Part shown: positions 1-64,000 of the stretch, piece after piece
Layout of the letters: the number at the start of each line of letters is the position of its first letter
Position numbering within the stretch: position 1 is the stretch's first letter
Notes under the pieces: generated by a model
Database searches by the model: none
Told to the model about the DNA's origin: nothing
Seen by the model: only the letters and a program-made list of their open reading frames with translations
Source: Patescibacteria group bacterium
GTDB lineage: Bacteria; Patescibacteriota; Patescibacteriia; CAIXNZ01
Length of the DNA stretch: 64,000 nt
Assembly (NCBI GenBank): GCA_041651155.1
Contig: JBAZJU010000001.1
Coordinates: 91,932 to 155,931 of the forward strand
Direction: 5' to 3'
Position numbers and translations under genes: made by a program

Positions 1-2
1 AT

Positions 3-335
3 GCCGTCTCTATCTTTTGCGCCATTGAGGAATTAGGGAAATTAAGATTGATCTCAAAGGAGCTTCAGCAAAAATTAATTAAGGCGGCAATAAGGTATCG
101 TGAAAGTAACAAGGGACGAAAAAGGTTTGATTACATTGATTTGCAATCAACCATAAGAGTAACGACATTAGCTTATAGCAGCGCAATCTCCAGGCAGAAC
201 CCTTATAAGATTGAAATGCAGGCTATTTCAAAATGCCCGGATGCCGGAGTGTTGGCCGAAATTTTTTTTGAGGAAAAGCCCGAAAGTGAAGATTGGAAAA
301 TTTCTATCAGAAGTTGCAGCCAATGGAACGATTAA
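3..335 (+). CDS. 3' fragment of a hypothetical protein; the reading frame is open to the window start, and the ORF track places the start at TTG 48
   Basis: The ORF at 48..335 has no in-frame stop back to position 3. No recognisable motif. Confidence 0.3.
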   Translation, partial: AVSIFCAIEELGKLRLISKELQQKLIKAAIRYRESNKGRKRFDYIDLQSTIRVTTLAYSSAISRQNPYKIEMQAISKCPDAGVLAEIFFEEKPESEDWKISIRSCSQWND

Positions 336-564
336 TATCGTTCCTTTTTAATTATGCGAATTTCTGGATTAATGGCAGATGCCCACTTCCTTTGTTAAAA
401 ATAATGCGAATAAACTACGAATATTTCTAGACAAAAAATTGTTTAGAAATGGGCAATCTTTTTATTTTTATGGTATAATTATGGCAGTTGAAAGTTAGAA
501 AGTTTATAAAGTTGAAAGATATACTTTATGAACTTTCTACTTTTTAACTTTTAACTAAAATTCT

Positions 565-906
565 ATGACATTGCCAAATGTTAATGACCCTCAGGTCAAA
601 AAAGACATTGAGGAAAACAAATTAATTGCAGCTATCGGTTACATCGGGATTTTGTGTTTAATCCCGTTGCTTCTAAAGCCAAAATCTCAGTTTGCTAAAT
701 TTCACGGTAAGCAGGGTTTAATTTTAGTTATCGGAGAATTGATTAATATGATCATAGGAATTGTCCCAGTGATTGGCTGGTTTTTGGCCATGATCGGAGG
801 CATTGCTTTAATTATTTTAAGCATCTTGGGAATTTTAAAATCGCTTAACGGTGAATATTGGGAAATGCCGTATTTGGGAGAATATGCGAAGAAGATTAAT
901 ATTTGA
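565..906 (+). CDS. DUF4870-like small membrane protein
   Basis: Two to three TM helices and a KFHGKQGL-type motif characteristic of DUF4870. A TGgTATAAT extended -10 lies upstream at about 470-478. Confidence 0.5.
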   Translation: MTLPNVNDPQVKKDIEENKLIAAIGYIGILCLIPLLLKPKSQFAKFHGKQGLILVIGELINMIIGIVPVIGWFLAMIGGIALIILSILGILKSLNGEYWEMPYLGEYAKKINI

Positions 907-954
907 CGGATTAACACGAATTTAAGACGAATTTAAAATAAAAATAAAAAAAAT

Positions 955-1365
955 ATGGAATTGCTCTATAAAGATTTAAGCTACAGAGTTGTTGGCCTAT
1001 GTATAGAAATTTATAACACTTACGGCTCTTATCATAAAGAAATAGTTTACCATCGCTTGATAAAAGAGAAATTAGATTTAAATGGTATTGATAATATTTC
1101 TGAACCAAAAATTGACTTATATTCACAAGATTCTGGTAAGATTCCTGGTTGTTATGTGCCAGATTTTTTGATTGATAATAAAATTATATTAGAAATAAAA
1201 GCAACTAGAGTAAATTGTTTTAGAGATGAAGAGCAATTAATCCATTATTTAAAAGTTAGCAATTATGAGTTGGGGTATTTAATAAATTTTGGTTTAAGAA
1301 GTTTATATTTTAAAAGGTTAATATATACTAATGATAAAAAGAAAATCCATACAAAAATTCGTTAA
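955..1365 (+). CDS. GxxExxY family protein (PD-(D/E)XK nuclease-like)
   Basis: The N-terminus reads LSYRVVGLCIEIYNTYGSY..E.VY, which fits the TIGR04256 GxxExxY pattern. This family is common in CPR genomes. Confidence 0.5.
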   Translation: MELLYKDLSYRVVGLCIEIYNTYGSYHKEIVYHRLIKEKLDLNGIDNISEPKIDLYSQDSGKIPGCYVPDFLIDNKIILEIKATRVNCFRDEEQLIHYLKVSNYELGYLINFGLRSLYFKRLIYTNDKKKIHTKIR

Positions 1366-1397
1366 ATTTGTTTTAATTAGCGTTAATTAGTATAGCA

Positions 1398-2855
1398 ATG
1401 AAGCGTACAAAAATCGTTTGCACCATCGGCCCCAGTTCCAATAGTGAAAAGGTTTTAACCCAGTTAATAAAGGCCGGCATGAATGTCGCCAGGCTTAATT
1501 TTTCCCATGGAACATATCCGGAACATTCAAGAATTATTAAGTTAATCCGTAAGTTGAGTAAAAAATTTGATCAGCCAATTACCATACTCCAAGACCTCCA
1601 AGGACCAAGGATTCGCGTTGGATTTATTCCTGGCAAAGGTATTTTTTTAAAAACTGGCAAAAAAATTATTTTAACCACTGATTTGCAGGCTAAAACTATT
1701 TTGCCAGGGGAGCGTGTGCCTTCAAAAATTCCAGTCACTTATGACAAATTGCATTTGGATGTGAAAAAAGGCGAGCCAATTCTCCTGGCTGACGGAGTTG
1801 TAAAGTTGAAGGTTGTAAAGTTGAGCGGTAAGGATATTGAATGCTTAATTTTAAATGATGGGTTTATCAGCTCGCAAAAAGGAATTAATTTGCCTGAAAC
1901 AAGACTTTCCATTCCGACAATTACAACTAAGGATAAAAAGGATTTAGAGTTTGGCATTAAAAATAATGTTGACATGGTGGCCTTGTCTTTTGTGCGTACT
2001 GCCAAAGATGTTCAGGATTTGAAAAATATTATCCGCAAATTGGAAATTAAATTCCAGGGCAAAAAATCTCTGCCTACCCAGATCATTGTGAAAGTTGAAA
2101 AAAGGGAAGCAGTGAAAAATTTTAATCAGATTTTAAAAATTACTGATGGCGTGATGGTGGCGCGCGGTGATTTGGGAATTGAAATGCCAGAAGAAGATGT
2201 GCCTTTGGCGCAAAAAATGATGATTGAAAAATGTTTGAATGCTGCCAAGCCGGTCATTGTGGCTACGCAAATGTTGGAATCAATGATTCTAAATCCGCGG
2301 CCCACGCGGGCTGAAGTTTCAGATGTGGCTAATGCGGTGATTGATCACACTGATGCGGTTATGCTTTCTGGCGAAACAGCCGAAGGTAAGTATCCTATTG
2401 AATCTGTAAAGACTATGGCCATAATTTCCGAACGCACTGAAAAATCAAAATATGATGATTTCCAATTCCGTTTTATGTTCAAAGATAAGTTCCATACTGA
2501 TGATGCCATTTCCTCCAGCGCCAATTCTTTAGCTCGTAATTTAAAAGCCAAGGCAATTTTGGTCGCTTCGTTAACAGGTTATACGGGCCGCATTGTTTCA
2601 CGCTATCGTCCGGAACTGCCGATTTTAGTCACCACCAATAATGAAAAAGTCAGGCACCAATTAAATTTAAGCTGGGGAGTTGTGCCTTTTGTTTTGCCTA
2701 AATGCCAGACGATTGAAGATTTGATAGCCAAGGCTTTGATTTATATAAAAAATAAAAAATTCGTTAAAAGGGGTGATAAAATCATTATTATTGCCGGGTT
2801 TCCGCTTGGTAAAAGCGGGAATGTGAATTGGATAAAAATACAGGAAATTAAGTAA
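1398..2855 (+). CDS. pyk: pyruvate kinase
   Basis: TKIVCTIGPSS, NVARLNFSHG, the MVARGDLGIEMP active-site region and a C-terminal regulatory domain. Length 485 aa. Confidence 0.9.
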   Translation: MKRTKIVCTIGPSSNSEKVLTQLIKAGMNVARLNFSHGTYPEHSRIIKLIRKLSKKFDQPITILQDLQGPRIRVGFIPGKGIFLKTGKKIILTTDLQAKTILPGERVPSKIPVTYDKLHLDVKKGEPILLADGVVKLKVVKLSGKDIECLILNDGFISSQKGINLPETRLSIPTITTKDKKDLEFGIKNNVDMVALSFVRTAKDVQDLKNIIRKLEIKFQGKKSLPTQIIVKVEKREAVKNFNQILKITDGVMVARGDLGIEMPEEDVPLAQKMMIEKCLNAAKPVIVATQMLESMILNPRPTRAEVSDVANAVIDHTDAVMLSGETAEGKYPIESVKTMAIISERTEKSKYDDFQFRFMFKDKFHTDDAISSSANSLARNLKAKAILVASLTGYTGRIVSRYRPELPILVTTNNEKVRHQLNLSWGVVPFVLPKCQTIEDLIAKALIYIKNKKFVKRGDKIIIIAGFPLGKSGNVNWIKIQEIK

Positions 2856-2950
2856 TTGGTAATTAGTAAATGGTAATTGGTAAATTGTAAAATTCATTTG
2901 TTAGTAATTAGTAATTTGTAGTTGGTAAACAGTAAATTGAATAATTATTT
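2856..2950. repeat. Degenerate tandem GGTAATT(A/G)GTAAAT-type repeats upstream of the four-helix-bundle gene; an inverted copy lies at 3338-3370
   Basis: ggtaattagtaaatggtaattggtaaattg is upstream. The reverse complement of the downstream ttactaataaccatttaccaattac gives agtaattggtaaatgg. Confidence 0.6.
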
Positions 2951-2956
2951 ATAAAT

Positions 2957-3337
2957 ATGAAAATTACAAAGGTTGAGGATTTAAATGTTTGGCAGGAAGC
3001 AAGATTGTTTTGTAATGATATTTACGATTTGATTAAAAATTTTCCAGCCGACGAAAAATATAATATAGTTAGGCATTTAAGAGAAAATGCTCGTGGCATT
3101 CCGGCAAATATTGCTGAAGGATTTTATAGATATCATTATCAGGATAGTATAAGGTTTTATTTAATCGCCAGAGGTTGTATTGGTGAAATGAAGAGCGATT
3201 TATATATTAGTTTGGATAGGGGATATATTACTAAAGAAAAATTTGAAGATTTAAATAATAAAATTGAAAAAATTTTAATAATGTTAAATGGGATGATTAA
3301 ATCCACCAAAAATCAAATAAAAAACACCAATAACTAG
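2957..3337 (+). CDS. four-helix-bundle protein (TIGR02436, 23S rRNA intervening-sequence protein family)
   Basis: LRENARGIPANIAEGFYRY...FYLIARGCIGEMKSDLYIS motif set. Length 126 aa. Confidence 0.75.
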   Translation: MKITKVEDLNVWQEARLFCNDIYDLIKNFPADEKYNIVRHLRENARGIPANIAEGFYRYHYQDSIRFYLIARGCIGEMKSDLYISLDRGYITKEKFEDLNNKIEKILIMLNGMIKSTKNQIKNTNN

Positions 3338-3424
3338 TTACTAATAACCATTTACCAATTACTTTCCCCCAATTTTAGCCCCAAACGGGTTTTTTTTATT
3401 TTCAAATCTTATCCACACCTAAAA

Positions 3425-3456
3425 TAATTATTATATTGTATAAATTGTGATATAAT
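3425..3456 (+). promoter_or_regulatory. Candidate sigma70 promoter with an extended -10 (TGaTATAAT) for the giant surface-protein gene
   Basis: ttgTGATATAAT at 3448-3456, about 125 nt upstream of the ATG at 3582. Confidence 0.4.
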
Positions 3457-3581
3457 AAGGTTAGAAAAATTCAAAAATGATTAATTTATATATTGCGAAA
3501 AGAAAGGGAGAATACTTAAAGCAAGATTGTTTTGGGTGTGTTTATATTTTAATTAAATATTCATAAAATAAACTTTAATAT

Positions 3582-6500
3582 ATGTATAAGCTCAAAGGAA
3601 ATATAAGCAAATTTTTAATAAGCAGTTTGCTTCTGGGAATAGCCTTAAGTCCGCCAGGGGTTTTGGCAGCCACAACTATTGGAGCTGATATTACTACAGG
3701 TGGCAATTTACAAGTAGATGGAGGGTTGCAGTTTACAAGCGGCGCGGCGAACAATTATATCCTAAGTTCAGATGCGACGGGAAACGCCACCTGGATTTCA
3801 GTTGATACTTCATTGGGTACTTCAAATACAGACAGTTTGCCCCAAGGCGCAACTAACCTTTATTACTCTGATGCTGCTGTAGATGCGCGGATCACTTTGC
3901 AAAAAGGAGCCTTAAACGGCTTGGCAGAACTTGATGCCGGCGGCAAGGTGCCTTCGGGGCAATTACCAGCTATTGTAATTACTAATGTTTATGTGGTGGC
4001 TGACATAACTGCCAGAGACGCTTTAGTTGTTCAGACAGGAGATGTGGCAGTTGTTTTAGATGCTGGAGGAGGCGCAGGTGATTCAAGAACTTATATTTAT
4101 GATGGTACTGTTTGGCAGGAATTATTAGACCCGACAAATATATATCTTAGCAAAGCAAATAATCTATCAGATTTGACCAATGTTGCCTTAGCGCAAACTA
4201 ATTTGGGTTTGGGTACAACTGATACGCCGACATTTTCCGGCTTGATTCTTTCTAATTATCTTGATTTTACGCCAGGAGCGCCTCCTGTTTATAGCGAAGG
4301 TAGAGTCTTTTATGACAGTACAGATAAAGCTTTAACTTATTATAACGAAGCCTCAGCTGTGTCAGTTAGCCTTGGCCAAGAGGCCATGACCAGGGTTTAT
4401 AACCAGACGGGCAGCCAAATAAATAATGGCCAGGCGGTTTACATTAACGGAGCAAATGGAGACGTGCCGACCGTTGCTCTGGCCAAAGCGGATAGCATTA
4501 TTACTTCCAATGTCGTTGGTATCACAACCATGAATATCCCTGATGGCAGTTATGGCTATATTACTTTTTTTGGCTTAATACATGGCTTAAATACTGCAAT
4601 ATATTCCAGCGGAGATGAACTTTTTCTCTCAGATACCGTAGCCGGCGGATTTACGGCCACACGTCCCAACCAACCGAATATTAGCGTTCCTCTTGGCTTC
4701 ATTGTTAAACCAGGCGCGGGAAATGGCATAGTTTTAGCAGAAATTAGTGCATATAAACACGGAGCGCTTGAAGTAGGTACGGTCGCTTTTGGCGCAGCAA
4801 ACGGCTTAATAATGGGTGATCCAAATAATTTATTCTGGGATAATGCCACCAAGCGTCTGGGTATTGGCACTAATATCCCTAATTATACTTTAGACGTAGC
4901 CGGTGATATTAAAGCTGGTGATGGTTCTCTGGTTTTACTTGGCTCTCAAACAAATCCTGATCCAGCTGGAATTAACGGCGCCATGTATTATAATACCTCA
5001 ACTGACAAATTCCGCTGTTTTGAAAATAGCGTTTGGAAAGATTGCGCTGATCCCAGCACTATGCATACGCTTCAGTCTGTCTATGACAATGGCGCAACCA
5101 TTACAACAGCCGGGGCTGTAGATATTGGCTTCACATTATCATCAGGTAATTTCACTGTTTCAGGCGCAGGCTCGGTTGACTTAACGCCGACAGCGGCTTC
5201 CAGTTTTACTTCTGGAGATGCTCTAACACTAACAGCTGGCGCTGCCTCTACCTGGGGAACATCTACTGGGAATTTAAACCTGCAGGTAGCCGGTGCTGGT
5301 GCGACAGCTAATGTGCAAATAGGCGCGGGAGTTGCTTCAGCTACGCCTGATTTGCTTGTTTTAGATCTTGGTAGCGCTGAACCAGCTGGCAGCGCAGGCA
5401 GCATTTATTATAACTCCGGTACAAATAAATTTCGTTGTTATGAAAATGGGGTCTGGGTTAATTGTATTTCAGCTTCAGGCAGCGCAGTCCTTTCCGGCAT
5501 TACTGCCGCAACAGCAGGAAATAGCATAAATAATGGCGATAATGCCCAGGTATGGAATTGGTCATTGACCTCTTTGAATAAGATTGGGTTAAAAATCAGT
5601 GAAAATAGTGCTTCAACCGCAACTGGTACTCCTGCACTGATGGAAGCAAAAACCTTAGCCACTTCTACGGCTACACCCTTGCGCGTAATTAACCAAGGAA
5701 CAGGGCCAAGTTTTATTGTTGAAAATGCAGACAGTGATGCTACTCCTACTTTATATATTGAACCTGCCGGTGCATTACCTATCGTTCACACAGGCCATGT
5801 GGCTATTGGCAGTAATTTTTTTGATCCAACTGCCCCTGAAAAATTAAAAGTAGATTCTGGAACTGAAGATTCTTTTAATATCATCAGCGCTGCCGGTGAT
5901 CTAAATAATTATTTGCAGATTAATGTTACAAATAGGAATGCTGGTAACGATGCTTCTTCTGATTTGGTTGCTACGGCAGATAATGGCGATGAAAGTAATT
6001 ATTATGTGGATTTAGGTATTAATTCATCTGGCTATAGTAATCCTGCTTATTCAATTGGCGGTCCAGATGACTCTTATCTTTTAGCTCAAGGCGGGTTGGG
6101 AGCTGGCGGGAACTTGTCAGTTGGGACAGCTACAACTGGCACAGTTATAAAATTCCATACAGGCGGTTCAACAGCGGCTGATGAAAAGATGAGGATTGAG
6201 GATAGCGGAAATGTGGGTATCGGCACGACTTCGTTAAATGCAAGATTAGATCTGTCGCCTGCTACAGCTGATGCTTTAAGAATTGAGCCGTATGGCGCAG
6301 TTGCCGGTAATACTGGCAATTTGGAATTAATGGAACTGGCAGCTAATGGTTCTAATTATGTGGGCTTTAAAGCGCCTGACAGTATTGCCGCAAATGTGGC
6401 CTGGACATTGCCAAACGCTGATGGCACACCGAGCCAGGTTTTATCAACCGATGGGTTGGGGACATTGTCATGGTCCAGCGGCGCAACCAATTATTGGCAA

Positions 6501-9500
6501 AGAGTAGGGACTACTTTATCGCCCGCAACTGCCGGTGATGATGTTACGACTACTGGAAATATTTCCACTACCGGTGTTGGAACAATTACTTCAGCTGGTC
6601 TATTAACCGGCAGTTTAGGCTCAACCATATCTGGCGCAGCAATTAGTTTAAATGATAATAGCAATTTTAATACCACTATAAATACAGGCACTTCAACCGG
6701 AACAGTAACAATAGGCAGCGCCAATGCCGGAGCAATTCAAATAATCAGCGGTGCAGGTTTAACTTTAACCGGAGGAGCTGCTTCAAATATTAACACTACA
6801 GCAAGCGATCTTAGCTTTCAGCCGGCTGGGATAGGCACAACAGCCAATGTGCAAATCGGTGTTGGTCAGCCAGGTTCGACTACTCCGGATCTTTTGGGGT
6901 TAGATGTCAAAAGTACGGCAGGAGATCCTGCTTCTGGCGCAGATGGCGCAATGTATTATAATGAAAATTCAAATAAATTCCGTTGCCATGTAAACGGAGT
7001 ATGGGCTGATTGTGATACCACCGGTGGCACGGTTACTTTACAATCCGCTTACAATAGTGGCGCTACAATTACCACTGCAGGTGCAGTTGATCTGGCCTTT
7101 ACCTTAACCTCTGGCAATTTTACTGCTGCCGGGGCTGGTTCGGTCAATTTAACGCCCACGGGTGCTTCCAGTTTTACTTCTGGCGGAGCCTTAACCTTGA
7201 CTGGCGGCGCTGCTTCAACCTGGTCAACCAGCTCTGGAGCTTTGACTTTGACTTCAGCAATAGCCGCTACTTGGGGAACCACAGCCGGAGATTTACAATT
7301 ACAAGTAGCTGGCAGCGGTACAACAGCTAATATAAAAGTCGGCGCTGGTGGCGCTGGTTCAGCAACACCTGACTTATTTGCCCTGGACGTGAAATCAAGC
7401 GCAGGTGATCCGGCTGGCTATAATGGCGCCATGTATTATAATCAATCGTCTAATGTTTTCCGTTGTTATGAAGCAGGCGGCTGGAAAGATTGCGGCGCAA
7501 CAGGAACAGGAGCCGCGACTTTGCAACAGTCATATAATGCCGGGTCAACAATTACTACGGCAGGCGCAGTTGATCTGGCTCTAACTTTAACATCAGGCAA
7601 TTTCACTGCCACGGGCGCTGGTTCAGTTAATTTAACCCCAACGGGCGCCTCAAGCTTTACTTCCGGCGGAGCCTTAACTTTGACTGGCGGCGCAGCTTCT
7701 ACCTGGGGCACCTCAGCTGGCAATTTAGCTTTGCAGGTCGCAGGAACCGGGACAACTGCCAACGTACAAATAGGCGCTGGCGGTGCTGGTTCAACTACCC
7801 CTGATCTTTTGGCAATTGATGTAAAATCAGACGCTGGTGATCCCGCAGGATTTAACGGGGCTATCTATTACAATGCCAATGGTAACCGATTTCGTTGTTA
7901 TGAAAATGGAGCCTGGAAAGATTGCGATGCAGGCGTGGTGGCTTCTTTGCAGACAGCATATAATAACGGAGGAACTATAATAACAAATGGCAGCCCAATT
8001 GCTTTTACTTTGACTTCTGGTGATTTCACTGCTACAGGCGCAGGCGCAGTAAATTTAACTCCGACCAGCGCTTCCAGTTTTACTTCAGGAGGCGCTTTAG
8101 CATTGACCGGTGGCGCTGCCTCAACCTGGGGTACAAGCGCGGGAAATTTATCTTTGCAGTCAGCTGGCACTGGCACATCTGCTAATATTCAGATCGGCGC
8201 AGGCGGAGCAGGTTCAACTACGCCTGACAGCTTGGTGCTAGATATTAAGTCAGATGCCGGCGACCCGGCAGGCACAAACGGAGCCATGTATTATAATGCT
8301 AATACAAATAAATTTAGATGTTATGTAAATGGCGCTTGGCTTGACTGCGATATGAGATCAATCGGCACTGCCAAAGGAGACTTAATAGCTTATACGGCAA
8401 GCAATACTCCTGTTAGATTGCCAGTCGGCGGAACAAATGGTTTTATGTTAATGGTTGATTCAACCCAGGCAACAGGTATGAGATGGGGCGCTAATTTACC
8501 GACAGCTAATTCCATTGATTTTACTGAATTGAAAGACGCTATGACTGTTGATGCCAATACTTCAATAAATTTAGCCGGCAAAAATTTAACAATAAACGAT
8601 CTTACTGGCGGCGGCGCATTAAGCATGTCCACTAATGCTGCTGCTTTGACTTTAACTGCCGGTGCGGCTTCAACCTGGTCAACCACAGCCGGCGCATTAA
8701 CAATAAATTCAGGGACAACAACTCCTGCTGCTTTGAATTTAGGCAGTGCGGGAACAAATGCAGTAGCAATAGGCAATGCGGGCAGTACTTTTGCCCTGAC
8801 TTCCAGCGGCGGTTTAAATGTCTCAACTGGCGGCGCTTTAACAGGGGTGGCTTCACTTGATACGATTAGTACTTCAGCTACAGCATTAACTTTTGCAGGC
8901 GCTGGTTCTGTTTCACCAGGTGGCGCAAACAATTTAACGCTGGGTTCTACCAATACCACCTCAACTACAAACATCCAATCAGGAACAGGCAATATAAATT
9001 TAATGCCCGCAACTGCCGGCACAACCGCCAATGTACAAATTGGCGGGGGCGGGGCAGGTTCCGCCACCCCAGATCTTTTAGCTCTGGATGTAAAATCTAC
9101 CGCAGGTGACCCGGCCGGATTTAATGGAGCCATGTATTACAATGCCAGCGCAAACAAATTTAAATGTTATGAAAATAGCGCCTGGAAAGACTGTGATACT
9201 GCTGGGACGCAAACATTGCAAGCGGCCTATAATGGTGGTGCCACGATTACCACTTCAGGCGGCAGTGCTATTACCTTTACTACGCCAATAGGCTCAAATA
9301 ATGCAGGCTTAGTTATAAATCAAAATAATTCAACTAATAATCCTGTTGCCTTACAGATAACTAATGCCGGCACGGGCAATGATATTACCGCGACTAATTG
9401 GTCTGTGACTAAAGCAGGTAATCTTTCTACCAGCGGGAATATTACTACAACCGGTTCTGGCATAATTACTTCAGCGTCAACCTTGACTGCGTCAAATGGC

Positions 9501-10733
9501 TTTACCATGACAACAGGAGCCTTAGGTTTGACAGCGACATCTGGTTCAATCGGGTTGAGCGGTCTTACTACCACTTCAATTGTAAATACGGGCGCATTGA
9601 CTTTAACCGGCGGAGCCGCTTCAACTTTATCAACAACGGCAGGCAATTTAACCCTGCAGGCGGGTTCAGGCACAGTCAGTTTAGGAACTTCTACAAATTT
9701 AACAGCTGGAGGAGCGCTGACCATTGATTCAAATACCACTAGCGCACTTAATCTGGGGACTGGCGCAAATGCCAAGACAATCACGATGGGCAATAATACA
9801 GGCGCGACAAGTTTAGCTCTCAAGGCTGGAACAGGCAGCATATTAATGTCTGGACAGGCAACAGGCACATCCGCAACATTCATGGGCGTGCCGGTTAAAA
9901 CAGACGCTGGTGATCCTACGACAACTCAAATAAACGGCGCAATGTATTATAATTCAAATTCCAACAAATTCCGCTGTTTTGAAAACAGCGTCTGGAAAGA
10001 TTGCGATACGTCAGGAACGACGACTTTACAGCAAGCGTATAACGCGGGCGCAACTATTACTACCGCAGGCGCAACTGATTTGGCTTTAACCCTGGCCTCT
10101 GGCAATTTTACGGCAAGTGGAGCCGGATCTGTTAATTTAACGCCGACAGGTGCCTCAAGCTTTACTTCAGGCGGCGCTTTAACACTGACTGGCGGAGCTG
10201 CTTCTACCTGGTCAACTAGCGCTGGCAATTTAACTTTGCAAGCAGGTTCTGGCACTGTGAGTTTAGGAACTTCTACAAATTTAACAGCTGGAGGAGCACT
10301 GACTATTGATTCAAACACGACTAGCGCTCTCAATTTCGGCACGGGCGCTAATGCCAAGACAATCACTATCGGTAATTCAACTACTACAACAGCTTTAATA
10401 TTAGATGCAGGCACGGGTGGTGTTAAAATTGGCGATAGTACTGCCACGGCAATAACTAATCATTATTCAGCAACAGCTGCCTTAGATTTTGGTTCAATTG
10501 ATGGAGTTTGCACTTCACTAACGATTACAGTGACGGGCGCAGCAGCCGGAGATACAGCGATTGCAACTCCGACACCTGTTGCAGGCGGGATTGAAACTGG
10601 CACTGATTCAGTTTGGAATACCTATGTTTCAGCGGCTAATACTGTTACTGTTCGAGCCTGTGACACAAATCCCGCAGGTGGCGGCTTTAATGCTGCTTCT
10701 CAAACTTGGCGCGTAGATGTCTGGAAACATTAA
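3582..10733 (+). CDS. Giant secreted repetitive surface protein (2383 aa) with a signal peptide, a tail-fibre-like N-terminal region and eight ~150-aa Cys-pair repeats
   Basis: A single uninterrupted ORF with an N-terminal hydrophobic signal and G/T/A/S-rich composition. It has the LSKANNLSDLTNVALAQTNLGLG motif typical of phage tail-fibre proteins. The motif PDLL.LDVKS.AGDPAG.NGAMYYN...NKFRCYENG.WKDCD recurs eight times. Confidence 0.8.
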   Translation: MYKLKGNISKFLISSLLLGIALSPPGVLAATTIGADITTGGNLQVDGGLQFTSGAANNYILSSDATGNATWISVDTSLGTSNTDSLPQGATNLYYSDAAVDARITLQKGALNGLAELDAGGKVPSGQLPAIVITNVYVVADITARDALVVQTGDVAVVLDAGGGAGDSRTYIYDGTVWQELLDPTNIYLSKANNLSDLTNVALAQTNLGLGTTDTPTFSGLILSNYLDFTPGAPPVYSEGRVFYDSTDKALTYYNEASAVSVSLGQEAMTRVYNQTGSQINNGQAVYINGANGDVPTVALAKADSIITSNVVGITTMNIPDGSYGYITFFGLIHGLNTAIYSSGDELFLSDTVAGGFTATRPNQPNISVPLGFIVKPGAGNGIVLAEISAYKHGALEVGTVAFGAANGLIMGDPNNLFWDNATKRLGIGTNIPNYTLDVAGDIKAGDGSLVLLGSQTNPDPAGINGAMYYNTSTDKFRCFENSVWKDCADPSTMHTLQSVYDNGATITTAGAVDIGFTLSSGNFTVSGAGSVDLTPTAASSFTSGDALTLTAGAASTWGTSTGNLNLQVAGAGATANVQIGAGVASATPDLLVLDLGSAEPAGSAGSIYYNSGTNKFRCYENGVWVNCISASGSAVLSGITAATAGNSINNGDNAQVWNWSLTSLNKIGLKISENSASTATGTPALMEAKTLATSTATPLRVINQGTGPSFIVENADSDATPTLYIEPAGALPIVHTGHVAIGSNFFDPTAPEKLKVDSGTEDSFNIISAAGDLNNYLQINVTNRNAGNDASSDLVATADNGDESNYYVDLGINSSGYSNPAYSIGGPDDSYLLAQGGLGAGGNLSVGTATTGTVIKFHTGGSTAADEKMRIEDSGNVGIGTTSLNARLDLSPATADALRIEPYGAVAGNTGNLELMELAANGSNYVGFKAPDSIAANVAWTLPNADGTPSQVLSTDGLGTLSWSSGATNYWQRVGTTLSPATAGDDVTTTGNISTTGVGTITSAGLLTGSLGSTISGAAISLNDNSNFNTTINTGTSTGTVTIGSANAGAIQIISGAGLTLTGGAASNINTTASDLSFQPAGIGTTANVQIGVGQPGSTTPDLLGLDVKSTAGDPASGADGAMYYNENSNKFRCHVNGVWADCDTTGGTVTLQSAYNSGATITTAGAVDLAFTLTSGNFTAAGAGSVNLTPTGASSFTSGGALTLTGGAASTWSTSSGALTLTSAIAATWGTTAGDLQLQVAGSGTTANIKVGAGGAGSATPDLFALDVKSSAGDPAGYNGAMYYNQSSNVFRCYEAGGWKDCGATGTGAATLQQSYNAGSTITTAGAVDLALTLTSGNFTATGAGSVNLTPTGASSFTSGGALTLTGGAASTWGTSAGNLALQVAGTGTTANVQIGAGGAGSTTPDLLAIDVKSDAGDPAGFNGAIYYNANGNRFRCYENGAWKDCDAGVVASLQTAYNNGGTIITNGSPIAFTLTSGDFTATGAGAVNLTPTSASSFTSGGALALTGGAASTWGTSAGNLSLQSAGTGTSANIQIGAGGAGSTTPDSLVLDIKSDAGDPAGTNGAMYYNANTNKFRCYVNGAWLDCDMRSIGTAKGDLIAYTASNTPVRLPVGGTNGFMLMVDSTQATGMRWGANLPTANSIDFTELKDAMTVDANTSINLAGKNLTINDLTGGGALSMSTNAAALTLTAGAASTWSTTAGALTINSGTTTPAALNLGSAGTNAVAIGNAGSTFALTSSGGLNVSTGGALTGVASLDTISTSATALTFAGAGSVSPGGANNLTLGSTNTTSTTNIQSGTGNINLMPATAGTTANVQIGGGGAGSATPDLLALDVKSTAGDPAGFNGAMYYNASANKFKCYENSAWKDCDTAGTQTLQAAYNGGATITTSGGSAITFTTPIGSNNAGLVINQNNSTNNPVALQITNAGTGNDITATNWSVTKAGNLSTSGNITTTGSGIITSASTLTASNGFTMTTGALGLTATSGSIGLSGLTTTSIVNTGALTLTGGAASTLSTTAGNLTLQAGSGTVSLGTSTNLTAGGALTIDSNTTSALNLGTGANAKTITMGNNTGATSLALKAGTGSILMSGQATGTSATFMGVPVKTDAGDPTTTQINGAMYYNSNSNKFRCFENSVWKDCDTSGTTTLQQAYNAGATITTAGATDLALTLASGNFTASGAGSVNLTPTGASSFTSGGALTLTGGAASTWSTSAGNLTLQAGSGTVSLGTSTNLTAGGALTIDSNTTSALNFGTGANAKTITIGNSTTTTALILDAGTGGVKIGDSTATAITNHYSATAALDFGSIDGVCTSLTITVTGAAAGDTAIATPTPVAGGIETGTDSVWNTYVSAANTVTVRACDTNPAGGGFNAASQTWRVDVWKH
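4975..10025 (+). repeat. Intragenic tandem repeats, eight units of about 430-480 nt, each encoding the MYYN..FRCYENG.WKDC motif; a near-identical ~200-nt sub-duplication lies at 9590-9790 and 10170-10370
   Basis: The motif occurrences start near nt 4984, 5404, 6950, 7430, 7863, 8287, 9130 and 9945. The last two sub-blocks are about 90% identical at the DNA level. Confidence 0.75.
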
Positions 10734-10825
10734 TTAAAAATTAATGCCGCGAAGCGGCAGGCTGTCAGACTTGGACAAGGCCAGGTTTAGGCAGGATAAT
10801 TAAAAATTAAAAAATTAAAAACACT

Positions 10826-11545
10826 ATGGACATCAAATCATTGAGACCCAAAGACAAAGCTGGCAAAAAGAAAATGCCGAAAATTTTAAAAACAGTTTTA
10901 ATAATTCTTTTGATCGCTTTTGTAGGTTTTGGTATTTATGCTGAATTAAGCAATTTAGGCTACATTAAAACTTTTCAATTAGCCTGGCAAATCCAGCACC
11001 AGCAGCAGCTTTCAGCTGAAGACAAAGCTATTTTAGCTCAATTGAAAAAAATTATGGTTCTGCCCGACGATGTTACACCTACCATGGCGGTTATTACTGA
11101 TATTGACGCCTTAAAAAAACAGCAGCCAACATTTTTTGCCAATGCCAAAAATGATGATCGTTTAATAATTTATCCTGAGCAGGCAATTATTTTTGACGCT
11201 GCTGCTAATAAAATTATTAAAGTCGGCCCGGTGCAAATTAACCAGGCTACCCAGATCCAGTCTGAAAATTTTGCGATTTATAATAGCTTAAAAGATGATC
11301 CGAATAATTTACAGACAACTGCGATGGAAGCAAAAATTAAGGCAGCTTTTGGTAATGCGGTGGTGTCTGTCAAGGCTAATTCTGCAAAATCTGATTATCC
11401 CAAAACTTTAGTGATTGATATTGCAGGCAATAATCCGGATATTCAAAAAATTGCTGATGCTTTGGGCGGTCAAATTTCAGGTCTGCCAGTAGGAGAGAAA
11501 AAACCAGAGGGAGTAGCTGTTTTGGTGATTATTGGAAAGGAATAA
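10826..11545 (+). CDS. Membrane-anchored protein with a LytR_C-like C-terminal domain
   Basis: An N-terminal TM helix, and the C-terminal PKTLVIDIAGNNPDIQKIADALGG...VAVLVIIGKE resembles the LytR/CpsA/Psr C-terminal domain. Confidence 0.35.
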   Translation: MDIKSLRPKDKAGKKKMPKILKTVLIILLIAFVGFGIYAELSNLGYIKTFQLAWQIQHQQQLSAEDKAILAQLKKIMVLPDDVTPTMAVITDIDALKKQQPTFFANAKNDDRLIIYPEQAIIFDAAANKIIKVGPVQINQATQIQSENFAIYNSLKDDPNNLQTTAMEAKIKAAFGNAVVSVKANSAKSDYPKTLVIDIAGNNPDIQKIADALGGQISGLPVGEKKPEGVAVLVIIGKE

Positions 11546-11628
11546 TCAGTAAAAGCACCAAACAACAAATTCCAAATATCAAATAAACACCAAAAAATAA
11601 ATAACAAATTACAAACAAAAATAAAAAT

Positions 11629-11901
11629 ATGGAGAGAAAATTCGATTTAGAAGATCGCACTTTAATTTTTGGAAAAGAAATAATACATTTGTGTAAATCT
11701 TTGCCTGCAAATACTATAAATTTCAGGTTAATTGATCAAATTATACGTTCAGGGACTTCTATGGGAGCGAATTATAGAGAGGCGAATGAAACAGAAACCA
11801 AAAAAGATTTCAAACATAAAATAAGGATTTGCTTAAGAGAGTGTAAAGAAACGGGATATTGGTTGGAACTTATTGAAGAAGCTAACCCCCCCCCCTTTTA
11901 A
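11629..11901 (+). CDS. four-helix-bundle protein (TIGR02436), apparently frameshifted at a C10 homopolymer; the C-terminus continues in the +1 frame to about 11970
   Basis: The N-terminus is paralogous to the 46668 protein (DLEDRTL.F.K..L.LCK...GANYREAN). The ORF stops as ...EANPPPF. The +1 frame then encodes KEKLRKLLQENNELRKIFASILIKSE, matching the paralog's C-terminus ...QLARIFASIGAKK. Confidence 0.6.
   Translation: MERKFDLEDRTLIFGKEIIHLCKSLPANTINFRLIDQIIRSGTSMGANYREANETETKKDFKHKIRICLRECKETGYWLELIEEANPPPF
11886..11895. repeat. C10 homopolymer tract at the frameshift point
   Basis: cccccccccc sits in an otherwise AT-rich genome, exactly where the reading frame of the four-helix-bundle gene breaks. 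Confidence 0.8.
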
Positions 11902-12009
11902 AGAAAAATTAAGGAAACTTCTACAAGAGAATAATGAGTTAAGAAAAATATTCGCTTCTATTTTAATAAAGTCTGAATAGTTTGAAATTTTGATGCTTGT
12001 TATTTAAGA

Positions 12010-12058
12010 TTTATTTGGCCTACGCCAACCGTAGTTGGCTTCGGCCAACGAAGGTTGG
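12010..12058 (+). repeat. Triple-palindrome element, copy A (gccaac-cgta-gttggc-ttcg-gccaac-gaag-gttgg)
   Basis: Three overlapping 5-6-bp hairpins with tetraloops cgta, ttcg and gaag. Same architecture as copies at 15166 and 46455 but with a different stem sequence. Confidence 0.6.
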
Positions 12059-12208
12059 AGCTTGGTATTTGCTATTTGGTTATTAAAAAGAGGGAGCTTT
12101 TAACCGAAGAACAATATAATTACATTGTTTCTGAACTGAACAAGTTACCTAAAGAAATTAATACTCTGGTAAAATTTACCCGCGAACGTATGTCAATTTA
12201 ATCATTTA

Positions 12209-12706
12209 ATGCTTAAATCATTTATTCATATAATTTCAACCATGAACAAAAAAAAGATTGAAAAATTTTTAAAATCAAAATTATTTTTTATTTTGGTTAT
12301 TATTGTTATTGTCCCTTTGGTAACAGCCGGAGTCTGGGCGGCAACAAATATAGGGACTGATATAGATACTGATGGGAATCTAACTGTTAGTGGCATGGCT
12401 GGTATAAAGAGCGCTACGCCAAGCTTTGATTTAGATGTTAATGGCAATGCCAGAATAACGAATAATAACTTTTTATATTTTGGCGGAACAGGAGCGCTTG
12501 ATACCACTGGTTCTTTACAACATGATGGTACGGATTTTATTTTCAGTACTCCTATTATGCCAACGGGTTATAAATCCAGTGGTGGATCTCCTGGCATAAC
12601 AATTGGAGTTACTGTTAAAGATGGAGATGGCAATAATTGCGCGCTTTTTTTCTCTGATGGTTTGCTGATAGTCACTGATTGCCCGCCTATCCCTCCGCCC
12701 ACTTGA
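12209..12706 (+). CDS. Small secreted protein sharing its N-terminal module with the giant surface protein
   Basis: A signal/TM segment followed by AATNIGTDIDTDGNLTVSG, compared with ATTIGADITTGGNLQVDGG in the 3582 protein. An alternative start lies at M12 (12242). Confidence 0.45.
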   Translation: MLKSFIHIISTMNKKKIEKFLKSKLFFILVIIVIVPLVTAGVWAATNIGTDIDTDGNLTVSGMAGIKSATPSFDLDVNGNARITNNNFLYFGGTGALDTTGSLQHDGTDFIFSTPIMPTGYKSSGGSPGITIGVTVKDGDGNNCALFFSDGLLIVTDCPPIPPPT

Positions 12707-12750
12707 GCTAGGCGCCAAATTCTCTTGAAAATATGTAATTAAAAAATGTC

Positions 12751-14352
12751 ATGAGCCTTAATTTGAATAGGAAAATTTTCATTATTTTAATTGCGTTTAT
12801 ATTTGTATTCGCTCCATTTGTTGTCGGCGCGATTAACGATGTGACAATCAACGGCATTGTTAACTTTAATCTTCTGACCGCTGATACAGCAGATTCAACT
12901 ACCATTTTAGCCGATACAGGCGGGCAGGTTACCTTGTTTAATGTTCAGTCAAATTATATTGATATTACTTTGGATAATTTATCGTCAGTAACTTTTAATG
13001 CTACTGCGCCCAGCCGCTATATTAGAATTTCTTATCAATCTGGTTCAACAGATTATACTATAGCGCCGGCTTGCCCAACAACAACTGCAACTTTAACTGG
13101 TACAGGCGCGCAAGTTGTTTTGCGCCTGGAAGTTTACACGACTAATATCTGTCCTCCGGGTCCAGGCGGAGGCGGTCATACGCCTGTTTTCCCGACTAAT
13201 TACTCGGTAAAAATAAATAGTGGAGCAGCTACAACATCTACCACTAGCGTGACTGTAAATTTAAGCGCTCAAAATGCTGTAGAAGTAGTGGTCAGCAATG
13301 ATCCGAGTTTTATTGGCGCTACCTGGCAATCATTTACAAACCCTCTGAATTTACCCTGGACGCTAACCTCTGGTGATGGCACAAAAACTGTTTATGTAAT
13401 ATACAAAAGTTCAGATGGCAACCTAAGCCCGACTTTAAGCGCTTCTATAATTTTGCAAACTGGTACAGTCGTGCCGCCTGTGGTTCCGCCAGTTGTACCA
13501 CCTGTGGTTCCTCCTCCACCAGGACAATGTGCGATTGATTGTTCTTCAATTACTTATGACCTTTATATTGTTAATCCAAATGGGACAGAAAGGCATATTA
13601 ATACGCTTTATGCCAAGGCTCTTGCTTTAGCTCCTGAAAAAATTCAGTATAGCTTTGAAGATAATGTAGATTTTAATTATAAGGATGTTATTATTATTGT
13701 AGATAAAAGCCAGTGCTCGAGCAGAAAAATTGAAGTAACGGCAGTCAATGGCTCTTGGCACCATCAGATCAAGATAAAATTATTTAATAACGGGCAATTA
13801 TCTGAAGATATATTACTGTGGCCGGATTCCCATTTAGCCATTGGCCAAACCAAGACCATAAATTTTGTAGATTATTCCAGCCTTTGTTTGCAGGAAGTGA
13901 CTTTGAATTCAGGCGATGTTTTTAAAGGCAGCGGAGACACGGTTTATTATTATGGCGCTGATGGCAAGCGTTATATTTTTCCCACTCTCGGCACCTACTT
14001 AAGCTGGTATCCAGATTTTAGCCAGGTTAAAAGAGTGCCGGACAGTCAGTTGCCCAGCATTCCATTAGGTACAAATATTACTTATAAACCCGGCGTTAAA
14101 ATGCTAAAAGCCCAGACTTTGCCAAATGTTTACGCGGTTGATCTCCATGGCGTTTTAAGATGGATTACTTCTGAGACAGTCGCCGCCAGCTTATATGGTT
14201 CGGAATGGAATAAAAACATAGATGATTTAAGCGATGCATTTTTTAGTGATTATATAATTGGGGACGATATTACGAGCGCAACTATTTTTATTCCCAGTTT
14301 GACAAGCGCAGCTGCAATTGATATTAATTATGATAAGCGGATTACGCCTTAA
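12751..14352 (+). CDS. Secreted protein with a (PVVP)n proline linker and the C-terminal ~125-aa shared surface-targeting domain
   Basis: A signal peptide, PPVVPPVVPPVVPPPP, and a C-terminal VYYYGADGKRYIFPTLGTYLSWYPDFSQVKRV...LRWITSETVAASLYGSEW that is homologous to domains in the 47459, 54421, 56633 and 58323 proteins. Confidence 0.6.
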   Translation: MSLNLNRKIFIILIAFIFVFAPFVVGAINDVTINGIVNFNLLTADTADSTTILADTGGQVTLFNVQSNYIDITLDNLSSVTFNATAPSRYIRISYQSGSTDYTIAPACPTTTATLTGTGAQVVLRLEVYTTNICPPGPGGGGHTPVFPTNYSVKINSGAATTSTTSVTVNLSAQNAVEVVVSNDPSFIGATWQSFTNPLNLPWTLTSGDGTKTVYVIYKSSDGNLSPTLSASIILQTGTVVPPVVPPVVPPVVPPPPGQCAIDCSSITYDLYIVNPNGTERHINTLYAKALALAPEKIQYSFEDNVDFNYKDVIIIVDKSQCSSRKIEVTAVNGSWHHQIKIKLFNNGQLSEDILLWPDSHLAIGQTKTINFVDYSSLCLQEVTLNSGDVFKGSGDTVYYYGADGKRYIFPTLGTYLSWYPDFSQVKRVPDSQLPSIPLGTNITYKPGVKMLKAQTLPNVYAVDLHGVLRWITSETVAASLYGSEWNKNIDDLSDAFFSDYIIGDDITSATIFIPSLTSAAAIDINYDKRITP

Positions 14353-14382
14353 ATATATTTAATTAATAATTAATTAAAATTT

Positions 14383-15066
14383 ATGGACTTCCTAAGTTCA
14401 ATTGGCCAAGCTATTATCGATGCCCTGGTTATTCTCTGGGACAAATTAATAGCTTATTTGCCGAATTTGATTGCCGCAATCATTATTTTAATCGTCGGCA
14501 TTTTGATTGCCAAGGCGATTGAAAAATTAATTCAAAAAGTTATTGAAGCTCTTAAAGTTGATGATTTAATCAGAAAAATCAACATTGTCAAAAAGATTGA
14601 AGAATCAGGCACTAAAGTAATTTTTTCTCAGATTTTTGCCTGGCTGGTCAAGTGGTTTTTGTACGTTGCTCTTTTAATTGCTGTTTCCAGCATTTTAAAT
14701 CTTGGGCAATTCACTGACTTTTTGAAATCAATTGCCTTGTATCTGCCAAATGTAATAATTGCAGTCTTGATCTTAGTAGCTGGTTTAGTTTTAGGTTCAT
14801 TTATTGAAGAACTTTTGGTTAAGATCTTGGTTAGCACTAAAGCTAAAGTAGCAGCCTTAGTTGCAAAGGTTGCCAAATGGGCAATTGTAATTTTCAGTGT
14901 TTTAGCTGCTTTGATTCAATTAAATGTGGCGCCGATTTTAATTCAGACATTATTTACAACTATTGCTATGGCTATTGCCTTGGGCGCTGCTTTAGCCTTT
15001 GGCCTGGGGGGCAAAGATGCTGCCAAAGATTGGATTGACCAGATTAAAAAGGAAATTAATCGTTAA
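14383..15066 (+). CDS. Membrane protein with conserved TM-helix repeats (MscS-related or TM_helix type)
   Basis: Four or more TM segments with a repeated I.A..IL.VG.L.AK pattern. Confidence 0.35.
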   Translation: MDFLSSIGQAIIDALVILWDKLIAYLPNLIAAIIILIVGILIAKAIEKLIQKVIEALKVDDLIRKINIVKKIEESGTKVIFSQIFAWLVKWFLYVALLIAVSSILNLGQFTDFLKSIALYLPNVIIAVLILVAGLVLGSFIEELLVKILVSTKAKVAALVAKVAKWAIVIFSVLAALIQLNVAPILIQTLFTTIAMAIALGAALAFGLGGKDAAKDWIDQIKKEINR

Positions 15067-15165
15067 TTTTTTTTAGAAAATATATAAGAACCCTGTTTCG
15101 CTAGAAGCAGGGTTTTTTGGTATAATAAGGTTAAATAACAAATGACAAAAATCAAATAACAAACC

Positions 15166-15203
15166 TTTGTTTGCTGTAGCAAACTACGGTTTGCGAAGGC
15201 AAA
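15166..15203 (+). repeat. Triple-palindrome element, copy B (gtttgc-tgta-gcaaac-tacg-gtttgc-gaag-gcaaa)
   Basis: Near-identical to copy C. It is preceded by A/C-rich AAATAACAAA-type repeats at 15131-15165. Confidence 0.6.
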
Positions 15204-15239
15204 AAAATATCAAATAATAAAATCCAAAATTTTAAATTT

Positions 15240-17591
15240 ATGTCTGAATTGATTTTGAAATTCTCCCAAGTATCCATAAAAGATGTTGGCAAAGTAGGTG
15301 GCAAAAATGCCAGCTTGGGTGAAATGTTTAGGAATTTAATTAAAAAAGGGATTAGTATTCCTGATGGTTTTTGTACTACTGCCAAGGCATGGCAGTATTT
15401 TTTGGAGTATAATTCTTTAAAAAAGCCTATTAAGGAATCTTTGCTAAAGTTAGATAAGAATAATCTGGAAAGTTTGGAATTAACTGGCGCTAAGATCAGA
15501 AATTTAATCATGCGCGGCAGTATTCCGCCAGATTTGGCTGCTGAAATTATTGCAAGTTATAAATTACTTTCCAAGAAATACATGGTTTTAAATGTTGACG
15601 TGGCAGTGCGTTCAAGCGCCACTGCTGAAGATTTGCCAGGCGCTTCTTTTGCCGGCCAGCAGGAATCATATTTAAATATCAAAGGCGAGAAGGAACTACT
15701 TTTAGCCATTAAAAGATGTTTTGCCTCATTGTATACAAATCGCGCAATTTCATATCGCGAAGACCAGGGTTTTAATCATTTGAAAGTTTATTTATCTGTT
15801 GGCGTCCAAAAAATGATCCGTTCTGATTTGGCTTCAGCTGGCGTGATGTTTACGATTGATACAGAATCTGGCTTTAAAGATTTAATAATTATTAATTCTT
15901 CATATGGTTTGGGAGAAAATGTTGTGAAAGGCAGAGTCACGCCTGATGAATTTTTTATCTGGAAATCAAATTTGAAAATTATTAAAAAAGAGCTCGGCAG
16001 TAAAAAAAGAAAATTAATTTACACTAATAATTTAAAAAATCCAACAAAAAATATTTTGGCTGCGCCAAATGAGCGCCAGCAGTTTTCTTTAAAAAATTCT
16101 GAGATTTTGCAGCTGGCAAAATGGGCGCAGATTATTGAGCGCTATTACAAACGTCCCATGGATATTGAGTGGGCCAAAGACGGCCAGGCAAATAAATTGT
16201 ACATTGTCCAAGCACGGCCTGAGACAGTTGAGTCTTTGGTTAATCCCAATATTTTAGAACAATATATTTTGCCCAAAAGAGGGAAAGCAATTTTAAGTGG
16301 GGAAGCCATAGGTCAGAAAATTGCCACTGGCAAAGTTAAAATTATTAAAAATGTTAAACAATTAGGTGCTTTTAACCCGGGCGAGATATTGGTGACTGAA
16401 ATGACTGATCCTGATTGGGAGCCGGTTATGAAAAAAGCCGCTGGCATTATTACTAATTCAGGCGGGAGAACCTGCCATGCGGCCATTGTTTCGCGCGAAT
16501 TGGGCGTGCCGGCAATTGTGGGCAGTAAAATTGCCACCAAAATTTTAAAAGACGGGCAGAAAATTACTTTAAGCTGCGCTGAAGGTGAAAATGGTCGTGT
16601 TTACGATGGATTTTTACCATTTAAAATCAAAAAGACTGATTTGCGCAAGGTAAAAAAGCCTAAGGTAGATATTATGATGAATCTTGGCGACCCAACCCAG
16701 GCTTTTAAATATTCTTTTTTGCCCAATGAGGGTATTGGTTTGGCGCGTTTGGAGTTTATAATAACCAACTATATTAAAATCCATCCCTTAGCGCTCACGA
16801 ATTATCACAAATTGCCGGCTAATTTAAAAAAGCAGATTAATGACTTAACTTCTGCCTATAAAAACAAAACTGATTTTTATGTAGAGCAATTAGCGTTTGG
16901 TATTGCCCAGATTGGAGCTGCTTTTTATCCCAAAGATGTGATTGTGCGCTTTTCTGATTTTAAAACAAATGAATATGCCAATTTAATCGGCGGGGAATTA
17001 TATGAGCCAAAAGAAGCAAATCCAATGATTGGCTGGCGTGGCGCCTCAAGATATTATGATCCGAAATTCAAACCCGCTTTTGATTTGGAATGCCAGGCCA
17101 TAAAAAAGGTCAGAAATGAAATGGGTTTAACCAATATCAAGGTGATGGTGCCGTTTTGCCGCACCTTAGAAGAAGCTAGAAAAGTTATCCAAATATTAAG
17201 GCAAAACGGCCTCAGGCAAGGCCAAAATGGTTTACAGGTTTATGTCATGGTTGAGATTCCCAGCAATGTAATTTTGGCAGATGAATTTGCTAAAATTTTT
17301 GATGGGTTTTCAATTGGTTCCAATGACTTAACTCAATTAACTTTAGGTTTAGACCGGGACTCGGAATTAATTTTACAAATCGGTGATGAAAGAAACGAGG
17401 CAGTAAAAAAACTGGTCATTCAGGCAATTAAATCAGCTAAAAGGGCTAAGATAAAAATCGGCATTTGCGGCCAAGCACCGTCTGATTTCCCTGATTTTGC
17501 CCGCTTTTTAATGGAAGAAGGAATTGATAGCATTTCTTTAACTCCAGATACGGTAATAAAAACACGCCTTGATTTAAGCAAAAAGAGGTGA
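15240..17591 (+). CDS. ppsA: phosphoenolpyruvate synthase (pyruvate, water dikinase)
   Basis: An N-terminal VGGKNASLGEM ATP-grasp motif and the PEP-utilising mobile-domain motif GGRTCHAAIVSRELGVPAIVG. The C-terminal PEP/pyruvate domain is present. Length 783 aa. Confidence 0.85.
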   Translation: MSELILKFSQVSIKDVGKVGGKNASLGEMFRNLIKKGISIPDGFCTTAKAWQYFLEYNSLKKPIKESLLKLDKNNLESLELTGAKIRNLIMRGSIPPDLAAEIIASYKLLSKKYMVLNVDVAVRSSATAEDLPGASFAGQQESYLNIKGEKELLLAIKRCFASLYTNRAISYREDQGFNHLKVYLSVGVQKMIRSDLASAGVMFTIDTESGFKDLIIINSSYGLGENVVKGRVTPDEFFIWKSNLKIIKKELGSKKRKLIYTNNLKNPTKNILAAPNERQQFSLKNSEILQLAKWAQIIERYYKRPMDIEWAKDGQANKLYIVQARPETVESLVNPNILEQYILPKRGKAILSGEAIGQKIATGKVKIIKNVKQLGAFNPGEILVTEMTDPDWEPVMKKAAGIITNSGGRTCHAAIVSRELGVPAIVGSKIATKILKDGQKITLSCAEGENGRVYDGFLPFKIKKTDLRKVKKPKVDIMMNLGDPTQAFKYSFLPNEGIGLARLEFIITNYIKIHPLALTNYHKLPANLKKQINDLTSAYKNKTDFYVEQLAFGIAQIGAAFYPKDVIVRFSDFKTNEYANLIGGELYEPKEANPMIGWRGASRYYDPKFKPAFDLECQAIKKVRNEMGLTNIKVMVPFCRTLEEARKVIQILRQNGLRQGQNGLQVYVMVEIPSNVILADEFAKIFDGFSIGSNDLTQLTLGLDRDSELILQIGDERNEAVKKLVIQAIKSAKRAKIKIGICGQAPSDFPDFARFLMEEGIDSISLTPDTVIKTRLDLSKKR

Positions 17592-17617
17592 TAAGATGGG
17601 TTTAAAGCGTAAATTAC

Positions 17618-17646
17618 TTGACAAGTAATTAAAAATGTGCTATAGT
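17618..17646 (+). promoter_or_regulatory. Consensus-like sigma70 promoter TTGACA-N17-TATAGT
   Basis: ttgaca at 17618-17623, a 17-nt spacer, and tatagt at 17641-17646. An AGGAGG RBS lies 7 nt before the GTG at 17677. Confidence 0.6.
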
Positions 17647-17676
17647 TAAGGAACTAAAATAATACAGGAGGTTTTC

Positions 17677-17922
17677 GTGAAAAGAATGGAATCAGAGATC
17701 CTTGGGGCTATTTCCTTTTGCATCGTCATCTTCTTCTTTTTCTGGGTTTGCGCTGCTGCGGCCGACCCACTCCAGGTGTCGTTGCTGGCCAAAGTGCCAA
17801 GCTTCTACGCCTTCGGCATCCTTTTTCTGGGCTTGTGGTTGGCAATACTTTCCAGCCACGGCAACGAACAGACACTTCGGAAAATGAAGAAAGGCCATAA
17901 GGCCTACGTAGACAAGTATTGA
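17677..17922 (+). CDS. GC-rich orphan small membrane protein (81 aa, two predicted TM helices), GTG start
   Basis: A strong RBS and a canonical promoter and terminator. Local GC is well above the genome background. ORFs open on several frames are typical of a GC-rich insert. Confidence 0.45.
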   Translation: MKRMESEILGAISFCIVIFFFFWVCAAAADPLQVSLLAKVPSFYAFGILFLGLWLAILSSHGNEQTLRKMKKGHKAYVDKY

Positions 17923-17950
17923 GGTACGATCAGTGCCTCAATCTTGCAGC

Positions 17951-17979
17951 GAGGTTCCATCAAGGAACCTCTTTTTTTT
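17951..17979 (+). terminator. Rho-independent terminator (gaggttcc-atca-aggaacctc plus T8)
   Basis: An 8-9-bp stem followed by a run of 8 T. Confidence 0.7.
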
Positions 17980-18054
17980 ATGCTCAAAATTCGCTATAAT
18001 TTAATAATAAGAGCAAGAAGAGCTAGATGAGCAATAGGTGAAATAAGTGAAAAA

Positions 18055-19716
18055 ATGAATATAAAATTTATTTTTATGAGTCTTAAAGAGCTTGTCAAAA
18101 GCATAACAAAAAAAGAATGGCGGTTTGTCATTCTTTTGAGTATTGTAATGATTTTGATTTTCGGCCTGCCTTGTATTTATGCTTATTTAAATGCGCCAGT
18201 AGGCTATTTTTATAATGGTTTGCATACTTTAACCCCAGGCGATTATCCTGTTTATTTTTCCTATATTAATCAAATTAAAGCAGGCCATTGGGAATTAAGG
18301 GATTATTTCACTTCTGAAGCCCAGCCGCTTGGGCTTTTAAATTTTTTTTGGCTGGCAATTGGTCTGATGGCCAGGCTTTTTTCTTTGCCGGCTGATATTG
18401 CCTTTCATCTGGCTAGATTTTTATTGATTCCTCTTTTTTTTATAATTTTTTACATTTTTACTTCATATTTTTTTACTTCAAAAAATCAAAGAAAATTAGC
18501 AGTACTTTTTATTGCATTCTCTTCAGGCATCGGCACATTTTTTGCCAGCTATTTTCTTAAATATCCTTTTAGCTTAGATGATGCTACCTATAAATGGCCG
18601 CTTGATTTTTGGATTCCTGAGCTTAATGTTTTTTCAATTTTAAGCCATTCGCCTCACATAATTTTCTCCTTTATTTTAATGGTGGCTTTTATTTTATTAA
18701 TGCTTTTGGCCTGGGATAATCATAATTATTGGTATAGTATGGCTGCTGGCATAGTCGGCTTTGTCTGGTTTAATTTCCATCCTTTTTTCTTTCCTTATGT
18801 GGTTTTTATTTTATTGCCATATCTAATCTATCTCATTGTTAAAACTAAAAAAATAAAATTGGCTGGGCATTATGTTTTAGCCATGATTTTAAGCTCACCT
18901 TTTGTTTTCTACCACTACTATAAAATTAAAACTGACCTGGTTATTGGCGCCAGAGCCAGCCAAAACATTTTATTAACCCCGCCTTTTCTTTTTGTATTTT
19001 TGGGTTTTGGCTTTTTATTGATTTTTTCTGTTATCGCCATAGTTTATTTAGCTCAGAAAAAGTTATTATTTAAAAATAGTAAGCATGTTTTTTTAGTCAT
19101 TTGGCTAATAGCTAGCTTGTTTTTGATTTATGCGCCTATTTTTTTCCAGAGGAGATTTTTAATGGGCATGCAAATTCCCATGGTATTTTTGATTGTTATT
19201 CTTTTGGCAGATTGGGTAAAATCACATCCAAACTCCAAAATATTGGCCAATAAATTTTTGTTTATCGTATTGTTTGTTATCTTTTTTTGTTTTTCATCGT
19301 TTTTTAATCTGGTCAGAGATGTCTACTATTTTCATACCCATTTTTACCATTTTTACTTGCCGCAGGAATTTAAAACCGGGCTTAATTGGTTAAATGATAA
19401 TAATCAAGCCAATAAAGCAATTTTAAGCTATGAATTAACAGGGGAATTTATTCCTGGTTATATCAATCAGCCTGCTTATCTGGCTCATGGAATTGAAACT
19501 ATAAATTATCAAGACAAAAGAAACGAGGTTTATAAATTTTTTGCTGATCAATTTAGCGAAGATCAGGCCAGAGAATTTTTAAAAACCAATCAAATTGGCT
19601 ATGTGTTTTTTACTGATTTAGAAAGAACTTACGGTCAAATTAAGCCGGCTGGCAAAGATTATTTGCAGTTGGTTTATTCAGCCGGACAGGTAGAGATTTA
19701 CGCGGTTAAAAATTAA
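18055..19716 (+). CDS. Polytopic membrane protein, possibly a GT-C-fold membrane glycosyltransferase
   Basis: About 12 TM helices followed by a C-terminal soluble domain. No decisive motif. Confidence 0.3.
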   Translation: MNIKFIFMSLKELVKSITKKEWRFVILLSIVMILIFGLPCIYAYLNAPVGYFYNGLHTLTPGDYPVYFSYINQIKAGHWELRDYFTSEAQPLGLLNFFWLAIGLMARLFSLPADIAFHLARFLLIPLFFIIFYIFTSYFFTSKNQRKLAVLFIAFSSGIGTFFASYFLKYPFSLDDATYKWPLDFWIPELNVFSILSHSPHIIFSFILMVAFILLMLLAWDNHNYWYSMAAGIVGFVWFNFHPFFFPYVVFILLPYLIYLIVKTKKIKLAGHYVLAMILSSPFVFYHYYKIKTDLVIGARASQNILLTPPFLFVFLGFGFLLIFSVIAIVYLAQKKLLFKNSKHVFLVIWLIASLFLIYAPIFFQRRFLMGMQIPMVFLIVILLADWVKSHPNSKILANKFLFIVLFVIFFCFSSFFNLVRDVYYFHTHFYHFYLPQEFKTGLNWLNDNNQANKAILSYELTGEFIPGYINQPAYLAHGIETINYQDKRNEVYKFFADQFSEDQAREFLKTNQIGYVFFTDLERTYGQIKPAGKDYLQLVYSAGQVEIYAVKN

Positions 19717-19725
19717 ATTTATCAT

Positions 19726-20607
19726 ATGATCCAATTTTTGCATAATTTTTTACCTCAGCCGATTTTACTTCACCTTGCCTTTTTACAAATCCATTGGTAT
19801 GGTTTTTTAATCGCCTTGGGCGCCTTGGCTGGTTTTGGCGCAGTTTATTCGTTGGCCAGGCAATATGGGATAAAAAAAGATGATATTTATAATTTAACTT
19901 TTTATTTAGTCATCTTTGGCTTAATTGGCGACCGTTTGTACTATGTTTTTTACGCCTGGCCTTATTATTCCCAGCATTTATTGGATATTTTTAAAATTTG
20001 GGAAGGAGGTTTGGCCATTCATGGCGCCATGATTGCTGGCGTTTTAGTGATATATATTTATGGACAGAGGCACAAAATTAATTTTTGGCTTTTACTTGAT
20101 ATATTTATTATTGCCTTGCCGTTAGCTATGGCTTTTGGCCGCTGGGGCAATTATTTTAACCAAGAACTTTTCGGGCGGCCGACGTCCTTGCCTTGGGGTA
20201 TCCCAATTAGTCCTGAAAAACGGCCGCCCGAGTTTGTGAATTTTAATTATTTTCACCCTACATTTTTATATGAGAGCTTATGGAATATGCTCATCTTTGC
20301 TTTTTTATACGCCTGGCATAAATTGCGCTTGGCTCGTCTTGGCACGGCTTCGCACGATGCAAGCCGAAGCCAGGTTAAATACAAAAATAACCTTGAACAA
20401 ATTCAAGGTTTGGGAAACATAGCTTTAGTATATTTTATTTTATATTCAGTCGGACGATTTTTAAATGAATATCTGCGGCTTGATTACAGCCCTTATTTTT
20501 TGGGAGTGCGCTGGGCGCAGGTCTTTAGTTTATTAATAATCCTCAGCTGCCTGGCCGTCATTATTTTAAAAAAAATTCACTCCAAAAAATCAGAGCTTGA
20601 AACTTAG
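19726..20607 (+). CDS. lgt: prolipoprotein diacylglyceryl transferase
   Basis: WYGFLIALGALAG, the Lgt signature FGRWGNYFNQELFGRPTSLPWGI, and HPTFLYESLWN. Confidence 0.9.
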   Translation: MIQFLHNFLPQPILLHLAFLQIHWYGFLIALGALAGFGAVYSLARQYGIKKDDIYNLTFYLVIFGLIGDRLYYVFYAWPYYSQHLLDIFKIWEGGLAIHGAMIAGVLVIYIYGQRHKINFWLLLDIFIIALPLAMAFGRWGNYFNQELFGRPTSLPWGIPISPEKRPPEFVNFNYFHPTFLYESLWNMLIFAFLYAWHKLRLARLGTASHDASRSQVKYKNNLEQIQGLGNIALVYFILYSVGRFLNEYLRLDYSPYFLGVRWAQVFSLLIILSCLAVIILKKIHSKKSELET

Positions 20608-21315
20608 GGCAATTTTTCTAATTTTGTACTCATTAAATAAAAGGATCAGATATAAAATGACCAAAAATGCGGCAATGACGAGATTGAAAGATTCTAATCG
20701 TCTCAAAGCATTTACTCCATAAATTGAGAGGTAAATCAGGATTGGCAAATCTTTAAAAATTTCCAGCGCCTCAGCTTTGAATTTAATTAACTTAATAATA
20801 ATTAAAAAAATAATCAGGCTGATAGCCATCCATTTTATGAAATTTTGGCTGTCAATGCTTTTACTTGTGATGATTAGAAAATTTAGGGCGACTAGCAGGG
20901 AGCTGGCAATTATTAAAAAAGTTTTGTGATAAGACTTTATTTTAACAAAAATTTTTATTTTGTAAGCAAAAAATAAAGAGGTAATAAAGATGAGGGGAAT
21001 TGTTACAAGAGTGAAAAGATTGGTCAGGGTCAGGAATAAATTAAATTGATCAATGGTAAAATTTTGCAAGATAGATGATTGGCTGAAAGGGACGTTGAAT
21101 TTTAAAAAAAGATATTCAATTAAAAATGGGGCGGCAACAAAAAAAATTCCGGCCAATATGCCTCTGAGCTTGCCAGTATACTCGGCCAGGCAAATAAATG
21201 ATATTACAAAAGCTAAAAACAGCGTGAAGAACAAAGGCAAAGGGTCTGTGACAAAGAGTGAAATAATCAGAAAGAAAACAAAGAAAATAAACAGGATAAT
21301 AGTAAAATTTCTCAT
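20590..21315 (-). CDS. hypothetical polytopic membrane protein
   Basis: A long ORF, very hydrophobic, convergent with lgt. Confidence 0.4.
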   Translation of the reverse strand: MRNFTIILFIFFVFFLIISLFVTDPLPLFFTLFLAFVISFICLAEYTGKLRGILAGIFFVAAPFLIEYLFLKFNVPFSQSSILQNFTIDQFNLFLTLTNLFTLVTIPLIFITSLFFAYKIKIFVKIKSYHKTFLIIASSLLVALNFLIITSKSIDSQNFIKWMAISLIIFLIIIKLIKFKAEALEIFKDLPILIYLSIYGVNALRRLESFNLVIAAFLVILYLILLFNEYKIRKIALSFKL

Positions 21316-21402
21316 AATTTTGAAGTTAAATTACCGTCTTAATTATAGCATTTTTTACAAATTAGTTTAAATAACAGCTAAAACTATGCTATAATAATTT
21401 AT

Positions 21403-22785
21403 ATGTCTGAAAAAATATTCAAATTAGATTACAGTTTTATGTCTGCCCAAAAAGTGGGCAATTTTGGGTTTAAAGAAACAGATTTAGCCAGTCTGAGCCG
21501 CAAATTGGCCGGTTTTAACAGGAAATTGGAAATAATGGCAGAGGAGCCGGATTTAAGTTTTCGGCAATTGCCTTATGATCAAGAAGCAGTTGAATTAGCT
21601 ATGAAGTTAGCCGGCAGATTAAAGCGCCAATTTACAAATTTAGTCATAGTCGGCATTGGCGGTTCTGATTTAGGCTCCAGGGCTATTTATAGCGCTTTAG
21701 CCGGCAATTATGGCAGCTGCATCAAGAGACCGCAAGCAATGGCCATCAATTTTTTAGGGGATACGACAGATCCCCAGCCAGTGCTTGATTTATTAAAAAT
21801 ATTGGACTTAAAAAAGACTGTTTTTTATATTGTTTCTAAATCAGGCGACACGATTGAACCTTTAAGTAATTTTTTGCTTCTGCGGGAACAGGTAATTAAA
21901 CTTGTTGGTTACAAAAATCATAAGAAACACTTTATTGTCACAACTAATTTAGCAAAAGGCCTGGCCTCGGCCAAGACGGGCGCTCTTTTAGAAATTGCGC
22001 AAAAAGAAGGTTATCTGGTCCTGGGTCATTATCCAGGCGGCGGCCGCTTCTCGGTTTTATCTGTTCATGGATTATTGCCAGCTGCTTGCGCCGGGTTTGA
22101 CCTTAAAAAGCTTTTAGCAGGCGCAAAAGCAATGGATCAACTTAGTAAAAATAATAGCTATTTAAAAAACTTGCCTTGGCTTTTTGCGGCTATGCAATAC
22201 TTGGCTTACAAAAAGGGACAAAACATTTCAGTTTTAATGCCCTACAATTATTATTTGCGCAATTTTGCTTTATGGTTTCGGCAGTTATGGGCGGAAAATT
22301 TGGGCAAGCAATATAATTGGCAGAAGAAAAAAGTTAATGTGGGTATTACTCCTGTAGCTGCTTTGGGTCCGACAGACCAGCATTCTCAGGTTCAACTTTA
22401 TATAGAAGGGCCGTTTGATAAAATTATTACTTTTATTAAAGTTAAAAAATTAGAAAGTTTGAAAGTCCCAAATTACAGGAATTCAGAAATTTCTTATTTG
22501 GGCGGGCATGAGTTTAGTGAGATTTTAAATATTGAACATAAAGCTACGGCAGTTTCTTTAATGAAAAATAAAAGGCCTAATTGCACGATTATTTTGCCAG
22601 AACTTAATGAATATTATCTGGGGCAGATATTTATGTTTTTTGAAATGACCACGGTATATTTAGGAGAATTATTGCAGATTAATGTTTTTAACCAGCCAGG
22701 CGTTGAACAGAGTAAAAGATATATGTACGGGCTTTTGGGCAAGAAAGGGTTTGAGAAAGAGAAAAGGGAAATTTTAAGCATCTAA
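21403..22785 (+). CDS. pgi: glucose-6-phosphate isomerase
   Basis: The VIVGIGGSDLGSRA P-loop-like PGI signature and sugar-isomerase (SIS) domains. Length 460 aa. Confidence 0.85.
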   Translation: MSEKIFKLDYSFMSAQKVGNFGFKETDLASLSRKLAGFNRKLEIMAEEPDLSFRQLPYDQEAVELAMKLAGRLKRQFTNLVIVGIGGSDLGSRAIYSALAGNYGSCIKRPQAMAINFLGDTTDPQPVLDLLKILDLKKTVFYIVSKSGDTIEPLSNFLLLREQVIKLVGYKNHKKHFIVTTNLAKGLASAKTGALLEIAQKEGYLVLGHYPGGGRFSVLSVHGLLPAACAGFDLKKLLAGAKAMDQLSKNNSYLKNLPWLFAAMQYLAYKKGQNISVLMPYNYYLRNFALWFRQLWAENLGKQYNWQKKKVNVGITPVAALGPTDQHSQVQLYIEGPFDKIITFIKVKKLESLKVPNYRNSEISYLGGHEFSEILNIEHKATAVSLMKNKRPNCTIILPELNEYYLGQIFMFFEMTTVYLGELLQINVFNQPGVEQSKRYMYGLLGKKGFEKEKREILSI

Positions 22786-22825
22786 TCAGCCCTTGCCAAA
22801 ATTGAAATTTAATGCTAAAATAGAC

Positions 22826-22848
22826 CTAAGGATTTAATCCTTTTTTTA
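22826..22848 (+). terminator. Weak rho-independent terminator after pgi
   Basis: aggat-tta-atcct followed by a run of 7 T. Confidence 0.4.
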
Positions 22849-22865
22849 TTTTGGAAAATTTATTT

Positions 22866-23004
22866 GGAGCGGTAGTTCCCGCCTTCGCTGAAGCTTCGGT
22901 CTTCACCGACCGAAGTCCCGCCGTGGCGGGACGAAGGTCGGCGGGCAGGCAGCTTGGAAGCATGAGCTGTAGTGGGTGCTAACCAGCTTCATAAATTTTT
23001 TTTA
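22866..23004 (+). other. GC-rich structured element (candidate small RNA or tRNA-derived remnant) whose first 13 nt match the 5' end of the adjacent tRNA-Asp
   Basis: ggagcggtagttc is identical to the tRNA 5' end. There are several perfect hairpins (cttcggtc/gaccgaag, cccgcc/ggcggg, gaagcttc). The element ends in a T9 run at 22996-23004. Confidence 0.4.
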
Positions 23005-23013
23005 AGTTATCCT

Positions 23014-23090
23014 GGAGCGGTAGTTCAGTTGGTTAGAACGCTACCCTGTCACGGTAGAGGTCACGGGTTCGAGTCCCGCCCGCTCCGCAC
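23014..23090 (+). tRNA. tRNA-Asp (anticodon GTC)
   Basis: A cloverleaf with GGAGCGG/CCGCTCC acceptor, GTTC..GAAC D-arm, CTACC-CTGTCAC-GGTAG anticodon arm and GGGTTCGAGTCCC T-arm. CCA is not encoded. Confidence 0.85.
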
Positions 23091-23105
23091 CGAACCAGAA
23101 CAAAA

Positions 23106-23136
23106 CAACACCTAATATAAAGGGTGTTGTTTTTAT
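23106..23136 (+). terminator. Terminator after tRNA-Asp (caacacc..ggtgttg plus T-run)
   Basis: A 7-bp stem followed by TTTTTT. Confidence 0.55.
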
Positions 23137-23208
23137 TATTGAAGATTTTGTTCGGTCTTTTGAGATAAAAAAGCCAAAGATTTTTCCTTGTGAAATATAT
23201 CTTTGGCC

Positions 23209-24225
23209 TTATTTTTTTCTGTTTCGTGAGAATGATTTTGGATAGTTGGCGTGCCTTCTAATTAATTGCTTGAGCGGTTCATTCCGCTTTACAATATTTT
23301 GCACGATTAAGTGACGCAATAAGTCGCTGGGCGTCTTACTGCATTTAGCCAGGTTGCTTATTAGCAGATACGAGAAATAAGTTCTTTTGCATAACAATTC
23401 TGTTGTTTTTTGGCAAAATGGGATGTCATGCAATAAGATTAGAACTCTGCCTTCAGTGTCATAGATAAACGCCGTTTTTTCTTCAGGTTGCGCCCTTAAG
23501 AATTTTTCTTTTAGGATTTTCCTGGCATTTTGCCTGTTTGTATCAGGATAATCCCTGCTATTAGCAATATTCCACGATTGCATTAAGGTTTTTGAGTTTA
23601 AAATCATTCTTAACTGGTATTCAGTTATAAATGAATTTTTTAATAAATTTGCCTGGACATTTAAGTCGTGCAACAATTGTGCGTTGCGGCAAATAAACTC
23701 AAGTCCCTGGGAATTTTTATGGAATTTTGCTATTAAACGGGCATGTTCTAATCCCGAAGAATGATTTTCCAGAATCTTTTTAATTACCCGAGTATCAGGA
23801 TCATGGCACAGGGCAAAAAGCAATGCCCCTGTCTGGAGAGTGGCTTCATTTATTCTTTGGTCAACTGTCATTGAGGAGAATTTTTCACGATATATAGCCA
23901 AGTGATTCTCGTTTTTGATATTTTCCGGCGCTTTGAAAATATCATTGTTATACTTTTCGATTTCCTCAAGTAAAGTGGGCAAGAAGTTGCCATTTTGATA
24001 CCAGTTAGGATTTTCTGCCCTTAGTTTGGCATCATTTTTCATGGCGCAATTTAGGCAAATCACGGTATAATTGCTAATGTCAGAACCAACAGCGGTTTTC
24101 GGCGCGCAATAGAAAAATGGCCATTCTTTATTGCTTGAATCCTTAAATTTTTGTCCGATAGTGCCTTTTGTATTACACTTTGAACAAGAACATTCCAAGG
24201 CCTTTAAAGACTCGTTATTTGTCAC
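23209..24225 (-). CDS. Hypothetical protein with an N-terminal Cys-rich zinc ribbon
   Basis: CSCSKC...C..C/CLNC near the N-terminus. No other recognisable domain. The gene lies next to a tRNA gene. Confidence 0.45.
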   Translation of the reverse strand: MTNNESLKALECSCSKCNTKGTIGQKFKDSSNKEWPFFYCAPKTAVGSDISNYTVICLNCAMKNDAKLRAENPNWYQNGNFLPTLLEEIEKYNNDIFKAPENIKNENHLAIYREKFSSMTVDQRINEATLQTGALLFALCHDPDTRVIKKILENHSSGLEHARLIAKFHKNSQGLEFICRNAQLLHDLNVQANLLKNSFITEYQLRMILNSKTLMQSWNIANSRDYPDTNRQNARKILKEKFLRAQPEEKTAFIYDTEGRVLILLHDIPFCQKTTELLCKRTYFSYLLISNLAKCSKTPSDLLRHLIVQNIVKRNEPLKQLIRRHANYPKSFSRNRKK

Positions 24226-24367
24226 GTAAGTCTGCCTCCTTTCAGATTTTTTATTACTTTAACAAATAGTTCCAGCATAGTCAACTTGTCCCGCCCCAAA
24301 AACCGTGATTTATTCTCGGCTTTTTGATCTTGATTATTTTGATTTTTTTTGATATTATATTAACAAT

Positions 24368-25189
24368 ATGAAAAAAACATTTTTCTTTATTTTACTTGTA
24401 ATTTTTTTTATTTTGGGCGCTAGTGCCTTGCTTTTTTTGCTGTTAAATCAAACATTAAAAAATAATCAGAATTTAGTCAAAAAGATTGAGACACCGAATA
24501 TTAATTCATCAGGCCAAGTAGTCAACCTAAACAATACCAACCAAATTAAAATTCCAAATAATACGCAAACTTCCAACCCGGCTGTTAAAACCGTTAATTC
24601 GGTAATATTGGCCGTGCCCTATATAAATGAATCGCCTGATGGCAACTGGACAGGATATTGGAAAAACGCTTGTGAAGAAGCCAGCATTGCCATGGTTGAA
24701 AATTTTTATCTTGGCAAACAAACCGTGAGCACAAAAGATGCCATGGATTTTATGAACAATTTATTTACCATAGAAAATAAGATTTTTGGTTCCAATACCA
24801 ATACAGACGCCAAGCAAACAGTCCAGCTTATTAATGATTATTCTTCTTATAAAGCGGTGATTAAAGAGGCGCCCACGGTTGAAGATATAAAAAGTGAATT
24901 ACAGCAAAATCGGCCGGTAATTGTGCCTTTGTATGGTTTTGATTTGCATAATAAAAATATTCCCTTTGTGCCGGCGCCCAGAGGCACTTCTTATCATATG
25001 ATTGTGATTATTGGTTATGATGATACGACAAAAGAATTTATCACTAATGATGATGGCGATAATAAACAAGGAGCTAGCCACCATTATGGTTATGATTTGC
25101 TGATGAATGCCATTCATGATTGGAGTTATGTTACCAAACAGGCTGATGGCCCTGCCAAAGCGATTTTTACTTATCCAAAAAATAGTTGA
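24368..25189 (+). CDS. Secreted C39-like (papain-fold) peptidase domain protein
   Basis: A signal/TM segment, a candidate catalytic Cys in WKNACEEASIAMV and a His in SYHMIVIIGYDD, with spacing typical of Peptidase_C39_2. Confidence 0.45.
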   Translation: MKKTFFFILLVIFFILGASALLFLLLNQTLKNNQNLVKKIETPNINSSGQVVNLNNTNQIKIPNNTQTSNPAVKTVNSVILAVPYINESPDGNWTGYWKNACEEASIAMVENFYLGKQTVSTKDAMDFMNNLFTIENKIFGSNTNTDAKQTVQLINDYSSYKAVIKEAPTVEDIKSELQQNRPVIVPLYGFDLHNKNIPFVPAPRGTSYHMIVIIGYDDTTKEFITNDDGDNKQGASHHYGYDLLMNAIHDWSYVTKQADGPAKAIFTYPKNS

Positions 25190-25366
25190 GACTTCAACTA
25201 GTTCCCGCCTTTATTATTTACATGGTAATATAAAACAGTAGGTTTGGATAAAAATACTTTAAAGGTTAAGGGTTGGATGGTGAATATGATAAATATTGTT
25301 GAACAAAATTGGCTGGATACTTTTATTGCCGCTGCTGATTTTAAAATAAATAATTAATTATATTTT

Positions 25367-26020
25367 ATGAGAAAAACTTTTTTTATTCTAGGCGCCTTAA
25401 TTATTATGGCAGGCTGTCAGGCGACTAAAAACGAGAATACTAATTTAAATGTCAATGAGAACGCGAATGCAAACAACCAATCTGACCTCCCCGCGATTTA
25501 TAGCCAACTGGGAATGGAGGATTTATTAAGCCAATATAATGGCGCGATTATAAAAACAAATTTGGGCGATATTAAGGTAAAATTTTATAACCTGGATTCG
25601 CCTCTAACAGTTAATAATTTTTTAAATTTAGCTAAAAAAGGTTTTTATGATGGCACTAAATTTCATCGCGTGATTAAAGATTTTATGATTCAGGGCGGTG
25701 ATCCTAATAGCAAGGATGATAATTGGGCTGATGATGGCATGGGCGGGCCTGGCTATAAATTTAAAGATGAAATTAATACTCATAAACTGGTGCGCGGAAG
25801 TTTGGCCATGGCTAATTCCGGATCAAATACCAATGGCTCACAGTTTTTTATAGTAACCAAAGAATCTACGCCCTGGTTAGACGGTTCATACAATAATTTT
25901 GGTGAAGTAATATCCGGAATGGAAGCGGTTGATAAAATAGAAGCAGTTAAAACAAATGAAAATGATCATCCTTTAGATGATATTATTATTAAAAGTATTG
26001 AATTAATTAAAATAGATTAA
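25367..26020 (+). CDS. Peptidyl-prolyl cis-trans isomerase (cyclophilin type), lipoprotein
   Basis: An IMAGC lipobox, and [15 protein letters not shown] with [19 protein letters not shown]. Confidence 0.85.
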
Positions 26021-26034
26021 TTAAATAATTAGCT

Positions 26035-26274
26035 ATGAAAAAAATTATTAAAATTTTTTATCCTTATCGTTTTTTTATTCTTGCGTTGGTAATTATTATT
26101 AGTATTTTATTGTTATGGTATTTTTTTGTGGGGAAATACCACGGCTTTTTTTGCGAGAGATATTCGTATGCTGAATGCCCATCATTAATTTGCGAGCGTG
26201 TAGGTCAATGTTCTTCGCAGGACGATGTTTCTTTTTCTCTGGCTCCTTGTCAGTGTAAATCTCTGTGGAAATAA
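26035..26274 (+). CDS. Small TM protein with a Cys-rich tail
   Basis: An N-terminal TM helix, six Cys in the C-terminal 45 aa, and a terminator directly downstream. Confidence 0.3.
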   Translation: MKKIIKIFYPYRFFILALVIIISILLLWYFFVGKYHGFFCERYSYAECPSLICERVGQCSSQDDVSFSLAPCQCKSLWK

Positions 26275-26312
26275 AACATCTTGACAATTTGGGCATCTCA
26301 AGTAATTCATTA

Positions 26313-26345
26313 AAAAAACTCCTCCGCGTTCGGAGGGGTTTTGCG
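26313..26345. terminator. Bidirectional terminator (cctccg-cgtt-cggagg flanked by A-run and T-run)
   Basis: aaaaaaactcctccgcgttcggaggggttttg. Confidence 0.6.
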
Positions 26346-26909
26346 CTAATCTTTTTGGAAGCGACCGACAATTGGCAAGTTTTTTTCGGGGTGTTTGGCT
26401 AATGCCATTTTGACTAAAGAGTTGAGTTTAATTCCATTTTTAGCTGCTACGGCTAGGGCAGTGGCGCGATGCATGCCTTCAACGATTCTGATTTCACCAT
26501 TGACTATTACGCCGCTAATAATGGTTTGAACTGGAAAATTTTTTAACATAGTTTGCACCCCGGAGTTTTTTTCTACTTTCTGATCTTGAGCTAGGCTGGA
26601 AAATGACGGAGCTGTCTGTCCGTGATAATATAATTCTACCCAGGAACGAAATGGTCCGCCATGGCAAAAGGGTAATATAATCAGTGGCTCGGGTATATTG
26701 TATAATTGCCATTTTAAATCAGCTAAACCTAGTGGTTGAACATAAGTTTGGCGCCATTCTTCCCATGATTTGAAGCCGCGGCTTTGCCAGTGAGTAATCC
26801 AGTGGGAATTGGGATAATCTTCATTCTGACGCCAAATTTCAAAAACATCAGGCCAAGTTAGCTCTTTGATTAGGTCAAGCTTTATTTGTTTGTCTTTTAA
26901 GTTGTCCAT
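26346..26909 (-). CDS. Hypothetical protein, possibly a ParB/sulfiredoxin-like domain
   Basis: The motif RIVEGMHRATALAVAA resembles the ParB-like DGhHR core. Weak. Confidence 0.3.
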   Translation of the reverse strand: MDNLKDKQIKLDLIKELTWPDVFEIWRQNEDYPNSHWITHWQSRGFKSWEEWRQTYVQPLGLADLKWQLYNIPEPLIILPFCHGGPFRSWVELYYHGQTAPSFSSLAQDQKVEKNSGVQTMLKNFPVQTIISGVIVNGEIRIVEGMHRATALAVAAKNGIKLNSLVKMALAKHPEKNLPIVGRFQKD

Positions 26910-26934
26910 AGTATTTTTTTTGCGATTTGTTATT

Positions 26935-27165
26935 AAAGGGCTCTCCAGCTCTGTGTCCTCTCATTGTCATCCTGAGCCGAGCGAAGGATCTGTTAATCTA
27001 GGGTCACACTCAAACCCCTCTCAGACACAGAGCCCTGTCATAACAGAACTGCTTGATTGTGATTTAAGCCCGCCTTGTCCGAAAGTAATTACTGGGTTTA
27101 TCAAATCACCGAAGTTGCAGATCCTTCCTGCGTCAGGATGACAAGGCGGGAGCGAGGTAGGTTAA
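26935..27165. ncRNA. GC-rich structured intergenic element with pseudoknot-compatible long-range pairings; candidate ncRNA or 5' leader of the 26346..26909 gene
   Basis: Complementary pairs: gctctgtgtc (26947) with gacacagagc (27023); gtcatcctga (26966) with tcaggatgac (27141); gcccgccttgtc (27069) with gacaaggcggg (27150). The ORF 26866..27141 here is implausible. Confidence 0.35.
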
Positions 27166-27189
27166 TTTTTCATACTTTAATTATACACC

Positions 27190-27225
27190 AAAAAAAATAA
27201 AACCCCCTCATTTTTGGCGAGGGGG
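27190..27225 (-). terminator. Rho-independent terminator for the LysE gene (ccccctc..gaggggg plus U-run on the - strand)
   Basis: aaaaaaaataaaaccccctcatttttggcgaggggg. Confidence 0.65.
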
Positions 27226-27237
27226 CTAAATAACTTG

Positions 27238-27858
27238 TTATTCCCGGGCAAATACTATTTTAAGTCCCAGGGAAATTAGAAGGGCACCGAAAATTTTTTC
27301 CAAGTAAATTACGTACCTTTGGTATCTTGCTTTGACCTGCTTGATCGTGAATACTGTCGCAACAAGAGCAAACCAGGCAAATACAATGAAAGAAATTTCC
27401 AGTCCGTAAAATATTTTCAGGTTCAAGGTTGAAGTCGGGGAGATGATTTGAGAAAAAATACTTAAAAAGAACAAGGTTACTTTGGGGTTGGTTATGCTGG
27501 TTAAAAAGCCGATCTTGAGAGCCTGCCAGTTGGTGATTATTTTTAGTGTAGCGGCTCCATTTTTGTTTCCTGCCTTTAGTCTTTTTGCCCTTAGCATTTT
27601 AATGCCCAAGTACATTAGATAGGCTGCCCCGCCCAGTTTAAGTAGATTAAACACCAGAATTGATTGGGCAATGATAAGCCCCAGGCCGATAATAGAATAA
27701 GAAGCGTGGAGCAAAGTGCCTAAACCAATACCTAGTGCCGTAAATATCCCGATTTTTCTGGTATAGACAATGCTGTTTCTGGACACAATGGCAAAATCAG
27801 GACCTGGCGAGATAGCGCCAATAATAGCTGCCAAAGTTACGATTATAATTTCGTGCAT
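27238..27858 (-). CDS. LysE/RhtB family amino-acid exporter
   Basis: MHEIIIVTLAAIIGAISPGPDF.. N-terminal signature, six TM helices, 206 aa. Confidence 0.8.
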   Translation of the reverse strand: MHEIIIVTLAAIIGAISPGPDFAIVSRNSIVYTRKIGIFTALGIGLGTLLHASYSIIGLGLIIAQSILVFNLLKLGGAAYLMYLGIKMLRAKRLKAGNKNGAATLKIITNWQALKIGFLTSITNPKVTLFFLSIFSQIISPTSTLNLKIFYGLEISFIVFAWFALVATVFTIKQVKARYQRYVIYLEKIFGALLISLGLKIVFARE

Positions 27859-27879
27859 TGGATTCCTCCTTTTTCAAAA

Positions 27880-28212
27880 TTATGCTTTTACTTTTTCCTT
27901 AGCCACGGCAAAAGGTATCTGAATAAGCTCAAGCAATAGTTCTTCTTCCTCGCGATATATTTTGAATTTCATGCCGCAAATTTCATAGACCCTATAATCA
28001 GCATAATCATGTTTATCTTTTAGCATTGGCAGCGAAAATACTGACCGCGGGATTGAGAGCCAATATTGATGATTCTCAGGCTCTTGGATAAGGTTGCCTT
28101 TCAGCATATCTGCTACTGCTTCAGGGCTTTCAGCAAAGATTGCTCCGTGAACAGTTAACAAATTATTAGGATCTTCGTGAAATTTTTTATCAATGATAAT
28201 GTACAATCTCAT
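27880..28212 (-). CDS. hypothetical protein
   Basis: A 110-aa ORF with good coding periodicity. No recognisable motif. Confidence 0.4.
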   Translation of the reverse strand: MRLYIIIDKKFHEDPNNLLTVHGAIFAESPEAVADMLKGNLIQEPENHQYWLSIPRSVFSLPMLKDKHDYADYRVYEICGMKFKIYREEEELLLELIQIPFAVAKEKVKA

Positions 28213-28290
28213 TAGATTAGCCTCCTTTTTTACTGAACTGTTTTGATTACAGAATGTTAGTATTTTATTTAATTTTTGTCAAGGTAGCGA

Positions 28291-28329
28291 ATAAAAACTG
28301 CGCGCTCCGACGTATGTTGGAGCGCGCAG
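28291..28329 (-). terminator. Terminator of the infC-rpmI-rplT operon (11-bp GC stem ctgcgcgctcc/ggagcgcgcag)
   Basis: A perfect 11-bp stem, followed by a U-run on the - strand (plus-strand ataaaaa). Confidence 0.7.
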
Positions 28330-28345
28330 AGATCAATGTAATTTT

Positions 28346-28690
28346 TTATTTTACCGCTTCTACTATTTTAGCAAAAACTTGAGGATTATTGACTGCCAGG
28401 TCAGCCAGGACTTTACGGTCCAGTTCAATTTTTTTCTTATTTAAGAGATCTATAAATTTAGAATAGTTTAAGCCATGTTCGCGCACAGCTGCATTAATCC
28501 TGATTTGCCAAAGCTGGCGGAAATCTCTTTTTTTATCTTTGCGTCCGACATAAGCATGCACTCCAGCCTTAAGCATAGCTGTTTTGCCTAAGCGAATAGT
28601 CTTTTTGCGGCCCCATTTATAACCTTTGGTGGCTCGGCGGATGGTATGTCTTTTCTTTAAGTGGATTTTAGCTCGTTTAACTCTGGACAT
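28346..28690 (-). CDS. rplT: 50S ribosomal protein L20
   Basis: [15 protein letters not shown]...GYKWGRKK...[11 protein letters not shown]: a full-length L20. Confidence 0.95.
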
Positions 28691-28807
28691 GTTTTTTCTA
28701 ATTATTTGTTAATGCTTACATCTACAGATTACTGATAATTACAGATATACAGATGATATTTTATGACAATTCGTAAATCTGTATAAATCCGTAATCAGTA
28801 GAAAATT

Positions 28808-29005
28808 TTAATTGTATGGCATTAAGGATTTAAGCTGTCTGGAAATGGTTTTGTCAGCTTGTTGCGTTCTTCTTTTGGCTCTGGTGATATTGCTGGATTC
28901 GCGGGCATTAAAATGATCCTGGCCAGCTTTCTTTTTCATGAGCTTGCCTTTGTTCGTTACTCTGTATCGTTTAGCGATTGATTGATGAGTTTTAATTTTT
29001 GGCAT
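28808..29005 (-). CDS. rpmI: 50S ribosomal protein L35
   Basis: MPKIKTHQSIAKRYRVTNKGKLMKKKAG. Confidence 0.9.
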   Translation of the reverse strand: MPKIKTHQSIAKRYRVTNKGKLMKKKAGQDHFNARESSNITRAKRRTQQADKTISRQLKSLMPYN

Positions 29006-29032
29006 AGGTGAATTCCTAATTATGAATTATGT

Positions 29033-29060
29033 CCGCCAGCGGCGGATCCGCCTTTGGCGG
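29033..29060 (-). promoter_or_regulatory. Twin GC hairpins immediately upstream of the rpmI RBS; candidate L20 operator or attenuator
   Basis: On the - strand, ttccgccaaaggcgg-a-tccgccgctggcgga sits about 20 nt before the AGGA RBS. Confidence 0.3.
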
Positions 29061-29163
29061 AAGATATGAGCTGAATATAAGGAAATCTTTAAAAAAATAA
29101 AAATAGCTCTTCTTGGCTAATTTGAAATTAGTTTAGCTTAATTTTAAATTTTCGTCAAGCCGT

Positions 29164-29724
29164 TTAACTCTTTTTGGCAATAATAGCTGAAAAATTGGCA
29201 CCTTGTCTTTTAATTTCCTGTTCTGTTCTTATTTCTACTATTTGGTTAATTGAACTCACAAAATTTTCAATTAATTCTTTGGCTAATTCCGGATGAGCTT
29301 TCTCCCTGCCTTTTAAGATGACCAAAATGCTAATTTTATCGCCGCGGTTTAAAAATTTTTCAGCCTGATTAATTCTGACATCAAGGTCATGCTTGCCAAT
29401 GCGCGGTGAAAGGCGAATTTCTTTGAGCTCAACTTCTTTTTGCTGGGCTTTTTGCTTGCGGCTGGCTTTTTCCTGCTGGTACTTAAAACTGCTGTAATTG
29501 ATAAATTTAGTCACTGGCGGTTCAGCTTTGGGAGAAACAGCCACTAAATCTAATTCTCGCTCCTTAGCCATGGCAATCGCTTGCGCAGTCGGCATGACGC
29601 CAAGCATCTGGCCTTTTTCATCAATAACGCGGACAGAAAGAGAGCGGATTCGTTCATTAACCGGATATGTGTCTGGGATTTGTTGTCTTTGCGCTTGTCT
29701 ATGGCGGAAATGAATGCGTTTCAA
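29164..29724 (-). CDS. infC: translation initiation factor IF-3
   Basis: NERIRSLSVRVIDEKGQMLGVM...ERELDLVAVSP..PPVTKF and C-terminal IF3 domains. Confidence 0.9.
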   Translation of the reverse strand: MKRIHFRHRQAQRQQIPDTYPVNERIRSLSVRVIDEKGQMLGVMPTAQAIAMAKERELDLVAVSPKAEPPVTKFINYSSFKYQQEKASRKQKAQQKEVELKEIRLSPRIGKHDLDVRINQAEKFLNRGDKISILVILKGREKAHPELAKELIENFVSSINQIVEIRTEQEIKRQGANFSAIIAKKS

Positions 29725-29742
29725 TGTGGTGTAGGTTAATAA

Positions 29743-29985
29743 TTAAATTAATCGTTTATTTCTAAAAGCAATGCCTGAAGATGTTTTAAGATATCTTTCA
29801 AAGTTTAATGCTTTTTCTTTATTTTCAAATGCGCAGTAAAAAATTATTTTCCATGGTTTAAATGTGTCAGTATATTCCGAATTACCTTTATTATGATCAA
29901 TTAGTCTATTATCGATATTCTCGGAAAATCCTGTATATAATTTTTTAGGGAATTTGATGCTTTGGAGAATATAAACAAAAAACAT
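29743..29985 (-). CDS. GIY-YIG nuclease family protein (small URI-type)
   Basis: FFVYILQS...KLYTGFSENIDNRLIDHNKG...PWKIIFYCAFENKEKALNFERYLK. Length 80 aa. Confidence 0.75.
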   Translation of the reverse strand: MFFVYILQSIKFPKKLYTGFSENIDNRLIDHNKGNSEYTDTFKPWKIIFYCAFENKEKALNFERYLKTSSGIAFRNKRLI

Positions 29986-30160
29986 TGTTTCGTTTTTATT
30001 TTAAAAATTTTATTAAATAGCTCGTCATTTTAGTGGCGTGCCATTCGAAGCGCAGTAAAAAGATTTTAACTTGCCCTTCTTCGCTTATTCTTTGTTATTC
30101 TCTTAGCTAAAATCTTAAAGTTAATAAAGCTACGAAGGGCATTCTTCGCTGCGCGAAGAA

Positions 30161-30549
30161 TGGAGATGGCGGGAATTGAACCCGCGTCTAGAAAGCCTTT
30201 TAAAATACTTCTACAAGCTTATTTTAGATTAAAATTACGCCTTAAGATAATAATCTAAACAAAAATCTTAGGGCCTGCCTTAAATTTTTAGCTTAATAAC
30301 TTAAGGCTAAATTATTGAGCGAGCCTGAATTTATGGCACCCAATACCTTTTATCAGGCATCAAAGGCGTGGATGGTTGCTGTTTTAGTTAAACTGCAACT
30401 GACGCAAGGTTAAAAGCAAAAGCTGCTTTAACATTGCTTAATAAGTTTTTTGCACTTATTAGATTTCTATTTTTAGTTTTACGAGATTAAATAGCATGCT
30501 CGGCTTGCGATATTTTTAAAAGATCTTCCTATCGAGGCCTGTCATCCCC
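30161..30549 (-). ncRNA. ssrA: tmRNA (SsrA)
   Basis: On the - strand the 5' end is GGGGAUGACAGGCCUCGAU. The 3' end GCGGGUUCAAUUCCCGCCAUCUCCA gives the T-arm and an acceptor pairing with the 5' GGGGAUG. A 9-bp terminator hairpin (30141-30160) follows. smpB is the next gene upstream, with a TTACAAT-repeat promoter region at 30550-30630. Confidence 0.8.
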
Positions 30550-30630
30550 GAGTGACTATTGTAAAACAATTGTAAGAAAATTGTAAGACTATTGTTTTAC
30601 CAGGTCTTACAATTGTATTACTAACATTCA

Positions 30631-31083
30631 TTATCTGAATCTAGTTTTTAGGGCTCTTTGAACGCTTCGTTTTTCTTCTCTTTCTTTAATTGATCTGCGT
30701 TTATCAAAGAGTTTTTTTCCTTTGGCTAAGGCTAGCTCTAATTTGATTTTCTTATGCTTAGTATACAATGAAAGCGGGATTAAGGTCAAGCCTATTTGCT
30801 GTAATCTTACAGTTAAAAAGTGAATTTCTTTTTTATTTAGTAATAATTTCCTTGAGCGCGTAGGATCATAGTTTGGTAATGGTCCTGCCATTTTATAGGC
30901 TGGCACATTGGCATTGATTAAATATAGTTCGTTTTGATGCAGAGTCACATAAGCGCCTTGTAAGCTGGCATGGCCAGCTCTGATTGATTTTACTTCTTGC
31001 CCTGTTAAAACTAAGCCAGCCTCGAAAGTATCCAGGATTTGGAAATCAAATTTAGCTCGTTTGTTAAGGGTTAAGACTGTCAT
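30631..31083 (-). CDS. smpB: SsrA-binding protein
   Basis: KFDFQILDTFEAGLVLTGQEVKSIRAG...LLLNKKEI: a full-length SmpB. Confidence 0.9.
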   Translation of the reverse strand: MTVLTLNKRAKFDFQILDTFEAGLVLTGQEVKSIRAGHASLQGAYVTLHQNELYLINANVPAYKMAGPLPNYDPTRSRKLLLNKKEIHFLTVRLQQIGLTLIPLSLYTKHKKIKLELALAKGKKLFDKRRSIKEREEKRSVQRALKTRFR

Positions 31084-31380
31084 ACTTTTTGCTTAATGCT
31101 TATATTTTATAATATCCTATTTTTAACAAATAAAGAAGGCAAAAACCTTCTTTTTAAGTCTGAACAGCAAATTGCTGGTCACAGAGCCAAATAAGGAAGT
31201 CAGCTTTGGTTTTAGCCTCGCTGACTTGGGTAATAGTTTTTTCTTAAGGCCTGTAAACAGCAACCTGTTGTTCAGTCAATGGTAATTGCTAAAATTAGCA
31301 TATTTTTTTATTTTTGTCAAGGTTTGACCAATTGGCATTTTTTTCGTATAATAAAATTAGTTAATTATTAATCAAGTTAT

Positions 31381-32439
31381 ATGGATTCAGCCAATTCTAA
31401 GAAGATTAATCTGGATATATCAACCTCATCAATAATTAAAGTATTAGTCGTAATTTTTTTAGTCTGGATTTTGTATTTAATCAGAGACGTAGTGGCGATT
31501 TTGCTTTTTGCCTTTATTTTCGTGTCAATTCTTGAACCTGCGGTCAACTGGTTGCGAGCCAGAAAGATCCCCAGGACTTTATCAGTAATCTTGATATATT
31601 TAGTTTTATTAGCGGTTTTAGGTCTGATTATCGCTCTGATAATTCCGCCGATTAACGATCAAATTGATCAAATCTCAAATTCTTTCCCGGCCTATTGGCA
31701 AAAATTTAATTTGGAATTCGGCAATATCAGCCAGTTTTTAAACCAATACGGAATCGGCCAGGAAATTGAAAATGCAATTGTTAATTTAAAATATAATATT
31801 CCGCAGACAACGAGCGGCTTATTTTCTCAGGTTGGCCAATTTTTCTCTGGGGTATTTTCAGTCTTTATCATTTTAGTCATTATTTTTTATAGTTTGGCAG
31901 AAGAAAATGCGACCAAAAGGATTTTTCGTTCCATCTTGCCCAGCCAATATCTGCCTTATACTTATCAAGTTTTCAGCCGTATCCAAAACAAATTGGGTCT
32001 TTGGTTGCGGGGCCAATTAATATTAAGCTTAATTGTGTTTCTTTTGGTTTATATCGGGCTTTTATTTTTAGGCGTCAGATATGCGTTAATTTTAGGCATT
32101 ATTGCCGGCCTGGTAGAATTTGTACCCTATATCGGTCCGATTATGTCTGGCATTTTGGCTGTGACCCTGACGTTTTTTCAGTCGCCAATCAGCGCGCTCT
32201 TAGTTTTAATTTTATATGTTGCCATCCAATTAGTGCAAAATAATATCCTCACTCCTAAAATTATGCAAAGGGCAGTGGGCTTGAATCCGGTTGTGAGCAT
32301 TGTGGCATTACTCATTGGCGGTAATTTAGGCGGAGTAATTGGGGCAATATTAGCTATCCCATTAGCCACTGCCTTGAGTGTCTTTGCTCAGGATTTTTTG
32401 GAAAAGAAGAGGGCGCGTGAATTAACGCTTGAAGAATAA
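31381..32439 (+). CDS. AI-2E family transporter (PerM/YhhT-like permease)
   Basis: Eight TM helices and the conserved LVEFVPYIGPIMSGI and GGVIGAILAIPLA segments. Confidence 0.7.
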   Translation: MDSANSKKINLDISTSSIIKVLVVIFLVWILYLIRDVVAILLFAFIFVSILEPAVNWLRARKIPRTLSVILIYLVLLAVLGLIIALIIPPINDQIDQISNSFPAYWQKFNLEFGNISQFLNQYGIGQEIENAIVNLKYNIPQTTSGLFSQVGQFFSGVFSVFIILVIIFYSLAEENATKRIFRSILPSQYLPYTYQVFSRIQNKLGLWLRGQLILSLIVFLLVYIGLLFLGVRYALILGIIAGLVEFVPYIGPIMSGILAVTLTFFQSPISALLVLILYVAIQLVQNNILTPKIMQRAVGLNPVVSIVALLIGGNLGGVIGAILAIPLATALSVFAQDFLEKKRARELTLEE

Positions 32440-33205
32440 TTTTTTTAAAATGACAAGAATAGATGAAAATAATAACCACAGCAATATCAGCGATTTGGAA
32501 GCTGAGGTGGAAAAATTAAAAAAGACTTTAAAACGCAAGAAAAATAAGAAATTTTTCAATTGCGGCTCTTGTTTGCTGTTTTTTATTTTATTTTTGCTGA
32601 TAAGCGGCTTGGTCGGGGCTTATTATGTATCTCTTAGCGGATTGATAGAAGTACCTTATTTTACCAAAAAGTTCTATCATGAGCCCAGGCCAAGTTATTT
32701 AGTCAATGCTGTAAATTTAGGAGTGGCTCAGAAAGATTTTATTCAGGTTCTGGAAGCTGAAGCTAAAAAACAGGTTTTGCTGCAGAAAAAGACCACTAAT
32801 TTGAAGCTGAATTTGGGAATTAGCGAGGGGCAATTGTCAGCTATGCTCAGGGAACAAGCGCAGAAAAACGAAGCCTTGAACCAAAGGATTGAATATATCC
32901 AGTCTGCGGTTTTACCCGATGAATTGGAAGTATTTGCCAAGCTAAAAGAGCCCAAATTGTTTATTACCTTCAATATAAAGCCAACAATTGAAGATAAGGC
33001 ATTAAAATTAAAAACTGATAATTTCAAAATCGGGAACTTGCCAATGCCAAAATTTATTGGTAATATGATTATTACTAATTTTGCGGCCAAAAGCATAAAT
33101 CAATTATTAGCCTCATTCTCAAGTATATTTGAAATTACGGCCATAAAATTAGAGGCCAAAATGGTCTCGCTGGAGATACTTGTTAAAAATTTAAATTTTA
33201 ATTAG
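32429..33205 (+). CDS. Hypothetical membrane-anchored coiled-coil protein
   Basis: One TM helix and a charged helical region. It overlaps the upstream gene by 11 nt. Confidence 0.4.
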   Translation: MKNNFFKMTRIDENNNHSNISDLEAEVEKLKKTLKRKKNKKFFNCGSCLLFFILFLLISGLVGAYYVSLSGLIEVPYFTKKFYHEPRPSYLVNAVNLGVAQKDFIQVLEAEAKKQVLLQKKTTNLKLNLGISEGQLSAMLREQAQKNEALNQRIEYIQSAVLPDELEVFAKLKEPKLFITFNIKPTIEDKALKLKTDNFKIGNLPMPKFIGNMIITNFAAKSINQLLASFSSIFEITAIKLEAKMVSLEILVKNLNFN

Positions 33206-33206
33206 A

Positions 33207-33968
33207 ATGCTTTTTCGAAAAATAATAGTATTTTTTTGTCCGTTATTGTTATTTTCGGCTTTGGAATTAATGTTTTTTAATATTAGTCTGCTGCCATATT
33301 GCCTGGCATTTAGCGCCTTGATATTATTTATAGCCTTGAAATATTTAATTAAAGGCAAATTGCTGAGCTTTGAATTTCTATATTTAAGCCTTTTGCCTTT
33401 TTTATTCCTGATTACGACTGTGTTTTTCCTTTTTATTTTAAATGATAATTGGATCAGGCATGCTATTATTGCCAGTTTCGTCATTATTTCAGGCTTTTAT
33501 TTGGAAAATATTTTCCTTTATTTTAATCAGCCTGACGTCTATCAGCTTGAAACCCTGGAAAATTTTTCCAGTTTTTTAATTCTTATCATTTTTTTTCTGC
33601 TGGCGGTTAATCTGAACTCACTAAGTGTTTTTATTAATTTGCCGCTCTGGCTGCTTTCAATAATTTTGCTAATTTGTCTGACGCTTTTACTCCTGGCCGG
33701 CTTTTGGTTCGGCAAATTAAAACATGAGCTAAAAACCGTTTATCTTCTGATTATAAATATAATAATATTAGAAGTATTCTGGGGTTTGTCTTTTTTGCCC
33801 ACAAACTTTTATGTCAGCAGCATTATTTTAACGATTTTTTTCTATTTTTCATGGGGAATAATAAAGGCAAAATTACATGATGAATTAGACAGGAAAAACA
33901 TCTGGCGTTACCTGGCGATAAGCTCAATTTTGATATTTTTAATAATTATAACTTCGTCTTGGATATAA
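33207..33968 (+). CDS. hypothetical polytopic membrane protein
   Basis: About 8 TM helices. No motif. Confidence 0.4.
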   Translation: MLFRKIIVFFCPLLLFSALELMFFNISLLPYCLAFSALILFIALKYLIKGKLLSFEFLYLSLLPFLFLITTVFFLFILNDNWIRHAIIASFVIISGFYLENIFLYFNQPDVYQLETLENFSSFLILIIFFLLAVNLNSLSVFINLPLWLLSIILLICLTLLLLAGFWFGKLKHELKTVYLLIINIIILEVFWGLSFLPTNFYVSSIILTIFFYFSWGIIKAKLHDELDRKNIWRYLAISSILIFLIIITSSWI

Positions 33969-33988
33969 AAAATTAACCTAATCATCAT

Positions 33989-35146
33989 ATGGAACAAGAA
34001 GCAAAGAAAGCAAAAAAAGGTTTTAAATTATTTGGCGTAATCGTGCTGATCATTGTAGCGGGTTTTGTTGCCGGCTTGAGCGGAGAATTTATAGCGCGTT
34101 ATTATTTGTCTAATGTGGCTTTTTTCAGGGATTTGTATTTTACAGGAAGTACAAATCAAACCCAGGGTGAAATAGTGATCAATGATCCAAGGAAAGTGGT
34201 CGTAGAGCAGGATTTAAGATTGAGCCAGATTAAAAATGAAATTCGCCCCTCGGTCTTAAATATTTATAGCCGTCAAAAAGATAATAAAAATTTGCTTGAT
34301 AATATATTTTTGCCTGAAGATTTTTTAGGCCAGGCAATAGTGCTGACCAGCGACGGCTGGCTGATTAGCAATGCAAATGTCAGTCTTGGCTCGCAAACAG
34401 GCGTAGTCATTGGCGAAAATAAAAAAATATACAAGATTGAAAAAATCATACAAGATCCAGCCAGCAGCATTAATTTTATAAAAATTAATGCGCAAAATTT
34501 GTCTGTCGCCAAACTGGCGGACATTAGTAAAATTACCGATGGGGAACAATTAGTCGCTTATAATAGTTTTTCTAATATATTTAATTTAGCCAATATCTCC
34601 AATGGGAAATATAAAGAGATTAGCAGCCGTTATGATTATATCAACTCAACCCAGATTTTAGATAAAGCTATCTTATTAAATAAAAATTTAGGTTCTGACT
34701 TTGTAAGCGCGCCAATTTTTAATTTCCAGTCAGAATTAATTGGATTTATATACAATTCCGCTAATACAGCCAATAAAGTTATTCCCATCAATTATATTGA
34801 TCCAATCATAAACCAGGTATTGAAAGGCGAAAAAATTACCAGGCCATATTTGGGAATTAATTATATTGATTTAGCCCAGGTAGACGGTTTAGATGAAACT
34901 GTCAGGCAAGGCGCGATAAATGGAGCCTTGATCTGGCCCAATCAAAAGGGGATTGCTATCGCCGCTGACAGTCCTTTAACCGGTAAATTAGTAAAAGGCG
35001 ATATAATTACCAGTTTTGAAAATCAAGCACTGGATGCCAATAATAACTTAAATGACTTGCTTTTAGAATATAAAAGCGGCCAGCAAGTAAGCATTAAATA
35101 TTTGCACGAACAAAAAGCAGCTGAAATCAGCATTGTCTTGAAATAA
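33989..35146 (+). CDS. HtrA/DegP-like (S1C fold) protein with a C-terminal PDZ domain; catalytic His and Ser appear substituted
   Basis: An N-terminal TM helix. SNANV sits where TNAHVV is expected. GSDFVSAPIF sits where GNSGGPL is expected. A PDZ-like KGDIITSFENQAL follows. Confidence 0.4.
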   Translation: MEQEAKKAKKGFKLFGVIVLIIVAGFVAGLSGEFIARYYLSNVAFFRDLYFTGSTNQTQGEIVINDPRKVVVEQDLRLSQIKNEIRPSVLNIYSRQKDNKNLLDNIFLPEDFLGQAIVLTSDGWLISNANVSLGSQTGVVIGENKKIYKIEKIIQDPASSINFIKINAQNLSVAKLADISKITDGEQLVAYNSFSNIFNLANISNGKYKEISSRYDYINSTQILDKAILLNKNLGSDFVSAPIFNFQSELIGFIYNSANTANKVIPINYIDPIINQVLKGEKITRPYLGINYIDLAQVDGLDETVRQGAINGALIWPNQKGIAIAADSPLTGKLVKGDIITSFENQALDANNNLNDLLLEYKSGQQVSIKYLHEQKAAEISIVLK

Positions 35147-35195
35147 ACATTGGATATATACCTCTAACTTTAGCCCTAAAAGGTTATTTTAGAAC

Positions 35196-35224
35196 AAAAG
35201 ACTCTTATTGAAAGAGTTTTTTTG
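35196..35224 (+). terminator. rho-independent terminator
   Basis: actctt-attga-aagagt followed by a run of 6-7 T. Confidence 0.6.
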
Positions 35225-35236
35225 TTTGCGTTGGTC

Positions 35237-35265
35237 TTGACAAACTTTAGATTATGTGATATGAT
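35237..35265 (+). promoter_or_regulatory. sigma70-type promoter TTGACA-N17-TATGAT for the polysaccharide cluster
   Basis: A near-consensus -35 and -10 with exact 17-nt spacing. Confidence 0.55.
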
Positions 35266-35322
35266 TTTAAATCAAATAATAACTTATTCAGGAAGCTATT
35301 TCCTGGGATAAATTTAAATTTT

Positions 35323-36135
35323 ATGGAAAACTTACAATATTCAAAAATTTTAAGAACAAATTGGGACATTGTGGCTTTAATCATAGGCATTACAATGGTT
35401 TTATCATTGATAATCAGCTTAGTTCAGCCATTCCAATATTCAGCCGGCACCCAGATTTTAATTATTCAAAAACAAGAATTAAATACTGATGCCTATACAG
35501 CTACTAAATCAGCCGAAACAATCGGTAAAAATTTAGCTGGCATTATTTATACCTCGTCTTTTTATAACGAAGTTATTGAATCAAACAGCGCCTTGGCCGG
35601 TAAATTTCCCCAGGATAGCATTGAACGAAGAAAGGAATGGAAAAAGAATGTGAAGGCGATTGTGTTGCCAGAAACCGGCATGTTGGAAATTGATGTTTAT
35701 GATGCTGACCGGAATTTTGCTTCTCAACTAGCCAGAAATATTTCTTATGTCTTAGTTAATAAAGGCTCTGAATACCATGGCGGCGGTACAAATGTGGAAA
35801 TTAAAGTGGTTGATGATGTTTTTATCAGCAAATATCCAGTCAAGCCAAATGTCATCTTAAATAGTTTATTGGCTTTAATAATCGGCTTTATCTTAGGCAG
35901 TATTTTTGTGATTTTGAATGAAGCCAGCAAATTAAATAAAAATACAAATACAAATCTAATCTCAGAGCTAGATAAACCTAAAGAAATTGAGGCTAATGAA
36001 AAATTAGTAAATAACTATGAAGTAATTCGGGCTAATCTTGAGAAAGATTTTGGGTTTGTGTCTGAAGCAGAAACCCCAGCTCCTGTAGCTGAAAGGAAGA
36101 TAGAAATCAGAACAATGTATGACCATTTGCAATAA
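35323..36135 (+). CDS. Wzz-like polysaccharide chain-length determinant protein
   Basis: An N-terminal TM helix after ILRTNWDIV, a periplasmic region and a C-terminal TM helix, matching Wzz topology. Confidence 0.5.
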   Translation: MENLQYSKILRTNWDIVALIIGITMVLSLIISLVQPFQYSAGTQILIIQKQELNTDAYTATKSAETIGKNLAGIIYTSSFYNEVIESNSALAGKFPQDSIERRKEWKKNVKAIVLPETGMLEIDVYDADRNFASQLARNISYVLVNKGSEYHGGGTNVEIKVVDDVFISKYPVKPNVILNSLLALIIGFILGSIFVILNEASKLNKNTNTNLISELDKPKEIEANEKLVNNYEVIRANLEKDFGFVSEAETPAPVAERKIEIRTMYDHLQ

Positions 36136-36165
36136 ATTTAATAAACTTAAATAATTTCAACAAAT

Positions 36166-36201
36166 CACCCTTAGCCGTATGGCAGGGGTGTTTTGTTTTT
36201 T
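36166..36201 (+). terminator. Terminator-like hairpin plus T-run
   Basis: caccc...ggggtg followed by ttttgtttttt. Confidence 0.4.
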
Positions 36202-36212
36202 GGGCCTAAAAT

Positions 36213-36241
36213 TTGACAAAAATTAAAAATTGTGTTAGAAT
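36213..36241 (+). promoter_or_regulatory. sigma70-type promoter TTGACA-N17-TAGAAT
   Basis: The ORF-track TTG start at 36213 is actually the -35 box. The true start is the ATG at 36276. Confidence 0.5.
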
Positions 36242-36275
36242 TAAGATATTATTATATATATCTATTTTCTCAAAT

Positions 36276-37262
36276 ATGGCTAATCTTAGACTGCCAAATG
36301 ATTTGGTTTTGGCAATTACCTATAATTGCAATTCAAAATGCCGCATGTGCAATATCTGGAAAACAGAGCAAATGCCAGTTTTAGATTTGGCAGAATATAA
36401 AAAATTGCCCCAGAACTTAAAAGAAGTAAATATAACTGGCGGTGAGCCATTTCTTAGCCCTAATTTAATTGAAATAATCAAAATATTAGTAAACCTAAAT
36501 CCTCTGGTTAGGATTATTATTTCAACTAATGGCTTTGCTACGGAATTAATCAAGACCAAGATGCAGGAAATTTTAAAAATTAAGCCTGATATTGGCCTGG
36601 GGGTTTCAGTAGATGGCATAGGCGCAGCTCATGATCAGATAAGAGGTATTTCCGACGGTTTTGACAAGGTTATGGCTACGATTAAGGCACTTCAAGCCAT
36701 GGAGGTAAAGGATTTACGCTTGGCCTTTACGGCCGGGGATTATAATATCTTAGAATTAAATAAGGTTTATAAATTAGCCCAGGAATTAGGCGTGGAATTT
36801 AGCTTGGCTGCGATTCACAATGCTGATAATTATTTTAATACCGTAGACAATCAGATTAACCGGATTGAAGATTTTAAAAAAGAATTTAGGCGCTTGATTC
36901 AGGCTGAATTAAAATCATGGAATTATAAAAAATGGCTGCGCGCGTATTTTGCCTATGCGCTATTAAGATTTATTGAAACAAAAAAAAGATTACTGCCAAA
37001 TTATTCCGGCCGAGATAATGTATTTATTGATCCGCTCGGCGATGTTTACCCGGCTGATGTATCCGGTCATTTAATGGGTAATTTGAAAGATTTCCCTAAT
37101 TTTAAGGAGCTGTATGATTCAAAGCGAGCTCAGGAAGCAATTGCTTTAGAAAAATTAGATCAAAACTGGATGATTTGCACAGCCAGAAGCGCTATAAAAA
37201 GACATCCTGTGGCGATTATAGCCTGGATCTTAAAAAATAAGCTTTGGGGAGCAAAATTATAA
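36276..37262 (+). CDS. radical SAM enzyme
   Basis: The CNSKCRMCNIW CxxxCxxC cluster, about 25 aa from the proposed start at MANLRL. The ORF track extends it to 36213. Confidence 0.7.
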   Translation: MANLRLPNDLVLAITYNCNSKCRMCNIWKTEQMPVLDLAEYKKLPQNLKEVNITGGEPFLSPNLIEIIKILVNLNPLVRIIISTNGFATELIKTKMQEILKIKPDIGLGVSVDGIGAAHDQIRGISDGFDKVMATIKALQAMEVKDLRLAFTAGDYNILELNKVYKLAQELGVEFSLAAIHNADNYFNTVDNQINRIEDFKKEFRRLIQAELKSWNYKKWLRAYFAYALLRFIETKKRLLPNYSGRDNVFIDPLGDVYPADVSGHLMGNLKDFPNFKELYDSKRAQEAIALEKLDQNWMICTARSAIKRHPVAIIAWILKNKLWGAKL

Positions 37263-37263
37263 T

Positions 37264-38646
37264 ATGGCTTTAATTAAAAATAAAATATTTTGGCTAATCA
37301 TAATTCTGGCAGCTCTTATAACCGCCAGTCTTAGCCTGACCAATGAAGGGTCATGGTATCCTTTAATTTTTTTAATTTTTATTTTGCTGTTTTTAATTTT
37401 TTTAAGCCGTCCAGAACTGGGCATTTACCTGATCGCTTTATTATTCCCTTATAATGACTGGCTGTTTATTTATTATGAATATAATATTCCTTATGTTGAT
37501 TTAATTGCTTTGCTTCTTTTTATAGCCTGGTTGGCTAGAGTAATATATTTATATCTGGAAAAACGTGAAAAATTAAGCCTGAAAAATTTTCCTCTTTTAG
37601 GCTTGATGCTTGTTTTTATAATCGCTTCATTTTTATCCTTATTAAATATAGAGGGGCAATGGTTGTTGATGGGCATAAAATACATTTTTAGGCCGATAAT
37701 TTTCTTTTATCTCATGTTTGTGATTTTGCCGTTTAATATCATTGATAATTATAAAAAGCTGGACAATACCTTTAAAATCATATGTTTTACGGGCATGATC
37801 TTAGCTTTTATCGGTATCGTCTCTTTAATTATTCCTCCGTTTGAAAATATTAATAGGGCAATGCCAATTTCTATTTTTGGCATCTGGCCTTTAGGCAGCA
37901 ATCAAAATGCTTTGGCTGAAATTTTTGTCGTGACCATACCGCTGGCTTTGATTTTATTTTGGAAAGAAAAAGATATTTTTATGAAAGCAGTCTATTTAAT
38001 CTGCGTATTATTAATGGCAGGCGTGAATATGCTGACTTTGTCCAGAGCAGGTTGGATTGCTTTTGCTATGGAATTATTATTGTTAGTGATTTTAAAATAT
38101 CGCCATGAAGTCAAAAAATTTTTTACCAACTCTTTGTCTTATATAATTGGCTTACTGCTTGTCCCTGTTATTTATTTAATGTATCAATTGTTTGCTTCAG
38201 GTATAGTTTCTGCATCAGATTCAAACCGTTTAAAATTAATTGATATTGCTCTGACCTTATTCAGCAGCCATCCTTTTTTGGGCAATGGGGCGGGAACTTT
38301 TACTTTAATTTTAGGGCAAATCAGGTGGTATCTGATTGAATATGGAGGGGTACTTGATGCCCATAGCTATTTATTTAAAACATTGGCTGAAACAGGCGTA
38401 GTCGGAACTTTAAGTTTTATCGCGCTTTTAGCTTATGTTTGTTATATTATATTCAGAGGTTATATTAAAGCTAAAGATAGCCAGGCGTCGTTAGTTATTT
38501 TGGGCTGTTTTTTGGCAGTAATCGGCGCTTTCATATTCCAATTTTTTGGCACAAGCTACTATTTAGCCAAGATGTGGCTGCCAGTAGGATTGGCGTTGGC
38601 AAGTTTACAAATTTTTAATTTATATAAAGTAAAATTATTTACATAA
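37264..38646 (+). CDS. O-antigen ligase/polymerase family membrane protein (Wzy_C-like)
   Basis: About 10-12 TM helices and a large periplasmic loop late in the protein. Context is a glycan cluster. Confidence 0.5.
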   Translation: MALIKNKIFWLIIILAALITASLSLTNEGSWYPLIFLIFILLFLIFLSRPELGIYLIALLFPYNDWLFIYYEYNIPYVDLIALLLFIAWLARVIYLYLEKREKLSLKNFPLLGLMLVFIIASFLSLLNIEGQWLLMGIKYIFRPIIFFYLMFVILPFNIIDNYKKLDNTFKIICFTGMILAFIGIVSLIIPPFENINRAMPISIFGIWPLGSNQNALAEIFVVTIPLALILFWKEKDIFMKAVYLICVLLMAGVNMLTLSRAGWIAFAMELLLLVILKYRHEVKKFFTNSLSYIIGLLLVPVIYLMYQLFASGIVSASDSNRLKLIDIALTLFSSHPFLGNGAGTFTLILGQIRWYLIEYGGVLDAHSYLFKTLAETGVVGTLSFIALLAYVCYIIFRGYIKAKDSQASLVILGCFLAVIGAFIFQFFGTSYYLAKMWLPVGLALASLQIFNLYKVKLFT

Positions 38647-38650
38647 TTAT

Positions 38651-39193
38651 ATGATTTTAAAAGACATTAAACGAATTTGCGGATTAAACCAATGGTCGGG
38701 TCTAAAAAAGATTAAAATTATTTTTATGCCTGGTTTTTGGGCTATTTTAGTTTACCGTTATGGTAATTTTTTTACTCGCTTAAATATTCCGGTCATTAAA
38801 CAACTTGGTTTGATTGCCTATTTTCCTTTTAAAATTTTAGTGGAAATTTTTTGGGGCGTTTCAATTTCACGGAAAGCAAAAATTGGTCCTGGATTTTTTA
38901 TAAATCATTTTGGCTGTATTTTTATCCATTTTGACGCGCAACTAGGCCAGGACTGCGTTATTAGCCAGGAAGTGACAATTGGCGTCAAAGGCTGGGATAC
39001 TCATGCTGGCGCGCCAAAAATCGGAGATAGAGTCAGAATCGGGCCGGGCGCTAAAATTTTAGGTCCCATTACGATCGGAGATAATTCAATCATTGGCGCT
39101 AATGCTGTCGTGACTAAAGATGTGGAGGCAAATAGCGTGGTTGGCGGAGTGCCTGCAAAATTTATTAAAACAAATCTAGTCTTAAATCCTTAA
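38651..39193 (+). CDS. Hexapeptide-repeat acetyltransferase (CysE/NodL-like left-handed beta-helix)
   Basis: The [LIV]G..[STAV]x[LIV] repeats in IGPGAKILGPITIGDNSIIGANAVV. Confidence 0.7.
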   Translation: MILKDIKRICGLNQWSGLKKIKIIFMPGFWAILVYRYGNFFTRLNIPVIKQLGLIAYFPFKILVEIFWGVSISRKAKIGPGFFINHFGCIFIHFDAQLGQDCVISQEVTIGVKGWDTHAGAPKIGDRVRIGPGAKILGPITIGDNSIIGANAVVTKDVEANSVVGGVPAKFIKTNLVLNP

Positions 39194-39201
39194 ATAAATT
39201 T

Positions 39202-39933
39202 ATGTCAGAGCAAACAAATAAATTATTTGATAAATATTTGTCCACTAGTTTTTTTGAAACCAATCAACTAGAGGCAAGCTTGGATAATATTAAGCATATT
39301 GCCTCAACTTATGATTGGAATTATAAAAAGATAATTCCGGCTGATAAAAATAGCAAAATTTTAGACATTGGCTGCGGCTTAGGTCAATTTTTATATTGGT
39401 TAAAAAATAATGGCTATAATAATTATTTGGGAGTAGACTTAAGCCAGGAAATGCTGGATTTTTGCAAGGCCAATGTAACCGGCCAGGTTTTAAAGATAAG
39501 TTCCATGACTGAATTTTTGGCTGACAAAAAAGATCAATATGATCTTATTGTTTTAAATGACGTGATTGAACATCTGCCCAAAACTGAAATTATTAATGAT
39601 TTGGCACTAATTAAATCAGCTTTAAAACAAGGCGGCATGTTAATTGTGAAAACAAATAATTTGGCTGCCATCACCGGCCCCAGATTGCGCTATGAAGATT
39701 TTACCCACGAAGTCGGCCTGACTGAACATAGTTTAATGCAAGTTTTACTGCTTGCTGGCTACAAACAGGTGGAGATTCGAGCTTTTGCCATGCCCAGAAC
39801 AAGCATCTTGCGCTGGATTAGATTTATTGTCCAGACGATTTTACACCAGCTGTGGCGTTCAATGTTCTTTTGGGAATTTACCCTTGTGCCAAAGATTGTT
39901 GATGAATTAATCTTTGCCGTAGCCAAAAAATAA
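39202..39933 (+). CDS. Class I SAM-dependent methyltransferase
   Basis: Motif I ILDIGCGLGQF and an acidic post-I residue in VDLSQEM. Confidence 0.7.
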   Translation: MSEQTNKLFDKYLSTSFFETNQLEASLDNIKHIASTYDWNYKKIIPADKNSKILDIGCGLGQFLYWLKNNGYNNYLGVDLSQEMLDFCKANVTGQVLKISSMTEFLADKKDQYDLIVLNDVIEHLPKTEIINDLALIKSALKQGGMLIVKTNNLAAITGPRLRYEDFTHEVGLTEHSLMQVLLLAGYKQVEIRAFAMPRTSILRWIRFIVQTILHQLWRSMFFWEFTLVPKIVDELIFAVAKK

Positions 39934-39942
39934 ATTTTAAAT

Positions 39943-41166
39943 ATGAAGATACTTATGATTAATAAATTTTTTTACAGAAAAGGCGGTTCAGAAGCCTATA
40001 TGTTTGATTTGCTTGAACTTTTAAAAAAAGCCGGCCACGAAGTTGTTGAATTTTCCATGAAAGATGAGAAAAACCAGGCTTCAAAATACTCTGATTTTTT
40101 TATTGATAAAATTGATTTTAACAAAAGGCAGGGTTTTTTAGAGGATTTGAAAAAAGCAGGCCATTTAATTTATTCGTTTGAAGCGAAGAGAAAATTAGAG
40201 GCTTTAATAAAAAAAGCCAAGCCAGATATTGCGCATCTGCATAATTTTAGCTTTCAGCTCACACCTTCTATTTTGCAGACTTTGAAAAAATATAACATTC
40301 CAATTGTTTGGACAATGCACGATTATAAATTAATTTGCCCTAATTACCGCTTATTTACCCAAGGGTCAGTCTGCGAACGCTGCAAAGTCCATAAATATTA
40401 CAATTGCTGGAAGTATAAATGCATTAAAAACAATTCAGGCATGAGCTTTTTAGCAATGCTGGAAATGTATTTGCATAAGCTGATTTTAAGAAGTTATGAA
40501 AAAATTGATTGTTTTATTGCGCCCAGCAAATTTTTAGAGGCTAAAGTTTTAGATTGGGGGATTAATGAAGCCAAAGTTAAACAGTTATACCACTTGCTTG
40601 ATCTTGAGAAATTGAACGTTAATCCTGAAATAGGCGAGGGCTTGCTCTATTTTGGCCGTTTAGCTGAAGAAAAAGGCTTAAAGATTTTGCTGGAGGCAAT
40701 GAAGGACTTGCCAAACATAAAATTAAAAATAGTTGGCGCGGGGCCGCAAAAACAAGAATTACAAAACTATATTGCGGGCAATAATTTAAATAATGTAGAA
40801 ATAGTCAGCCACAAAACAGGATCTGAGCTTTATGATTTAATTAAAAATGCCAGATTAGTGGTGGTACCTTCAATCTGGTATGAGAATAATCCAATTTCTA
40901 TTTTAGAAGCCTTTGCTTTTGGCAAGCCGGTGATTGGCTCAAATTTAGGCGGAATCCCGGAATTAGTCAGAGAAAATAAAACCGGCTTTTTATTTACTGC
41001 CGGAAATAGCCGTGAATTAAAAAATAAAATTGCCCAAAATTATAATAAGGCTGAAGAATTAAAAATATGGGGCGCTAATGCGCGCCAGCTTGTTGCCTCT
41101 ATTTCTAATCCCGCAGATCATTTGCAGTCTTTGCTGGATTTATATCAAAAGCTAATAAAAAAATAA
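39943..41166 (+). CDS. Glycosyltransferase family 4 (GT-B, Glycos_transf_1)
   Basis: GT4 C-terminal E..G..[IV]EA-type signature (LEAFAFGKPVIGSNLGGIPELV). Confidence 0.75.
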   Translation: MKILMINKFFYRKGGSEAYMFDLLELLKKAGHEVVEFSMKDEKNQASKYSDFFIDKIDFNKRQGFLEDLKKAGHLIYSFEAKRKLEALIKKAKPDIAHLHNFSFQLTPSILQTLKKYNIPIVWTMHDYKLICPNYRLFTQGSVCERCKVHKYYNCWKYKCIKNNSGMSFLAMLEMYLHKLILRSYEKIDCFIAPSKFLEAKVLDWGINEAKVKQLYHLLDLEKLNVNPEIGEGLLYFGRLAEEKGLKILLEAMKDLPNIKLKIVGAGPQKQELQNYIAGNNLNNVEIVSHKTGSELYDLIKNARLVVVPSIWYENNPISILEAFAFGKPVIGSNLGGIPELVRENKTGFLFTAGNSRELKNKIAQNYNKAEELKIWGANARQLVASISNPADHLQSLLDLYQKLIKK

Positions 41167-41167
41167 T

Positions 41168-42406
41168 ATGGCTAAGGCTCAAGCAAAAAAAATTTTATTA
41201 TTAACCGGGATTTTTTATCCTGATGTTTTTGGCGGCAGCGGCAAACTCGTTTATTATCATGCCAAAGAATTAGTTAGGCAAGGTTTTGCTGTTACGGTTT
41301 TAACCAGGAAATATAAAGAAGAATTTCCTAGCCATGAAAATTTAGAGGGTATTGAGATTTATCGCTATGAATCCAAATTAAATAAAATCTGGGGAAAAAG
41401 CCTGACTGATATTTTTGTTTTGCCAAAAATTATTAAAAAATTCTGTCAAAATACTAATTTTGATCTGGCTATGTTCTATGATGAATTCCAGGTCAATGCT
41501 TTTGTAAAAGCAAAAGTTAATTTACCGGCAATTTACGTTTTTTTGGCCAGTTATGCCCAGGAGCTTGCGCTGGAAGGTTTGGAACGTAAAACAGGCATTA
41601 AGTTTATTGATGGCTTAATTAAAAATATTTGGGTAAAAATTTTAAATAAGATTGAAATAAATAATTTAAAAATTGCGAATAAGATCGTAGTCTTAAGCGA
41701 GTTTTCTAAAAAAATAATACTAGAGATATTGCCTCAAATTGATAAGCAAAAAATAAAGATTATCCCAGGAGGAGTTGACCTGGGCTTGTTTACCGCGCCT
41801 AAAGATAAAAATTTTTTAAAAACAGAATTAAATTTACCTTTAAATAAACTGGTGATTTTAACAGTCAGACGCCTGGTTGGCAGGACAGGAGTGGATAATT
41901 TAATTGCCGCAGTTTCGCAATTAAAGAAAGTATATCCAGATTTTGTGCTTTTGATTATTGGCAGCGGATTTTTGGCTGCCAAGCTTAAAACCATGGTTGC
42001 AGAATTAAATTTACAGGCTAATGTTAAGTTCTTAGGCTTTATTAAAGAAAATGATCTAGTTAAATATTATCAAGCCGCTGATTTATTTGTTTTGCCTACT
42101 TTAGCTTATGAAGGTTTTGGCCTGGCAACATTGGAAGCGCTGGCCTGCGGAACACCTGTTTTGGGCACACCTGTTGGCGCTACGCCTGAAATTCTAAGTA
42201 AAATAAACAAATCCTATATTTTAGCTGGCAATGAACCCGAGGCTATTTTTCAGGGAATTAATAATTTTATCAAACAAAAAGACAAACCTGAAAATTATAA
42301 TTTAAGCCAGCAATTGCGGCAATTTGTAATAAAGAACTATAGCTGGACTAAATCAGGCCAAAGTTTAAAAGAAGAAATTGCTACTTTGCTAGGATTGACA
42401 TTTTAG
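41168..42406 (+). CDS. glycosyltransferase family 4
   Basis: EGFGLATLEALACGTPVLGTPVGATPE. It is separated from the upstream gene by 1 nt. Confidence 0.75.
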   Translation: MAKAQAKKILLLTGIFYPDVFGGSGKLVYYHAKELVRQGFAVTVLTRKYKEEFPSHENLEGIEIYRYESKLNKIWGKSLTDIFVLPKIIKKFCQNTNFDLAMFYDEFQVNAFVKAKVNLPAIYVFLASYAQELALEGLERKTGIKFIDGLIKNIWVKILNKIEINNLKIANKIVVLSEFSKKIILEILPQIDKQKIKIIPGGVDLGLFTAPKDKNFLKTELNLPLNKLVILTVRRLVGRTGVDNLIAAVSQLKKVYPDFVLLIIGSGFLAAKLKTMVAELNLQANVKFLGFIKENDLVKYYQAADLFVLPTLAYEGFGLATLEALACGTPVLGTPVGATPEILSKINKSYILAGNEPEAIFQGINNFIKQKDKPENYNLSQQLRQFVIKNYSWTKSGQSLKEEIATLLGLTF

Positions 42407-42464
42407 TAGCTTGCTGTTAATTTCAAGGCAGAATACTAGAAAAAATATTTACTAAATACTTTAG

Positions 42465-42488
42465 CAGGGGAGAAAGCTCCCTTTTTTA
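42465..42488 (+). terminator. rho-independent terminator (ggggag-aaag-ctccc plus T6)
   Basis: cagggggagaaagctcccttttttatt. Confidence 0.6.
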
Positions 42489-42544
42489 TTATGTTATTTT
42501 TTATCTAAAGTTAGCTCTGAAATTGAATTATATCGGTTTTATCC

Positions 42545-42573
42545 TTGACAAAGAAGATTAATTATGCTATTAT
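42545..42573 (+). promoter_or_regulatory. sigma70-type promoter TTGACA-N17-TATTAT
   Basis: Exact -35, 17-nt spacer. Confidence 0.55.
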
Positions 42574-42643
42574 TTATTATTAACATGATTATCAATGATT
42601 TTGTTAAATTGTATGAACCAAGTAGGCAAACAATTAAGCAAAA

Positions 42644-43828
42644 ATGGTAATAAATTTAAATAACAGTGTATATATTATGAAAATTTACTTTATCGGACAA
42701 AAAGGCATCCCAGCCATCTATGGCGGCGTGGAAAGCCATGTGCAAGAATTAGCAACTCGTTTAGCCAAAGAAGGCCACGAGGTTTTTGTCTATGTCCGAA
42801 ATTATTATACTCCTAAAGATTTAAACGAATTTAAAGGCGTGAAATTGATTCATTTGCCTAGCATCAAGACTAAGCATTTAGATGCTATTTCTCATACTTT
42901 ATTGGCTAGTTTGGATGTTTTAAGAAGGGATGCTGATATTATTCATTATCATGCCATTGGCCCTTCAAGTTTGCTGTGGATTCCCAAATTATTCAAAAAG
43001 CAGGCTAAAGTCATTTCCACTTTTCATTCTGATGATCGCAAGCATAAAAAGTGGGGTTTAATTGCCCGCAAATTTTTAGCCTTAGGCGCATATATTTCTG
43101 TCAGATGGCCTGATAAAACAATTGCTGTTTCTAAATATCAGAGTAAAACTCATGGCTTTGAATTTAATGGCGAATTAGAATATATTCCTAATGGCGTGCC
43201 AACCTTTACTCAAGTCAATCCCCAATTAATTACTGAAAAATGGGGATTGCAAGGCAATGACTATATTTTGGCTGTGTCTCGCTTGATTAAGCACAAAGGC
43301 TTGCATTATTTGATCAGAGCTTATTCTATTTTGAAAAATGTTGATAAAAAGCTCGTGATTGTTGGTGAGGCAAATTATACTGATAATTATGTGCAATATT
43401 TAAAGAATTTAGCTGGGGATAATAAGAATATAATTTTTACCGGCAATCAGACCAGCCAGACTTTGGCTGAATTATATTCTAATGCCTATTTATTTGTGCA
43501 GCCATCTGAAGCTGAAGGCTTATCCATTGCTTTACTTGAAGCAATGTCTTATGGCAAGGCTGTGATCTGCAGTGATATTGAACCTAATAAAGAAGCAGTA
43601 TCTGATCTGGCCTTAACTTTTAGAAATAAAAGCATTAGCGATTTAAGCCAGAAATTAAGATACTTATTGAATCATCCTGAAATAGTGAATACCATGGGCG
43701 TTAAATTGCAGGAACGAGCCCTGGTTGAATATAATTGGGATAATATTGCCAAAAGAACCATTGCGCTTTATGAAGCAGCGCGTTCTGAAGAAATGGCAAG
43801 CAAAGCAGTCCAAATTGTTGAAGCTTAA
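42644..43828 (+). CDS. Glycosyltransferase family 4; likely true start at M12 (42677)
   Basis: EGLSIALLEAMSYGKAVICSDI. Confidence 0.75.
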   Translation: MVINLNNSVYIMKIYFIGQKGIPAIYGGVESHVQELATRLAKEGHEVFVYVRNYYTPKDLNEFKGVKLIHLPSIKTKHLDAISHTLLASLDVLRRDADIIHYHAIGPSSLLWIPKLFKKQAKVISTFHSDDRKHKKWGLIARKFLALGAYISVRWPDKTIAVSKYQSKTHGFEFNGELEYIPNGVPTFTQVNPQLITEKWGLQGNDYILAVSRLIKHKGLHYLIRAYSILKNVDKKLVIVGEANYTDNYVQYLKNLAGDNKNIIFTGNQTSQTLAELYSNAYLFVQPSEAEGLSIALLEAMSYGKAVICSDIEPNKEAVSDLALTFRNKSISDLSQKLRYLLNHPEIVNTMGVKLQERALVEYNWDNIAKRTIALYEAARSEEMASKAVQIVEA

Positions 43829-43836
43829 TAATAATA

Positions 43837-43869
43837 CTTATATAATAAAAAACGTTCTTCTTCGGAAGA
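43837..43869. terminator. Bidirectional terminator (aacgttcttc-ttcg-gaagagcgtt)
   Basis: A 10-bp stem with one mismatch, flanked by an A-run and a T-run. Confidence 0.6.
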
Positions 43870-43980
43870 GCGTTTTTTAATTTTTAATTACTAATTTTTA
43901 ATTTTAAATCAATGATGAAATGAGATGAAATGATAAAATAAAATTTTTAATAAAACTGGGTATATTAGGTCACAAGGATT

Positions 43981-44265
43981 TCAGGGTCTATCTGATTTAA
44001 TGATTTGGGGGTTTGGGCTGTAATGTTTGTTATTGATCTTCCATTTATCCACATATTGGCCAATGCCTTTTTGATTGGTTTTATTCCTGACAGTGGGCTT
44101 TTTTTGCGACCATTTGAGCAAGCTCTCAAAGTTAAGCTTATAACGTCCACGTACGACAATATAGCGCAATTCCTGGCTTTTAAGCGCGCGCCTGATTGTT
44201 TTTGGATCAATGCCAAAGAGTTTGGCAGCCTCAGATATTGAAAGGCGGATTATATTTGGTTCCAT
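43981..44265 (-). CDS. Excisionase/MerR-like HTH_17 DNA-binding protein
   Basis: LSISEAAKLFGIDPKTIRRALKS helix-turn-helix. Basic C-terminal tail. It is antisense to the surrounding cluster. Confidence 0.55.
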   Translation of the reverse strand: MEPNIIRLSISEAAKLFGIDPKTIRRALKSQELRYIVVRGRYKLNFESLLKWSQKKPTVRNKTNQKGIGQYVDKWKINNKHYSPNPQIIKSDRP

Positions 44266-44280
44266 ATGGTTATAACTTAT

Positions 44281-44302
44281 TTGTCCACGATAATGTGGAC
44301 AA
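44281..44302. promoter_or_regulatory. Perfect palindrome TTGTCCAC-N6-GTGGACAA just upstream of the HTH gene; candidate operator
   Basis: ttgtccacgataatgtggacaa lies 16 nt upstream of the - strand start codon. A 13-bp GC hairpin (aggttcggcctcc/ggaggccgaacct) lies further upstream at 44352-44385. Confidence 0.5.
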
Positions 44303-44543
44303 AGTTAGTATATCAGGAACTCTTGATTTTAGCAAGTGTAGAGTAATTAGAGGTTCGGCCTCCAATTTGGAGGCCGAACCTCTTTGCGTTTACGAAAGGT
44401 CGCGGATGTACAATTTAGTGTTATTTCGTGTCAATTTTTCGTGGTTCAGCTCCATTTGAACAAAAATTTGATTCATGCTAAAATGCTAATATCTCCAAGA
44501 TGTTATATTGCTGTGTAACATTTTTTTAATTCAAACGTCTTAT

Positions 44544-45113
44544 AAAATGCCTACCAATATCTTTAAAGAAAAATATCTATTATTCCGGGCGAAAAACAAG
44601 GATTCAGAAGCATTTGCCCGCGTGTACGATTTTTATGTGGATAGGATCTACCGCTTTGTTTTTTTTAAAATAAATCGGCCAGATGAAGCTCAGGATATTA
44701 CTTCTGAAGTTTTTTTAAAAACCTGGCAATATATTATTGATGGCAAAAAGATCAATAATTTAAATGCGCTATTTTACAAAATCGCCAGGAATTTAGTAAT
44801 TGACCATTATCGCAAGGCCAGCGCTCAGGATGTGTCGCTGGAGAATATAAAAGCAGATGCGGAGGAAATAAAAGAACTTGCTGATGAGCAAATAAATAAA
44901 ATTGATAAAAAGATACAGGTTGAAAAAATAGAAGAAAAATTAAGAGGGTTAAAAGATGATTATCGCGAAATAATAATTTTAAGATATATTGAAGACTTAT
45001 CAATCGGCCAGATCGCGGAAATAGTGGAAAAGAAAAAAGGCGCGGTGCGGGTTATTTTATATAGGGCGCTGAATGCTTTGAAAGACCTAATGGGTGAAGC
45101 TGATAAAAAATAA
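44544..45113 (+). CDS. ECF-type RNA polymerase sigma factor (sigma-70 family, regions 2 and 4)
   Basis: Region 2 YRFVFFKI..DEAQDITSEVFLKTW and LVIDHYRK. Region 4 LSIGQIAEIVEKKKGAVRVILYRALNALK. The ORF track starts at 44508. Confidence 0.8.
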   Translation, partial: KMPTNIFKEKYLLFRAKNKDSEAFARVYDFYVDRIYRFVFFKINRPDEAQDITSEVFLKTWQYIIDGKKINNLNALFYKIARNLVIDHYRKASAQDVSLENIKADAEEIKELADEQINKIDKKIQVEKIEEKLRGLKDDYREIIILRYIEDLSIGQIAEIVEKKKGAVRVILYRALNALKDLMGEADKK

Positions 45114-46470
45114 AATTTACAACTCAAATAAAACAATGAAGAAACGCGACCTTCTCAAACAAATTAATAATTTGAAAAAAACAATTAAGCCTGATTCAGC
45201 CTGGCAAAAGGCAAATCGGGAGATTTTGCTGTCTCAAATCAAATCCCAGACCAGCGCAGAATTTTCTTATAGCCACAAAATAATGCTGCAGAATTTATTT
45301 CTGGCTGTTTATAAGCCGGTTGGCAGCATGATTTTAATTTGCAGCGTTTTATTCGGCGCCTGGATTGCCAGCGTGGGGGCGACTAAAAACAGCCAGCCGG
45401 GCGATTTATTATACGGCTTGAAATTAACCGCAGAAAGAATGCAGGTTAATTTGACTATGAATGATGAAAAACGTACTAATTTAGAAATCGCTTTTGCTGA
45501 AAGAAGGTTAGATGAAATCAAGCAGACTACTGCCAAAGACGGTTCAAACAAAAACAAGAAGAATCTGGAAGTAACCCTGAAAAATTTTCAGGAAAGCATA
45601 AATAATGTCAAAAGCAATCTGGCCAAATTAGAAGCGACTGATAAGCAGGCTGCTTTGAAAGTTGCTGATTTAATTGATGAAAAGACCAAGTCTTATGTCG
45701 GGATATTAAAAGATCAACAAGATCAAAATCCGCAATTTGTGGCGAGTGAAAACGCTGAACAGGCTATTTCAGATTCCAAAGCAACAGGCAATAAAGCTTT
45801 AAGCGTGATTTTGGAAGAGTTTGAAGCCGGCAATAGCGGCTTGAAAGTTGATGATTTAAGGCAAAAAATTAATACCAGAATTGATGATTTGGATAAAAAC
45901 ATAGAATCAGCCAAAAGTGATATCCCCCTGATTATTGAGAATAAGAAAATAGCTGATGAAGCGGCCGCTGCCAAAGCTCTGGCGGATAAAGAAGCTGCCA
46001 AAAAAGCCGAGGAAGAAGCCGCCGCTAAGGTTTTGGCGGATAAAGAAGCCTTGGCGAAAACGGAGCTAAGCTCCGACGCTTCGGAGCTTAGCTCCGTTCA
46101 GGAAGTTGCTAATACCAATACTAATACATCACCAGAACCGGTTAAAGAAGCCCAGCCAGAATTACAGAACACTAATAGTTCAGCTGAAATCAAGCAAGAT
46201 GAGCAAATAGTTAGCCAGCCTGAAGAGGTTTTGCCAACGATTGATGAGATTAAAAATAAGCCTGCAGAAGCCGCAGCCTTATTGGTCAGAGCGCGTGATT
46301 ATGTAAAAAGCGGTTCTGTGAGCCAGGCTTTTGATCTGGTAAAACAGGCTGATGACATTATGACTTTGGTCAATAAAGTGATTAAGGCAAATAGTGTTTA
46401 TTTAGAAGCACCGGAAGAAGTGAAGGTAGGTGAACCGGTTGATGTAATGACGAACCTTCGTTTGCAGTAG
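45094..46470 (+). CDS. Putative anti-sigma factor (single-pass membrane, coiled-coil, Ala/Lys/Glu-rich)
   Basis: It overlaps the sigma gene by 20 nt, suggesting translational coupling. A TM helix lies at about residue 76-96. The periplasmic part is helical and low-complexity. Confidence 0.45.
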   Translation: MKLIKNKIYNSNKTMKKRDLLKQINNLKKTIKPDSAWQKANREILLSQIKSQTSAEFSYSHKIMLQNLFLAVYKPVGSMILICSVLFGAWIASVGATKNSQPGDLLYGLKLTAERMQVNLTMNDEKRTNLEIAFAERRLDEIKQTTAKDGSNKNKKNLEVTLKNFQESINNVKSNLAKLEATDKQAALKVADLIDEKTKSYVGILKDQQDQNPQFVASENAEQAISDSKATGNKALSVILEEFEAGNSGLKVDDLRQKINTRIDDLDKNIESAKSDIPLIIENKKIADEAAAAKALADKEAAKKAEEEAAAKVLADKEALAKTELSSDASELSSVQEVANTNTNTSPEPVKEAQPELQNTNSSAEIKQDEQIVSQPEEVLPTIDEIKNKPAEAAALLVRARDYVKSGSVSQAFDLVKQADDIMTLVNKVIKANSVYLEAPEEVKVGEPVDVMTNLRLQ

Positions 46471-46492
46471 CAAACTACGGTTTGCGAAGGCA
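46455..46492 (+). repeat. Triple-palindrome element, copy C, overlapping the stop codon of the 45094 gene
   Basis: ccttcgtttgcagtagcaaactacggtttgcgaagg, with an outer ccttcg/cgaagg stem. It is followed by A/C-rich repeats at 46493-46660. Confidence 0.6.
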
Positions 46493-46667
46493 AATGACAA
46501 AGCATCAATAACAAAATAAATTCAAATAATTAAATTTAAATAACAAAACTTGAATAACAAAAAAATAATCAATGACAAAATCTAGATAACCAAAAAATAA
46601 GAAATAAATAAAAATTTCCGCCTCTGGCGGAAAATAATAAAACAAAAATAAAAATTAAAGTAAAAAT

Positions 46668-47009
46668 ATGGATTTTGATTTGGAGGATAGGACATTAAAA
46701 TTTGCGAAAAATTGCCTTGATTTGTGCAAGCAATTGCAGAAGGATGTTATAAGTTTGGAGTTGGTTAAGCAATTTGTGAGAGCGTGCTGTTCAGTCGGGG
46801 CAAATTATAGAGAAGCAAATGACACAATAACTAAAAAGGATTTTTTACATAAAATTGCGATTTGTCGTAGGGAGTCTAAAGAAAGTAAGTATTGGTTGGA
46901 ATTGTTGCTGCACACTAACCCCAATTTTAAACTGCAAATTGAACCTCTGATTGACGAATCCCACCAACTAGCCCGCATCTTTGCCAGCATCGGCGCGAAA
47001 AAGAAGTAG
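46668..47009 (+). CDS. four-helix-bundle protein (TIGR02436)
   Basis: A paralog of the 2957 and 11629 genes. It is flanked by A/C-rich repeats upstream and their inverted T/G-rich copies at 47010-47140. Confidence 0.75.
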   Translation: MDFDLEDRTLKFAKNCLDLCKQLQKDVISLELVKQFVRACCSVGANYREANDTITKKDFLHKIAICRRESKESKYWLELLLHTNPNFKLQIEPLIDESHQLARIFASIGAKKK

Positions 47010-47118
47010 TTTAGTTATTTGATATTAAGTATTAGTTATTTAAATTTTGAGTTTATTTTGGTTATTAAGTATTAGGTATTTGGTATTCTTTTGGTATTTT
47101 ATATTGGTCATTTGGTAT

Positions 47119-47458
47119 TTGATAAAATTTACAATTTAATTAATAATAGCTGGTAAATCGCCAAGGGGATTATGCAGGGTTTCCTTGGCGGTTTATCCGC
47201 TCGTTCTCTGCTTAATTGCAGAGGACACAGCTTTGGATTTTAAAGATCCGAAGCAAGCTAATTAATGCTCTTTGTTTGAAAGCTAGGTTAAAGTATGAAG
47301 ATTAAGGCCTGGATTTCAAAGGGTAAAGGTCGATTTCTGGTTTAACCAGAAGACCTTTTTGGGAACAGGATTACTTTCAAGCCTCTAAGAGGCAAGAAAG
47401 AAACTTAACTTCCTACTCTGGCGATCGGGCAAGGAGTTTAAGAAAGGACAAGTTTAAT
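47119..47458 (+). promoter_or_regulatory. Candidate promoter (TTGATA-N17-AATAAT) plus ~300-nt GC-enriched structured 5' leader of the S-layer-like gene; contains an ECF-like GGAAC-N17-TCTAA motif at 47362-47388
   Basis: Multiple short hairpins (cgccaagg/ccttggcg, ctctgc/gcagag, gcctc/gaggc). No ORF. Long leaders are typical of S-layer genes. Confidence 0.35.
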
Positions 47459-50400
47459 ATGATTAAGAAAATTTTTACTGTTGGCGTGGTAGTATTGACC
47501 ATTTTTTGGGCTGTCGGTCTAGCAGCATTTGTTCCAACCGCTCAGGCTACAACTTTTAGCTCTGGCGATTTGATCAAAGCTTCTTTACCAGCAGTTTATT
47601 ACTACGGTGCTGACGGCAAAAGGTATGTGTTCCCAAACGAACCAACATACAAAACCTGGTATGCTGACTTCTCCAGCGTGAAAACTATCACTGACGGAGA
47701 ATTAGCCACCATTCAAATCGGCGGCAATGTCACTAACAAACCAGGCGTTAAAATGGTGAAAATCACCACTGATCCAAAAGTATACGCTGTGGCTGCAAAT
47801 GGCACATTGAGGTGGGTAACCACTGAATCACTTGCTGCTTCTTTATACGGTTCTAACTGGGGAGCAATGATTCTTGATGTGTCTGATGCTTTCTTTGTTA
47901 ATTACTCTATTGGCGCTCAAATCAGCAATGTTTCTGATTATTCTCCATCTGCTGCAACTGCTGCTGCTCAATCAATCAATGTTGATAAGGGCTTAGCAGG
48001 CGCAACAACAACTGGCGGTAATTTAAATGTTTCTTTAGCATCTGATACACCAGCTGCTTCTACAGTTGCTGGCGGTGCTGCTGCTAATATGTCAAAGATC
48101 ATTTTAGCTACTGGTTCCGCAGCTGTTAAAGTTAAATCTTTATACATCACTCGTTCAGGCTTAAGCGCAAACGATGATGTTGAAAATGTTAAATTAATCA
48201 ATGTTGCTGGCGCTACTGTTGGCGATGTTGGTTCATTTGGTTCAAACAGCAAAGCATTAATTTCTTTTGTTCCATCATTAGAAATTGCTGCTAATACTTC
48301 AGTCTCATATTATGTCCGTGCTAGTATCAGATTAGGCGCTCCTGCTGGCAACACGGTTGCTTTGGGCGTTGCATTAAATACTGATGTAGTATTGGAAGCA
48401 GGTACTGTTAGCGGTGCATTCCCAGTCGTTGGCAACTACATGTCAATTGTAGCTTTAGCTAACATTGGCAGTGCTACTGTTGGCCAAGATGCAGCAGTTG
48501 TCGATACTATGCCAGATGCTGGCGCAAAAAGAGTTCAGGTCTCTGAATTTTACGTCATGGCTGGTGCAAATGAAGATTTGACTATTGAAGCTATGAGTTT
48601 AATTGAAGCTGGTTCAGCAAATACTGCTGATTCAGCTAATATTGAATTATACAGTTTGACAGAAGGTAGAACATTGGGCACTGCTGCTTCATGGGATGCA
48701 AATTCTCGTGTTACTGTTGGTAGCATGAATGTTGTTATTCCAAGAGGTGGTAAACACATTTTCCAGGTTTATGCTGATATCGTAAGCGGTTCAGGCAACG
48801 TTATTGATGTTGATTTAACTGATGGTACTGATGTTTTAGTAACTGTTAAGGGTAATACCTATGGTTTTTATCTTTCTCCAATAGTTGCTGTGACTCCTCC
48901 ATTAAACTGGGATGGTCAAGGTATTCCAGGAGTAGGTGGTCAAACCGTAGGCGCTGGTTTATTAAATGTTACTAAATCAACTTCTTCTCCAGCTACTGGT
49001 AATATTGCTCGCGCTTCTGATCAGGCAATTGCAACTTATGATTATGAAGTACGAGGTGAATCTATTAAGATTACTTCAACTATGGTTACAATTACAGAAG
49101 GTGCTGCATTTAATAATGTTGTTCCAAACTGGAATAGAGTTGCTAATGTGAAATTAGTTGATGAAAACGGTTTAGTTGTTGCGGGCCCAAAGAATTTAAC
49201 AAATGTATCTGTCGGCGCTGCCGGTGGTGTTACAACTGTTACTTTCAATGAAACTTATGTTGTACCAACTGGTACTCATAAATACACTGTTAAAGTTGAT
49301 GTTTTGAGCAATGCTCCAGCTGGCGCAACAGCTACTTTGGTAGCTAGTTTAACTCCAAGCGCTGATATTACAGCAACTGGGGTTACAACTCGTGAAAGTG
49401 TAGTTCCAACGCCTGCTGTTGCTGTCGCTGGCAATGGTGAGACTATCTTGGGTGTAGCATTAACTGTTACCAATTTAACTCAACCAGCTGCTAGATCAAT
49501 TGCTGTTGGTACTCAGAATTTTGTCTGGGCAACTACTTCATTAGATGCAACTGCTTCTGGTGAAGATGTTCGTGTTTCATCTGTTACAGTTTTGGATACT
49601 TTAGGTGTTGGTAATACTGATGATATGACTGCTTTGCAGAATCTTTCAATCTGGGCAGATTTAACATCAGCTAGTTCTACTCGTGGTGATGCTTATGAAA
49701 CAAAGGTTTCTAATAATGAGCAGCCAACACTTGCTACTACTAAAGCAATTAACTTAACACAAGTTATCACTGTTCCAAAAGGAACTTATGTTAAGATTGC
49801 TGTTGTTGGTAATTTATCAACCTTAGCATTTGTTACAGATACTCACCAGATTAGTATTGCTGCGCCTATAACAGCAACTGGTAAATCAACAGGCAATGCT
49901 CCTGTTATCCCAGCTATTATTACTTTGGGACAGGTAATGCTTGTATCTGCTTCTGGTACTTTAACTGCGTCATTAGATGCTTCTACTCCATTAGCTAATA
50001 TTGTAGTTAGTGGTGCACAAAAGGTTACTGTTGCTGCTTTCAAATTAACAGCTGATAATATTGAAGCTATTGAACTTGATGATCTTTTGGTTAATGATGT
50101 TGCGGCAATTGCTACAAATCCAGTTGCATCAAATTGGTACTTGTATGCAAATAGTCGCGCTGATGGCGGTTCAATTGCTGATCCGGTTGCTGTAGCTGCT
50201 GGCGGTTTTGCGCCACAATTCATTTTAGCTGATAATACAATTGTTGTTCCATCTAATAGCAGTGTTGTCTTGACTCTTAAAGCAGACATCGCCCCTGTTG
50301 ATGGCGCTACTGTAATTAATGGTGATGATTTAATCCCAGAAATTACTGCAGCTGCAAGCATAAATGCTACAGGCGTGTCTTCTGGTGTCCCAGCCACCAT

Positions 50401-50956
50401 CTTTAATGGTCTTGGCTGGTTCCCAAAAACTGCTGCTACAGATTTGGCATTTGCTTCAAAACCAACTATCAGCCTAAATGCTTCTTCTCCAAGCGGTGCC
50501 TTAGTGCCAAGCGCTAATACTTTAGTAGCCATCTTTAATATTGCTGCTGATTCAGCTGATGATATTTCCTTTGATGACGCTGGAAGCGCAGGCACAAAAT
50601 TAGTAGTTACTATGGCTGAAGCTTGTACTGGTGCTGGTGGCGCTACAAATATGATTTTGAAAGACGAAGGTGGCACAGTTTTATCTACCGCAACAGAAGC
50701 TGCTGATGCATGTACTGTTGGCAATAAGACATTTGAAGTCTGGACTAACCCATTAGTTATTGCTAAAGGTACCACCAAGAAAGTATATGTCTATGGTGTT
50801 ACTACTAGTGCAACAACTGCTGGTGATAATTTACAGGCTTCTATTACAGATGCTGCTGCTGGCAATGTTACTTGGGGTATTAATGGTGCAGGTGCTTTTG
50901 CAACTGCTGCCATTACTGCTCGTGGTTCAATTTATGCCAATGCACTTTCTAGATAA
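47459..50956 (+). CDS. Large secreted surface (S-layer-like) protein, 1165 aa, with the N-terminal shared ~125-aa domain
   Basis: A signal peptide (AFVPTAQA), then GDLIKASLPAVYYYGADGKRYVFPN...LRWVTTESLAASLYGSNW. A/T/S/G/V-rich with few Cys. Paralogous to 54421. Confidence 0.8.
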   Translation: MIKKIFTVGVVVLTIFWAVGLAAFVPTAQATTFSSGDLIKASLPAVYYYGADGKRYVFPNEPTYKTWYADFSSVKTITDGELATIQIGGNVTNKPGVKMVKITTDPKVYAVAANGTLRWVTTESLAASLYGSNWGAMILDVSDAFFVNYSIGAQISNVSDYSPSAATAAAQSINVDKGLAGATTTGGNLNVSLASDTPAASTVAGGAAANMSKIILATGSAAVKVKSLYITRSGLSANDDVENVKLINVAGATVGDVGSFGSNSKALISFVPSLEIAANTSVSYYVRASIRLGAPAGNTVALGVALNTDVVLEAGTVSGAFPVVGNYMSIVALANIGSATVGQDAAVVDTMPDAGAKRVQVSEFYVMAGANEDLTIEAMSLIEAGSANTADSANIELYSLTEGRTLGTAASWDANSRVTVGSMNVVIPRGGKHIFQVYADIVSGSGNVIDVDLTDGTDVLVTVKGNTYGFYLSPIVAVTPPLNWDGQGIPGVGGQTVGAGLLNVTKSTSSPATGNIARASDQAIATYDYEVRGESIKITSTMVTITEGAAFNNVVPNWNRVANVKLVDENGLVVAGPKNLTNVSVGAAGGVTTVTFNETYVVPTGTHKYTVKVDVLSNAPAGATATLVASLTPSADITATGVTTRESVVPTPAVAVAGNGETILGVALTVTNLTQPAARSIAVGTQNFVWATTSLDATASGEDVRVSSVTVLDTLGVGNTDDMTALQNLSIWADLTSASSTRGDAYETKVSNNEQPTLATTKAINLTQVITVPKGTYVKIAVVGNLSTLAFVTDTHQISIAAPITATGKSTGNAPVIPAIITLGQVMLVSASGTLTASLDASTPLANIVVSGAQKVTVAAFKLTADNIEAIELDDLLVNDVAAIATNPVASNWYLYANSRADGGSIADPVAVAAGGFAPQFILADNTIVVPSNSSVVLTLKADIAPVDGATVINGDDLIPEITAAASINATGVSSGVPATIFNGLGWFPKTAATDLAFASKPTISLNASSPSGALVPSANTLVAIFNIAADSADDISFDDAGSAGTKLVVTMAEACTGAGGATNMILKDEGGTVLSTATEAADACTVGNKTFEVWTNPLVIAKGTTKKVYVYGVTTSATTAGDNLQASITDAAAGNVTWGINGAGAFATAAITARGSIYANALSR

Positions 50957-51009
50957 TTGTTGATTCACTGAGATATATTCTTTCCGCGCTCGCGGAATAG
51001 AATAGCGAA

Positions 51010-51044
51010 CCCCTCTGGCGCAAGTCAGGGGGGTTTTGTTTTGG
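51010..51044 (+). terminator. rho-independent terminator (cccctctg..cagggggg plus T-run)
   Basis: An 8-bp stem with one G-U, followed by ttttgttttgg. Confidence 0.6.
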
Positions 51045-51259
51045 TGGAAGAATGGTGGTTTGGGAGGAATTTATCAACCTCCCCCAATCCCCCTCCTTTT
51101 CTAAGGAGGGGGTATGGAGGTTATCATGACCTAAGGTGCAGGGCTTTGGGTTTTGTTTTTTGGGGAAGATCGTGGAGGGAGTGGGACGGTTGATTTGTTT
51201 TGTTTAGGGATTTATGGTATTATAAAGGGAGCAATTATTTAATATTCAATTTAAAAAAT

Positions 51260-51517
51260 ATGAAAGAAAAAAATAAATTACAATTTAATATTATTTTTAG
51301 GCCTGAAGAAGAAGGTGGATTTACTGCAATAGTTCCGTCTTTGCCAGGTTGTATTACTTACGGCAAAGATTTAAAAGAAGCTAAAAAAATGGCGATTGAT
51401 GCAATTTATGGCTATATTGAATCAGTAAAAAAACATAAAGAAGAAATACAGTCAGATGAGGAAAGTTTTATTAGTTTAATTAGGCTTCCTCAAAAGCACT
51501 CTAGACTTTATGCCTAA
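51260..51517 (+). CDS. hicB: HicB family antitoxin (UPF0150 N-domain)
   Basis: EEGGFTAIVPSLPGCITYGKDLKEAKKMAIDAI. The ORF-track start at 51200 lies inside the conserved promoter repeat, so the real start is 51260. Confidence 0.65.
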   Translation: MKEKNKLQFNIIFRPEEEGGFTAIVPSLPGCITYGKDLKEAKKMAIDAIYGYIESVKKHKEEIQSDEESFISLIRLPQKHSRLYA

Positions 51518-51734
51518 ATTGCCATCATTAACTCCAAAGAAACTTTTACGAGTATTGGAAAAATGCGGGTTTGTAACAGACCATATAGCCGGCAGCCACT
51601 ATATCCTTTTTCAATCCGCTTCAAATAAAAGAATTACATTGCCATTCCATTGTAAAGATTTGCCAAAAGGTACCCTCCACTCTATTTTAAAGGCAGCCGG
51701 AATTGAAATAACAGATTTGAAAAAATTAAAATAA
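51510..51734 (+). CDS. hicA: HicA family mRNA interferase toxin
   Basis: LLRVLEKCGF...GSHYILF...LPFHCKDLPKGTLHSILKAAGI. It overlaps hicB by 8 nt. Confidence 0.7.
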   Translation: MPKLPSLTPKKLLRVLEKCGFVTDHIAGSHYILFQSASNKRITLPFHCKDLPKGTLHSILKAAGIEITDLKKLK

Positions 51735-51948
51735 CTCGTCTCGGCTCGCCTCGCGAAGCGGGCTTCGCTGGACATAGATATCGTTTTTGTCCCTTGAGTG
51801 CCTTCGCCGAAGTCGGATGAAAAACACAAATCTCGCCATTTTTTAAAGGGCGTTTTTTGTTTTGCTCTGTAACACATTTGGTGCAGGGCTTTGGTTTTTA
51901 CGATAAAATTAAGGTCGGAAACCCCATAAATTTGGGTTTTATGCCGTA

Positions 51949-52014
51949 TTGACTTTTGGCAGAAAAAGAAGTAAAATGAAAGTAGTTTCAATAAAAATGA
52001 AAGTAGTTTCAATT
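51949..52014 (+). promoter_or_regulatory. Promoter TTGACT-N17-TAAAAT with two 17-nt direct repeats (ATGAAAGTAGTTTCAAT x2) as a candidate operator of the MNT-HEPN pair
   Basis: The -35 is at 51949-51954, the -10 at 51972-51977. The direct repeats are at 51976-51992 and 51998-52014. Confidence 0.5.
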
Positions 52015-52016
52015 TT

Positions 52017-52547
52017 ATGAATATTAAATTGACCATTCTCAATAAGAAAGTATTTAATTTCTTGGCTGATTGGCCTGAAAAACAGTTTTTTTCTAAGGAA
52101 ATCTCCGACAGATTGGGGATATCTTTGGGTGGCGCCCATAACAGCCTCAAGGCTCTGCTAAAGGCAGGCGTGGTTGTTTTTGAGCAAAAAGGGAATATGA
52201 AGTTTTTTAAAATTAACTTTAGCAGCCCTTTGTTTAAACAATTGCGCTCGGCAGGCATTGTGGAGAGCCTTTTGCCTTTGGTTAAGAAAATAAAAAATCA
52301 CTGCCTCAATGTGATTTTATTCGGCTCCGCGGCCAGGGGCGAACAGACTGCCAAAAGCGATATTGATATTTTTATATTAACCAATAATCCGTTGGAAATA
52401 AGAAAATTACTGCCAGCCAAAATTAACCGACTGCTTCTTAAGGCCATAATTAAAAAACCGAATGAGTGGAGCGAAATGGAAATTAAGGAACCGGAGTTTT
52501 TTAGGGAAATAAAAAACGGGATTAAATTATATGAATCAAGATTTTAA
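52017..52547 (+). CDS. Nucleotidyltransferase (MNT, minimal NTase) with an N-terminal winged-helix; antitoxin-type partner of HEPN
   Basis: ILFGSAARGEQTAKSDIDIF matches the GS-x9-DxD NTase motif. Confidence 0.7.
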   Translation: MNIKLTILNKKVFNFLADWPEKQFFSKEISDRLGISLGGAHNSLKALLKAGVVVFEQKGNMKFFKINFSSPLFKQLRSAGIVESLLPLVKKIKNHCLNVILFGSAARGEQTAKSDIDIFILTNNPLEIRKLLPAKINRLLLKAIIKKPNEWSEMEIKEPEFFREIKNGIKLYESRF

Positions 52548-52968
52548 TGATTGCCTGGACAAGGGCAAGATAAAAATATTTTCCAGGGGGAAGTTTGTTG
52601 CCCCTAAGGAAATCAGATTGGCTGAGGAAGACTTGAAGATTGCCTCGGCAAGCTTTAGTGACGGCAATTTTCGCTGGTGCGTGATTCAGACGTATTATTC
52701 TATGTTTCATTCAGCGAGAGCCTTATTGTATTATCAAAATTATCGGGAGCATAGCCATTATTGCCTTATTCAGGCAATCAGAGCATTGTATGTTGGAAAC
52801 AAATTATTGGATTTGTCACTGGTTGAAGCAATGGCCGAAGCGAAAAATCTGAGGGAAGCCGCGGATTATTACGGAGATTATAGCCAAATTAACGCGGAAA
52901 AATTATTGGAACATGCCAAGAATTTTTTAAAAGCGGCAAAGGATATTATAAAAAATGGTACTTTATAG
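52531..52968 (+). CDS. HEPN domain protein (toxin-type partner of MNT)
   Basis: Helical; FHSARALLYYQ and LREAADYYGDY fit the Rx4-6H-type HEPN motif region. It overlaps the MNT gene by 17 nt. Confidence 0.65.
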   Translation: MNQDFNDCLDKGKIKIFSRGKFVAPKEIRLAEEDLKIASASFSDGNFRWCVIQTYYSMFHSARALLYYQNYREHSHYCLIQAIRALYVGNKLLDLSLVEAMAEAKNLREAADYYGDYSQINAEKLLEHAKNFLKAAKDIIKNGTL

Positions 52969-53238
52969 CGGACTTCAGTCCGCGAATGACCCCATTACCT
53001 TACGGGGACTTCCACCGTCGCTCTGTGAGTTATGGCGGACAAGAAAGTCCCCTGTAATGATTTTTCTTTGTTAAGGTCCTCTGTAATGATTTCTCTTTAT
53101 TTTTATGATAAAATTAAGGTGGAAAACCCCATAAATTTGGTTTAAGGAGGGGGTGTTTACAGGAGTTTTTTATTTGTTTTGTTTAGGGATTTATGGTATT
53201 ATGAAAGGAGCAATTATTTAATATTTTATTTAAAAAAT

Positions 53239-53508
53239 ATGAAAGAACAATCCTGCCTGCCGGCAGGCAGGTTAAAAATTTCAAAATTTGGCAGGCAATT
53301 GCCTATTGTTATTGAAAAAGGGGAAGATGGTTTTTATATTGTAGAATGCCCGCTTTTTGACGGTTGTTTTACACAGGGTAAAACAATTGATGAGGCGCTT
53401 AGAAATATTAAAGAAGTCATATCTTTGATTTTGGCAGAAAAAGACGCCAGAAATACTTTGAAGGAATATAAATCAACAGAATTTAGTTTGCATACCATTA
53501 CCGTTTAA
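53239..53508 (+). CDS. HicB-like antitoxin, second copy
   Basis: EDGFYIVECPLFDGCFTQGKTIDEALRNIKEVI. The ~80-nt upstream region (53164-53241) is a repeat of 51185-51262. Confidence 0.6.
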   Translation: MKEQSCLPAGRLKISKFGRQLPIVIEKGEDGFYIVECPLFDGCFTQGKTIDEALRNIKEVISLILAEKDARNTLKEYKSTEFSLHTITV

Positions 53509-53511
53509 TTT

Positions 53512-53703
53512 ATGACCCGCTTACCCATTATTTCCGGCAGGAAATTGATTAAAGTTCTTAATAAGGTTGGTTATGAATCTATCAGGCATCAAAGGCGTGG
53601 ATGGTTGCTGTTACTGATTATAAAGTTATTGACCGATCATTATTATTAAAGATATTGCGCGATGCAGAATTATCCGCAGATGATTTTATGAAGTTGATGA
53701 ATT
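53512..53703 (+). pseudogene. hicA-like gene, frameshifted; contains a 33-nt segment identical to part of the tmRNA gene
   Basis: Frame 1 encodes MTRLPIISGRKLIKVLNKVGYESIRHQ. Frame 3 continues KAWMVAVTDYKVIDRSLLLKILRDAELSADDFMKLMN, which aligns to the HicA C-terminus. The segment 53580-53612 equals 30350-30382. Confidence 0.55.
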
Positions 53704-53761
53704 AATATTTGAATATATATATTTACAGACCGCCTGGCCTTTCCGGGTGGTTTTGTTTTTT

Positions 53762-53795
53762 GCCCTGCACCAGTCGCTTCTCTCCGGTGCAGGGC
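53762..53795 (+). repeat. REP-like perfect hairpin gccctgcacc-N14-ggtgcagggc upstream of the transposase; solo half-copies occur at 51135 and 51890
   Basis: A 10-bp perfect inverted repeat. ggtgcagggcttt recurs three times in the island. Confidence 0.55.
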
Positions 53796-53846
53796 TTTAT
53801 ATTTTGGAAATTGAATGGTAAAATTAAGGTGGGGAAAAATAAAAAT

Positions 53847-54395
53847 ATGAATGAATTATTTAAAAATAAATATCGTACAGATTCCGTTCGTTTAAAAGAA
53901 TGGGATTATTCTTGGCCGGGTTTATATTATGTAACAATTTGTACCAAGGATCGTTTTTGTTGTTTAGGGGATGTAAAAAATGGTTTGGTTTATTTATCGG
54001 AAATTGGGAAAATCGTGTTTGAAGAATGGTTAAATACGCCAAAGATCAGACCGAATGTGGCGTTGGATGATTTTATTATAATGCCGAATCATATTCATGG
54101 AATTATAGAAATTAAAGAAATTGGGGATGTTGTAGAGACGCATTGCAATGCGTCTCTACAGAAACCCACATTCGGCCCGCAACGCAATAATTTGGCCTCA
54201 ATAATTCGTGGTTTTAAAGGGGTTGCCAAGAAAAGAATAAATCAAAAATTTGGAGAAAATTATTTTGCCTGGCAATCTGGCTATTACGAACACATTGTCC
54301 GGGACGAAGATGATTATGCCAGAATTAAAGAATATATTGCCTTAAATCCGATCAGATGGGAACTTGACAGAAATAATCCAAAAAATAGATCCTAA
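53847..54395 (+). mobile_element. IS200/IS605-family Y1 (HUH) transposase, RAYT-like
   Basis: The HUH motif PNHIHGIIEI and the catalytic Tyr region QSGYYEHIVRDEDDYARIKEYIALNPIRW. The ORF track extends it to 53709. No room exists for a right-end hairpin before the next gene. Confidence 0.7.
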
Positions 54396-54420
54396 AATAT
54401 TAATTATAAATTTTAAAATT

Positions 54421-56397
54421 ATGTCAAAACGAATTTTCACAATCGGAATTGTGGCTATGACCATATTGTGGTCTATTGGCTTGTCTGCTTTTACACCAAG
54501 CGCGCAGGCAGCCACAATTAATTCAGGCGATTTAATTAAGGCTTCCACGCCTGCGGTTTATTATTATGCCAATGACGGCAAACGCTATGTTTTTCCCAAT
54601 GAAAAAACATTTAAAACCTGGTATGCTGATTTTTCCAGTGTGAAAATAATTACAGATGCAGAATTGTCTGCTATTTCTATTGGCGGCAACGTTACTTACA
54701 GACCCGGAGTTAAAATGGTAAAAATCACGACCGATCCCAAAGTCTATGCTGTGGCTAGCAATGGGACATTGCGCTGGATAACAACAGCCTCTTTGGCCAC
54801 GCAATTATATGGCGCAAATTGGGCGACAATGGTTGATGATGTGCCTGATTCATTTTATGTGAATTATAATGTTGGTTCGCCAATTAATAATCTGACTGAT
54901 TATAATCCTGCAGCCACAACCGCAGCTTCCCCTTCAATTAATGCTGATAAAAGCTTGATTATGCCGACTGTTGGTTCAGTTTTGACAGTTTCTCTGGCAC
55001 CTGATACACCGGCTGCTGGTACTGTGCCTGCTGGTACGACTGTTAATTTTACTAAGATTATTTTTAGCGCGAGTAATTCAGCAGTCAGCATTAATTCAAT
55101 CTATGTAACGCGTTTTGGCTTGAGTACAAATAATGATGTAACTAATATTCAGTTTGTTAATACCAGTAATGTGGCGATTAGCAGTATTGCGAGTTTAGGT
55201 TCTGATAGCAAAGCCTTAGTTACATTTAGCCCTGCTTTAATTGTTAATCCAAATAGTCCTGTGAGCGTATATATCAGGGCAAACATTAGCCAAACAATCT
55301 CAAGTGGTAATACTATAGGTTTGGGTATTAATTCAGCCAGTGACATTAAATTGGCTCCAGGCACAATTAATGGCATCTTTCCAATGCTAGGAAATTATCT
55401 GGGCAGCAGCTCTTCTGCCAATATTTCAGGTTTAACCCCGCCGGAAGGAATTTTAATTGCTGGCAGAAGTAAACAGGGCGTAGCTTCGTTTAAAGTCCAG
55501 GCAGGCCAGGCAGAAGATATGGATTTAAATAGCGTCACAATCACTGATACAGGCACTGGCAAAGTAGCTAATACCTGGTATTTATATTCAAGCAAAAGAA
55601 ATGACGGCATTTCTATCAGCGAACCGGTGGGAACTGCGATTATGGACTCAGTGAATAAAAATGCCAGATTTATTTTGCCTACCAATACGATAATTATACC
55701 TGCCAGCCAAAGTGTTACTTTGACAGTTGCAGTTGATGCTGTGTTAGTTGATGGGGTGACAGTGCAAAATGGCGATACGCTTCACGCAATTGTAGCGGCT
55801 GGAACTGATATTGTGGCCACAGGCAAGGCTTCTGGCCAGCAAATAAACGGCAGCGCCGTACTTGACTCTAAAATATATTATATCTTAGCCTCTTACCCTT
55901 ATTTCAGCCTGGATGCTGCTTCGCCAAAAGGAGCCTTAGTGCCTGGAGCCAATACCTTGCTGGCTATTTATGATGTGACAGCTGACTCGGCTGATGAGGT
56001 GGACTTTTTAAACGCAGGGACAAATACTTCTGGCGTGGCTAATAAGTTAAGGGTTGATATCGCGCACAATTGTACTGCCGGCCTTGGTTTGGGGCTCACT
56101 TTGAAAGATGAAGCTGGCAATGTGCTGGACACTCAGGCAGTTGATGTGTGTAATAGCGCCAGCGCAACTTTTACCTTTGGCAATCCTAATAATTTGGCAA
56201 TTGCAGCCGGCGCCACAAAAAAATTATATATTTACGCTGATACTCAAGGCGCGACCAGCGCAGGGGATAGCATTCAGCTTTATTTAAGCGATTCAAATCC
56301 GGCAAATGTTGATTTCGCGATAAATGGAGCAGGTAATTATCAATTTGCCCAGTTTATTTTCAGAAGCAATATTTATAGCAATCCTTTGGCGAGATAA
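54421..56397 (+). CDS. Secreted surface protein, paralog of 47459, with the N-terminal shared domain
   Basis: A signal peptide (AFTPSAQA), then GDLIKASTPAVYYYANDGKRYVFPN.... It is collinear with the 47459 N-terminus and C-terminus (...YSNPLAR versus ...YANALSR). The ORF track starts at 54364. Confidence 0.8.
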   Translation: MSKRIFTIGIVAMTILWSIGLSAFTPSAQAATINSGDLIKASTPAVYYYANDGKRYVFPNEKTFKTWYADFSSVKIITDAELSAISIGGNVTYRPGVKMVKITTDPKVYAVASNGTLRWITTASLATQLYGANWATMVDDVPDSFYVNYNVGSPINNLTDYNPAATTAASPSINADKSLIMPTVGSVLTVSLAPDTPAAGTVPAGTTVNFTKIIFSASNSAVSINSIYVTRFGLSTNNDVTNIQFVNTSNVAISSIASLGSDSKALVTFSPALIVNPNSPVSVYIRANISQTISSGNTIGLGINSASDIKLAPGTINGIFPMLGNYLGSSSSANISGLTPPEGILIAGRSKQGVASFKVQAGQAEDMDLNSVTITDTGTGKVANTWYLYSSKRNDGISISEPVGTAIMDSVNKNARFILPTNTIIIPASQSVTLTVAVDAVLVDGVTVQNGDTLHAIVAAGTDIVATGKASGQQINGSAVLDSKIYYILASYPYFSLDAASPKGALVPGANTLLAIYDVTADSADEVDFLNAGTNTSGVANKLRVDIAHNCTAGLGLGLTLKDEAGNVLDTQAVDVCNSASATFTFGNPNNLAIAAGATKKLYIYADTQGATSAGDSIQLYLSDSNPANVDFAINGAGNYQFAQFIFRSNIYSNPLAR

Positions 56398-56420
56398 AAA
56401 ATTTAAAGATTACAGCTCCT

Positions 56421-56455
56421 AGGCTCGTCGGCGAGATACGCTTGTCTCGCCGACG
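56421..56455. repeat. Perfect 13-bp GC-rich hairpin (ctcgtcggcgaga..tctcgccgacgag), REP-like; followed by a 10-bp inverted-repeat pair at 56467-56478 and 56518-56530
   Basis: No flanking T-run on either strand. The GC-rich composition is foreign to the surrounding sequence. Confidence 0.5.
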
Positions 56456-56632
56456 AGGAAATTTGGGACTCAATTCCCAATTGTAGATAATTATAAGCGG
56501 TTGTTTAGGAAGTAATTCGGAATTGAGTTCCGTTGCCAGCTCATTTTTATGGGCTGGTTTGTTTTTAAAGCGATATTTTGATAAAATTAAGGTATACATA
56601 TAAATCAATAATTAAATTTTAAATCAAAACTT

Positions 56633-58267
56633 ATGCGTAAAATCATTTTCTTATTTTTGATTTCATTAATTTTAGTTGTGCCTCAAGCTAAGGCATTTCA
56701 GTCCAATGCTATTGTTAATAATGGCGCGCCTTATACGACTTTTTACCGCGGTACTTTTGATGATTTGGTCATGGATTTCAGCTTAATTACTCTAAATGCC
56801 GATACGGTTAAGGCAATTTCTTTAAAAAATTTAGGCACTTCCAGCTACTTGCGCGATATAACATATATGAAATTGTGGGCTGATGAAGGGCCGCTTGGGT
56901 TCCAGGGCATGGGCATTGACCGCGAAATCGGGACTCTGAGCTATTCAACGACATACTTGTCTTGGTCAATTGAAAACCTTAACGAAATAATCAATACAAG
57001 TGAAAGATTTTTTATCTCAGTGGAAACTTATTCCAGTTTGAGTGCTTCAACCACCATTCATATGCAGATTCCTATTTTAACGGATAATAACAATAATGGC
57101 AGCTATGATGCCGGCGACTTTGGCATTTTTATGGATTCTGGCAATAATGGACCGACTGATGTGAACATTGATAATGCCAATACACAAGTAACCAGCACCT
57201 CGTCAGTTGATAGCTTGACGCCAAAAGTGATTTTAGCAAATTTGAATGATGGCGCGATTTTAACAAATGATAATTTTATTATCAACGGTTTGGTGCGTGA
57301 TCAGGGCAATACTTATCTGCAAACATTCCAGATAATTATTGATGATCAGGCAATCAGCATTGATAATTACGATCAGTTTAACTATACCTGGAATTATAAT
57401 TGGCAGAATATCAGCGATGGAAAACATACAGTGAGTGTTTTGGCGCGCGATGGCTGGGGCAATACTACCCAGACCAATCCATTAACGATTACTGTGAATA
57501 AGCAGCTATTTTCAGTTGCAAATTCAGCAGCGACAATTGATAAGTCAGGGATTAAAAATGACGGTTTGGATAAGGCCACGGTCACTGTAATTATCAAAGA
57601 TCAAAACAATCTGCCAATAGCGAATCGTCAGATAACAGTGGAAACGAGTTCGGATGTGATTATTTCCAATCCGACTAATAATTCTGATGCAAGCGGGAAA
57701 ATTGTTTTTGAAGTAAGATCCACCGCTTTAGGCCTGAAAACAATAGCAGTTAAGGTTGCTGATACGCTTTTGCAGACTTTAACTTTAAACGTTAATACGG
57801 GAATTCAGCCTGCTTTTGGCCTTAATTTTGGGGATTTAATCAAAGCCTCAACTCCGGCTGTTTATTATTACGGGGCTGATGGCAAAAGATATGTTTTTCC
57901 CAATTTAAAAACATATTTGACCTGGTATAATGATTTTTCTGGAGTTAAAGCAATTACTGATGAACAGCTCGGACAAATTACAATCGGCGGGAATGTGACA
58001 TATCGTCCGGGAGTTAAACTTGTTAAAATTACTACTGATCCAAAAGTTTACGCCATAGACAGCCATGGAACTTTGCGCTGGATTACCTCTGAGCAACTGG
58101 CTATCCAGCTGTATGGCGCTAAATGGAATACACTGGTTGAGGATGTCTCAGATGCTTTTTTTGTTAATTACTTGACGGGAAACCAGATAAATTCTTTGAG
58201 TGATTTTAGTCCGGTTGATGTTAAAAATGCGGCTGGTACGATTAATATTGATAAGGGGTTATTATAG
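56633..58267 (+). CDS. Secreted protein with bacterial Ig-like (Big_1-type) domains and the C-terminal shared domain
   Basis: A signal peptide. KATVTVIIKDQNNLPIANRQITVETSS...GKIVFEVRSTALG is Big-like. The C-terminus reads GDLIKASTPAVYYYGADGKRYVFPN.... Confidence 0.6.
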   Translation: MRKIIFLFLISLILVVPQAKAFQSNAIVNNGAPYTTFYRGTFDDLVMDFSLITLNADTVKAISLKNLGTSSYLRDITYMKLWADEGPLGFQGMGIDREIGTLSYSTTYLSWSIENLNEIINTSERFFISVETYSSLSASTTIHMQIPILTDNNNNGSYDAGDFGIFMDSGNNGPTDVNIDNANTQVTSTSSVDSLTPKVILANLNDGAILTNDNFIINGLVRDQGNTYLQTFQIIIDDQAISIDNYDQFNYTWNYNWQNISDGKHTVSVLARDGWGNTTQTNPLTITVNKQLFSVANSAATIDKSGIKNDGLDKATVTVIIKDQNNLPIANRQITVETSSDVIISNPTNNSDASGKIVFEVRSTALGLKTIAVKVADTLLQTLTLNVNTGIQPAFGLNFGDLIKASTPAVYYYGADGKRYVFPNLKTYLTWYNDFSGVKAITDEQLGQITIGGNVTYRPGVKLVKITTDPKVYAIDSHGTLRWITSEQLAIQLYGAKWNTLVEDVSDAFFVNYLTGNQINSLSDFSPVDVKNAAGTINIDKGLL

Positions 58268-58322
58268 AATTTTAAATTTTAAATTTTAAATTTTAAGTCA
58301 ATTTTAAATAGTTTAATTATAA

Positions 58323-59888
58323 ATGAAGAAGTTTCAATTCATTATTGGTCTTTTAATATCCAGCCTTTTAGTGGGCAGTTTTGCTTTTGCGCAGGAATTA
58401 TTGCCAAATGATCCATATTATAGCCGGCAATGGTATTTGGAAAAATTAAACCTGCCCCAAATCTGGGCGCAGGAAACCGGCTCAAAAAATGTAATTATCG
58501 CAGTCATTGATTCTGGCATTGATGTTTCACACCCTGATTTGCATGATAATATCTGGGTTAATCAAAAGGAAATCCTAGGCGATGGCATTGATAATGACCA
58601 TAATGGCTATATTGATGATATTAGCGGCTGGGACTTTATAAATAATAGCAATGATCCTTCGCCCAAATATGATGTTAGTTGCTTGCAAAATAACACTTGC
58701 ACTGAAGACGGCATTTTTCACGGCACATTTGTGGCCGGGGTGGCTGCGGCTGTCGGCAATAATGGCATTGGCACAACAGGGGTTGCTTGGAATGTAAAAA
58801 TAATGCCGCTGAGAGTGCTGAATGAAAATGGCAGCGGCAATACTGTAGACGTGGTTAAAGCTATTGAATATGCGATTAATAATGGCGCCAACATCATTAA
58901 TTTAAGTTTTGTCGGCGACACATATGATTTAGCTTTAGAACAGGCATTGGTCAACGCTTATCAAAAGGGATTAGTGATAGTGGCTGCTTCTGGCAATGAA
59001 AATCAGGCTGGCCAGGCAATTAATTTAGATTTAACTAAAATGTACCCAGTCTGCCATCAAGGTCCTGGCGGCCAAAGAATATTACTTGGCGTGGGCGCAA
59101 CAGACATTTTTAAAAAAATAACCGAGTTTTCCAATTACGGCTCAAGCTGTGTTGATATCATGGCGCCTGGCAGAGATTTTTTTGGCACCCTGGTCTATAA
59201 TCCTCAGGTGAGCAGTTTTAATCAATATTATGGCGGTAATTTTTCCGGCACTTCTTTGGCTGCGCCTGTTGTTTCAGGCGTGGCCGCTTTAATAAAATCA
59301 TATAAGCCGGAATTGACCAACCAGCAGATCATGGATGCAATTAATAAGAATGCTGAAAATATTGATGCGCTAAATCCTGCCTTTGTAGGGAAAATGGGCA
59401 ATGGCTTGATAGATCCGGTTAAAATTTTTCAGAATTTGAAAATGTCTGTAATTAACAGCCAATTGATCAAGGGTTCCACGGCTGCAATTTATTATTTAGG
59501 CAGTGATGGCAAACGCTATACTTTCCCGGATCAAAAGGTTTTTTTTAGCTGGTATGACAGCTTTAAGGGCATTAAACAAATTTCCGATCGGGAATTGTCT
59601 GATTTTACACTGGGAGGAATCGTAACTTACAGGCCAGGCGCAATGGTTAAAATTCAAACTGATCCAAAAGTGTATGCAGTAACCCAGGGCGGTATTCTAA
59701 GATGGATTAAAAATGAAACAATAGTCCAGGCATTGTATGGCAATGTTTGGGCGCAATTAATTTTTGATGTGCCAGATTCTTATTTTGCTATTTATAAAAT
59801 TGGCGCTGACATAAATAGCGCGCTAGATTTCAATCCTGTCATAGAGAAAAATAATGTACCTTCAATTGATATAGATAAGAGCTTATAA
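58323..59888 (+). CDS. Subtilisin-like serine protease (peptidase S8) with the C-terminal shared domain
   Basis: The catalytic triad contexts are VIAVIDSGID (Asp), HGTFVAGVAAA (His) and GTSLAAPVVSGVAAL (Ser). A signal peptide is present. Confidence 0.85.
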   Translation: MKKFQFIIGLLISSLLVGSFAFAQELLPNDPYYSRQWYLEKLNLPQIWAQETGSKNVIIAVIDSGIDVSHPDLHDNIWVNQKEILGDGIDNDHNGYIDDISGWDFINNSNDPSPKYDVSCLQNNTCTEDGIFHGTFVAGVAAAVGNNGIGTTGVAWNVKIMPLRVLNENGSGNTVDVVKAIEYAINNGANIINLSFVGDTYDLALEQALVNAYQKGLVIVAASGNENQAGQAINLDLTKMYPVCHQGPGGQRILLGVGATDIFKKITEFSNYGSSCVDIMAPGRDFFGTLVYNPQVSSFNQYYGGNFSGTSLAAPVVSGVAALIKSYKPELTNQQIMDAINKNAENIDALNPAFVGKMGNGLIDPVKIFQNLKMSVINSQLIKGSTAAIYYLGSDGKRYTFPDQKVFFSWYDSFKGIKQISDRELSDFTLGGIVTYRPGAMVKIQTDPKVYAVTQGGILRWIKNETIVQALYGNVWAQLIFDVPDSYFAIYKIGADINSALDFNPVIEKNNVPSIDIDKSL

Positions 59889-59901
59889 ATAATATTTTAA
59901 A

Positions 59902-60309
59902 ATGATTATATTTAAAAAGCTTATATATCGGCAATTTTTTAAATTCTGTCTGGTGGGCGCAATTAATACTGTGATTGATTTCTCAGTATATTTATTTTTT
60001 AACCGTGTTCTTGGGCTTTATTTCCTTTACGCGAATATCCTGGCAATTTTAGCGGCCATGACATTTAGTTTCTTTGTTAATAAATATTGGACATTTCAAA
60101 ATAATGAAAAAAAACTGCATACTCAATATCTGAAATTCGCCCTGGTAAATTTGGTTTATTTTTTACTCTATAATTCAATTTTATTCGGCTTAGTTGAATA
60201 TTTTAAGGTTTTTGACCTGGCGGCAAAAATTATTGCCATAATAATCGGCTTATTTTGGAATTTTTTTGCCAATCGCCGCTGGACATTTAGGCCAGCCCCC
60301 AAAATTTAA
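59902..60309 (+). CDS. GtrA family polysaccharide-synthesis membrane protein
   Basis: FFKFCLVGAINTVIDFSVY...NKYWTF. Four TM helices, 135 aa. Confidence 0.75.
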   Translation: MIIFKKLIYRQFFKFCLVGAINTVIDFSVYLFFNRVLGLYFLYANILAILAAMTFSFFVNKYWTFQNNEKKLHTQYLKFALVNLVYFLLYNSILFGLVEYFKVFDLAAKIIAIIIGLFWNFFANRRWTFRPAPKI

Positions 60310-60386
60310 GGGGGCTTTATTTTTATGGTAAACTTTGCTAAAATAGGAATATCAAATTATTTGAATTAACAACTAATTTAAACATT

Positions 60387-61424
60387 ATGGCAAAAGCCAA
60401 AGCTTTATTTGAGAAAAAAAATATTTTAGTACTAGGGGGCGCTGGATTTATTGGCTCACATTTGTGCGATAAATTAGTGCAAAAGAGCAAGGTCATCTGC
60501 TTTGATAATTTTATTTCCGGACAAAGGGAAAATATTGACCATCTTCTGCAAAATGAAAATTTTATTTTTATTAATGATGATATTAATAATCTGACTGATT
60601 TAGAAAAATACAAAGAACTAGAGCGCTTCCAAGTAAAATTTCAGGGCATCCAGGAAATTTATAATTTAGCCTGTCCGACCTCGCCTAAAGATTTTACCAA
60701 GCAGACTGTTTACACTGCCCAGACAAACAGTCTGGGCACAATCCGCGCCTTGGATTTAGCTGTTAAATATAAAGCCAAACTGCTTCATTTCTCATCTTCA
60801 GTGGTTTATGGACCGCGCGGGGGTGAAGATCCTGTGATGAAAGAAAATGTTTATTATCCGCTAAGCCCTTTAACTCCCAGAGGGTGTTATGATGAAGGCA
60901 AGAGATTTGCTGAAACTTTGGTTTATACTTATCGTCAGTTTTATAATATAGATGCCAAAATTTTAAGAATTTTTACCACCTATGGTCCGCGCATGCCGCT
61001 TTTTGTCGGCCACATGATCCCGGATTTTATTGTCGCGGCTTTAGATAATCAACCGCTGATTATTTATGGCGATGAAAATTTTACCACCACCCTTTGTTAC
61101 ATAACAGATGTAATTGACGCTTGCTTTAAAATTATGGCCTCAACCGAGTCTGGCCCGTTTAATATCGGTAACCCAGAAGAATATAAAATTTCAGAGGTTG
61201 CCCAAAAAATATTAAAAATGACTGATTCGGAAGCGGAAATTCATTATGCCGAACCTCTTCTTTTTATGTCGCGTTTAGGTTTGCCAGATATCAGCCTGGC
61301 CAGAGAAAAATTACAGTGGTTTCCGATTACTTTATTAGAGAAAGGCTTGGAGGAAACAGTGGAATATAGCAAAGCCAATAAGGTGATAATTGATTGGAGC
61401 AAAGTTGAAGAAATTAAGGATTAG
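60387..61424 (+). CDS. NAD-dependent epimerase/dehydratase, UDP-glucuronate decarboxylase (UXS)-like
   Basis: The GGAGFIGSHL Rossmann motif, an FDNF.SG..EN pattern, an SSSVVYG catalytic Ser region, and a Y..K motif in the YDEGK context. Confidence 0.7.
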   Translation: MAKAKALFEKKNILVLGGAGFIGSHLCDKLVQKSKVICFDNFISGQRENIDHLLQNENFIFINDDINNLTDLEKYKELERFQVKFQGIQEIYNLACPTSPKDFTKQTVYTAQTNSLGTIRALDLAVKYKAKLLHFSSSVVYGPRGGEDPVMKENVYYPLSPLTPRGCYDEGKRFAETLVYTYRQFYNIDAKILRIFTTYGPRMPLFVGHMIPDFIVAALDNQPLIIYGDENFTTTLCYITDVIDACFKIMASTESGPFNIGNPEEYKISEVAQKILKMTDSEAEIHYAEPLLFMSRLGLPDISLAREKLQWFPITLLEKGLEETVEYSKANKVIIDWSKVEEIKD

Positions 61425-61492
61425 GATTAAATATTATGCATTAAGTAGAATATTTAAAAGGGTAGAGGGTTGGCTCTATCCTTTTGTGAAGT

Positions 61493-62539
61493 ATGAAAAA
61501 AGTAGCAATCATTATTGTAAATTATAACGGTTTAGAATACTTATCAGCTTGTTTGACGAGTTTATTGAGTTTGGATTATCCAAAAGAAGATTATAAAGTT
61601 TTTTTTGTTGATAATGCCTCAATAGACAGTTCGGTTGATTTTGTTAGAAATAATTTTCCGCAGGCTGAAATTATTATTAATAATGAAAATTTAGGTTTTG
61701 CCGAAGGTAATAATATTGCCATAAAAAAGGCTCTGGCTGAAAACTTTGACTTTGTTCTTTTGATTAATCAGGATACGATTTCTGAACCTGATTTTTTAAA
61801 AAAGTTAGTTGAAGAAACAGCCAAGGCAGAAGATATTGGAGCGGTTCAGCCGCGCATCATGTTGTATCCCGAAAAAGATAAGGTTAATTCTTTGGGTAAT
61901 TCAATCCATTATTTAGGTTTTGGTTTTTCCAGCGGCGGTTATCAGAAATTTGCCGGCAATTTAGAGCTAAAAGAAATCGCCTATGCCAGCGGAGCCGCGG
62001 TTTTAATTAAAACAAATGTGCTGAAAAAAATCGGGCTTTTTGACCCTGATTTTTTTATGTACCATGAAGATTTAGATTTGGGCTGGCGCATGCGCTTGGC
62101 AGGATATAAAATTTTAGTGGTGCCTCAAGCTGTTATTTATCATAAATATGAATTTAGCAAAAGCATAAAGAAGTATTATTTTATGGAACGCAATCGCTTT
62201 ATTTGCCTTTTGGAAAATTATAAGCCGGGAACTTTGATTTTAATTTTTCCTGCCTGGCTGGCAATGGAAATCGGTTTGTTTTTGTTTTCACTTAAGTCAG
62301 GGTTTTGGAAAGAGAAATTGAGGGCTTATGGGTATTTTTTTAAATTTTCTGCGTGGCAGAAAATTGGAAGGGTAAGAAGGGAAAGAAGGGTAAAAAGGGT
62401 AAAAGGGGATAAGGAAATTGTGGAATTATTTACAGGCAAGATTGAATTTCAGGAATTAGATAGCTGGCTTTTAAATAAAGTTGTAAATCCCATCTTTAAT
62501 TTGTATTGGCAAGTAATTAAAAGTTTGATAATTTGGTAG
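61493..62539 (+). CDS. glycosyltransferase family 2
   Basis: VAIIIVNYNGLEYL...FFVDNAS... DxD-like region, a GT-A fold and C-terminal TM helices. Confidence 0.8.
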   Translation: MKKVAIIIVNYNGLEYLSACLTSLLSLDYPKEDYKVFFVDNASIDSSVDFVRNNFPQAEIIINNENLGFAEGNNIAIKKALAENFDFVLLINQDTISEPDFLKKLVEETAKAEDIGAVQPRIMLYPEKDKVNSLGNSIHYLGFGFSSGGYQKFAGNLELKEIAYASGAAVLIKTNVLKKIGLFDPDFFMYHEDLDLGWRMRLAGYKILVVPQAVIYHKYEFSKSIKKYYFMERNRFICLLENYKPGTLILIFPAWLAMEIGLFLFSLKSGFWKEKLRAYGYFFKFSAWQKIGRVRRERRVKRVKGDKEIVELFTGKIEFQELDSWLLNKVVNPIFNLYWQVIKSLIIW

Positions 62540-62632
62540 TAGATACAAATTTACAAATTAACTATAAATTATTACAAATATTCAGAAACCAATTCGTAGT
62601 TATATGTATCTGATTTGTAGATTTGTAACAAT
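62506..62632. repeat. 127-bp direct repeat, copy 1 (covers the GT2 stop codon and intergenic region); copy 2 at 62936-63062
   Basis: The copies differ at two positions. A diverged third remnant of the GT2 3' end (encoding NLYWRVVKLFIFW*) lies at 62640-62700. Confidence 0.75.
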
Positions 62633-62684
62633 AAAAAAATCGCCAATCCAGTTTTTAACTTGTATTGGCGAGTGGTGAAGCTTT

Positions 62685-62879
62685 TTATTTTTTGGTAATT
62701 TTTTCTCCAGGTGAATTGCAGTCCCAGGAAAAATTGCATTCTGTGCAGGTAACTGCAACTTTATTAGGAATTTTAATAGCAGCCGGTTTCCCGCATTTTA
62801 GGCAAATATTTGTTTCTCCTGTCATAACATGGGCTGCCCAAATTTGAACATCCTTATCTGATGGATTCTTGTCCGCCAT
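62685..62879 (-). CDS. Small zinc-ribbon protein (CxxC...CxxC) inserted between the direct repeats
   Basis: CLKCGKP...CTEC, 64 aa. Confidence 0.4.
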   Translation of the reverse strand: MADKNPSDKDVQIWAAHVMTGETNICLKCGKPAAIKIPNKVAVTCTECNFSWDCNSPGEKITKK

Positions 62880-62935
62880 TTAAACCTCCTTGATTTTTGT
62901 TTCAGCTTAACAATTTTATGTATGAAAGTCAAGGG

Positions 62936-63062
62936 TTGGCAAGTAATTAAAAGTTTGATAATTTGGTAGTAGATACAAATTTACAAATTAACTACAAATT
63001 ATTACAAATATTCAGAAACCAATTCGTAGTTATATGTATCTGATTTGTATATTTGTAACAAT
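62936..63062. repeat. 127-bp direct repeat, copy 2, ending immediately before the ATG of the downstream GT4 gene
   Basis: See copy 1. Confidence 0.75.
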
Positions 63063-64000
63063 ATGAAAATAGCCCAAGTCGTCTGCAGATTTAAACCATA
63101 CAAAGGCGGCATCAGCAATGTAGCTTATGACCAGTCTTTGGGTTTAGCTAAATTAGGACATGAAGTTACGGTTTTTACTCCTTTATATAATGTTAAAGAT
63201 AATAATTTTACTGCGCCTGAATTTAAAATAACACGATTAATCCCCTGGGGAAAAATTGGCAATGGCGCGTTTTTGCCTCAGCTTTTTTGGCAATTGAAAA
63301 ATTTTGACATTGTTCATTTGCATTACCCATTTTTTGGCGGGGCTGAAATTGTCTGGCTCTTAAAGCTGGTTAAAGGTGCAAAAATGAAATTAGTAATTAA
63401 TTATCAGATGGATGTAATTGGCGGCATATTCATGAAACCTTTTTTTAAATTCCACACCAGATTTATTATGCCGCACATTATTAAAGCAGCTGATAAAGTC
63501 ATTGTCTCTTCCATGGATTATGCGCAAAATTCAAATATAAAAGAGCAAGTTGAGAAGAATCCCGCAAAATTTATTGAATTGCCGCCAAGTGTTGATTTGG
63601 AAAGATTTATTCCAGCGCCAAAAACCAAAGATCTTTTGTATAAATATGGTATTCACCCGGAATTTGACCGCATTTTGCTTTTTGTCGGCGCATTAGATAA
63701 AGCCCACTATTTTAAAGGCATTGATTTTTTAATCAATTCATTTAATGTTTTAGATTATTCTGGCAGCCAAGATGCAATCTATAGGATTAAACTTTTAATT
63801 GTTGGCGAGGGCAATTTAAAGCCAAAATATCAAGAAGAGGTCGCTAAAGCAGGAGAGCAAGGTAAAATTATTTTTGCTGATCCAGTTTCAGATTTAGATC
63901 TGCCCAAGTATTATAATTTGGCAGATGTAGTAATCTTACCTTCTATTGACCGTTCAGAAGCATTTGGCATAACCTTGATTGAAGCCATGGCTTGCGCCAA
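63063..64000 (+). CDS. Glycosyltransferase family 4 (5' partial, runs off the window); not in the ORF track because no stop codon lies within the window
   Basis: MKIAQVVCRFKPYKGGISNVAYDQSLGLAKLGHEVTVFTP... and a later SEAFGITLIEAMACA EX7E-type motif. Confidence 0.7.
   Translation, partial: MKIAQVVCRFKPYKGGISNVAYDQSLGLAKLGHEVTVFTPLYNVKDNNFTAPEFKITRLIPWGKIGNGAFLPQLFWQLKNFDIVHLHYPFFGGAEIVWLLKLVKGAKMKLVINYQMDVIGGIFMKPFFKFHTRFIMPHIIKAADKVIVSSMDYAQNSNIKEQVEKNPAKFIELPPSVDLERFIPAPKTKDLLYKYGIHPEFDRILLFVGALDKAHYFKGIDFLINSFNVLDYSGSQDAIYRIKLLIVGEGNLKPKYQEEVAKAGEQGKIIFADPVSDLDLPKYYNLADVVILPSIDRSEAFGITLIEAMACA

Follow-up and report, generated by a model that had tools for sequence, protein, structure and literature searches.

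A conserved structured element upstream of tRNA-Asp in Patescibacteria that copies and complements the 5' half of its tRNA

The question raised by this locus is why a tRNA-Asp gene should be preceded by a second copy of its own beginning, and what is held between the two copies. Is the GC-rich stretch that opens in this way a gene, a scar or a part of the tRNA precursor? In the window, which is the whole 64 kb stretch of DNA that was analysed, the 13-mer GGAGCGGTAGTTC is an exact match to nt 1-13 of tRNA-Asp and occurs twice, at the head of the element and at 23014-23026, where the real tRNA starts. With up to two mismatches allowed, 0.43 matches to this 13-mer would be expected by chance in the whole window, and its exact recurrence within 148 nt is unlikely to be accidental. 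The stretch is also the most GC-rich of the window, which as a whole stands at 37% GC while 72 nt here reach at least 70%, and no further GC-rich element of this kind is present there. The predicted fold of the region has an energy of -64.2 kcal/mol (z = -4.0 against shuffles). In these respects a sequence-only reading of the same DNA, which had described a GC-rich structured element beginning with the tRNA's own first 13 nucleotides and not foldable as a tRNA, is borne out; with ARAGORN, as with the Rfam tRNA model at E up to 10, the only tRNA called is 23014-23088. Its run of perfect GC hairpins is present as quoted, with CTTCGGTC (22894-22901) facing GACCGAAG (22908-22915), CCCGCC at 22878-83 and 22917-22, GGCGGG at 22925-30 and 22940-45, and the palindrome GAAGCTTC at 22890-97, but most of it belongs to a genome-specific insertion within a conserved hairpin. 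The structured element ends at about 22990, and the T run that was said to close it has eight residues rather than nine.

Comparison with homologs resolves the element into five parts (Table 1), which are the 5' copy, the GC-rich hairpin P2, the variable hairpin P3, a 10-nt anti-D box and an acceptor-complementary tail. The last two make up a 3' part, 22979-22990, that is complementary to the 5' half of tRNA-Asp and had gone unnoticed in the earlier reading. The element thus carries both a sense copy and an antisense strand of the tRNA that follows it.

Table 1. Features of the tRNA-Asp locus, with positions in the window.
Feature	Position	Strand	Basis
Promoter-like TTGCCA-17 nt-(TG)CTAAAAT, extended -10	22793..22821	+	Score 10/12 with TG
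Leader hairpin AAGGATTTAATCCTT, then a T-rich run; predicted transcript 5' end	22828..22852	+	Conserved; covariation of arms
5' copy, matching tRNA-Asp nt 1-13 (5' strand of the acceptor, nt 8-9, 5' strand of the D-stem); P1 5' strand	22866..22878	+	Exact match; identical to the cognate in 11/12 homologs
Hairpin P2 with internal loop and apical mini-stem	22878..22945	+	CCCGCC 22878-83 pairs with GGCGGG 22940-45
GC-rich 42-nt insertion in P2, this genome only; two extra hairpins	22898..22939	+	Comparison with homologs
Hairpin P3	22946..22974	+	Conserved base CAGGCAG pairs with ..CTGT-AGTG; interior variable
Anti-D box CTAACCAGCT	22979..22988	+	Complement of tRNA-Asp nt 14-23 AGTTGGTTAG: 9 Watson-Crick pairs and 1 G.U
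Tail AGCTTC; P1 3' strand	22985..22990	+	Complements GGAGC(T), the acceptor 5' strand common to the 5' copy and the real tRNA
AT-rich spacer with T8 (22996-23003)	22991..23013	+	Conserved 3' end AAGTTATCCT
tRNA-Asp (GTC)	23014..23088	+	ARAGORN; Rfam RF00005, 67.4 bits
Intrinsic-terminator-like hairpin ending the transcription unit	23102..23133	+	Terminator prediction

How widespread is this arrangement? Homologous elements stand directly 5' of tRNA-Asp in at least 13 diverged lineages of Patescibacteria. A metagenome scan with an 18-mer returned 38 loci, 26 of them chance matches in GC-rich coding DNA, and gave as bearers the window's own locus (W) and the loci of relatives (L-numbers) L001, L003, L009, L012, L016, L021, L025, L035 and L036. 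Four more, L062, L065, L067 and L069, were found independently through the adjoining PGI gene, which is 56-80% identical to that of W across the relatives; a PGI protein search of the genome contigs gave no match. The pattern gap is 134 in the window and about 92 in the short forms, and a pattern with a gap of 100-130 returned L001 alone, which is uninformative on rarity. Mean pairwise identity over 85 core columns is 73%, compared with about 50% by a cruder measure in the spacer, and nt 1-19, nt 29-45 and most of the anti-D box are at least 90% conserved, identity over nt 1-18 being forced in the 10 of 14 homologs that were recovered by the 18-mer. Between the direct repeats lie 90-170 nt of conserved structured RNA. 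The element has a GC content of 52-62% in a genome of 37% and measures about 83-90 nt in its short forms; the 42-nt insertion in P2 is missing in L036, L016, L003, L012, L025, L001, L062 and L065, and other insertions occur at nearby sites in L035, L009, L021 and L069. The spacer varies from 19 to 72 nt and keeps little apart from ..TTATCYT immediately 5' of the tRNA. Each bearing locus has one full copy according to the covariance model R1, which finds none elsewhere in 629 kb.

The earlier reading held that assignment to a known Rfam family, or plain tRNA-Asp in relatives, would tell against its proposals. Rfam 15 assigns no family (E up to 10 on 501 nt of the window, E up to 1 on four homolog loci), and plain tRNA-Asp does occur at L064, L068, L070 and L071, yet most sampled relatives bear the element. 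The four exceptions show it to be dispensable. In all four the same promoter and leader hairpin come straight before tRNA-Asp, with 0-14 nt between hairpin and tRNA in L064, L068 and L070 and 46 nt in L071, and sequence comparison places the gain or loss of the element exactly between the 13-nt direct repeats.

The two tRNA-derived strands have changed together with their tRNA. In 11 of 12 homologs the 5' copy matches nt 1-13 of its own tRNA, and it does so across the three variants GGAGCGGTAGTTC, GGAGCGGTAGCTC and GGGGGCGTAGCTC; in L069 it has drifted to 10 matching positions of 13. The anti-D box is a perfect 10/10 complement of tRNA nt 14-23 in seven homologs, is lost in L001 and L069, and covaries with tRNA position 16, C standing with G and T with A or G while an A-C mismatch is never seen, over n = 11 related sequences for which Fisher significance is not expected by estimate. 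The tail varies among lineages, being CCGCTCC in L001, CTCC in L003, L012 and L025, CGCTTTC in L065, CGCGCCC in L067 and GAACTACTTGTCC in L009, yet it always complements the local acceptor type. The hairpins are maintained as well. P2 has 98.7% of its cells paired in the homolog alignment, with compensatory changes to CCTGCC/GGCAGG in L065 and CCCCGCACT/AGTGCGGGG in L067, and the inner pairs of P3 covary (UA/CG/AU). Altogether pairing holds in 90% of pair cells and falls to 28-47% once the partners are slid, and the G.U pairs fit the plus strand alone, which makes this the RNA strand. At L062 position 11 of the copy tracks the tRNA though its partner in the tail stays uncompensated, which is unexplained by a model of guide competition alone. 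Some further pairings were set aside: that of nt 3-8 with GGCAGCT, given by RNAalifold on the raw MAFFT alignment, is not borne out by the L065 variant; the likeness of P2 to the tRNA 3' end in W (CCCGCC-CGCT) was treated as a coincidence, since it is not tracked in L001 and L065; and the match of CAGGCAG to the complement of the anticodon stem in certain tRNA-Asp variants shows no covariation.

Which transcript would carry such an element? Most likely it forms part of pre-tRNA-Asp and is probably co-transcribed from the tRNA's own promoter, since the conserved upstream promoter also serves tRNA-Asp where the element is absent. The same promoter module lies 5' of tRNA-Asp in every relative, whether the element is present or not, and the leader hairpin covaries in its arms (AAGGCC..CCTT in L035, L069 and L070). 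A scan of the locus predicts neither a terminator nor a promoter at the element itself. Element and tRNA would presumably leave the polymerase as one precursor, with putative RNase P sites within it.

Within such a precursor the guide strand, complementary both to nt 14-23 of the tRNA and to its acceptor 5' strand, would have two possible partners, and two nearly isoenergetic folds are predicted. In fold A the guide would pair with the 5' copy as P1 beside a normal cloverleaf, from which RNase P could produce mature tRNA-Asp; in fold B the 5' half of the tRNA would be masked. Most of the 14 individual predicted folds contain a three-way junction, exceptions being the single-sequence folds of W, L036 and L062, with a P1 of 11-13 bp. 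In 9 of 11 homologs the predicted guide:tRNA duplex, at -14 to -34 kcal/mol, is stronger than the one between guide and copy; in 9 of 11 it is also stronger than in shuffles, 0-6 of 200 of which reach it. In prefix folding the guide sits on the copy at the element's end in 8/10 cases, moves to the real tRNA in 9/10 once tRNA nt 23 is included, and at full length leaves the copy paired with the acceptor 3' strand in 9/10. A decisive full-length advantage of fold B was considered and given up: its gap of -2 to -13 kcal/mol over separate folding resembles that of shuffled-guide controls in 10 of 11 homologs, L009 being the exception, and the claim was lowered to one of near isoenergetic folds. 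As the nearest-neighbour model ignores tertiary stabilisation of the tRNA, this control leaves a predominance of fold B unestablished.

These properties lead us to prefer, tentatively, a reading in which the element is a structured and conserved domain within the leader of pre-tRNA-Asp and acts in cis as a conformational switch on maturation; in the models it probably competes with the tRNA's folding and with its processing. The parts run in order from leader hairpin through sense copy, P2, P3 and guide strand to AT-rich spacer and tRNA. While the element is being transcribed the guide would pair with the 5' copy to give P1, which together with P2 and P3 would complete the three-way junction. 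As the 5' half of the real tRNA emerges, its D-loop could bind the anti-D box by pairing. Nt 1-13 of the tRNA, being the same as the copy, could then displace the copy from the tail. The tRNA 5' half would thereby be sequestered, and the freed copy could pair with the acceptor 3' strand of the tRNA. The balance of folds, possibly set by a binder of the P1/P2/P3 junction, would gate or delay the maturation of tRNA-Asp. That leader pairing can control the action of RNase P is shown in published work (PMC9433436, PMC7897497). Actual switching in the cell, and any physiological role for it, are what we infer from this arrangement. In its most specific form, which we regard as rather unlikely, the locus would be a natural switch with tRNA maturation as its output, in which P1/P2/P3 serve as a sensor that keeps the guide on the decoy or lets it invade the tRNA by way of a D-loop toehold and 13-mer strand exchange, RNase P being gated by a ligand, a protein, temperature or the speed of transcription.

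We did not find the element in Rfam or in the literature searched, and the R1 model with its 14 members is a new RNA family not found in Rfam 15. Leader-encoded structural switches on tRNA processing have been engineered, but no natural conserved example is known to us or was met in the literature searched. A decoy and an antisense of the tRNA 5' half have here stayed matched across diverged, ultrasmall and uncultured Patescibacteria, a group in which RNA biology has scarcely been explored. Should the switch prove real, it would be a new logic of bacterial gene regulation and a compact natural case of toehold-mediated strand exchange, and it would found a new class of cis-regulation as the natural counterpart of engineered RNase P riboswitches.

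What else might the element be? One alternative, which we consider unlikely, is a stable by-product acting in trans, in which RNase P would cut both at the 5' copy, where P1 mimics an acceptor/T-stem stack, and at the tRNA, freeing a GC-rich RNA of 90-130 nt that might, for example, bind a protein through the P2/P3 junction or use the anti-D box to pair with the D-loops of tRNAs. RNase P substrates other than tRNAs, such as tmRNA and the precursor of 4.5S RNA, have a long terminal helix from G1 that mimics this stack, and the predicted P1 of 11-13 bp, which opens with the tRNA's own acceptor sequence, would be compatible in length and sequence with a helix of about 12 bp; cleavage there is hypothetical. 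A U at -1 precedes both copies, and high GC together with lineage-specific hairpin expansions is as in stable structural RNAs. The D-loop sequence AGYTGGTTAG is common to many tRNAs, which would offer targets for pairing in trans. However, the anti-D box is predicted to be mostly buried in P1 in W-type members, and action in trans needs neither the identity of nt 1-13 with the neighbouring tRNA nor the fixed adjacency seen in every lineage. The element is matched neither by the model for bacterial small SRP RNA nor by those for tmRNA; tmRNA genes are the sole other RNase P substrates in the examined loci, and there they have no comparable upstream copy or antisense segment.

A second alternative, in our estimate improbable, is that the element is a functionless relic, a sense-antisense-sense micro-duplication of the tRNA 5' region made by template switching, kept similar by templated (quasi-palindrome) mutation, tolerated as the 5' copy neutralises the harmful antisense, and lost by slippage of the 13-nt repeat. 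The order sense (1-13), antisense (23-1), sense (tRNA) is that of a product of fold-back template switching. The distribution is patchy, and between L035 and L070, and between L067 and L064 with their identical tRNAs, the ends of the indel fall exactly at the 13-nt repeat; L067 moreover carries a tandem array of 1.7 copies, and the drifting copy in L069 may be counted on the same side. Against this, P2, the base of P3 and the anti-D box have remained conserved and GC-rich in a 37% GC genome next to a poorly conserved spacer, and pairing in P2 and P3 has been maintained by compensatory changes. The tails are imperfect complements, so that correction templated by a hairpin cannot account for direct repeats that stay perfectly identical through three variants. 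Since loss by slippage should be easy, retention argues for selection. The sequence-only reading's degenerate tRNA duplicate is right in one respect: two tRNA-derived segments are indeed present (sense nt 1-13, and antisense to nt 14-23 and the acceptor strand), but they stay matched and show no decay. Should the element be merely a tolerated rearrangement, it would be a harmful antisense insertion neutralised in cis and then precisely removed by repeat slippage.

Very improbable is a non-autonomous mobile element or integration scar, inserted at tRNA-Asp position 13/14 with a 13-bp target-site duplication, or, in an att-like variant, carrying a replacement tRNA 5' end with the antisense segment as what might be a targeting guide. 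This would account for flanking 13-nt repeats that, as counted for this reading, always match the host tRNA (10/13 for the L069 copy), for a leader-to-element junction that is the same as the leader-to-tRNA junction of element-less relatives, for the difference in presence between the close relatives L064 and L067, and for the mosaic combination of leader type and 3'-half type among W, L036, L016, L003 and L012. But each locus has a single copy, with no other in the 629 kb searched, which also speaks against a MITE or IS-derived element; the repeat-defined ends lack terminal inverted repeats; nothing relevant or similar was found in viral contigs, phages or plasmids; and the nine neighbouring ORFs, over about 5 kb, contain no integrase, recombinase or transposase domain in Pfam, NCBIfam or PHROGs, the window-specific ORF at 23209-24225 beside the tRNA, considered as an integrase, having no family match. 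The spacer, part of the would-be insertion, is far more diverged than the core, which speaks for long residence and against a recent spread. Att sites in tRNA genes resemble the locus in that a direct repeat of part of the gene flanks extra DNA, but integrative elements normally duplicate the tRNA 3' end and enclose kilobases with an integrase and strain-variable cargo. The attB-like remnant proposed earlier fits poorly on these grounds, the duplicated part here being the 5' end, with no integrase within about 5 kb and with content conserved and covarying in at least 13 lineages; like the mobile-element and independent small RNA readings, it is poorly supported. A small RNA gene transcribed independently from a promoter of its own, with the T run as terminator, which had been the leading idea of the sequence-only reading, is scarcely credible, for although the region folds well and T8 follows it in this genome, that run begins 5 nt past the last helix rather than abutting a stem, is not called as a terminator and is not kept in relatives, a promoter scan finds no promoter-like site between leader hairpin and element, and in L036, L035 and L021 the element starts right at the end of the leader's T-rich run.

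The switch in the pre-tRNA leader can finally be set beside known systems. Riboswitch-type leaders combine conserved junction nucleotides with length-variable peripheral hairpins, as here, and the predicted structures have a conserved multi-helix junction whose P1 3' strand would form an exclusive downstream helix, as is expected of a riboswitch. Leader switches including the synthetic RNase P riboswitch likewise share the P1 3' strand with an alternative downstream helix, and the output of that synthetic device is RNase P processing of a tRNA (Ender et al. 2021, PMC7897497). Riboswitches and attenuators differ from the element in other respects: the expression platform here would be the 5' half of the tRNA itself, one of the competing strands copies tRNA sequence exactly while the other is its exact complement, and the natural regulated product would be a tRNA and not an mRNA. 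T-box leaders are also cis-acting, with sequence-specific complementarity to one tRNA, but they precede aminoacyl-tRNA synthetase and amino-acid genes and read the anticodon and NCCA end of a mature tRNA in trans. A T-box was rejected for lack of an Rfam match, the stem I and T-box motifs are absent, and what the element complements is nt 1-23 of the tRNA in its own transcript, in the D-loop and the 5' strand of the acceptor, rather than the anticodon or 3' end.

The rtT RNA of E. coli (RF00391) in the tyrT operon also repeats a tRNA fragment within its own operon, the repeat RNA being freed by processing. Unlike the element, rtT is enterobacterial, repeats the tRNA 3' end downstream of the tRNA and has no antisense segment. 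Bacterial small SRP RNA (RF00169), a single rod with symmetric and asymmetric loops in helix 8 and a GNRA-type tetraloop, was suggested by a CAGG...GGAAGCA likeness but gave no match at E up to 10 on 501 nt; the homologs are predicted to form a three-way junction, and GGAAGCA sits in the non-conserved loop of P3. A group I intron in the tRNA gene, which would place a P1-P9 catalytic core of at least 200 nt in the anticodon loop, was likewise rejected, with no Rfam intron match, short forms of the size given above and an intact tRNA gene downstream; the element has no catalytic core and lies outside that gene, so that splicing would not be needed for the tRNA. In group I introns the internal guide sequence (P1/P10 pairing) is a continuous strand complementary to both sides of a junction, and the guide of the element similarly spans tRNA nt 13|14, the very point at which the 5' copy stops.

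The GC-rich domain directly upstream of tRNA-Asp, which the sequence-only reading had picked out, marks a conserved RNA family without an Rfam match. Its first 13 nucleotides do repeat the start of the tRNA, as had been noticed, with the 13-mer GGAGCGGTAGTTC occurring exactly twice in the window, once here and once as the first 13 nt of tRNA-Asp(GTC), the sole tRNA gene in a window that also holds one tmRNA. Every hairpin arm that had been quoted is found in the sequence, and the view that the element is not a tRNA is upheld by the lack of any match to tRNA detection or to Rfam families, even at E up to 10; assignment to a known family, proposed as evidence against the reading, did not occur. 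The GC maximum of the window falls at the element (72 nt at ≥70% GC, against 37% overall), and on folding the stretch is more stable than shuffled sequences (z = -4.0). The T9 said to close the element is actually a T8, which starts 5 nt past the last helix and is therefore unlike a terminator. The window copy is so conspicuous because of its lineage-specific GC-rich hairpin insertions; such hairpins, within P2 or beside P3, also occur at four of the homologous loci (handles L001 to L072), namely L035, L009, L021 and L069.

Features of the element and its surroundings (window positions unless another locus is named)
Feature	Position	Description
Predicted promoter	22793-22821	near-consensus, TTGCCA-17-TGCTATAAT; kept upstream in all relatives
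Leader hairpin	22793-22852, including promoter	AAGGATnTAATCCTT plus T-rich run, 5-7 nt past promoter
Part (i), 5' segment	22866-22878	tRNA nt 1-13
Part (ii), hairpin P2		CCCGCC/GGCGGG, with pyrimidine-rich 3x3 internal loop and small apical stem
Insertion in P2	22898-22939	GC-rich hairpins, 42 nt, lineage-specific
Part (iii), hairpin P3		base CAGGCA/UGYCUG conserved, interior variable
Part (iv), box		conserved, CTAACCA(G/A)CT
Part (v), tail		short, sequence variable, complementary to acceptor 5' strand
T8 run	22996-23003	
Pre-tRNA end	23004-23013	conserved, ..GTTATCYT
tRNA-Asp(GTC)	23014-23088	
338-aa ORF	23209-24225 (- strand)	between tRNA-Asp and C39 peptidase gene
tmRNA	30161-30549 (- strand)	tag peptide AKNLLSNVKAAFAFNLASVAV
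Coding repeats D1-D7	4900-10400	long array of diverged ~420-nt units
Paralogous gene segments D3, D8, D10, D11	13900-14140 and 47500-59800	4-5 segments, blocks 60-85% identical
Intergenic/promoter-like repeats	51190-53853 and 62506-63074	82 nt 93%, 44 nt 91%, 139 nt 96%
GC-rich stretch	51734-51774	41 nt
Tandem element copies	L067 ~11400-11737	~1.7 copies of element plus spacer
P2-like hairpin	L065 11273-11329	GC-rich, GCTTCGGCGG(G)
Contrasted element loci	L016 3889-3995 and L003 6137-6243	leader, P2 and tRNA near-identical; P3 and tail strongly different

The first homolog search used the pattern 'truncated 13-mer, gap, tRNA-Asp start' and matched L001, where the element is shorter. This contig (CAYNWH010000003.1) is labelled 'uncultured Gammaproteobacteria bacterium', probably wrongly, as it agrees with the Patescibacteria relatives in synteny, in gene content and in the leader before tRNA-Asp. 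An 18-mer scan of metagenome contigs gave the element at L003, L009, L012, L016, L021, L025, L035 and L036, together with L032 and L033, both duplicates of L001; the remaining 26 loci were rejected as chance matches in GC-rich coding DNA. Since the scan imposes identity at nt 1-18 of the element, relatives were sampled independently through the upstream PGI protein and their contigs fetched. The element is present in L062, L065, L067 and L069 (and in L063 and L072, which are L012 and L009 again), a plain tRNA-Asp lacking it is found in L064 (Candidatus Falkowbacteria), L068, L070 and L071, and L066 has no tRNA-Asp within range. The PGI proteins of the relatives are 56-80% identical to that of the window, which places them in clearly diverged lineages. 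The neighbouring genes vary in their order, with PGI adjoining in some loci only; the element is invariably attached to tRNA-Asp. A covariance model (R1) built from eight short forms recovers all members. Each locus that bears the element has a single full-length copy, and the R1 search of 629 kb, including the whole window, gave no further one. Partial matches were P2-like GC hairpins only, at least one of them terminator-like and downstream of tRNA-Asp in L065.

All members share the five-part layout listed in the table, followed by an AT-rich spacer of 19-72 nt before the tRNA. Folded alone, most elements form a three-way junction in which helix P1 joins the 5' segment to the box and tail. 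In a model-based alignment standard pairs fill 90% of pair cells, against 28-47% with slid partners. In P2 of L065 a C-G pair is replaced by U-A, a compensatory change, and P2 of L067 has the arms CCCCGCACT/AGTGCGGGG; inner P3 pairs covary, and G.U pairs, compatible with the + strand only, are frequent. The element hardly varies over much of its length, which limits covariation. Across the 85 core columns, pairs of sequences are 73% identical on average and some blocks are almost unchanged, whereas a rougher estimate puts the spacer at about 50%. P2-like hairpins resembling that of L065 also lie 3' of tRNA-Asp in L025, L036 and L067 as apparent terminators, and P2 may derive from such a downstream hairpin. 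Leader types and 3'-half types are paired in a mosaic among the window, L036, L016, L003 and L012, which, with the L016/L003 contrast, suggests recombination within the element or fast evolution of its 3' half.

Central to the element is its relation to its own tRNA. The 5' segment is identical to nt 1-13 in 11 of 12 members, as GGAGCGGTAGTTC at eight loci, GGAGCGGTAGCTC in L062 and GGGGGCGTAGCTC in L065 and L067, the last three being loci whose discovery was free of the 18-mer bias. The exception, L069, matches at 10/13 positions and agrees at 12/13 with the start of tRNA-Asp in its relative L071; drift of the copy is thus possible. The box is a perfect reverse complement of tRNA nt 14-23 in L003, L009, L012, L016, L025, L062 and L065, with one G.U in the window, a G.U and one mismatch in L036, one mismatch in L067, and decay in L001 and L069. 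At the sole variable D-loop position a tRNA C faces G in 5/5 cases and a T faces A or G, with zero mismatches between box and tRNA, an association that with few related sequences is, by our estimate, not expected to reach statistical significance. The tails vary by indels, yet complement the local acceptor type in every case (GCTTC, CTCC, CCGCTCC and CTGCTTT facing GGAGCGG; CGCTTTC and CGCGCCC facing GGGGGCG), and in L009 the antisense is unbroken from nt 23 to 1 (CTAACCAACTGAACTACTTGTCC) and contains an exactly complementary run of 17 nt. The element therefore consists of sense nt 1-13 and an antisense guide (box and tail) to nt 1-23 with two hairpins between, the sense copy ending exactly where the conserved antisense box starts, at the 13|14 boundary. 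One feature that guide pairing leaves unexplained is copy position 11, which changes from T to C together with the tRNA in L062, L065 and L067; the tail there is uncompensated, and nt 8-13 are looped out in guide:tRNA duplexes. To account for such tracking, the copy would have to pair with nt 24, in the 3' strand of the D-stem, or some process would have to act on the DNA itself.

From the arrangement of predicted signals, the element appears to lie inside the transcription unit of tRNA-Asp: promoter-like or terminator-like sites were not found between the two in the window. The leader hairpin arms covary (AAGGCC/CCTT), and in element-less relatives the same leader reaches the tRNA in 0-14 nt (L064, L068, L070) or 46 nt (L071). 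The leader-to-element junction of L035 equals the leader-to-tRNA junction of L070, a member of the same subclade, and the close relatives L064 and L067 do not differ in their tRNA-Asp gene, yet only the latter has the element; element, spacer and one 13-mer therefore behave as an indel bounded by a 13-nt direct repeat. A conserved, GC-rich, covarying core beside a variable spacer, together with easy loss by repeat slippage, argues for selection on the RNA structure in the lineages that retain it, and a conserved, co-transcribed structured leader domain is very probably what we are dealing with. In the upstream tandem copy of L067 both the 5' segment and the 5' strand of P2 are missing. A terminator-looking hairpin stands at the extreme 5' end of pre-tRNA-Asp in all relatives, whether they carry the element or, like L064, L068, L070 and L071, lack it. 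Despite the variable spacer, the last 7-10 nt before the tRNA are conserved in the window, L003, L009, L012, L016, L036, L067 and L069, and in the window the ATCCT of this pre-tRNA segment is a potential pairing partner for the leader-hairpin arm AGGAT.

Computed guide:tRNA(1-26) duplexes reach -14 to -34 kcal/mol and beat the guide:5'-copy duplex in 9/11 members; in nine of 11, only 0-6 of 200 shuffles match their energy. When progressively longer transcripts were folded, the guide sat on the copy in transcripts ending at the element end (8/10) and on the real tRNA once extended through nt 23 (9/10), with the 5' copy holding the tRNA 3' acceptor strand at full length (9/10), and minimum-energy folds at full length show the same pairing pattern in 12/12 members. 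This masked fold differs from 'element plus cloverleaf' by -2 to -13 kcal/mol, a gain indistinguishable from that of shuffled-guide controls save in L009, and the energy model leaves out tRNA tertiary structure. It is defensible to propose two predicted folds for the precursor that exclude each other and have almost the same energy; dominance of the masked fold is not claimed.

The most economical mechanism would be a switch between two conformations of the pre-tRNA, acting in cis. With P1 (copy:guide) formed, the tRNA would be free for folding and RNase P cleavage; in the other state a guide:tRNA helix would mask the tRNA 5' half, with the copy on the acceptor 3' strand. The anti-D box, unpaired or weakly paired, could provide the toehold, and strand exchange across the identical 13-mer would carry no energy cost. 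Inhibition of RNase P by leader pairing is described in one source (PMC9433436), and an engineered leader switch that renders tRNA processing ligand-dependent in another (PMC7897497); the literature searched gave no description of a natural element of such kind. That the element works as a maturation switch is a tentative proposal, quite possibly correct. It would belong with the known leader RNA switches, and might even represent a new type of control, exerted at the level of tRNA maturation.

A stable processed RNA working in trans would fit the GC-rich expansions and the acceptor-like P1, and we consider it unlikely. A relic of a tolerated sense-antisense-sense rearrangement, a doubtful reading, accounts for the segment order and patchy distribution, but leaves the selective conservation, and a copy that tracks the tRNA through three variants, without explanation. 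The tRNA derivation suggested by the sequence-only reading stands; its integration scar, or a mobile element, would account for the host-matched direct repeat and is very improbable, the element being single-copy and absent from the mobile-element collections searched, its spacer diverged and no recombinase found. Its independent sRNA gene is scarcely credible, as the element has neither its own promoter nor a conserved terminator.

Elsewhere in the window, the 338-aa ORF beside the 3' side of tRNA-Asp is a window-specific insertion, with no counterpart in nine compared metagenome/MAG homolog loci; none of Pfam, NCBIfam and PHROGs gave a matching family. The tmRNA 5' end has no upstream copy or antisense in the window and six relatives; in relatives the tmRNA adjoins smpB. 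The array of coding repeats probably represents one very large repetitive protein.

Follow-up and report, generated by a model that had tools for sequence, protein, structure and literature searches.

Inverted heptamer arrays enclose four-helix-bundle genes in a Patescibacteria genome and in relatives from several phyla

The window analyzed here, a stretch of 64,000 nucleotides from a Patescibacteria group bacterium (assembly GCA_041651155.1, contig JBAZJU010000001.1, positions 91,932 to 155,931), contains three small ORFs that are referred to by their start positions as 2957, 11629, and 46668 and that all belong to the TIGR02436/PF05635 four-helix-bundle family. Their profile scores are 95.3, 76.6, and 71 bits, respectively, with TIGR02436 (curated cut-off 24 bits) and 107.6, 63.1, and 57 bits with PF05635 (cut-off 33.8 bits), and hence all lie above the cut-offs. 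The 46668 protein is identical to the NCBI entry "four helix bundle protein [Patescibacteria group bacterium]" and matches PDB 2RLD at 1.9e-15, while the 2957 protein matches PDB 2GSC (XCC0516) at 1.6e-13. XCC0516 has been assigned as a pentamer (PMC4990558), and five chains are deposited for each of the two structures, to which the window proteins are linked by sequence match alone. The 11629 and 46668 proteins are of the same type and 53% identical; the former is interrupted by a frameshift in a C10 run, the +1 frame at this run gives back the full-length protein, and the frame-repaired version has relatives at 86% identity, so that the gene is either a pseudogene or the product of a homopolymer sequencing error. 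The neighbors of the three genes include pyruvate kinase, DUF5667, and large secreted proteins.

Each of the three ORFs is enclosed by one G-poor and one C-poor arm that are reverse complements of each other (Table 1), as a preliminary description of this DNA had claimed. It had given the 2957 gene another motif with the same geometry; the polarity there is reversed, with a G/T-rich arm upstream and an A/C-rich arm downstream. The repeats that it had called decamers, however, are degenerate 7-nt units with a period of 7/14 nt: four of the five window arms that were examined have a lag-7 autocorrelation of 0.57-0.64, with peaks at lags 7, 14, and 21, and the 46668 upstream arm, unlike the other four, peaks at lag 14 (0.61). 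Among the inverted repeats that lie no more than 900 nt apart in the 64-kb window, the 2957 pair (2850-2900/3314-3364, 51 nt, including 30-nt sub-pairs at 83%) ranks first and the 46668 pair third (best pair 46532-46568/47011-47047, 37 nt, 78% complementarity), and further 2957 sub-pairs are fifth and sixth. The 11629 gene has two such pairs, 11595-11617/11994-12016 and 11572-11585/12066-12079. The unit, which we call a cassette, consists of a 5' heptamer array, a small ORF, and a reverse-complementary 3' array.

Table 1. Cassettes and related elements in the window (positions are those of the window).
Feature	Position	Strand	Description
ORF-less heptamer hairpin	486..549	+	G/A/T arm, 10-12-nt loop, C/T/A arm
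Fourth cassette	906..1395	+	like design with PD-(D/E)XK cargo; arms 906-954 (ACGAATT-type) and ~1355-1392 (AATTCGT-type)
5' arm of 2957 cassette	2845..2940	+	C-poor heptamers of GGTAATT/GGTAAAT/AGTAAAT type; lag 7 = 0.64
Four-helix-bundle ORF 2957	2957..3337	+	126 aa; subfamily nearest true IVS/S23p proteins
3' arm of 2957 cassette	3314..3366	+	G-poor complement of 5' arm; overlaps last 24 nt of ORF
5' arm of 11629 cassette	11549..11628	+	A/C-rich heptamers; lag 7 = 0.62
Four-helix-bundle ORF 11629	11629..11981 (end approximate)	+	frameshift in C10 run 11886-11895
3' arm of 11629 cassette	11982..12085	+	T/G-rich; split by palindrome C
Triple palindrome C	12015..12058		in 11629 3' arm
Solo A/C heptamer arm with palindrome B	15131..15240	+	in 5' leader of PPDK-like gene
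Triple palindrome B	15160..15203		in solo arm 15131..15240
Triple palindrome A	46452..46494	.	GC-rich, X-X'-X-X' pattern; outer edge of 46668 5' arm
5' arm of 46668 cassette	46493..46615	+	G-poor, A/C-rich degenerate heptamers; MFE pairing with 47010-47125
GC hairpin TTTCCGCCTCTGGCGGAAA	46615..46633	.	small insertion in 46668 leader
Four-helix-bundle ORF 46668	46668..47009	+	113 aa; TIGR02436/PF05635
3' arm of 46668 cassette	47010..47125	+	C-poor, T/G-rich heptamers directly after stop; lag 7 = 0.57

Folding of the RNA from flank to flank, which had been put forward as a check, places a long-range stem around the ORF in the minimum free energy (MFE) structures of all three cassettes, although the z-scores of the whole-cassette folds are modest (-1.1 to -2.8). 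Against dinucleotide shuffles, the arm duplexes have z-scores of -4.1 (2957), -0.4 (46668), and -0.3 (11629), and 2957 is the only one of the three loci with sequence-specific pairing on its own shuffle test. Such single-locus shuffles are uninformative for 46668 and 11629 because their complementary composition survives shuffling. Cross-locus and control-gene tests were used in their place, and the significance of the pairing at these two loci comes from the family-wide comparison described below. Within the window itself, exact 7-mer sharing between the two flanks of a gene is 8 at these loci versus a median of 3 for 57 genes, which is a modest excess. An Rfam scan of the window returned tRNA and tmRNA only, with no known RNA family at the cassettes, and a PADLOC scan gave no match to a defense system.

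The window contains several related elements. The ORF of the fourth cassette (955-1365) encodes a PDDEXK_3 protein (PF13366, 83.3 bits), the long-range stem of this cassette is found in the MFE and centroid folds alike, and the ACGAATT/AATTCGT arm motif also surrounds PDDEXK_3 genes in L077 and L100 (L numbers denote loci fetched for comparison). The hairpin at 486-549, a 27-nt inverted pair at 85% with a folding energy of -26.3 kcal/mol, is located 3' of a TATAAT box and 5' of the ORF at 565-906 and is the sole match in the window to a strict ungapped scan for ORF-less hairpins. Gapped ORF-less hairpins at window positions 62543-62630 and in L104 and L109 were recognized by eye and by folding. 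The region of palindrome B had been described as an A/C flank without a gene; the A/C arm is indeed there, but a better reading is that an ORF-less heptamer hairpin has kept only its A/C half, because L104 and L109 carry the complete hairpin at the corresponding position ahead of the PPDK gene.

The triple palindromes A, B, and C, of which A and C had been described as abutting the flanks, occur at the positions given, and they are absent from orthologous and homologous cassettes. Palindromes A and B are 92% identical over 49 nt, A contains the stop codon of the ORF at 45094-46470, and comparison with L111 shows C to be a clean insertion of 40 nt, which is also missing from L005. A role as cassette boundaries is ruled out by their absence from L002, L005, L103, and L111, and they were found in no other fetched locus; they are secondary, later insertions of 40 nt into the arms and not parts of the cassettes. 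The small GC hairpin in the 46668 leader is likewise missing in the orthologue L002, and has a terminator-like score on the minus strand only.

The same geometry is shared with about 90 relatives from several phyla. Relatives of the 46668 protein (48-73% identity) are encoded in 80 metagenomic loci, where an A/C arm extends up to the ATG and a T/G arm begins right after the stop codon, and this arrangement is retained in the 65-67 that are non-redundant. Relatives of the 2957 protein were examined in 21 genomic loci from Bacteroidota, Nitrospirota, CPR, Gammaproteobacteria, and Verrucomicrobiota, with Autumnicola and Flavobacterium panacis among the cultured isolates included, and in most of them G-rich heptamers lie 5' of the gene and their C-rich complement 3' of it (18 versus 1 in aligned arms). 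The aligned 5' arms of the 46668 type contain more C than G in 52 loci, and the opposite is true of 9. So strict a polarity within each subfamily is not predicted by a pure stem model. The 7-nt period is present in both arms of both subfamilies and is lacking in the ORF interiors. Some relatives have perfect tandem heptamers (TAACGGC x14 in L087, GTGAGTT-type in L089), and GC-rich genomes show GC-rich heptamers in the same geometry (L087, L092, L094). Even within the 46668 subfamily, where proteins are 50-70% identical, the heptamers vary and include AATGACA, AATAACC, ATTACAA, ATTTCCA, and CAAGAAA.

Arm sequence thus differs among loci, yet each arm matches its own partner. Own-partner arms share 13.2 reverse-complement 7-mers versus 6.5 for cross-locus pairs, and their duplex energies are -48.7 and -39.5 kcal/mol, respectively (permutation p<1e-4 in both cases). 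The mean number of shared 7-mers is 2.0 for 213 control genes in the same loci, and 77% of the four-helix-bundle genes lie above the 95th percentile of these controls. The complementarity is imperfect (~70-75%), with many bulges and arms that are often unequal in length; in L048 the 3' arm is ~3 times as long as the 5' arm. Template switching at the DNA level between such quasi-palindromic arms could keep them complementary in the absence of any RNA function. The flank-gene-flank arrangement is confirmed as real and general, and in open-access text we found no description of a gene enclosed by inverted heptamers outside rRNA.

The cassettes are ~94% co-oriented with the genes next to them. For the 46668 type the neighboring gene is on the same strand in 52 of 55 cases upstream and 46 of 49 downstream, and the corresponding numbers for the 2957 type are 19 of 20 and 17 of 20. 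In 10 loci a coxS-like gene precedes and a coxL-like gene follows, and the cassette occupies exactly the interval from the stop codon of the former to the Shine-Dalgarno sequence of the latter. Promoter-like matches at the 46668 locus are not above shuffle expectation, and on this ground we reject the reading in which the cassette has its own promoter. In 51 of 67 loci the stability of the sense duplex exceeds that of the antisense duplex (p=1e-5), and 215 mismatches are G-U-compatible versus 150 of the A-C type (p=8e-4). This G-U excess could also arise from a transcription-associated C-to-T bias, and it is absent in the 2957 type (55 versus 63).

The preliminary description had made its case depend on flanks that are conserved in relatives and on cassettes that vary in position, and neither condition refuted the idea when it was checked. 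Arms are retained at orthologous loci (L002 for 46668 and L005, L103, and L107 for 11629) as well as in the ~90 relatives, and the 11629 5' arm is homologous to that of L111. The ORFs have a dN/dS of ~0.08-0.09, indicating purifying selection, and in the coxS-coxL group the arms have 0.14-0.28 substitutions per site versus a dS of 1.17, making them 4-8 times more conserved than synonymous sites. Conservation this far below dS suggests that the arms have a function in place and not only during movement. A conserved consensus stem of 32 pairs is predicted for this group, in which 3 of the 32 pairs show double changes, although covariation is uninformative here because the arms are too conserved.

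One syntenic site is occupied in relatives by any of three cassette types or by a solo arm, or carries neither, and one of the cassette types is found again, together with its arms, among other genes. L112 has a tandem array of three arm pairs with an ORF in only one of them. The cassette-free syntenic sites (L104, L106, L108, L109, and L110) define no exact junction because they are diverged or filled by other repeats. Arms, ORF, and their pairing are inherited together and under selection, and over evolutionary time the cassettes have been gained, lost, swapped, and duplicated as units.

We propose, as the reading that we find on balance somewhat favored, that the cassette is a passenger gene insulated by a long-range RNA stem within host transcripts. 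The cassette would be transcribed by read-through from the host operon, and neither arm would be able to fold on itself because one lacks G and the other lacks C. Once the 3' arm has been synthesized the arms would pair, giving a long imperfect stem with the ORF as its loop that would shield the passenger RNA from the host transcript. By analogy with the homologous 23S rRNA intervening sequences (IVSs), and with the co-orientation with host genes, the sense-strand G-U excess, and the lack of a promoter signal as indirect evidence, the stem is probably cut by RNase III. Since the arms reach or overlap the start codon, translation may be confined to the interval that precedes synthesis of the 3' arm. 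In this view the class extends far beyond rRNA, and the ORF-bearing 23S IVSs of Coxiella and Leptospira would be its rRNA-resident members.

A different account, to which we give a lower but real probability and which we regard as rather unlikely, is that the cassette is primarily a DNA-level element, in which hairpins or cruciforms that the heptamer arrays form in single-stranded or supercoiled DNA are substrates for cassette insertion, excision, or exchange. Their structure, and not their sequence, might be read by a trans-acting recombinase or HUH enzyme, as is integron attC, or there might be recombination between similar simple-sequence arrays; complementarity would be kept by template-switch correction and the RNA stem would be a by-product. 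The presence, absence, and replacement of cassettes at one syntenic site, the occurrence of one cassette, along with homologous arms, among different genes, the three arm pairs of L112 with their one ORF, the solo arms in L104 and at window positions 15131-15240, and the existence of ORF-less hairpins are all in keeping with such an element, as are the variable arm lengths, which are typical of slippage-prone repeats, and an IS200-like Y1 transposase ORF in the window. However, the termini share no conserved sequence, the syntenic loci yielded no clean empty site at which target-site duplication could be assessed, the window holds no near-identical copies (its same-type proteins are 53% identical), and no recombinase adjoins any cassette examined. 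A purely DNA role also does not predict the ~94% co-orientation or the sense-strand G-U excess, and the conservation of the cox-group arms well below dS argues against it.

Alternatively, the arrays might be sites at which the encoded four-helix-bundle pentamer or PD-(D/E)XK protein binds DNA or RNA for autoregulation, transcript protection, or element spread, with the inversion reflecting two-sided binding and not pairing. This is improbable in our view, even though the motif tracks the cargo, with AAT(G/A)AC(A/C)-like heptamers next to the 46668 type and, in three genomes that are not related, (A/C)CGAAT next to PDDEXK_3, each subfamily keeps to one polarity, the nucleic-acid-binding protein Avd is a homologue of the family (PMC10053308), and the arms are conserved in sequence as well as in pairing. 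Heptamers nevertheless differ widely within a single subfamily of 50-70% identical proteins, ORF-less hairpins persist with no encoded protein next to them, and locus-specific complementarity is superfluous for binding. Least credible by far is mere coincidence, that is, AT-rich low-complexity intergenic DNA with complementary composition and no link to the gene family. Composition-preserving shuffles do pair equally well at 46668 and 11629, other low-complexity tracts are present in the window, and these two loci exceed the window median of exact 7-mer sharing only modestly, but chance does not account for a geometry seen in ~90 loci that include GC-rich genomes with GC-rich heptamers, for control genes in the same loci that have no such flanks, for the preference of arms for their own partners, for the 7-nt period, or for arm conservation below dS, and assembly artifacts are an unlikely source given the genomes of cultured isolates.

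The resemblance to 23S rRNA IVSs, which had already been pointed out, is closer than was claimed. The IVS of Coxiella burnetii, located in helix 45, has a 28-bp terminal stem. Inside the stem that RNase III cuts, 3-4 GACAGAT heptamers immediately precede the ATG of S23p, cleavage takes place at the first of these repeats, and the IVS is regarded as a selfish and possibly once mobile element (PMC4990558). [quoted passage not shown] Both types of element also lack a strong ribosome-binding site of their own, and the cassettes, like the IVS, would be transcribed as part of a host transcript. They differ in that all of the window cassettes are located between protein-coding genes and not in rRNA (helix 25 or 45 of the 23S rRNA), in that the cassette arms are longer (tens to ~120 nt), low-complexity, and imperfect, and in that strong purifying selection acts on the cassette ORF, in contrast to the ORF of Coxiella, which is decaying. 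Cleavage by RNase III has been shown for the IVS, while for the cassettes we only infer it; no rnc gene was found among the scanned ORFs of the window, which represents just 64 kb of the genome.

Tandem heptamers that are intergenic and part of transcripts are also known as the GGGAATC repeats of Xanthomonas and the GGGGA(C/T)T repeats of cyanobacteria, and the cassette arms, as tandem 7-nt intergenic units, are STRR-like in this sense. A GGGAATC array overlaps the start codon of XCC0516 (PDB 2GSC) beside bccP, and the Xanthomonas genome has ~70 inverted (convergent) heptamer pairs (PMC4692102). These repeats have been described as G-quadruplex-forming and with no link to the four-helix-bundle family, and most pairs have no ORF between them, whereas the window repeats are A/T-rich and can form no G-quadruplex.

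Two other types of mobile unit share features with the cassettes. Like integron cassettes, they are promoterless small ORFs, co-oriented and at times arrayed, with imperfect inverted repeats that are conserved in structure and variable in sequence and with gain, loss, and exchange at the level of the cassette. In integrons, however, each ORF is followed by a single attC hairpin, which contains conserved core sites and requires an adjacent integrase and an attI site, whereas here two arms bracket the ORF, there is no integrase or array platform (no integron integrase is found among the listed cassette neighbors), and the cargo is limited to one or two protein families. MITEs and TIR transposons resemble the cassettes in having inverted termini, in being small and intergenic, and in being present in some relatives and absent from others. 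Against this, the arm sequence is not conserved across the family, with matches across loci far below those within a locus, the arms consist internally of repeated heptamers, and there is no near-identical multi-copy set. At the cassette-free syntenic sites, diverged or filled by other repeats as they are, no target-site duplication is recognizable.

PF05635 proteins are homologous to Avd, an accessory protein of diversity-generating retroelements (DGRs) with the same pentameric four-helix-bundle fold (PMC10053308). The 2957 protein has weak matches to NF033474 and PF22296, with an NF033474 score of 20.7 versus the Avd cut-off of 80 bits. No reverse transcriptase gene adjoins the three cassettes among the neighbors examined, and the window has no template/variable repeat (TR/VR) pair. 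Given this lack of a TR/VR repeat and the Avd score below cut-off, we reject the DGR reading.

We tentatively suggest, as a possibility that we hold with less than even confidence, that these elements are one unrecognized class of passenger cassette that resides in ordinary operons of many phyla and of which 23S IVSs and many heptamer repeats are special cases. If so, the class would consist of an inverted-heptamer hairpin that is either empty or carries a four-helix-bundle/Avd-like or PD-(D/E)XK nuclease-like ORF, and the GGGAATC pairs of Xanthomonas would be among its special cases. Its members would insulate themselves at the RNA level and would spread or be exchanged with the possible involvement of their own nucleic-acid-binding cargo. 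The origin and function of the 23S IVS and its "S23p" ORF have been a question since the early 1990s, and if the unit lives mainly in mRNA operons, with purifying selection on it and turnover as a whole, then rRNA would be only one of the places where a general cassette has landed, and the IVS would be no peculiarity of rRNA. This would also explain the typical gene context of the very large PF05635 family of unknown function, in which each query has hundreds of close relatives, and possibly that of PDDEXK_3, and it would provide a concrete hypothesis for bacterial heptamer repeats. Cultivable hosts carry candidate cassettes, including Xanthomonas with XCC0516 and Flavobacteriia isolates. In practical terms, the cassette arms probably break short-read assemblies and mislead the calling of start codons.

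All three four-helix-bundle (IVS-protein) genes of the window, which we name by their start coordinates as 2957, 11629, and 46668, each lie between a pair of low-complexity, mutually reverse-complementary arms, as the preliminary description had claimed. The 46668 and 11629 cassettes have a G-poor (A/C-rich) 5' arm and a C-poor (T/G-rich) 3' arm, and the 2957 cassette has the opposite polarity. The decamer repeat originally described gives way to a measured period of 7/14 nt, not 10 nt. Ranked against every other inverted repeat (within 900 nt) of the 64-kb window, the 2957 pair comes 1st and the 46668 pair 3rd, with further 2957 sub-pairs 5th and 6th, and in 3/3 minimum-free-energy folds the proposed flank-to-flank RNA folding yields a long-range stem whose loop is the ORF. 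Arms lacking G or lacking C would not fold on themselves, which would leave each available for pairing with the other, remote arm.

Features of the window and of related loci (L-numbers), with coordinates
Feature	Coordinates	Remarks
Four-helix-bundle ORF 2957	2957-3337	TIGR02436/PF05635 profile match
Four-helix-bundle ORF 11629	11629-~11981	TIGR02436/PF05635 profile match; frameshifted
Four-helix-bundle ORF 46668	46668-47009	TIGR02436/PF05635 profile match
PD-(D/E)XK (PDDEXK_3, 'GxxExxY'-type) gene	955-1365	arms 906-954 and ~1355-1392, inverted ACGAATT/AATTCGT-type
ORF-less inverted-heptamer hairpins	window 486-549; L109 3496-3590; L104 5425-5520	5' leaders, directly after TATAAT boxes
Palindrome A	46452-46494	real; holds stop codon of ORF 45094-46470
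Palindrome B	15160-15203	real
Palindrome C	12015-12058	real
Other small GC palindromes, scattered	29032-29061, 46615-46633, 53254-53273	
IS200-like Y1 transposase-domain ORF	53709-54392	PF01797, 27 bits
N-terminal domain shared by several large secreted proteins	13904-14135, 47556-47787, 54518-54749, 57822-58053, 59458-59556	61-77% nt identity

The cassette proteins match by sequence the solved structures 2RLD and 2GSC (XCC0516), with five chains per deposited entry. The window belongs to a Patescibacteria (CPR) metagenome contig; a protein identical to the 46668 product (113 aa) occurs with its neighbors on a 294-kb ENA contig and is named 'four helix bundle protein [Patescibacteria group bacterium]' by NCBI. 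Purifying selection on the cassette ORF is strong (dN/dS 0.08-0.09). The frameshift in the 11629 gene lies in a C10 run (11886-11895) that is missing in the relatives L005 and L111; a sequencing error, a pseudogene, and a slippage-prone switch are the candidate explanations.

Taken singly, the arms of 46668 and 11629 pair no better than their dinucleotide shuffles (z about -0.4), because shuffling preserves complementary composition, and 2957 is the only one of the three with sequence-specific pairing on its own (z = -4.1, dinucleotide shuffles). Single-locus shuffles are uninformative at 46668 and 11629, and the case is therefore decided by relatives. Searching metagenomes with the 46668 protein gave 80 loci (48-73% identity), nearly all with an A/C-type arm reaching the ATG and a T/G-type arm from the stop codon on, and their motifs differ between loci yet stay paired (AATGACA/TGTCATT, AATAACC/GGTTATT, ATTACAA/TTGTAAT, ATTTCCA/TGGAAAT). 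Among 67 non-redundant loci, arms share 13.2 reverse-complement 7-mers with their own partner versus 6.5 across loci, with duplex energies of -48.7 versus -39.5 kcal/mol (p<1e-4 by permutation on either measure), and control genes from the same loci (n=213) share a mean of 2.0. The 2957 protein, used to scan species-representative genomes, retrieved 21 loci from Bacteroidota, Nitrospirota, CPR, Gammaproteobacteria, and Verrucomicrobiota, cultured isolates among them; in most, G-rich heptamers lie 5' and the C-rich complement 3' (GCCGTTA/TAACGGC x14, GTGAGTT/AACTCAC, GGTGGGAAGG/CCTTCCCACC). Polarity is fixed within each subfamily (52 vs 9 for the 46668 type, 1 vs 18 for the 2957 type), and a 7-nt period runs through both arms of both subfamilies and is absent from ORF interiors. 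Coincidence is effectively excluded as the origin of the pairing.

The cassettes lie in host operons, with neighbors on the same strand in 52/55 cases upstream and 46/49 downstream for the 46668 type, and in 19/20 and 17/20, respectively, for the 2957 type. At ten loci, the cox group, the cassette exactly fills the gap between a coxS-like gene's stop codon and a coxL-like gene's Shine-Dalgarno sequence, so that the downstream gene would have to be expressed by read-through transcription if the cassette has no promoter of its own; at the 46668 locus, promoter-like sites do not exceed shuffle expectation. Arm divergence in this group is 0.14 (5') and 0.28 (3') substitutions per site versus a dS of 1.17 for the enclosed ORF, and a 32-pair consensus stem is predicted. 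Arm-like heptamers run on into the first codons, and the start codon thus lies inside or adjoining the predicted helix.

On balance we lean toward a model in which the cassettes are IVS-like, are transcribed by read-through, and provide RNase-III-type insulation, the RNase III part being by analogy. A stem in the sense transcript is favored by the co-orientation of cassettes and host genes, by a sense duplex that is stabler than the antisense in 51/67 loci (p=1e-5), and by an excess of G-U-compatible over A-C mismatches (215 vs 150, p=8e-4). Against it, or neutral, are arm complementarity of only about 70-75%, unequal arm lengths, and the lack of a sense-strand/G-U bias in the 2957 type, and the sense-strand signals could be mimicked by transcription-associated mutation bias or template-switch correction. 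A primarily DNA-level role of the arms, in a hairpin or in recombination, we regard as less likely, and a role of the heptamer arrays in protein binding as more improbable still.

Two published cases parallel the cassettes. In the Coxiella IVS the same ORF family lies within a 28-bp terminal stem, with 3-4 tandem GACAGAT heptamers right before the ATG and RNase III cutting at the first repeat (PMC4990558). In Xanthomonas campestris a GGGAATC heptamer array next to bccP overlaps the start codon of XCC0516, the S23p of structure 2GSC, and the genome's roughly 70 convergent heptamer pairs were described without mention of this gene family (PMC4692102). By these parallels the window cassettes have their cargo, their stem geometry, and their heptamers in common with the IVS, so the suggested echo holds to that extent, but the defining residence in 23S rRNA does not, as Rfam and ARAGORN find in the window only a tmRNA (30158-30549, minus strand, tag AKNLLSNVKAAFAFNLASVAV) and a tRNA-Asp(GTC) (23014-23088, plus strand). 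Full-text searches of open-access literature turned up no account, outside rRNA, of such genes set between inverted heptamer arrays. We classify the cassettes as an IVS-type element resident in mRNA operons.

The class may be broader and include heptamer hairpins without an ORF as well as another cargo family. The PDDEXK_3 cassette has a long-range stem in both MFE and centroid folds, and PDDEXK_3 genes of two unrelated genomes (L077 220-642, L100 1279-1698) are likewise flanked by its ACGAAT-type motif, which argues for a second cargo with the same cassette design. The L104 and L109 hairpins precede a PPDK-like gene at a site orthologous to window 15131-15240. In the window, the A/C flank without a gene, previously termed copy B, is present and is best read as the only retained half of such an ORF-less hairpin.

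Comparison with relatives, as had been proposed, reveals whole-cassette turnover at a syntenic site 3' of a conserved 239-aa gene (window 10826-11545). The window holds cassette A; L103, L107, and L005 hold cassette B (flanking protein 77-79% identical in L103/L107, flanking DNA about 85% in L005); L105 holds cassette C, whose arms differ (AATTTTC/GAAAATT); L104 has no ORF but retains the 3' arm; L106, L108, and L110 have no cassette; and L109 has 34 nt of spacer. Between the proteins of cassettes B and A, identity is only 52%, and between that of B and those of the other locus (46668 and its orthologue L002) it is 72-76%. A homologue of cassette A (protein 77% identical, both arms alignable) lies behind a different gene in L111, and L112 (1140-2115) has three tandem arm pairs linked by a recurring GGAGCTTAATATTGAAGCACC junction, with a four-helix-bundle ORF in the middle pair only and loops of 16 nt (ATGGTAGAGATTGAGG) and about 15 nt (CTTGGGAGAATTAAA) in the outer ones. 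Movement, replacement, and decay thus affect cassettes as units; within this window, judging from the 53% identity of the two same-type proteins, such events are not recent. The 46668 cassette is immediately 5' of a large secreted-protein gene (47459-50956) carrying the recurrent N-terminal domain, and the homologous cassette in L111 is 3' of a gene with that domain.

Palindromes A, B, and C lie where first described, but they are separate insertions: they are clean, ~40 nt long, and placed in A/C (or T/G) heptamer arms, and they are absent from the homologous cassettes L002, L005, L103, and L111. The final 4 nt of each element copy the 4 nt just before it, and in palindrome C all four arms are altered in concert from TTTGC/GCAAA to TTGGC/GCCAA. 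Further small GC palindromes are inserted in arms, as at 46615-46633 and, in the case of CCTGCCTGCCGGCAGGCAGG, in both the window and L021. Together with the Y1 ORF, a candidate REP-associated transposase that contains a perfect-type 27+27 nt palindrome (54119-54172), the small palindromes suggest a REP/RAYT-like system.

Elsewhere, a 139-nt direct repeat (96% identical, 62506-62644 and 62936-63074), each copy including the preceding gene's end and an ORF-less A/C-T/G hairpin, brackets a small minus-strand cysteine-rich (zinc-ribbon-like) ORF, a pattern resembling an insertion that left a long duplication. Two HicB-like antitoxin genes have duplicated leader/start regions (51190-51271/53169-53250, 93%; 51895-51938/53100-53143, 91%) and adjoin HicA, nucleotidyltransferase, and HEPN genes in a small cluster of toxin-antitoxin modules.

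Follow-up and report, generated by a model that had tools for sequence, protein, structure and literature searches.

The question raised by this locus is why five exported proteins, among them two predicted S-layer proteins and a subtilisin, carry the same conserved module at one end or the other, and what that module does there. The locus lies in a 64,000-nucleotide stretch of a Patescibacteria contig, hereafter the window, where one copy of the module was found in each of five + strand ORFs (12751, 47459, 54421, 56633, and 58323), encoding the following proteins.

47459..50956, + strand: long-form predicted S-layer protein of 1165 aa, with a signal peptide, the module, and a ~985-aa beta-rich lattice body
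54421..56397, + strand: short-form predicted S-layer protein of 658 aa, with a signal peptide, the module, and three all-beta domains
56633..58267, + strand: secreted Ig-like protein of 544 aa, with Pfam domains and a C-terminal module
58323..59888, + strand: secreted subtilisin (Peptidase_S8) of 521 aa, with a C-terminal module
12751..14352, + strand: secreted protein of 533 aa, with a PVVPP-type mid-protein linker and a C-terminal module

Module copies and their carriers in the window

The six-frame translation of the whole window was searched with a profile derived from these copies, which returned exactly the five of them (E 6e-76 to 7e-83); the next-best match stood at E 0.75, and a sixth copy is thus absent from the window. 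The matched segments are listed below.

Module copy 1, 47546..47998, + strand: residues 30-180 of the 47459 protein, right after the signal peptide (profile E 1e-80)
Module copy 2, 54508..54960, + strand: residues 30-180 of the 54421 protein, right after the signal peptide (profile E 4e-82)
Module copy 3, 57812..58264, + strand: residues 394-544 of the 56633 protein, extreme C-terminus (profile E 7e-83)
Module copy 4, 59439..59885, + strand: residues 373-521 of the 58323 protein, extreme C-terminus (profile E 6e-76)
Module copy 5, 13894..14349, + strand: residues 382-533 of the 12751 protein, extreme C-terminus (profile E 1e-77)

Pairwise identities of 42-72% across 149-151 residues, together with 44 invariant columns in the alignment of the five copies, exclude chance as the source of the similarity. 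The view of the first-pass annotation that five secreted proteins have a module in common was thus borne out by the profile search and the identities, whereas its length of ~125 aa was an underestimate, given that the conserved unit spans ~150 aa and runs on through a conserved tail (DF.P....AA.SIN.DK.L). The placement given there, i.e., behind the signal peptide in two proteins and at the extreme C-terminus in three, agrees with the residue positions. In the 47459 and 54421 proteins, the module starts 4-6 residues past the predicted signal-peptide cleavage site (between AQA and T, and between AQA and A, respectively), and in the 12751, 56633, and 58323 proteins it makes up the last ~150 residues, with the stop 1-4 residues further. 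The module is 12-13% aromatic, free of Cys, and near-neutral in pI, a composition loosely compatible with a glycan-binding surface. Its invariant aromatic residues are Y18, Y19, W38, Y39, Y80, W90, Y101, W105, and Y120.

The subtilisin, Ig-like, and proline-linker partners named earlier were likewise recovered. In the 58323 protein, Peptidase_S8 was detected at residues 55-347 (E 3e-51) with the D/H/S motifs VIDSGID, HGTFVAG, and GTSLAAP all present, and its score against the NCBIfam mycosin model fell below the cutoff (172.8 vs 278.75 bits). The Pfam scan of the 56633 protein revealed Big_13 at residues 200-288 and Big_1 at 298-386 (E 7e-12), and eleven database relatives share both its body and its C-terminal module. 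The 12751 protein has the PVVPP-type linker and matched nothing in the Pfam and NCBIfam scans. The 47459 protein is 100% identical to the Patescibacteria MAG protein P0266. Outside the module, the 54421 protein is 41% identical to the 47459 protein. The ORF list opens the 54421 protein at TTG 54364; judging from the parallel between MSKRIF... and the MIKKIF... of the 47459 protein, ATG 54421 is the likely start. The AF2 model of the 54421 protein (pLDDT 88.1) comprises a helix (residues 3-23), the module (38-176), a low-confidence linker (182-184), and three beta domains (~187-330, 343-476, and 485-658). All five recognizable surface proteins of the window use the module, and seed searches of the window's six-frame translation gave nothing credible for PG_binding_1 or SLH. 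Among the neighbouring ORFs scanned, GtrA, epimerase, GT2, GT4, an ECF sigma factor, an MscS-like protein, and toxin-antitoxin genes were found.

Fold, internal duplication, and search for a known family

The structure prediction proposed in the first-pass annotation was run with AF2 on copy 3 (residues 394-544 of the 56633 protein) and yielded a confident fold (pLDDT 95.6, pTM 0.86) with a two-repeat architecture, whose elements are as follows (E, strand; H, helix).

Repeat 1: E9-11, E18-20, E26-28, H32-36, E45-47, H50-54, E58-61
Repeat 2: E70-73, E79-83, E87-91, H94-101, E109-112, H114-119
Tail: helices 134-140 and 144-148

As modelled, the module is composed of two tandem ~57-aa beta-beta-beta-alpha-beta-alpha repeats followed by a short helical tail. 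Profile-profile alignment brought the two halves into the correct register, yet at an E of just 0.022; the internal duplication was accepted on the agreement of three other results: the secondary-structure elements recur in the same order, 29 single repeats can be aligned jointly, and other proteins gave partial matches to repeat 2 alone. Copy 1 was matched twice by the single-repeat profile. The duplication had been missed in the earlier reading of the locus. A search for relatives outside Patescibacteria with a divergent single-repeat profile gave no match at E 1e-3, but so short a profile has little power against 5.8 billion sequences.

No known family was recovered for the module. Pfam-A (2025 copy), NCBIfam 20.0, and PHROGs gave no match to it, whether whole proteins or isolated modules were scanned, the module profile matched nothing among the PDB sequences, and the isolated modules matched no Pfam family even with the limit relaxed to E 10. 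Specifically, SLH (PF00395), CWB2 (PF04122), and the other Pfam wall-binding repeats were not detected (E limits of 1 for the five proteins and 10 for the five isolated modules), nor was PG_binding_1 (PF01471) matched on the module in the Pfam scans. None of the database relatives carries a Pfam domain on the module segment either. Accordingly, the earlier description of the module as undescribed and outside known families still stands, and no confident match to a well-characterised non-anchoring family emerged, the fold relatives in EccB being weak.

These relatives came from a Foldseek search with the copy 3 model, in which the EccB periplasmic repeats were the best and nearly the sole matches in the PDB, with weak scores; the top matches were 7nps and 7np7 (EccB, ESX systems), followed by 6ist, the binding domain of LysIME-EF1. 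Against PDB sequences, the single-repeat profile reached EccB1 at a sub-threshold E of 0.6-0.8, in the same register as the repeat consensus. Its best PDB match, Crov588, was dismissed as spurious on account of its FNIP-type repeats. The EccB family model PF05108 (T7SS_ESX1_EccB) remained unmatched by the module even at E up to 10, and type VII components (EccC, EccD, and WXG100 substrates) were absent among the neighbouring ORFs scanned. Weak fold matches in BFVD included CHAP, M23, amidase, lysozyme, and lysin proteins. In tblastn searches, 50,697 phage genomes gave no match to the module, and IMG/VR held one module locus, such that lysin fusions lend no support.

Distribution, the S-layer N-terminus, and the proposed anchoring of surface proteins

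In line with the census of CPR genomes suggested in the first-pass annotation, database searches revealed that the module is widespread in Patescibacteria (5,435 clusters at 50% identity) and fused to many partners. Some matches were labelled Acidobacteriota, Verrucomicrobiae, Gammaproteobacteria, archaeon, or Acutalibacteraceae, and were treated as placeholder or mis-binned assignments. Among 270 proteins, the module was N-terminal in 242, C-terminal in 17, and present at both ends in 7, and independent genome loci gave 78 N-terminal and 16 C-terminal cases in 94 complete ORFs; N-terminal copies directly follow the signal peptide and C-terminal copies lie at the extreme end. The same 270 proteins comprise at least 45 unrelated partner classes, all extracytoplasmic, with cupredoxin and S-layer proteins the commonest; others are Big_7, Big_1, Peptidase_C25, trypsin-like protease, Peptidase_S11, GH10, GH114, SNase+LTD, beta-helix, LVIVD, and YHYH, and the S-layer partners are predicted ones. 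In addition, stand-alone proteins of 175-185 aa, such as P0011 with 175 aa, consist of a signal peptide and the module alone. Genes encoding the module tend to cluster, with 2-3 of them within 6.4 kb in 35 of 80 loci.

PG_binding_1 and SLH are established wall-binding domains, and the S-layer proteins allow the module to be compared with them in one and the same position. The homologues of the 47459 body are 1100-1300 aa long and have PG_binding_1, SLH, or the module at the N-terminus. In 108 homologues of this lattice body, whose N-termini were classed by seeds (an initial clustering was dropped, since it merged all classes via the lattice part), the N-terminal slot is occupied by the module in 37, by PG_binding_1 in about 45 (26 from precomputed PF01471 and the remainder by seeds), by SLH or SLH-like domains in 6, and by divergent repeats of the module superfamily in 15. 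Across homologous S-layer proteins, the module, PG_binding_1, and SLH take one another's place. Moreover, the module shows a median identity of 65% to the copy in the window, compared with 35% when the lattice bodies of these proteins are considered, and this higher conservation fits a conserved ligand. In one protein (P0239), the module and PG_binding_1 occur together, and their ligands need not be the same.

Patescibacterial S-layer proteins (SLPs) have been described in 6-Ig and 3-Ig forms; their predicted assembly is a hexagonal pyramid whose tip is made by the C-terminus, and a Nealsonbacteria SLP is anchored by PG_binding_1 (bioRxiv 10.1101/2024.05.28.596244). The lengths of 1165 and 658 aa found here fit the published ranges of about 1130-1275 aa for the 6-Ig and 640-730 aa for the 3-Ig form, and the order of signal peptide, N-terminal module, and all-beta domains was seen in the AF2 model of the 658-aa protein. 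By architecture, size, and PG_binding_1-bearing homologues, the 47459 and 54421 proteins are predicted to be Patescibacterial S-layer proteins. With the C-terminus at the predicted pyramid tip, the N-terminal slot would be the cell-proximal end. PG_binding_1 was the only anchor described for Patescibacterial S-layer proteins in the literature searched.

Taken together, the exchange with PG_binding_1 and SLH in the same slot, the unrelated secreted partners, the terminal position, the conservation above that of the cargo, and the single anchor type among the window's surface proteins argue, with a probability of roughly 60%, for the module as an autonomous non-covalent cell-wall anchoring domain of many Patescibacteria, here of a Falkowbacteria relative. 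These computational lines favour the earlier proposal that the module targets or anchors proteins to the cell envelope much as SLH or CWB2 domains do: like members of that class, the module is common to an S-layer protein and unrelated enzymes, is terminal, and swaps with known anchors. Proteins bearing it would be exported by the Sec pathway, after which the module, whether it opens the mature protein or closes it, would bind some conserved constituent of the wall of the same cell, either peptidoglycan or a wall-linked glycopolymer; both the binding and this choice of ligand we infer from the comparisons above. Such binding would tether the S-layer lattice by its base and retain exo-enzymes and other cargo on the cell surface; the cargo seen comprises subtilisin, Ig-like proteins, cupredoxins, glycosidases, a nuclease, and a DD-carboxypeptidase.

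Other readings of the same data were weighed against anchoring. The module could instead bind itself or the lattice, forming a ring or mesh under the S-layer with which accessory proteins co-assemble. The closest fold, that of the EccB periplasmic repeats, forms an oligomeric assembly in the periplasm of ESX-bearing cells, and cryo-EM structures of ESX systems have revealed the EccB periplasmic domains as an oligomeric scaffold; the identical module type is found on the S-layer protein and the accessory proteins, and proteins with a module at both ends would suit cross-linking. Such docking is nevertheless unlikely, as homologous S-layer proteins fill the slot with PG_binding_1 or SLH, domains whose ligands are wall polymers and not proteins, and stand-alone forms of 175-185 aa are improbable, though possible, lattice components. 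Slightly less likely again is a carbohydrate-binding module for host adhesion or substrate targeting, steering enzymes and adhesins to a host polymer or an environmental polysaccharide. Patescibacteria are episymbionts, the GH10, GH114, protease, and nuclease fusions resemble CBM-enzyme architectures, and host attachment by highly expressed secreted proteins with peptidoglycan-binding domains has been proposed (Kuroda et al. 2024, PMC10936435). However, neither of the commonest partners, cupredoxin and S-layer protein, is directed at a substrate, and in the S-layer protein the module occupies the end predicted to lie nearest the cell. That the module stays conserved among lineages whose hosts presumably differ likewise favours a ligand on the cell's own wall.

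The extreme C-terminal position in the protease and the Ig-like protein also recalls the C-terminal domains of T9SS, whereby the module would be an export or sorting signal that a secretion or attachment apparatus recognises and may then cleave off. This is very improbable, since about 80-90% of copies are N-terminal, right behind a Sec signal peptide, a stand-alone form exists, and a conserved globular fold of 150 aa exceeds known sorting domains in size and conservation. A C-terminal sorting signal was rejected on the N-terminal location in 242/270 proteins and 78/94 complete ORFs.

Implications and comparison with known systems

Patescibacteria (CPR) account for a large share of bacterial diversity and are mostly uncultured and attached to other cells, and their surface, the seat of their biology, is almost unannotated. 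If the module is a wall anchor, it would, in the current lack of a Pfam or NCBIfam model, annotate thousands of hypothetical proteins as surface-tethered, including the abundant cupredoxin as well as proteases, nucleases, and glycosidases with a plausible part in scavenging, and it would account for the predicted S-layer attachment in lineages without a PG_binding_1 anchor. A tagged module could potentially serve as a specific probe to stain or capture uncultured Patescibacteria.

A bolder and rather doubtful proposal is that the module is the main surface-display tag of many Patescibacteria and a new wall-binding fold family sharing ancestry with the EccB repeats. Were this true, a conserved, possibly lineage-specific wall ligand would be recognised, and the whole surface proteome (S-layer, blue-copper proteins, and scavenging hydrolases) would be readable from genomes by the module. 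Common ancestry with EccB would further imply that a wall-binding repeat gave rise to the scaffold of type VII secretion and that the fusion of a mycosin-like subtilisin to an EccB-like repeat in the window reflects an old association, and a real link would bear on the role of EccB in type VII secretion.

Among known systems, EccB R1-R4 (PDB 3x3m, 4kk7, and 7nps) are repeats of ~50-57 aa with a four-stranded sheet and two helices, a fold that the modelled repeats of the module may share, the match being weak. In EccB, a component of a secretion machine, the four repeats surround a central beta-sheet core and follow an N-terminal transmembrane helix, whereas the module has two repeats and a helical tail, lacks a core domain, and is mobile on many kinds of Sec-exported proteins. 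PlyCB and the LysIME-EF1 binding domain (6ist) are small alpha/beta wall-binding units, as the module is predicted to be; EccB1 R1 is similar to PlyCB, and peptidoglycan binding by EccB was put forward as a hypothesis by the same authors (Wagner et al. 2016, PMC4769845).

With PG_binding_1 (PF01471 / IPR002477), the N-terminal anchor of Nealsonbacteria and Paceibacteria SLPs (bioRxiv 10.1101/2024.05.28.596244; PMC10936435), the module shares the slot between the signal peptide and the Ig-like lattice domains and, presumably, a tethering role. The two are unrelated in sequence and differ in predicted fold, PG_binding_1 being a ~60-aa helical bundle and the module a 150-aa double beta-beta-beta-alpha-beta-alpha repeat. 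SLH (PF00395) and CWB2 (PF04122) of Bacillota function as pseudo-trimers assembled from three copies in tandem, and SLH requires a pyruvylated secondary wall polymer. SLH stands in place of the module in 3-6 homologous Patescibacterial SLPs; the module lacks a sequence match to either and consists of two repeats of a different fold. As in those systems, however, one module is placed on an S-layer protein and on surface enzymes, at either terminus and from clustered genes, and the likeness would extend to non-covalent attachment, with wall binding by the module inferred.

Extent and internal structure of the module

All five module-bearing ORFs reported in the first-pass annotation were confirmed, each on the forward strand:

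12751-14352, +, module-bearing protein, 533 aa
47459-50956, +, predicted S-layer protein (long form), 1165 aa
54421-56397, +, predicted S-layer protein (short form), 658 aa
56633-58267, +, Ig-like protein, 544 aa
58323-59888, +, secreted subtilisin, 521 aa

The listed ORF of the 54421 protein opens at TTG 54364, and the N-terminus from ATG 54421 parallels that of the 47459 protein. As read from the sequence, all five N-termini are hydrophobic and signal-peptide-like, closing in an A-x-A type site. An alignment of the five copies spans 149-151 residues and has a single gap of one residue, a pairwise identity of 42-72%, and 44 invariant columns. Searching the whole 64 kb in six-frame translation with the five-copy profile recovered exactly these copies (E 6e-76 to 7e-83) and no sixth, the next match having an E of 0.75. 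The shared segment claimed in the annotation is real, but its length of ~125 aa was too short, as the conserved tail DF.P....AA.SIN.DK.L also belongs to it. The boundaries are sharp, given that the three C-terminal cases end 1-4 residues past this tail. Aromatic residues make up 12-13% of the module, cysteine is absent, and the median pI is 5.6.

An AlphaFold2 (AF2) model of residues 394-544 of the 56633 protein, with 40 aligned sequences as input, reached a mean pLDDT of 95.6 and a pTM of 0.86.

Secondary structure of the module in the AF2 model
Repeat 1: strands 9-11, 18-20, 26-28; helix 32-36; strand 45-47; helix 50-54; strand 58-61
Repeat 2: strands 70-73, 79-83, 87-91; helix 94-101; strand 109-112; helix 114-119
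Tail: short helices 134-140 and 144-148

When the profiles of the two halves were aligned with each other, they fell into the expected register, albeit weakly (E 0.022). A joint alignment of 29 single repeats from the module and two divergent relatives kept to a common register and gave the consensus G.LV....VY....G.(K/R)R.h.s...F...G..W..V. A single-repeat profile matched exactly twice in each of the five proteins and nowhere else in the window, and some database proteins (P0144, P0197, and P0205) had an additional partial match spanning repeat 2 only. Based on the repeating secondary structure, the joint register, and these matches, the module consists of two beta-beta-beta-alpha-beta-alpha units of ~57-63 aa in tandem, followed by a tail.

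Relation to known families

No match on the module was detected in Pfam-A (E up to 1 for full proteins and up to 10 for isolated modules), NCBIfam, PHROGs, or PDB sequences, in line with the first-pass annotation, which could not assign it to a known family. None of the 120 best database relatives carried a precomputed Pfam domain on the module segment, and no description of the family was found in the searchable literature. The domain family is new to Pfam and NCBIfam.

Foldseek against the PDB placed eleven entries of EccB, a type VII secretion protein with periplasmic repeats, first (best E 5e-3, prob 0.96, TM about 0.3), followed by 6ist. The EccB1 repeats R1-R4 are 50-57 residues long, and each is built of two helices and a four-stranded sheet; R1 shows weak similarity to PlyCB, a phage lysin subunit that binds the wall. 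Peptidoglycan binding by EccB is, as the authors stressed, a hypothesis (Wagner et al., PMC4769845). EccB1 also appeared in the PDB sequence search with the single-repeat profile (E 0.6-0.8), via a 23-residue stretch in the repeat-consensus register, which alone is not significant yet agrees with the fold result. The modelled repeat thus resembles an EccB-type repeat in fold, whereas membership of the EccB family was rejected due to the lack of a significant sequence match, a build of two repeats where EccB has four and a core, and the different context. An evolutionary link to EccB is speculative.

Among predicted viral structures (BFVD), the double repeat was best matched by A0A1I9SA71 of Rhodococcus phage Weasels2 (115 aa, E 1.5e-6, TM 0.59/0.74), and A0A345MGB2 of Streptomyces phage LukeCage (102 aa) was also among the best. 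Both are small uncharacterised actinophage proteins, with no sequence similarity to the module by tblastn; CHAP, M23, amidase, lysozyme, and lysin proteins were among the weak matches ranked lower. The hosts of both phages own EccB-type type VII secretion systems. The top NCBIfam match of the 58323 subtilisin, whose C-terminal module is EccB-repeat-like by fold, was the type VII secretion protease mycosin (TIGR03921, 172.8 bits, under the 278.75 cutoff). In ESX systems, mycosin is a partner of EccB; the pairing here may be a coincidence, since NCBIfam holds few generic S8 models.

Distribution, fusion partners, and gene neighbourhood

Searched exhaustively with HMMER, 1.84 billion cluster representatives yielded 5,435 module clusters at E <=1e-3, 4,181 at <=1e-10, and 2,377 at <=1e-30. 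With one genome per GTDB species, >533 module stretches were confirmed among the matches listed, whose record titles included Falkowbacteria (closest, 85% identity), Uhrbacteria, Buchananbacteria, Parcubacteria, and "Patescibacteria group". An identical copy of the 47459 protein was present in a Patescibacteria MAG on a 348-kb contig. The module was mostly N-terminal (242 of 270 proteins; C-terminal 17, both ends 7, internal 4), as it was in 78 of the 94 complete ORFs (C-terminal in 16) among 124 module ORFs from 80 independent loci. The clustering of four module genes within 12.4 kb in the window is typical, as 35 of the 80 loci held two or three inside 6.4 kb.

The non-module parts fell into at least 45 unrelated classes, all extracytoplasmic. 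The commonest architecture, absent from the window, was a signal peptide, the module, and a C-terminal cupredoxin of ~83 aa (PF00127/PF13473) in proteins of about 263 aa (96 partner segments in the first search; e.g., P0030, P0043, and P0062). This would be a surface-tethered blue-copper protein in organisms thought to be without respiratory chains. Other major classes were the ~1000-aa body, including both S-layer-like window proteins, Big_7, and the Ig-like body of the 56633 protein. Further Pfam partners were Peptidase_C25, trypsin-like protease, Peptidase_S11 (DD-carboxypeptidase), GH10, GH114, SNase+LTD, CARDB plus beta-helix, LVIVD, and YHYH. Stand-alone forms of 175-185 aa (signal peptide and module) also exist. 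The sole IMG/VR contig with the module (L081, IMGVR_UViG_3300033066_000406) encoded, at 584-2089, a 501-aa protein with a signal peptide, the module, and an unknown body, adjoining a 331-aa ORF with the lytic-transglycosylase-like motif GAYQFMPATW and a 559-aa ORF; it could stem from a Patescibacteria phage that displays a protein on the wall of its host, or be a piece of host DNA wrongly called as viral.

Envelope-glycan genes, which could be related to making a wall polymer ligand, flank the module cluster, and a small mobile or defence-like island lies between the S-layer paralogues:

42644-46470, flank: GT4 (42644), with ECF sigma factor (44508) and DUF5667 protein (45094) close to the cluster
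59902-62539, flank: GtrA-like (59902), NAD-dependent epimerase/dehydratase (60387), GT2 (61493)
50957-54420, island: HicB-like antitoxins (51200, 53179), nucleotidyltransferase (52017) overlapping HEPN gene (52531), IS200-like Y1 transposase (53709)
51190-51271 and 53169-53250, 82-nt direct repeat, 93% identical, spanning the starts of both HicB-like genes
51895 and 53100, 44-nt repeat within the island
49843-50778 and 51611-52258, -, antisense ORFs of 311 and 215 aa, overlapping the 47459 and nucleotidyltransferase genes; probably artefacts of opposite-strand composition bias
3582-10733, +, 2383-aa ORF upstream of the 12751 gene, no Pfam match at E 1e-3; may be another giant surface protein

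The module in predicted S-layer proteins and its proposed role

Patescibacterial S-layer proteins have been predicted to contain six (1131-1274 aa) or three (643-727 aa) Ig-like domains and to form hexagonal pyramids with the C-terminus as the tip; PG_binding_1, listed for the Nealsonbacteria protein, is the only anchor named for the phylum (bioRxiv 10.1101/2024.05.28.596244). In Paceibacteria, proteins with peptidoglycan-binding and Ig-like domains are among the most highly expressed secreted proteins (Kuroda et al., PMC10936435). The 1165-aa and 658-aa window proteins match the six-Ig and three-Ig sizes, and in the AF2 model of the latter (pLDDT 88.1) a signal helix is followed by the module and then, after a linker of low confidence, by three all-beta domains. 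A search was run with only the lattice body of the 47459 protein (residues 181-1165), and the N-termini of its 108 matches were classified.

N-terminal unit of lattice-body homologues (of 108)
This module: 37
PG_binding_1: about 45 (26 with precomputed PF01471, others seed-matched)
SLH or SLH-like: 6
Repeat variant A: 9
Repeat variant B: 6
N-terminally truncated: 3
Other: 2

In profile-profile comparison, the similarity of variants A (E 1e-5, prob 82) and B (E 5.6e-7, prob 92) to the module extended across the entire double repeat. The module is thus one branch, and the best conserved, of a larger superfamily of N-terminal units with a double repeat. In the module-bearing homologues, median identity to the window copy was 65% for the module vs 35% for the lattice body.

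The most economical explanation of these sequence patterns is that the module serves as a non-covalent anchor holding Sec-exported proteins at the surface. Less likely readings are a lattice docking or oligomerisation unit, a host- or substrate-binding unit, and a sorting signal. The anchoring reading, already put forward in the first-pass annotation, is favoured because the module takes the slot of two established wall-binding domains (PG_binding_1 and SLH) at the predicted cell-facing end, is terminal and common to the S-layer protein and many unrelated exo-proteins, and changes far less rapidly than the cargo attached to it. The proteins would be exported by Sec, and the module would then bind a conserved wall component, either peptidoglycan or a wall glycopolymer, thereby keeping them on the cell surface. 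The DD-carboxypeptidase fusion fits peptidoglycan proximity. A single 365-aa protein (P0239) carried the module (103-254) followed by PG_binding_1 (307-362); the two anchors are thus not mutually exclusive, and their ligands may differ.

The module is of practical use in annotation, as the phylum is large and poorly understood. A wall anchor common to S-layer and other surface proteins is a well-known kind of element, and in its proposed role the module would be analogous to SLH in Bacillus and CWB2 in Clostridioides, which are non-covalent surface anchors.
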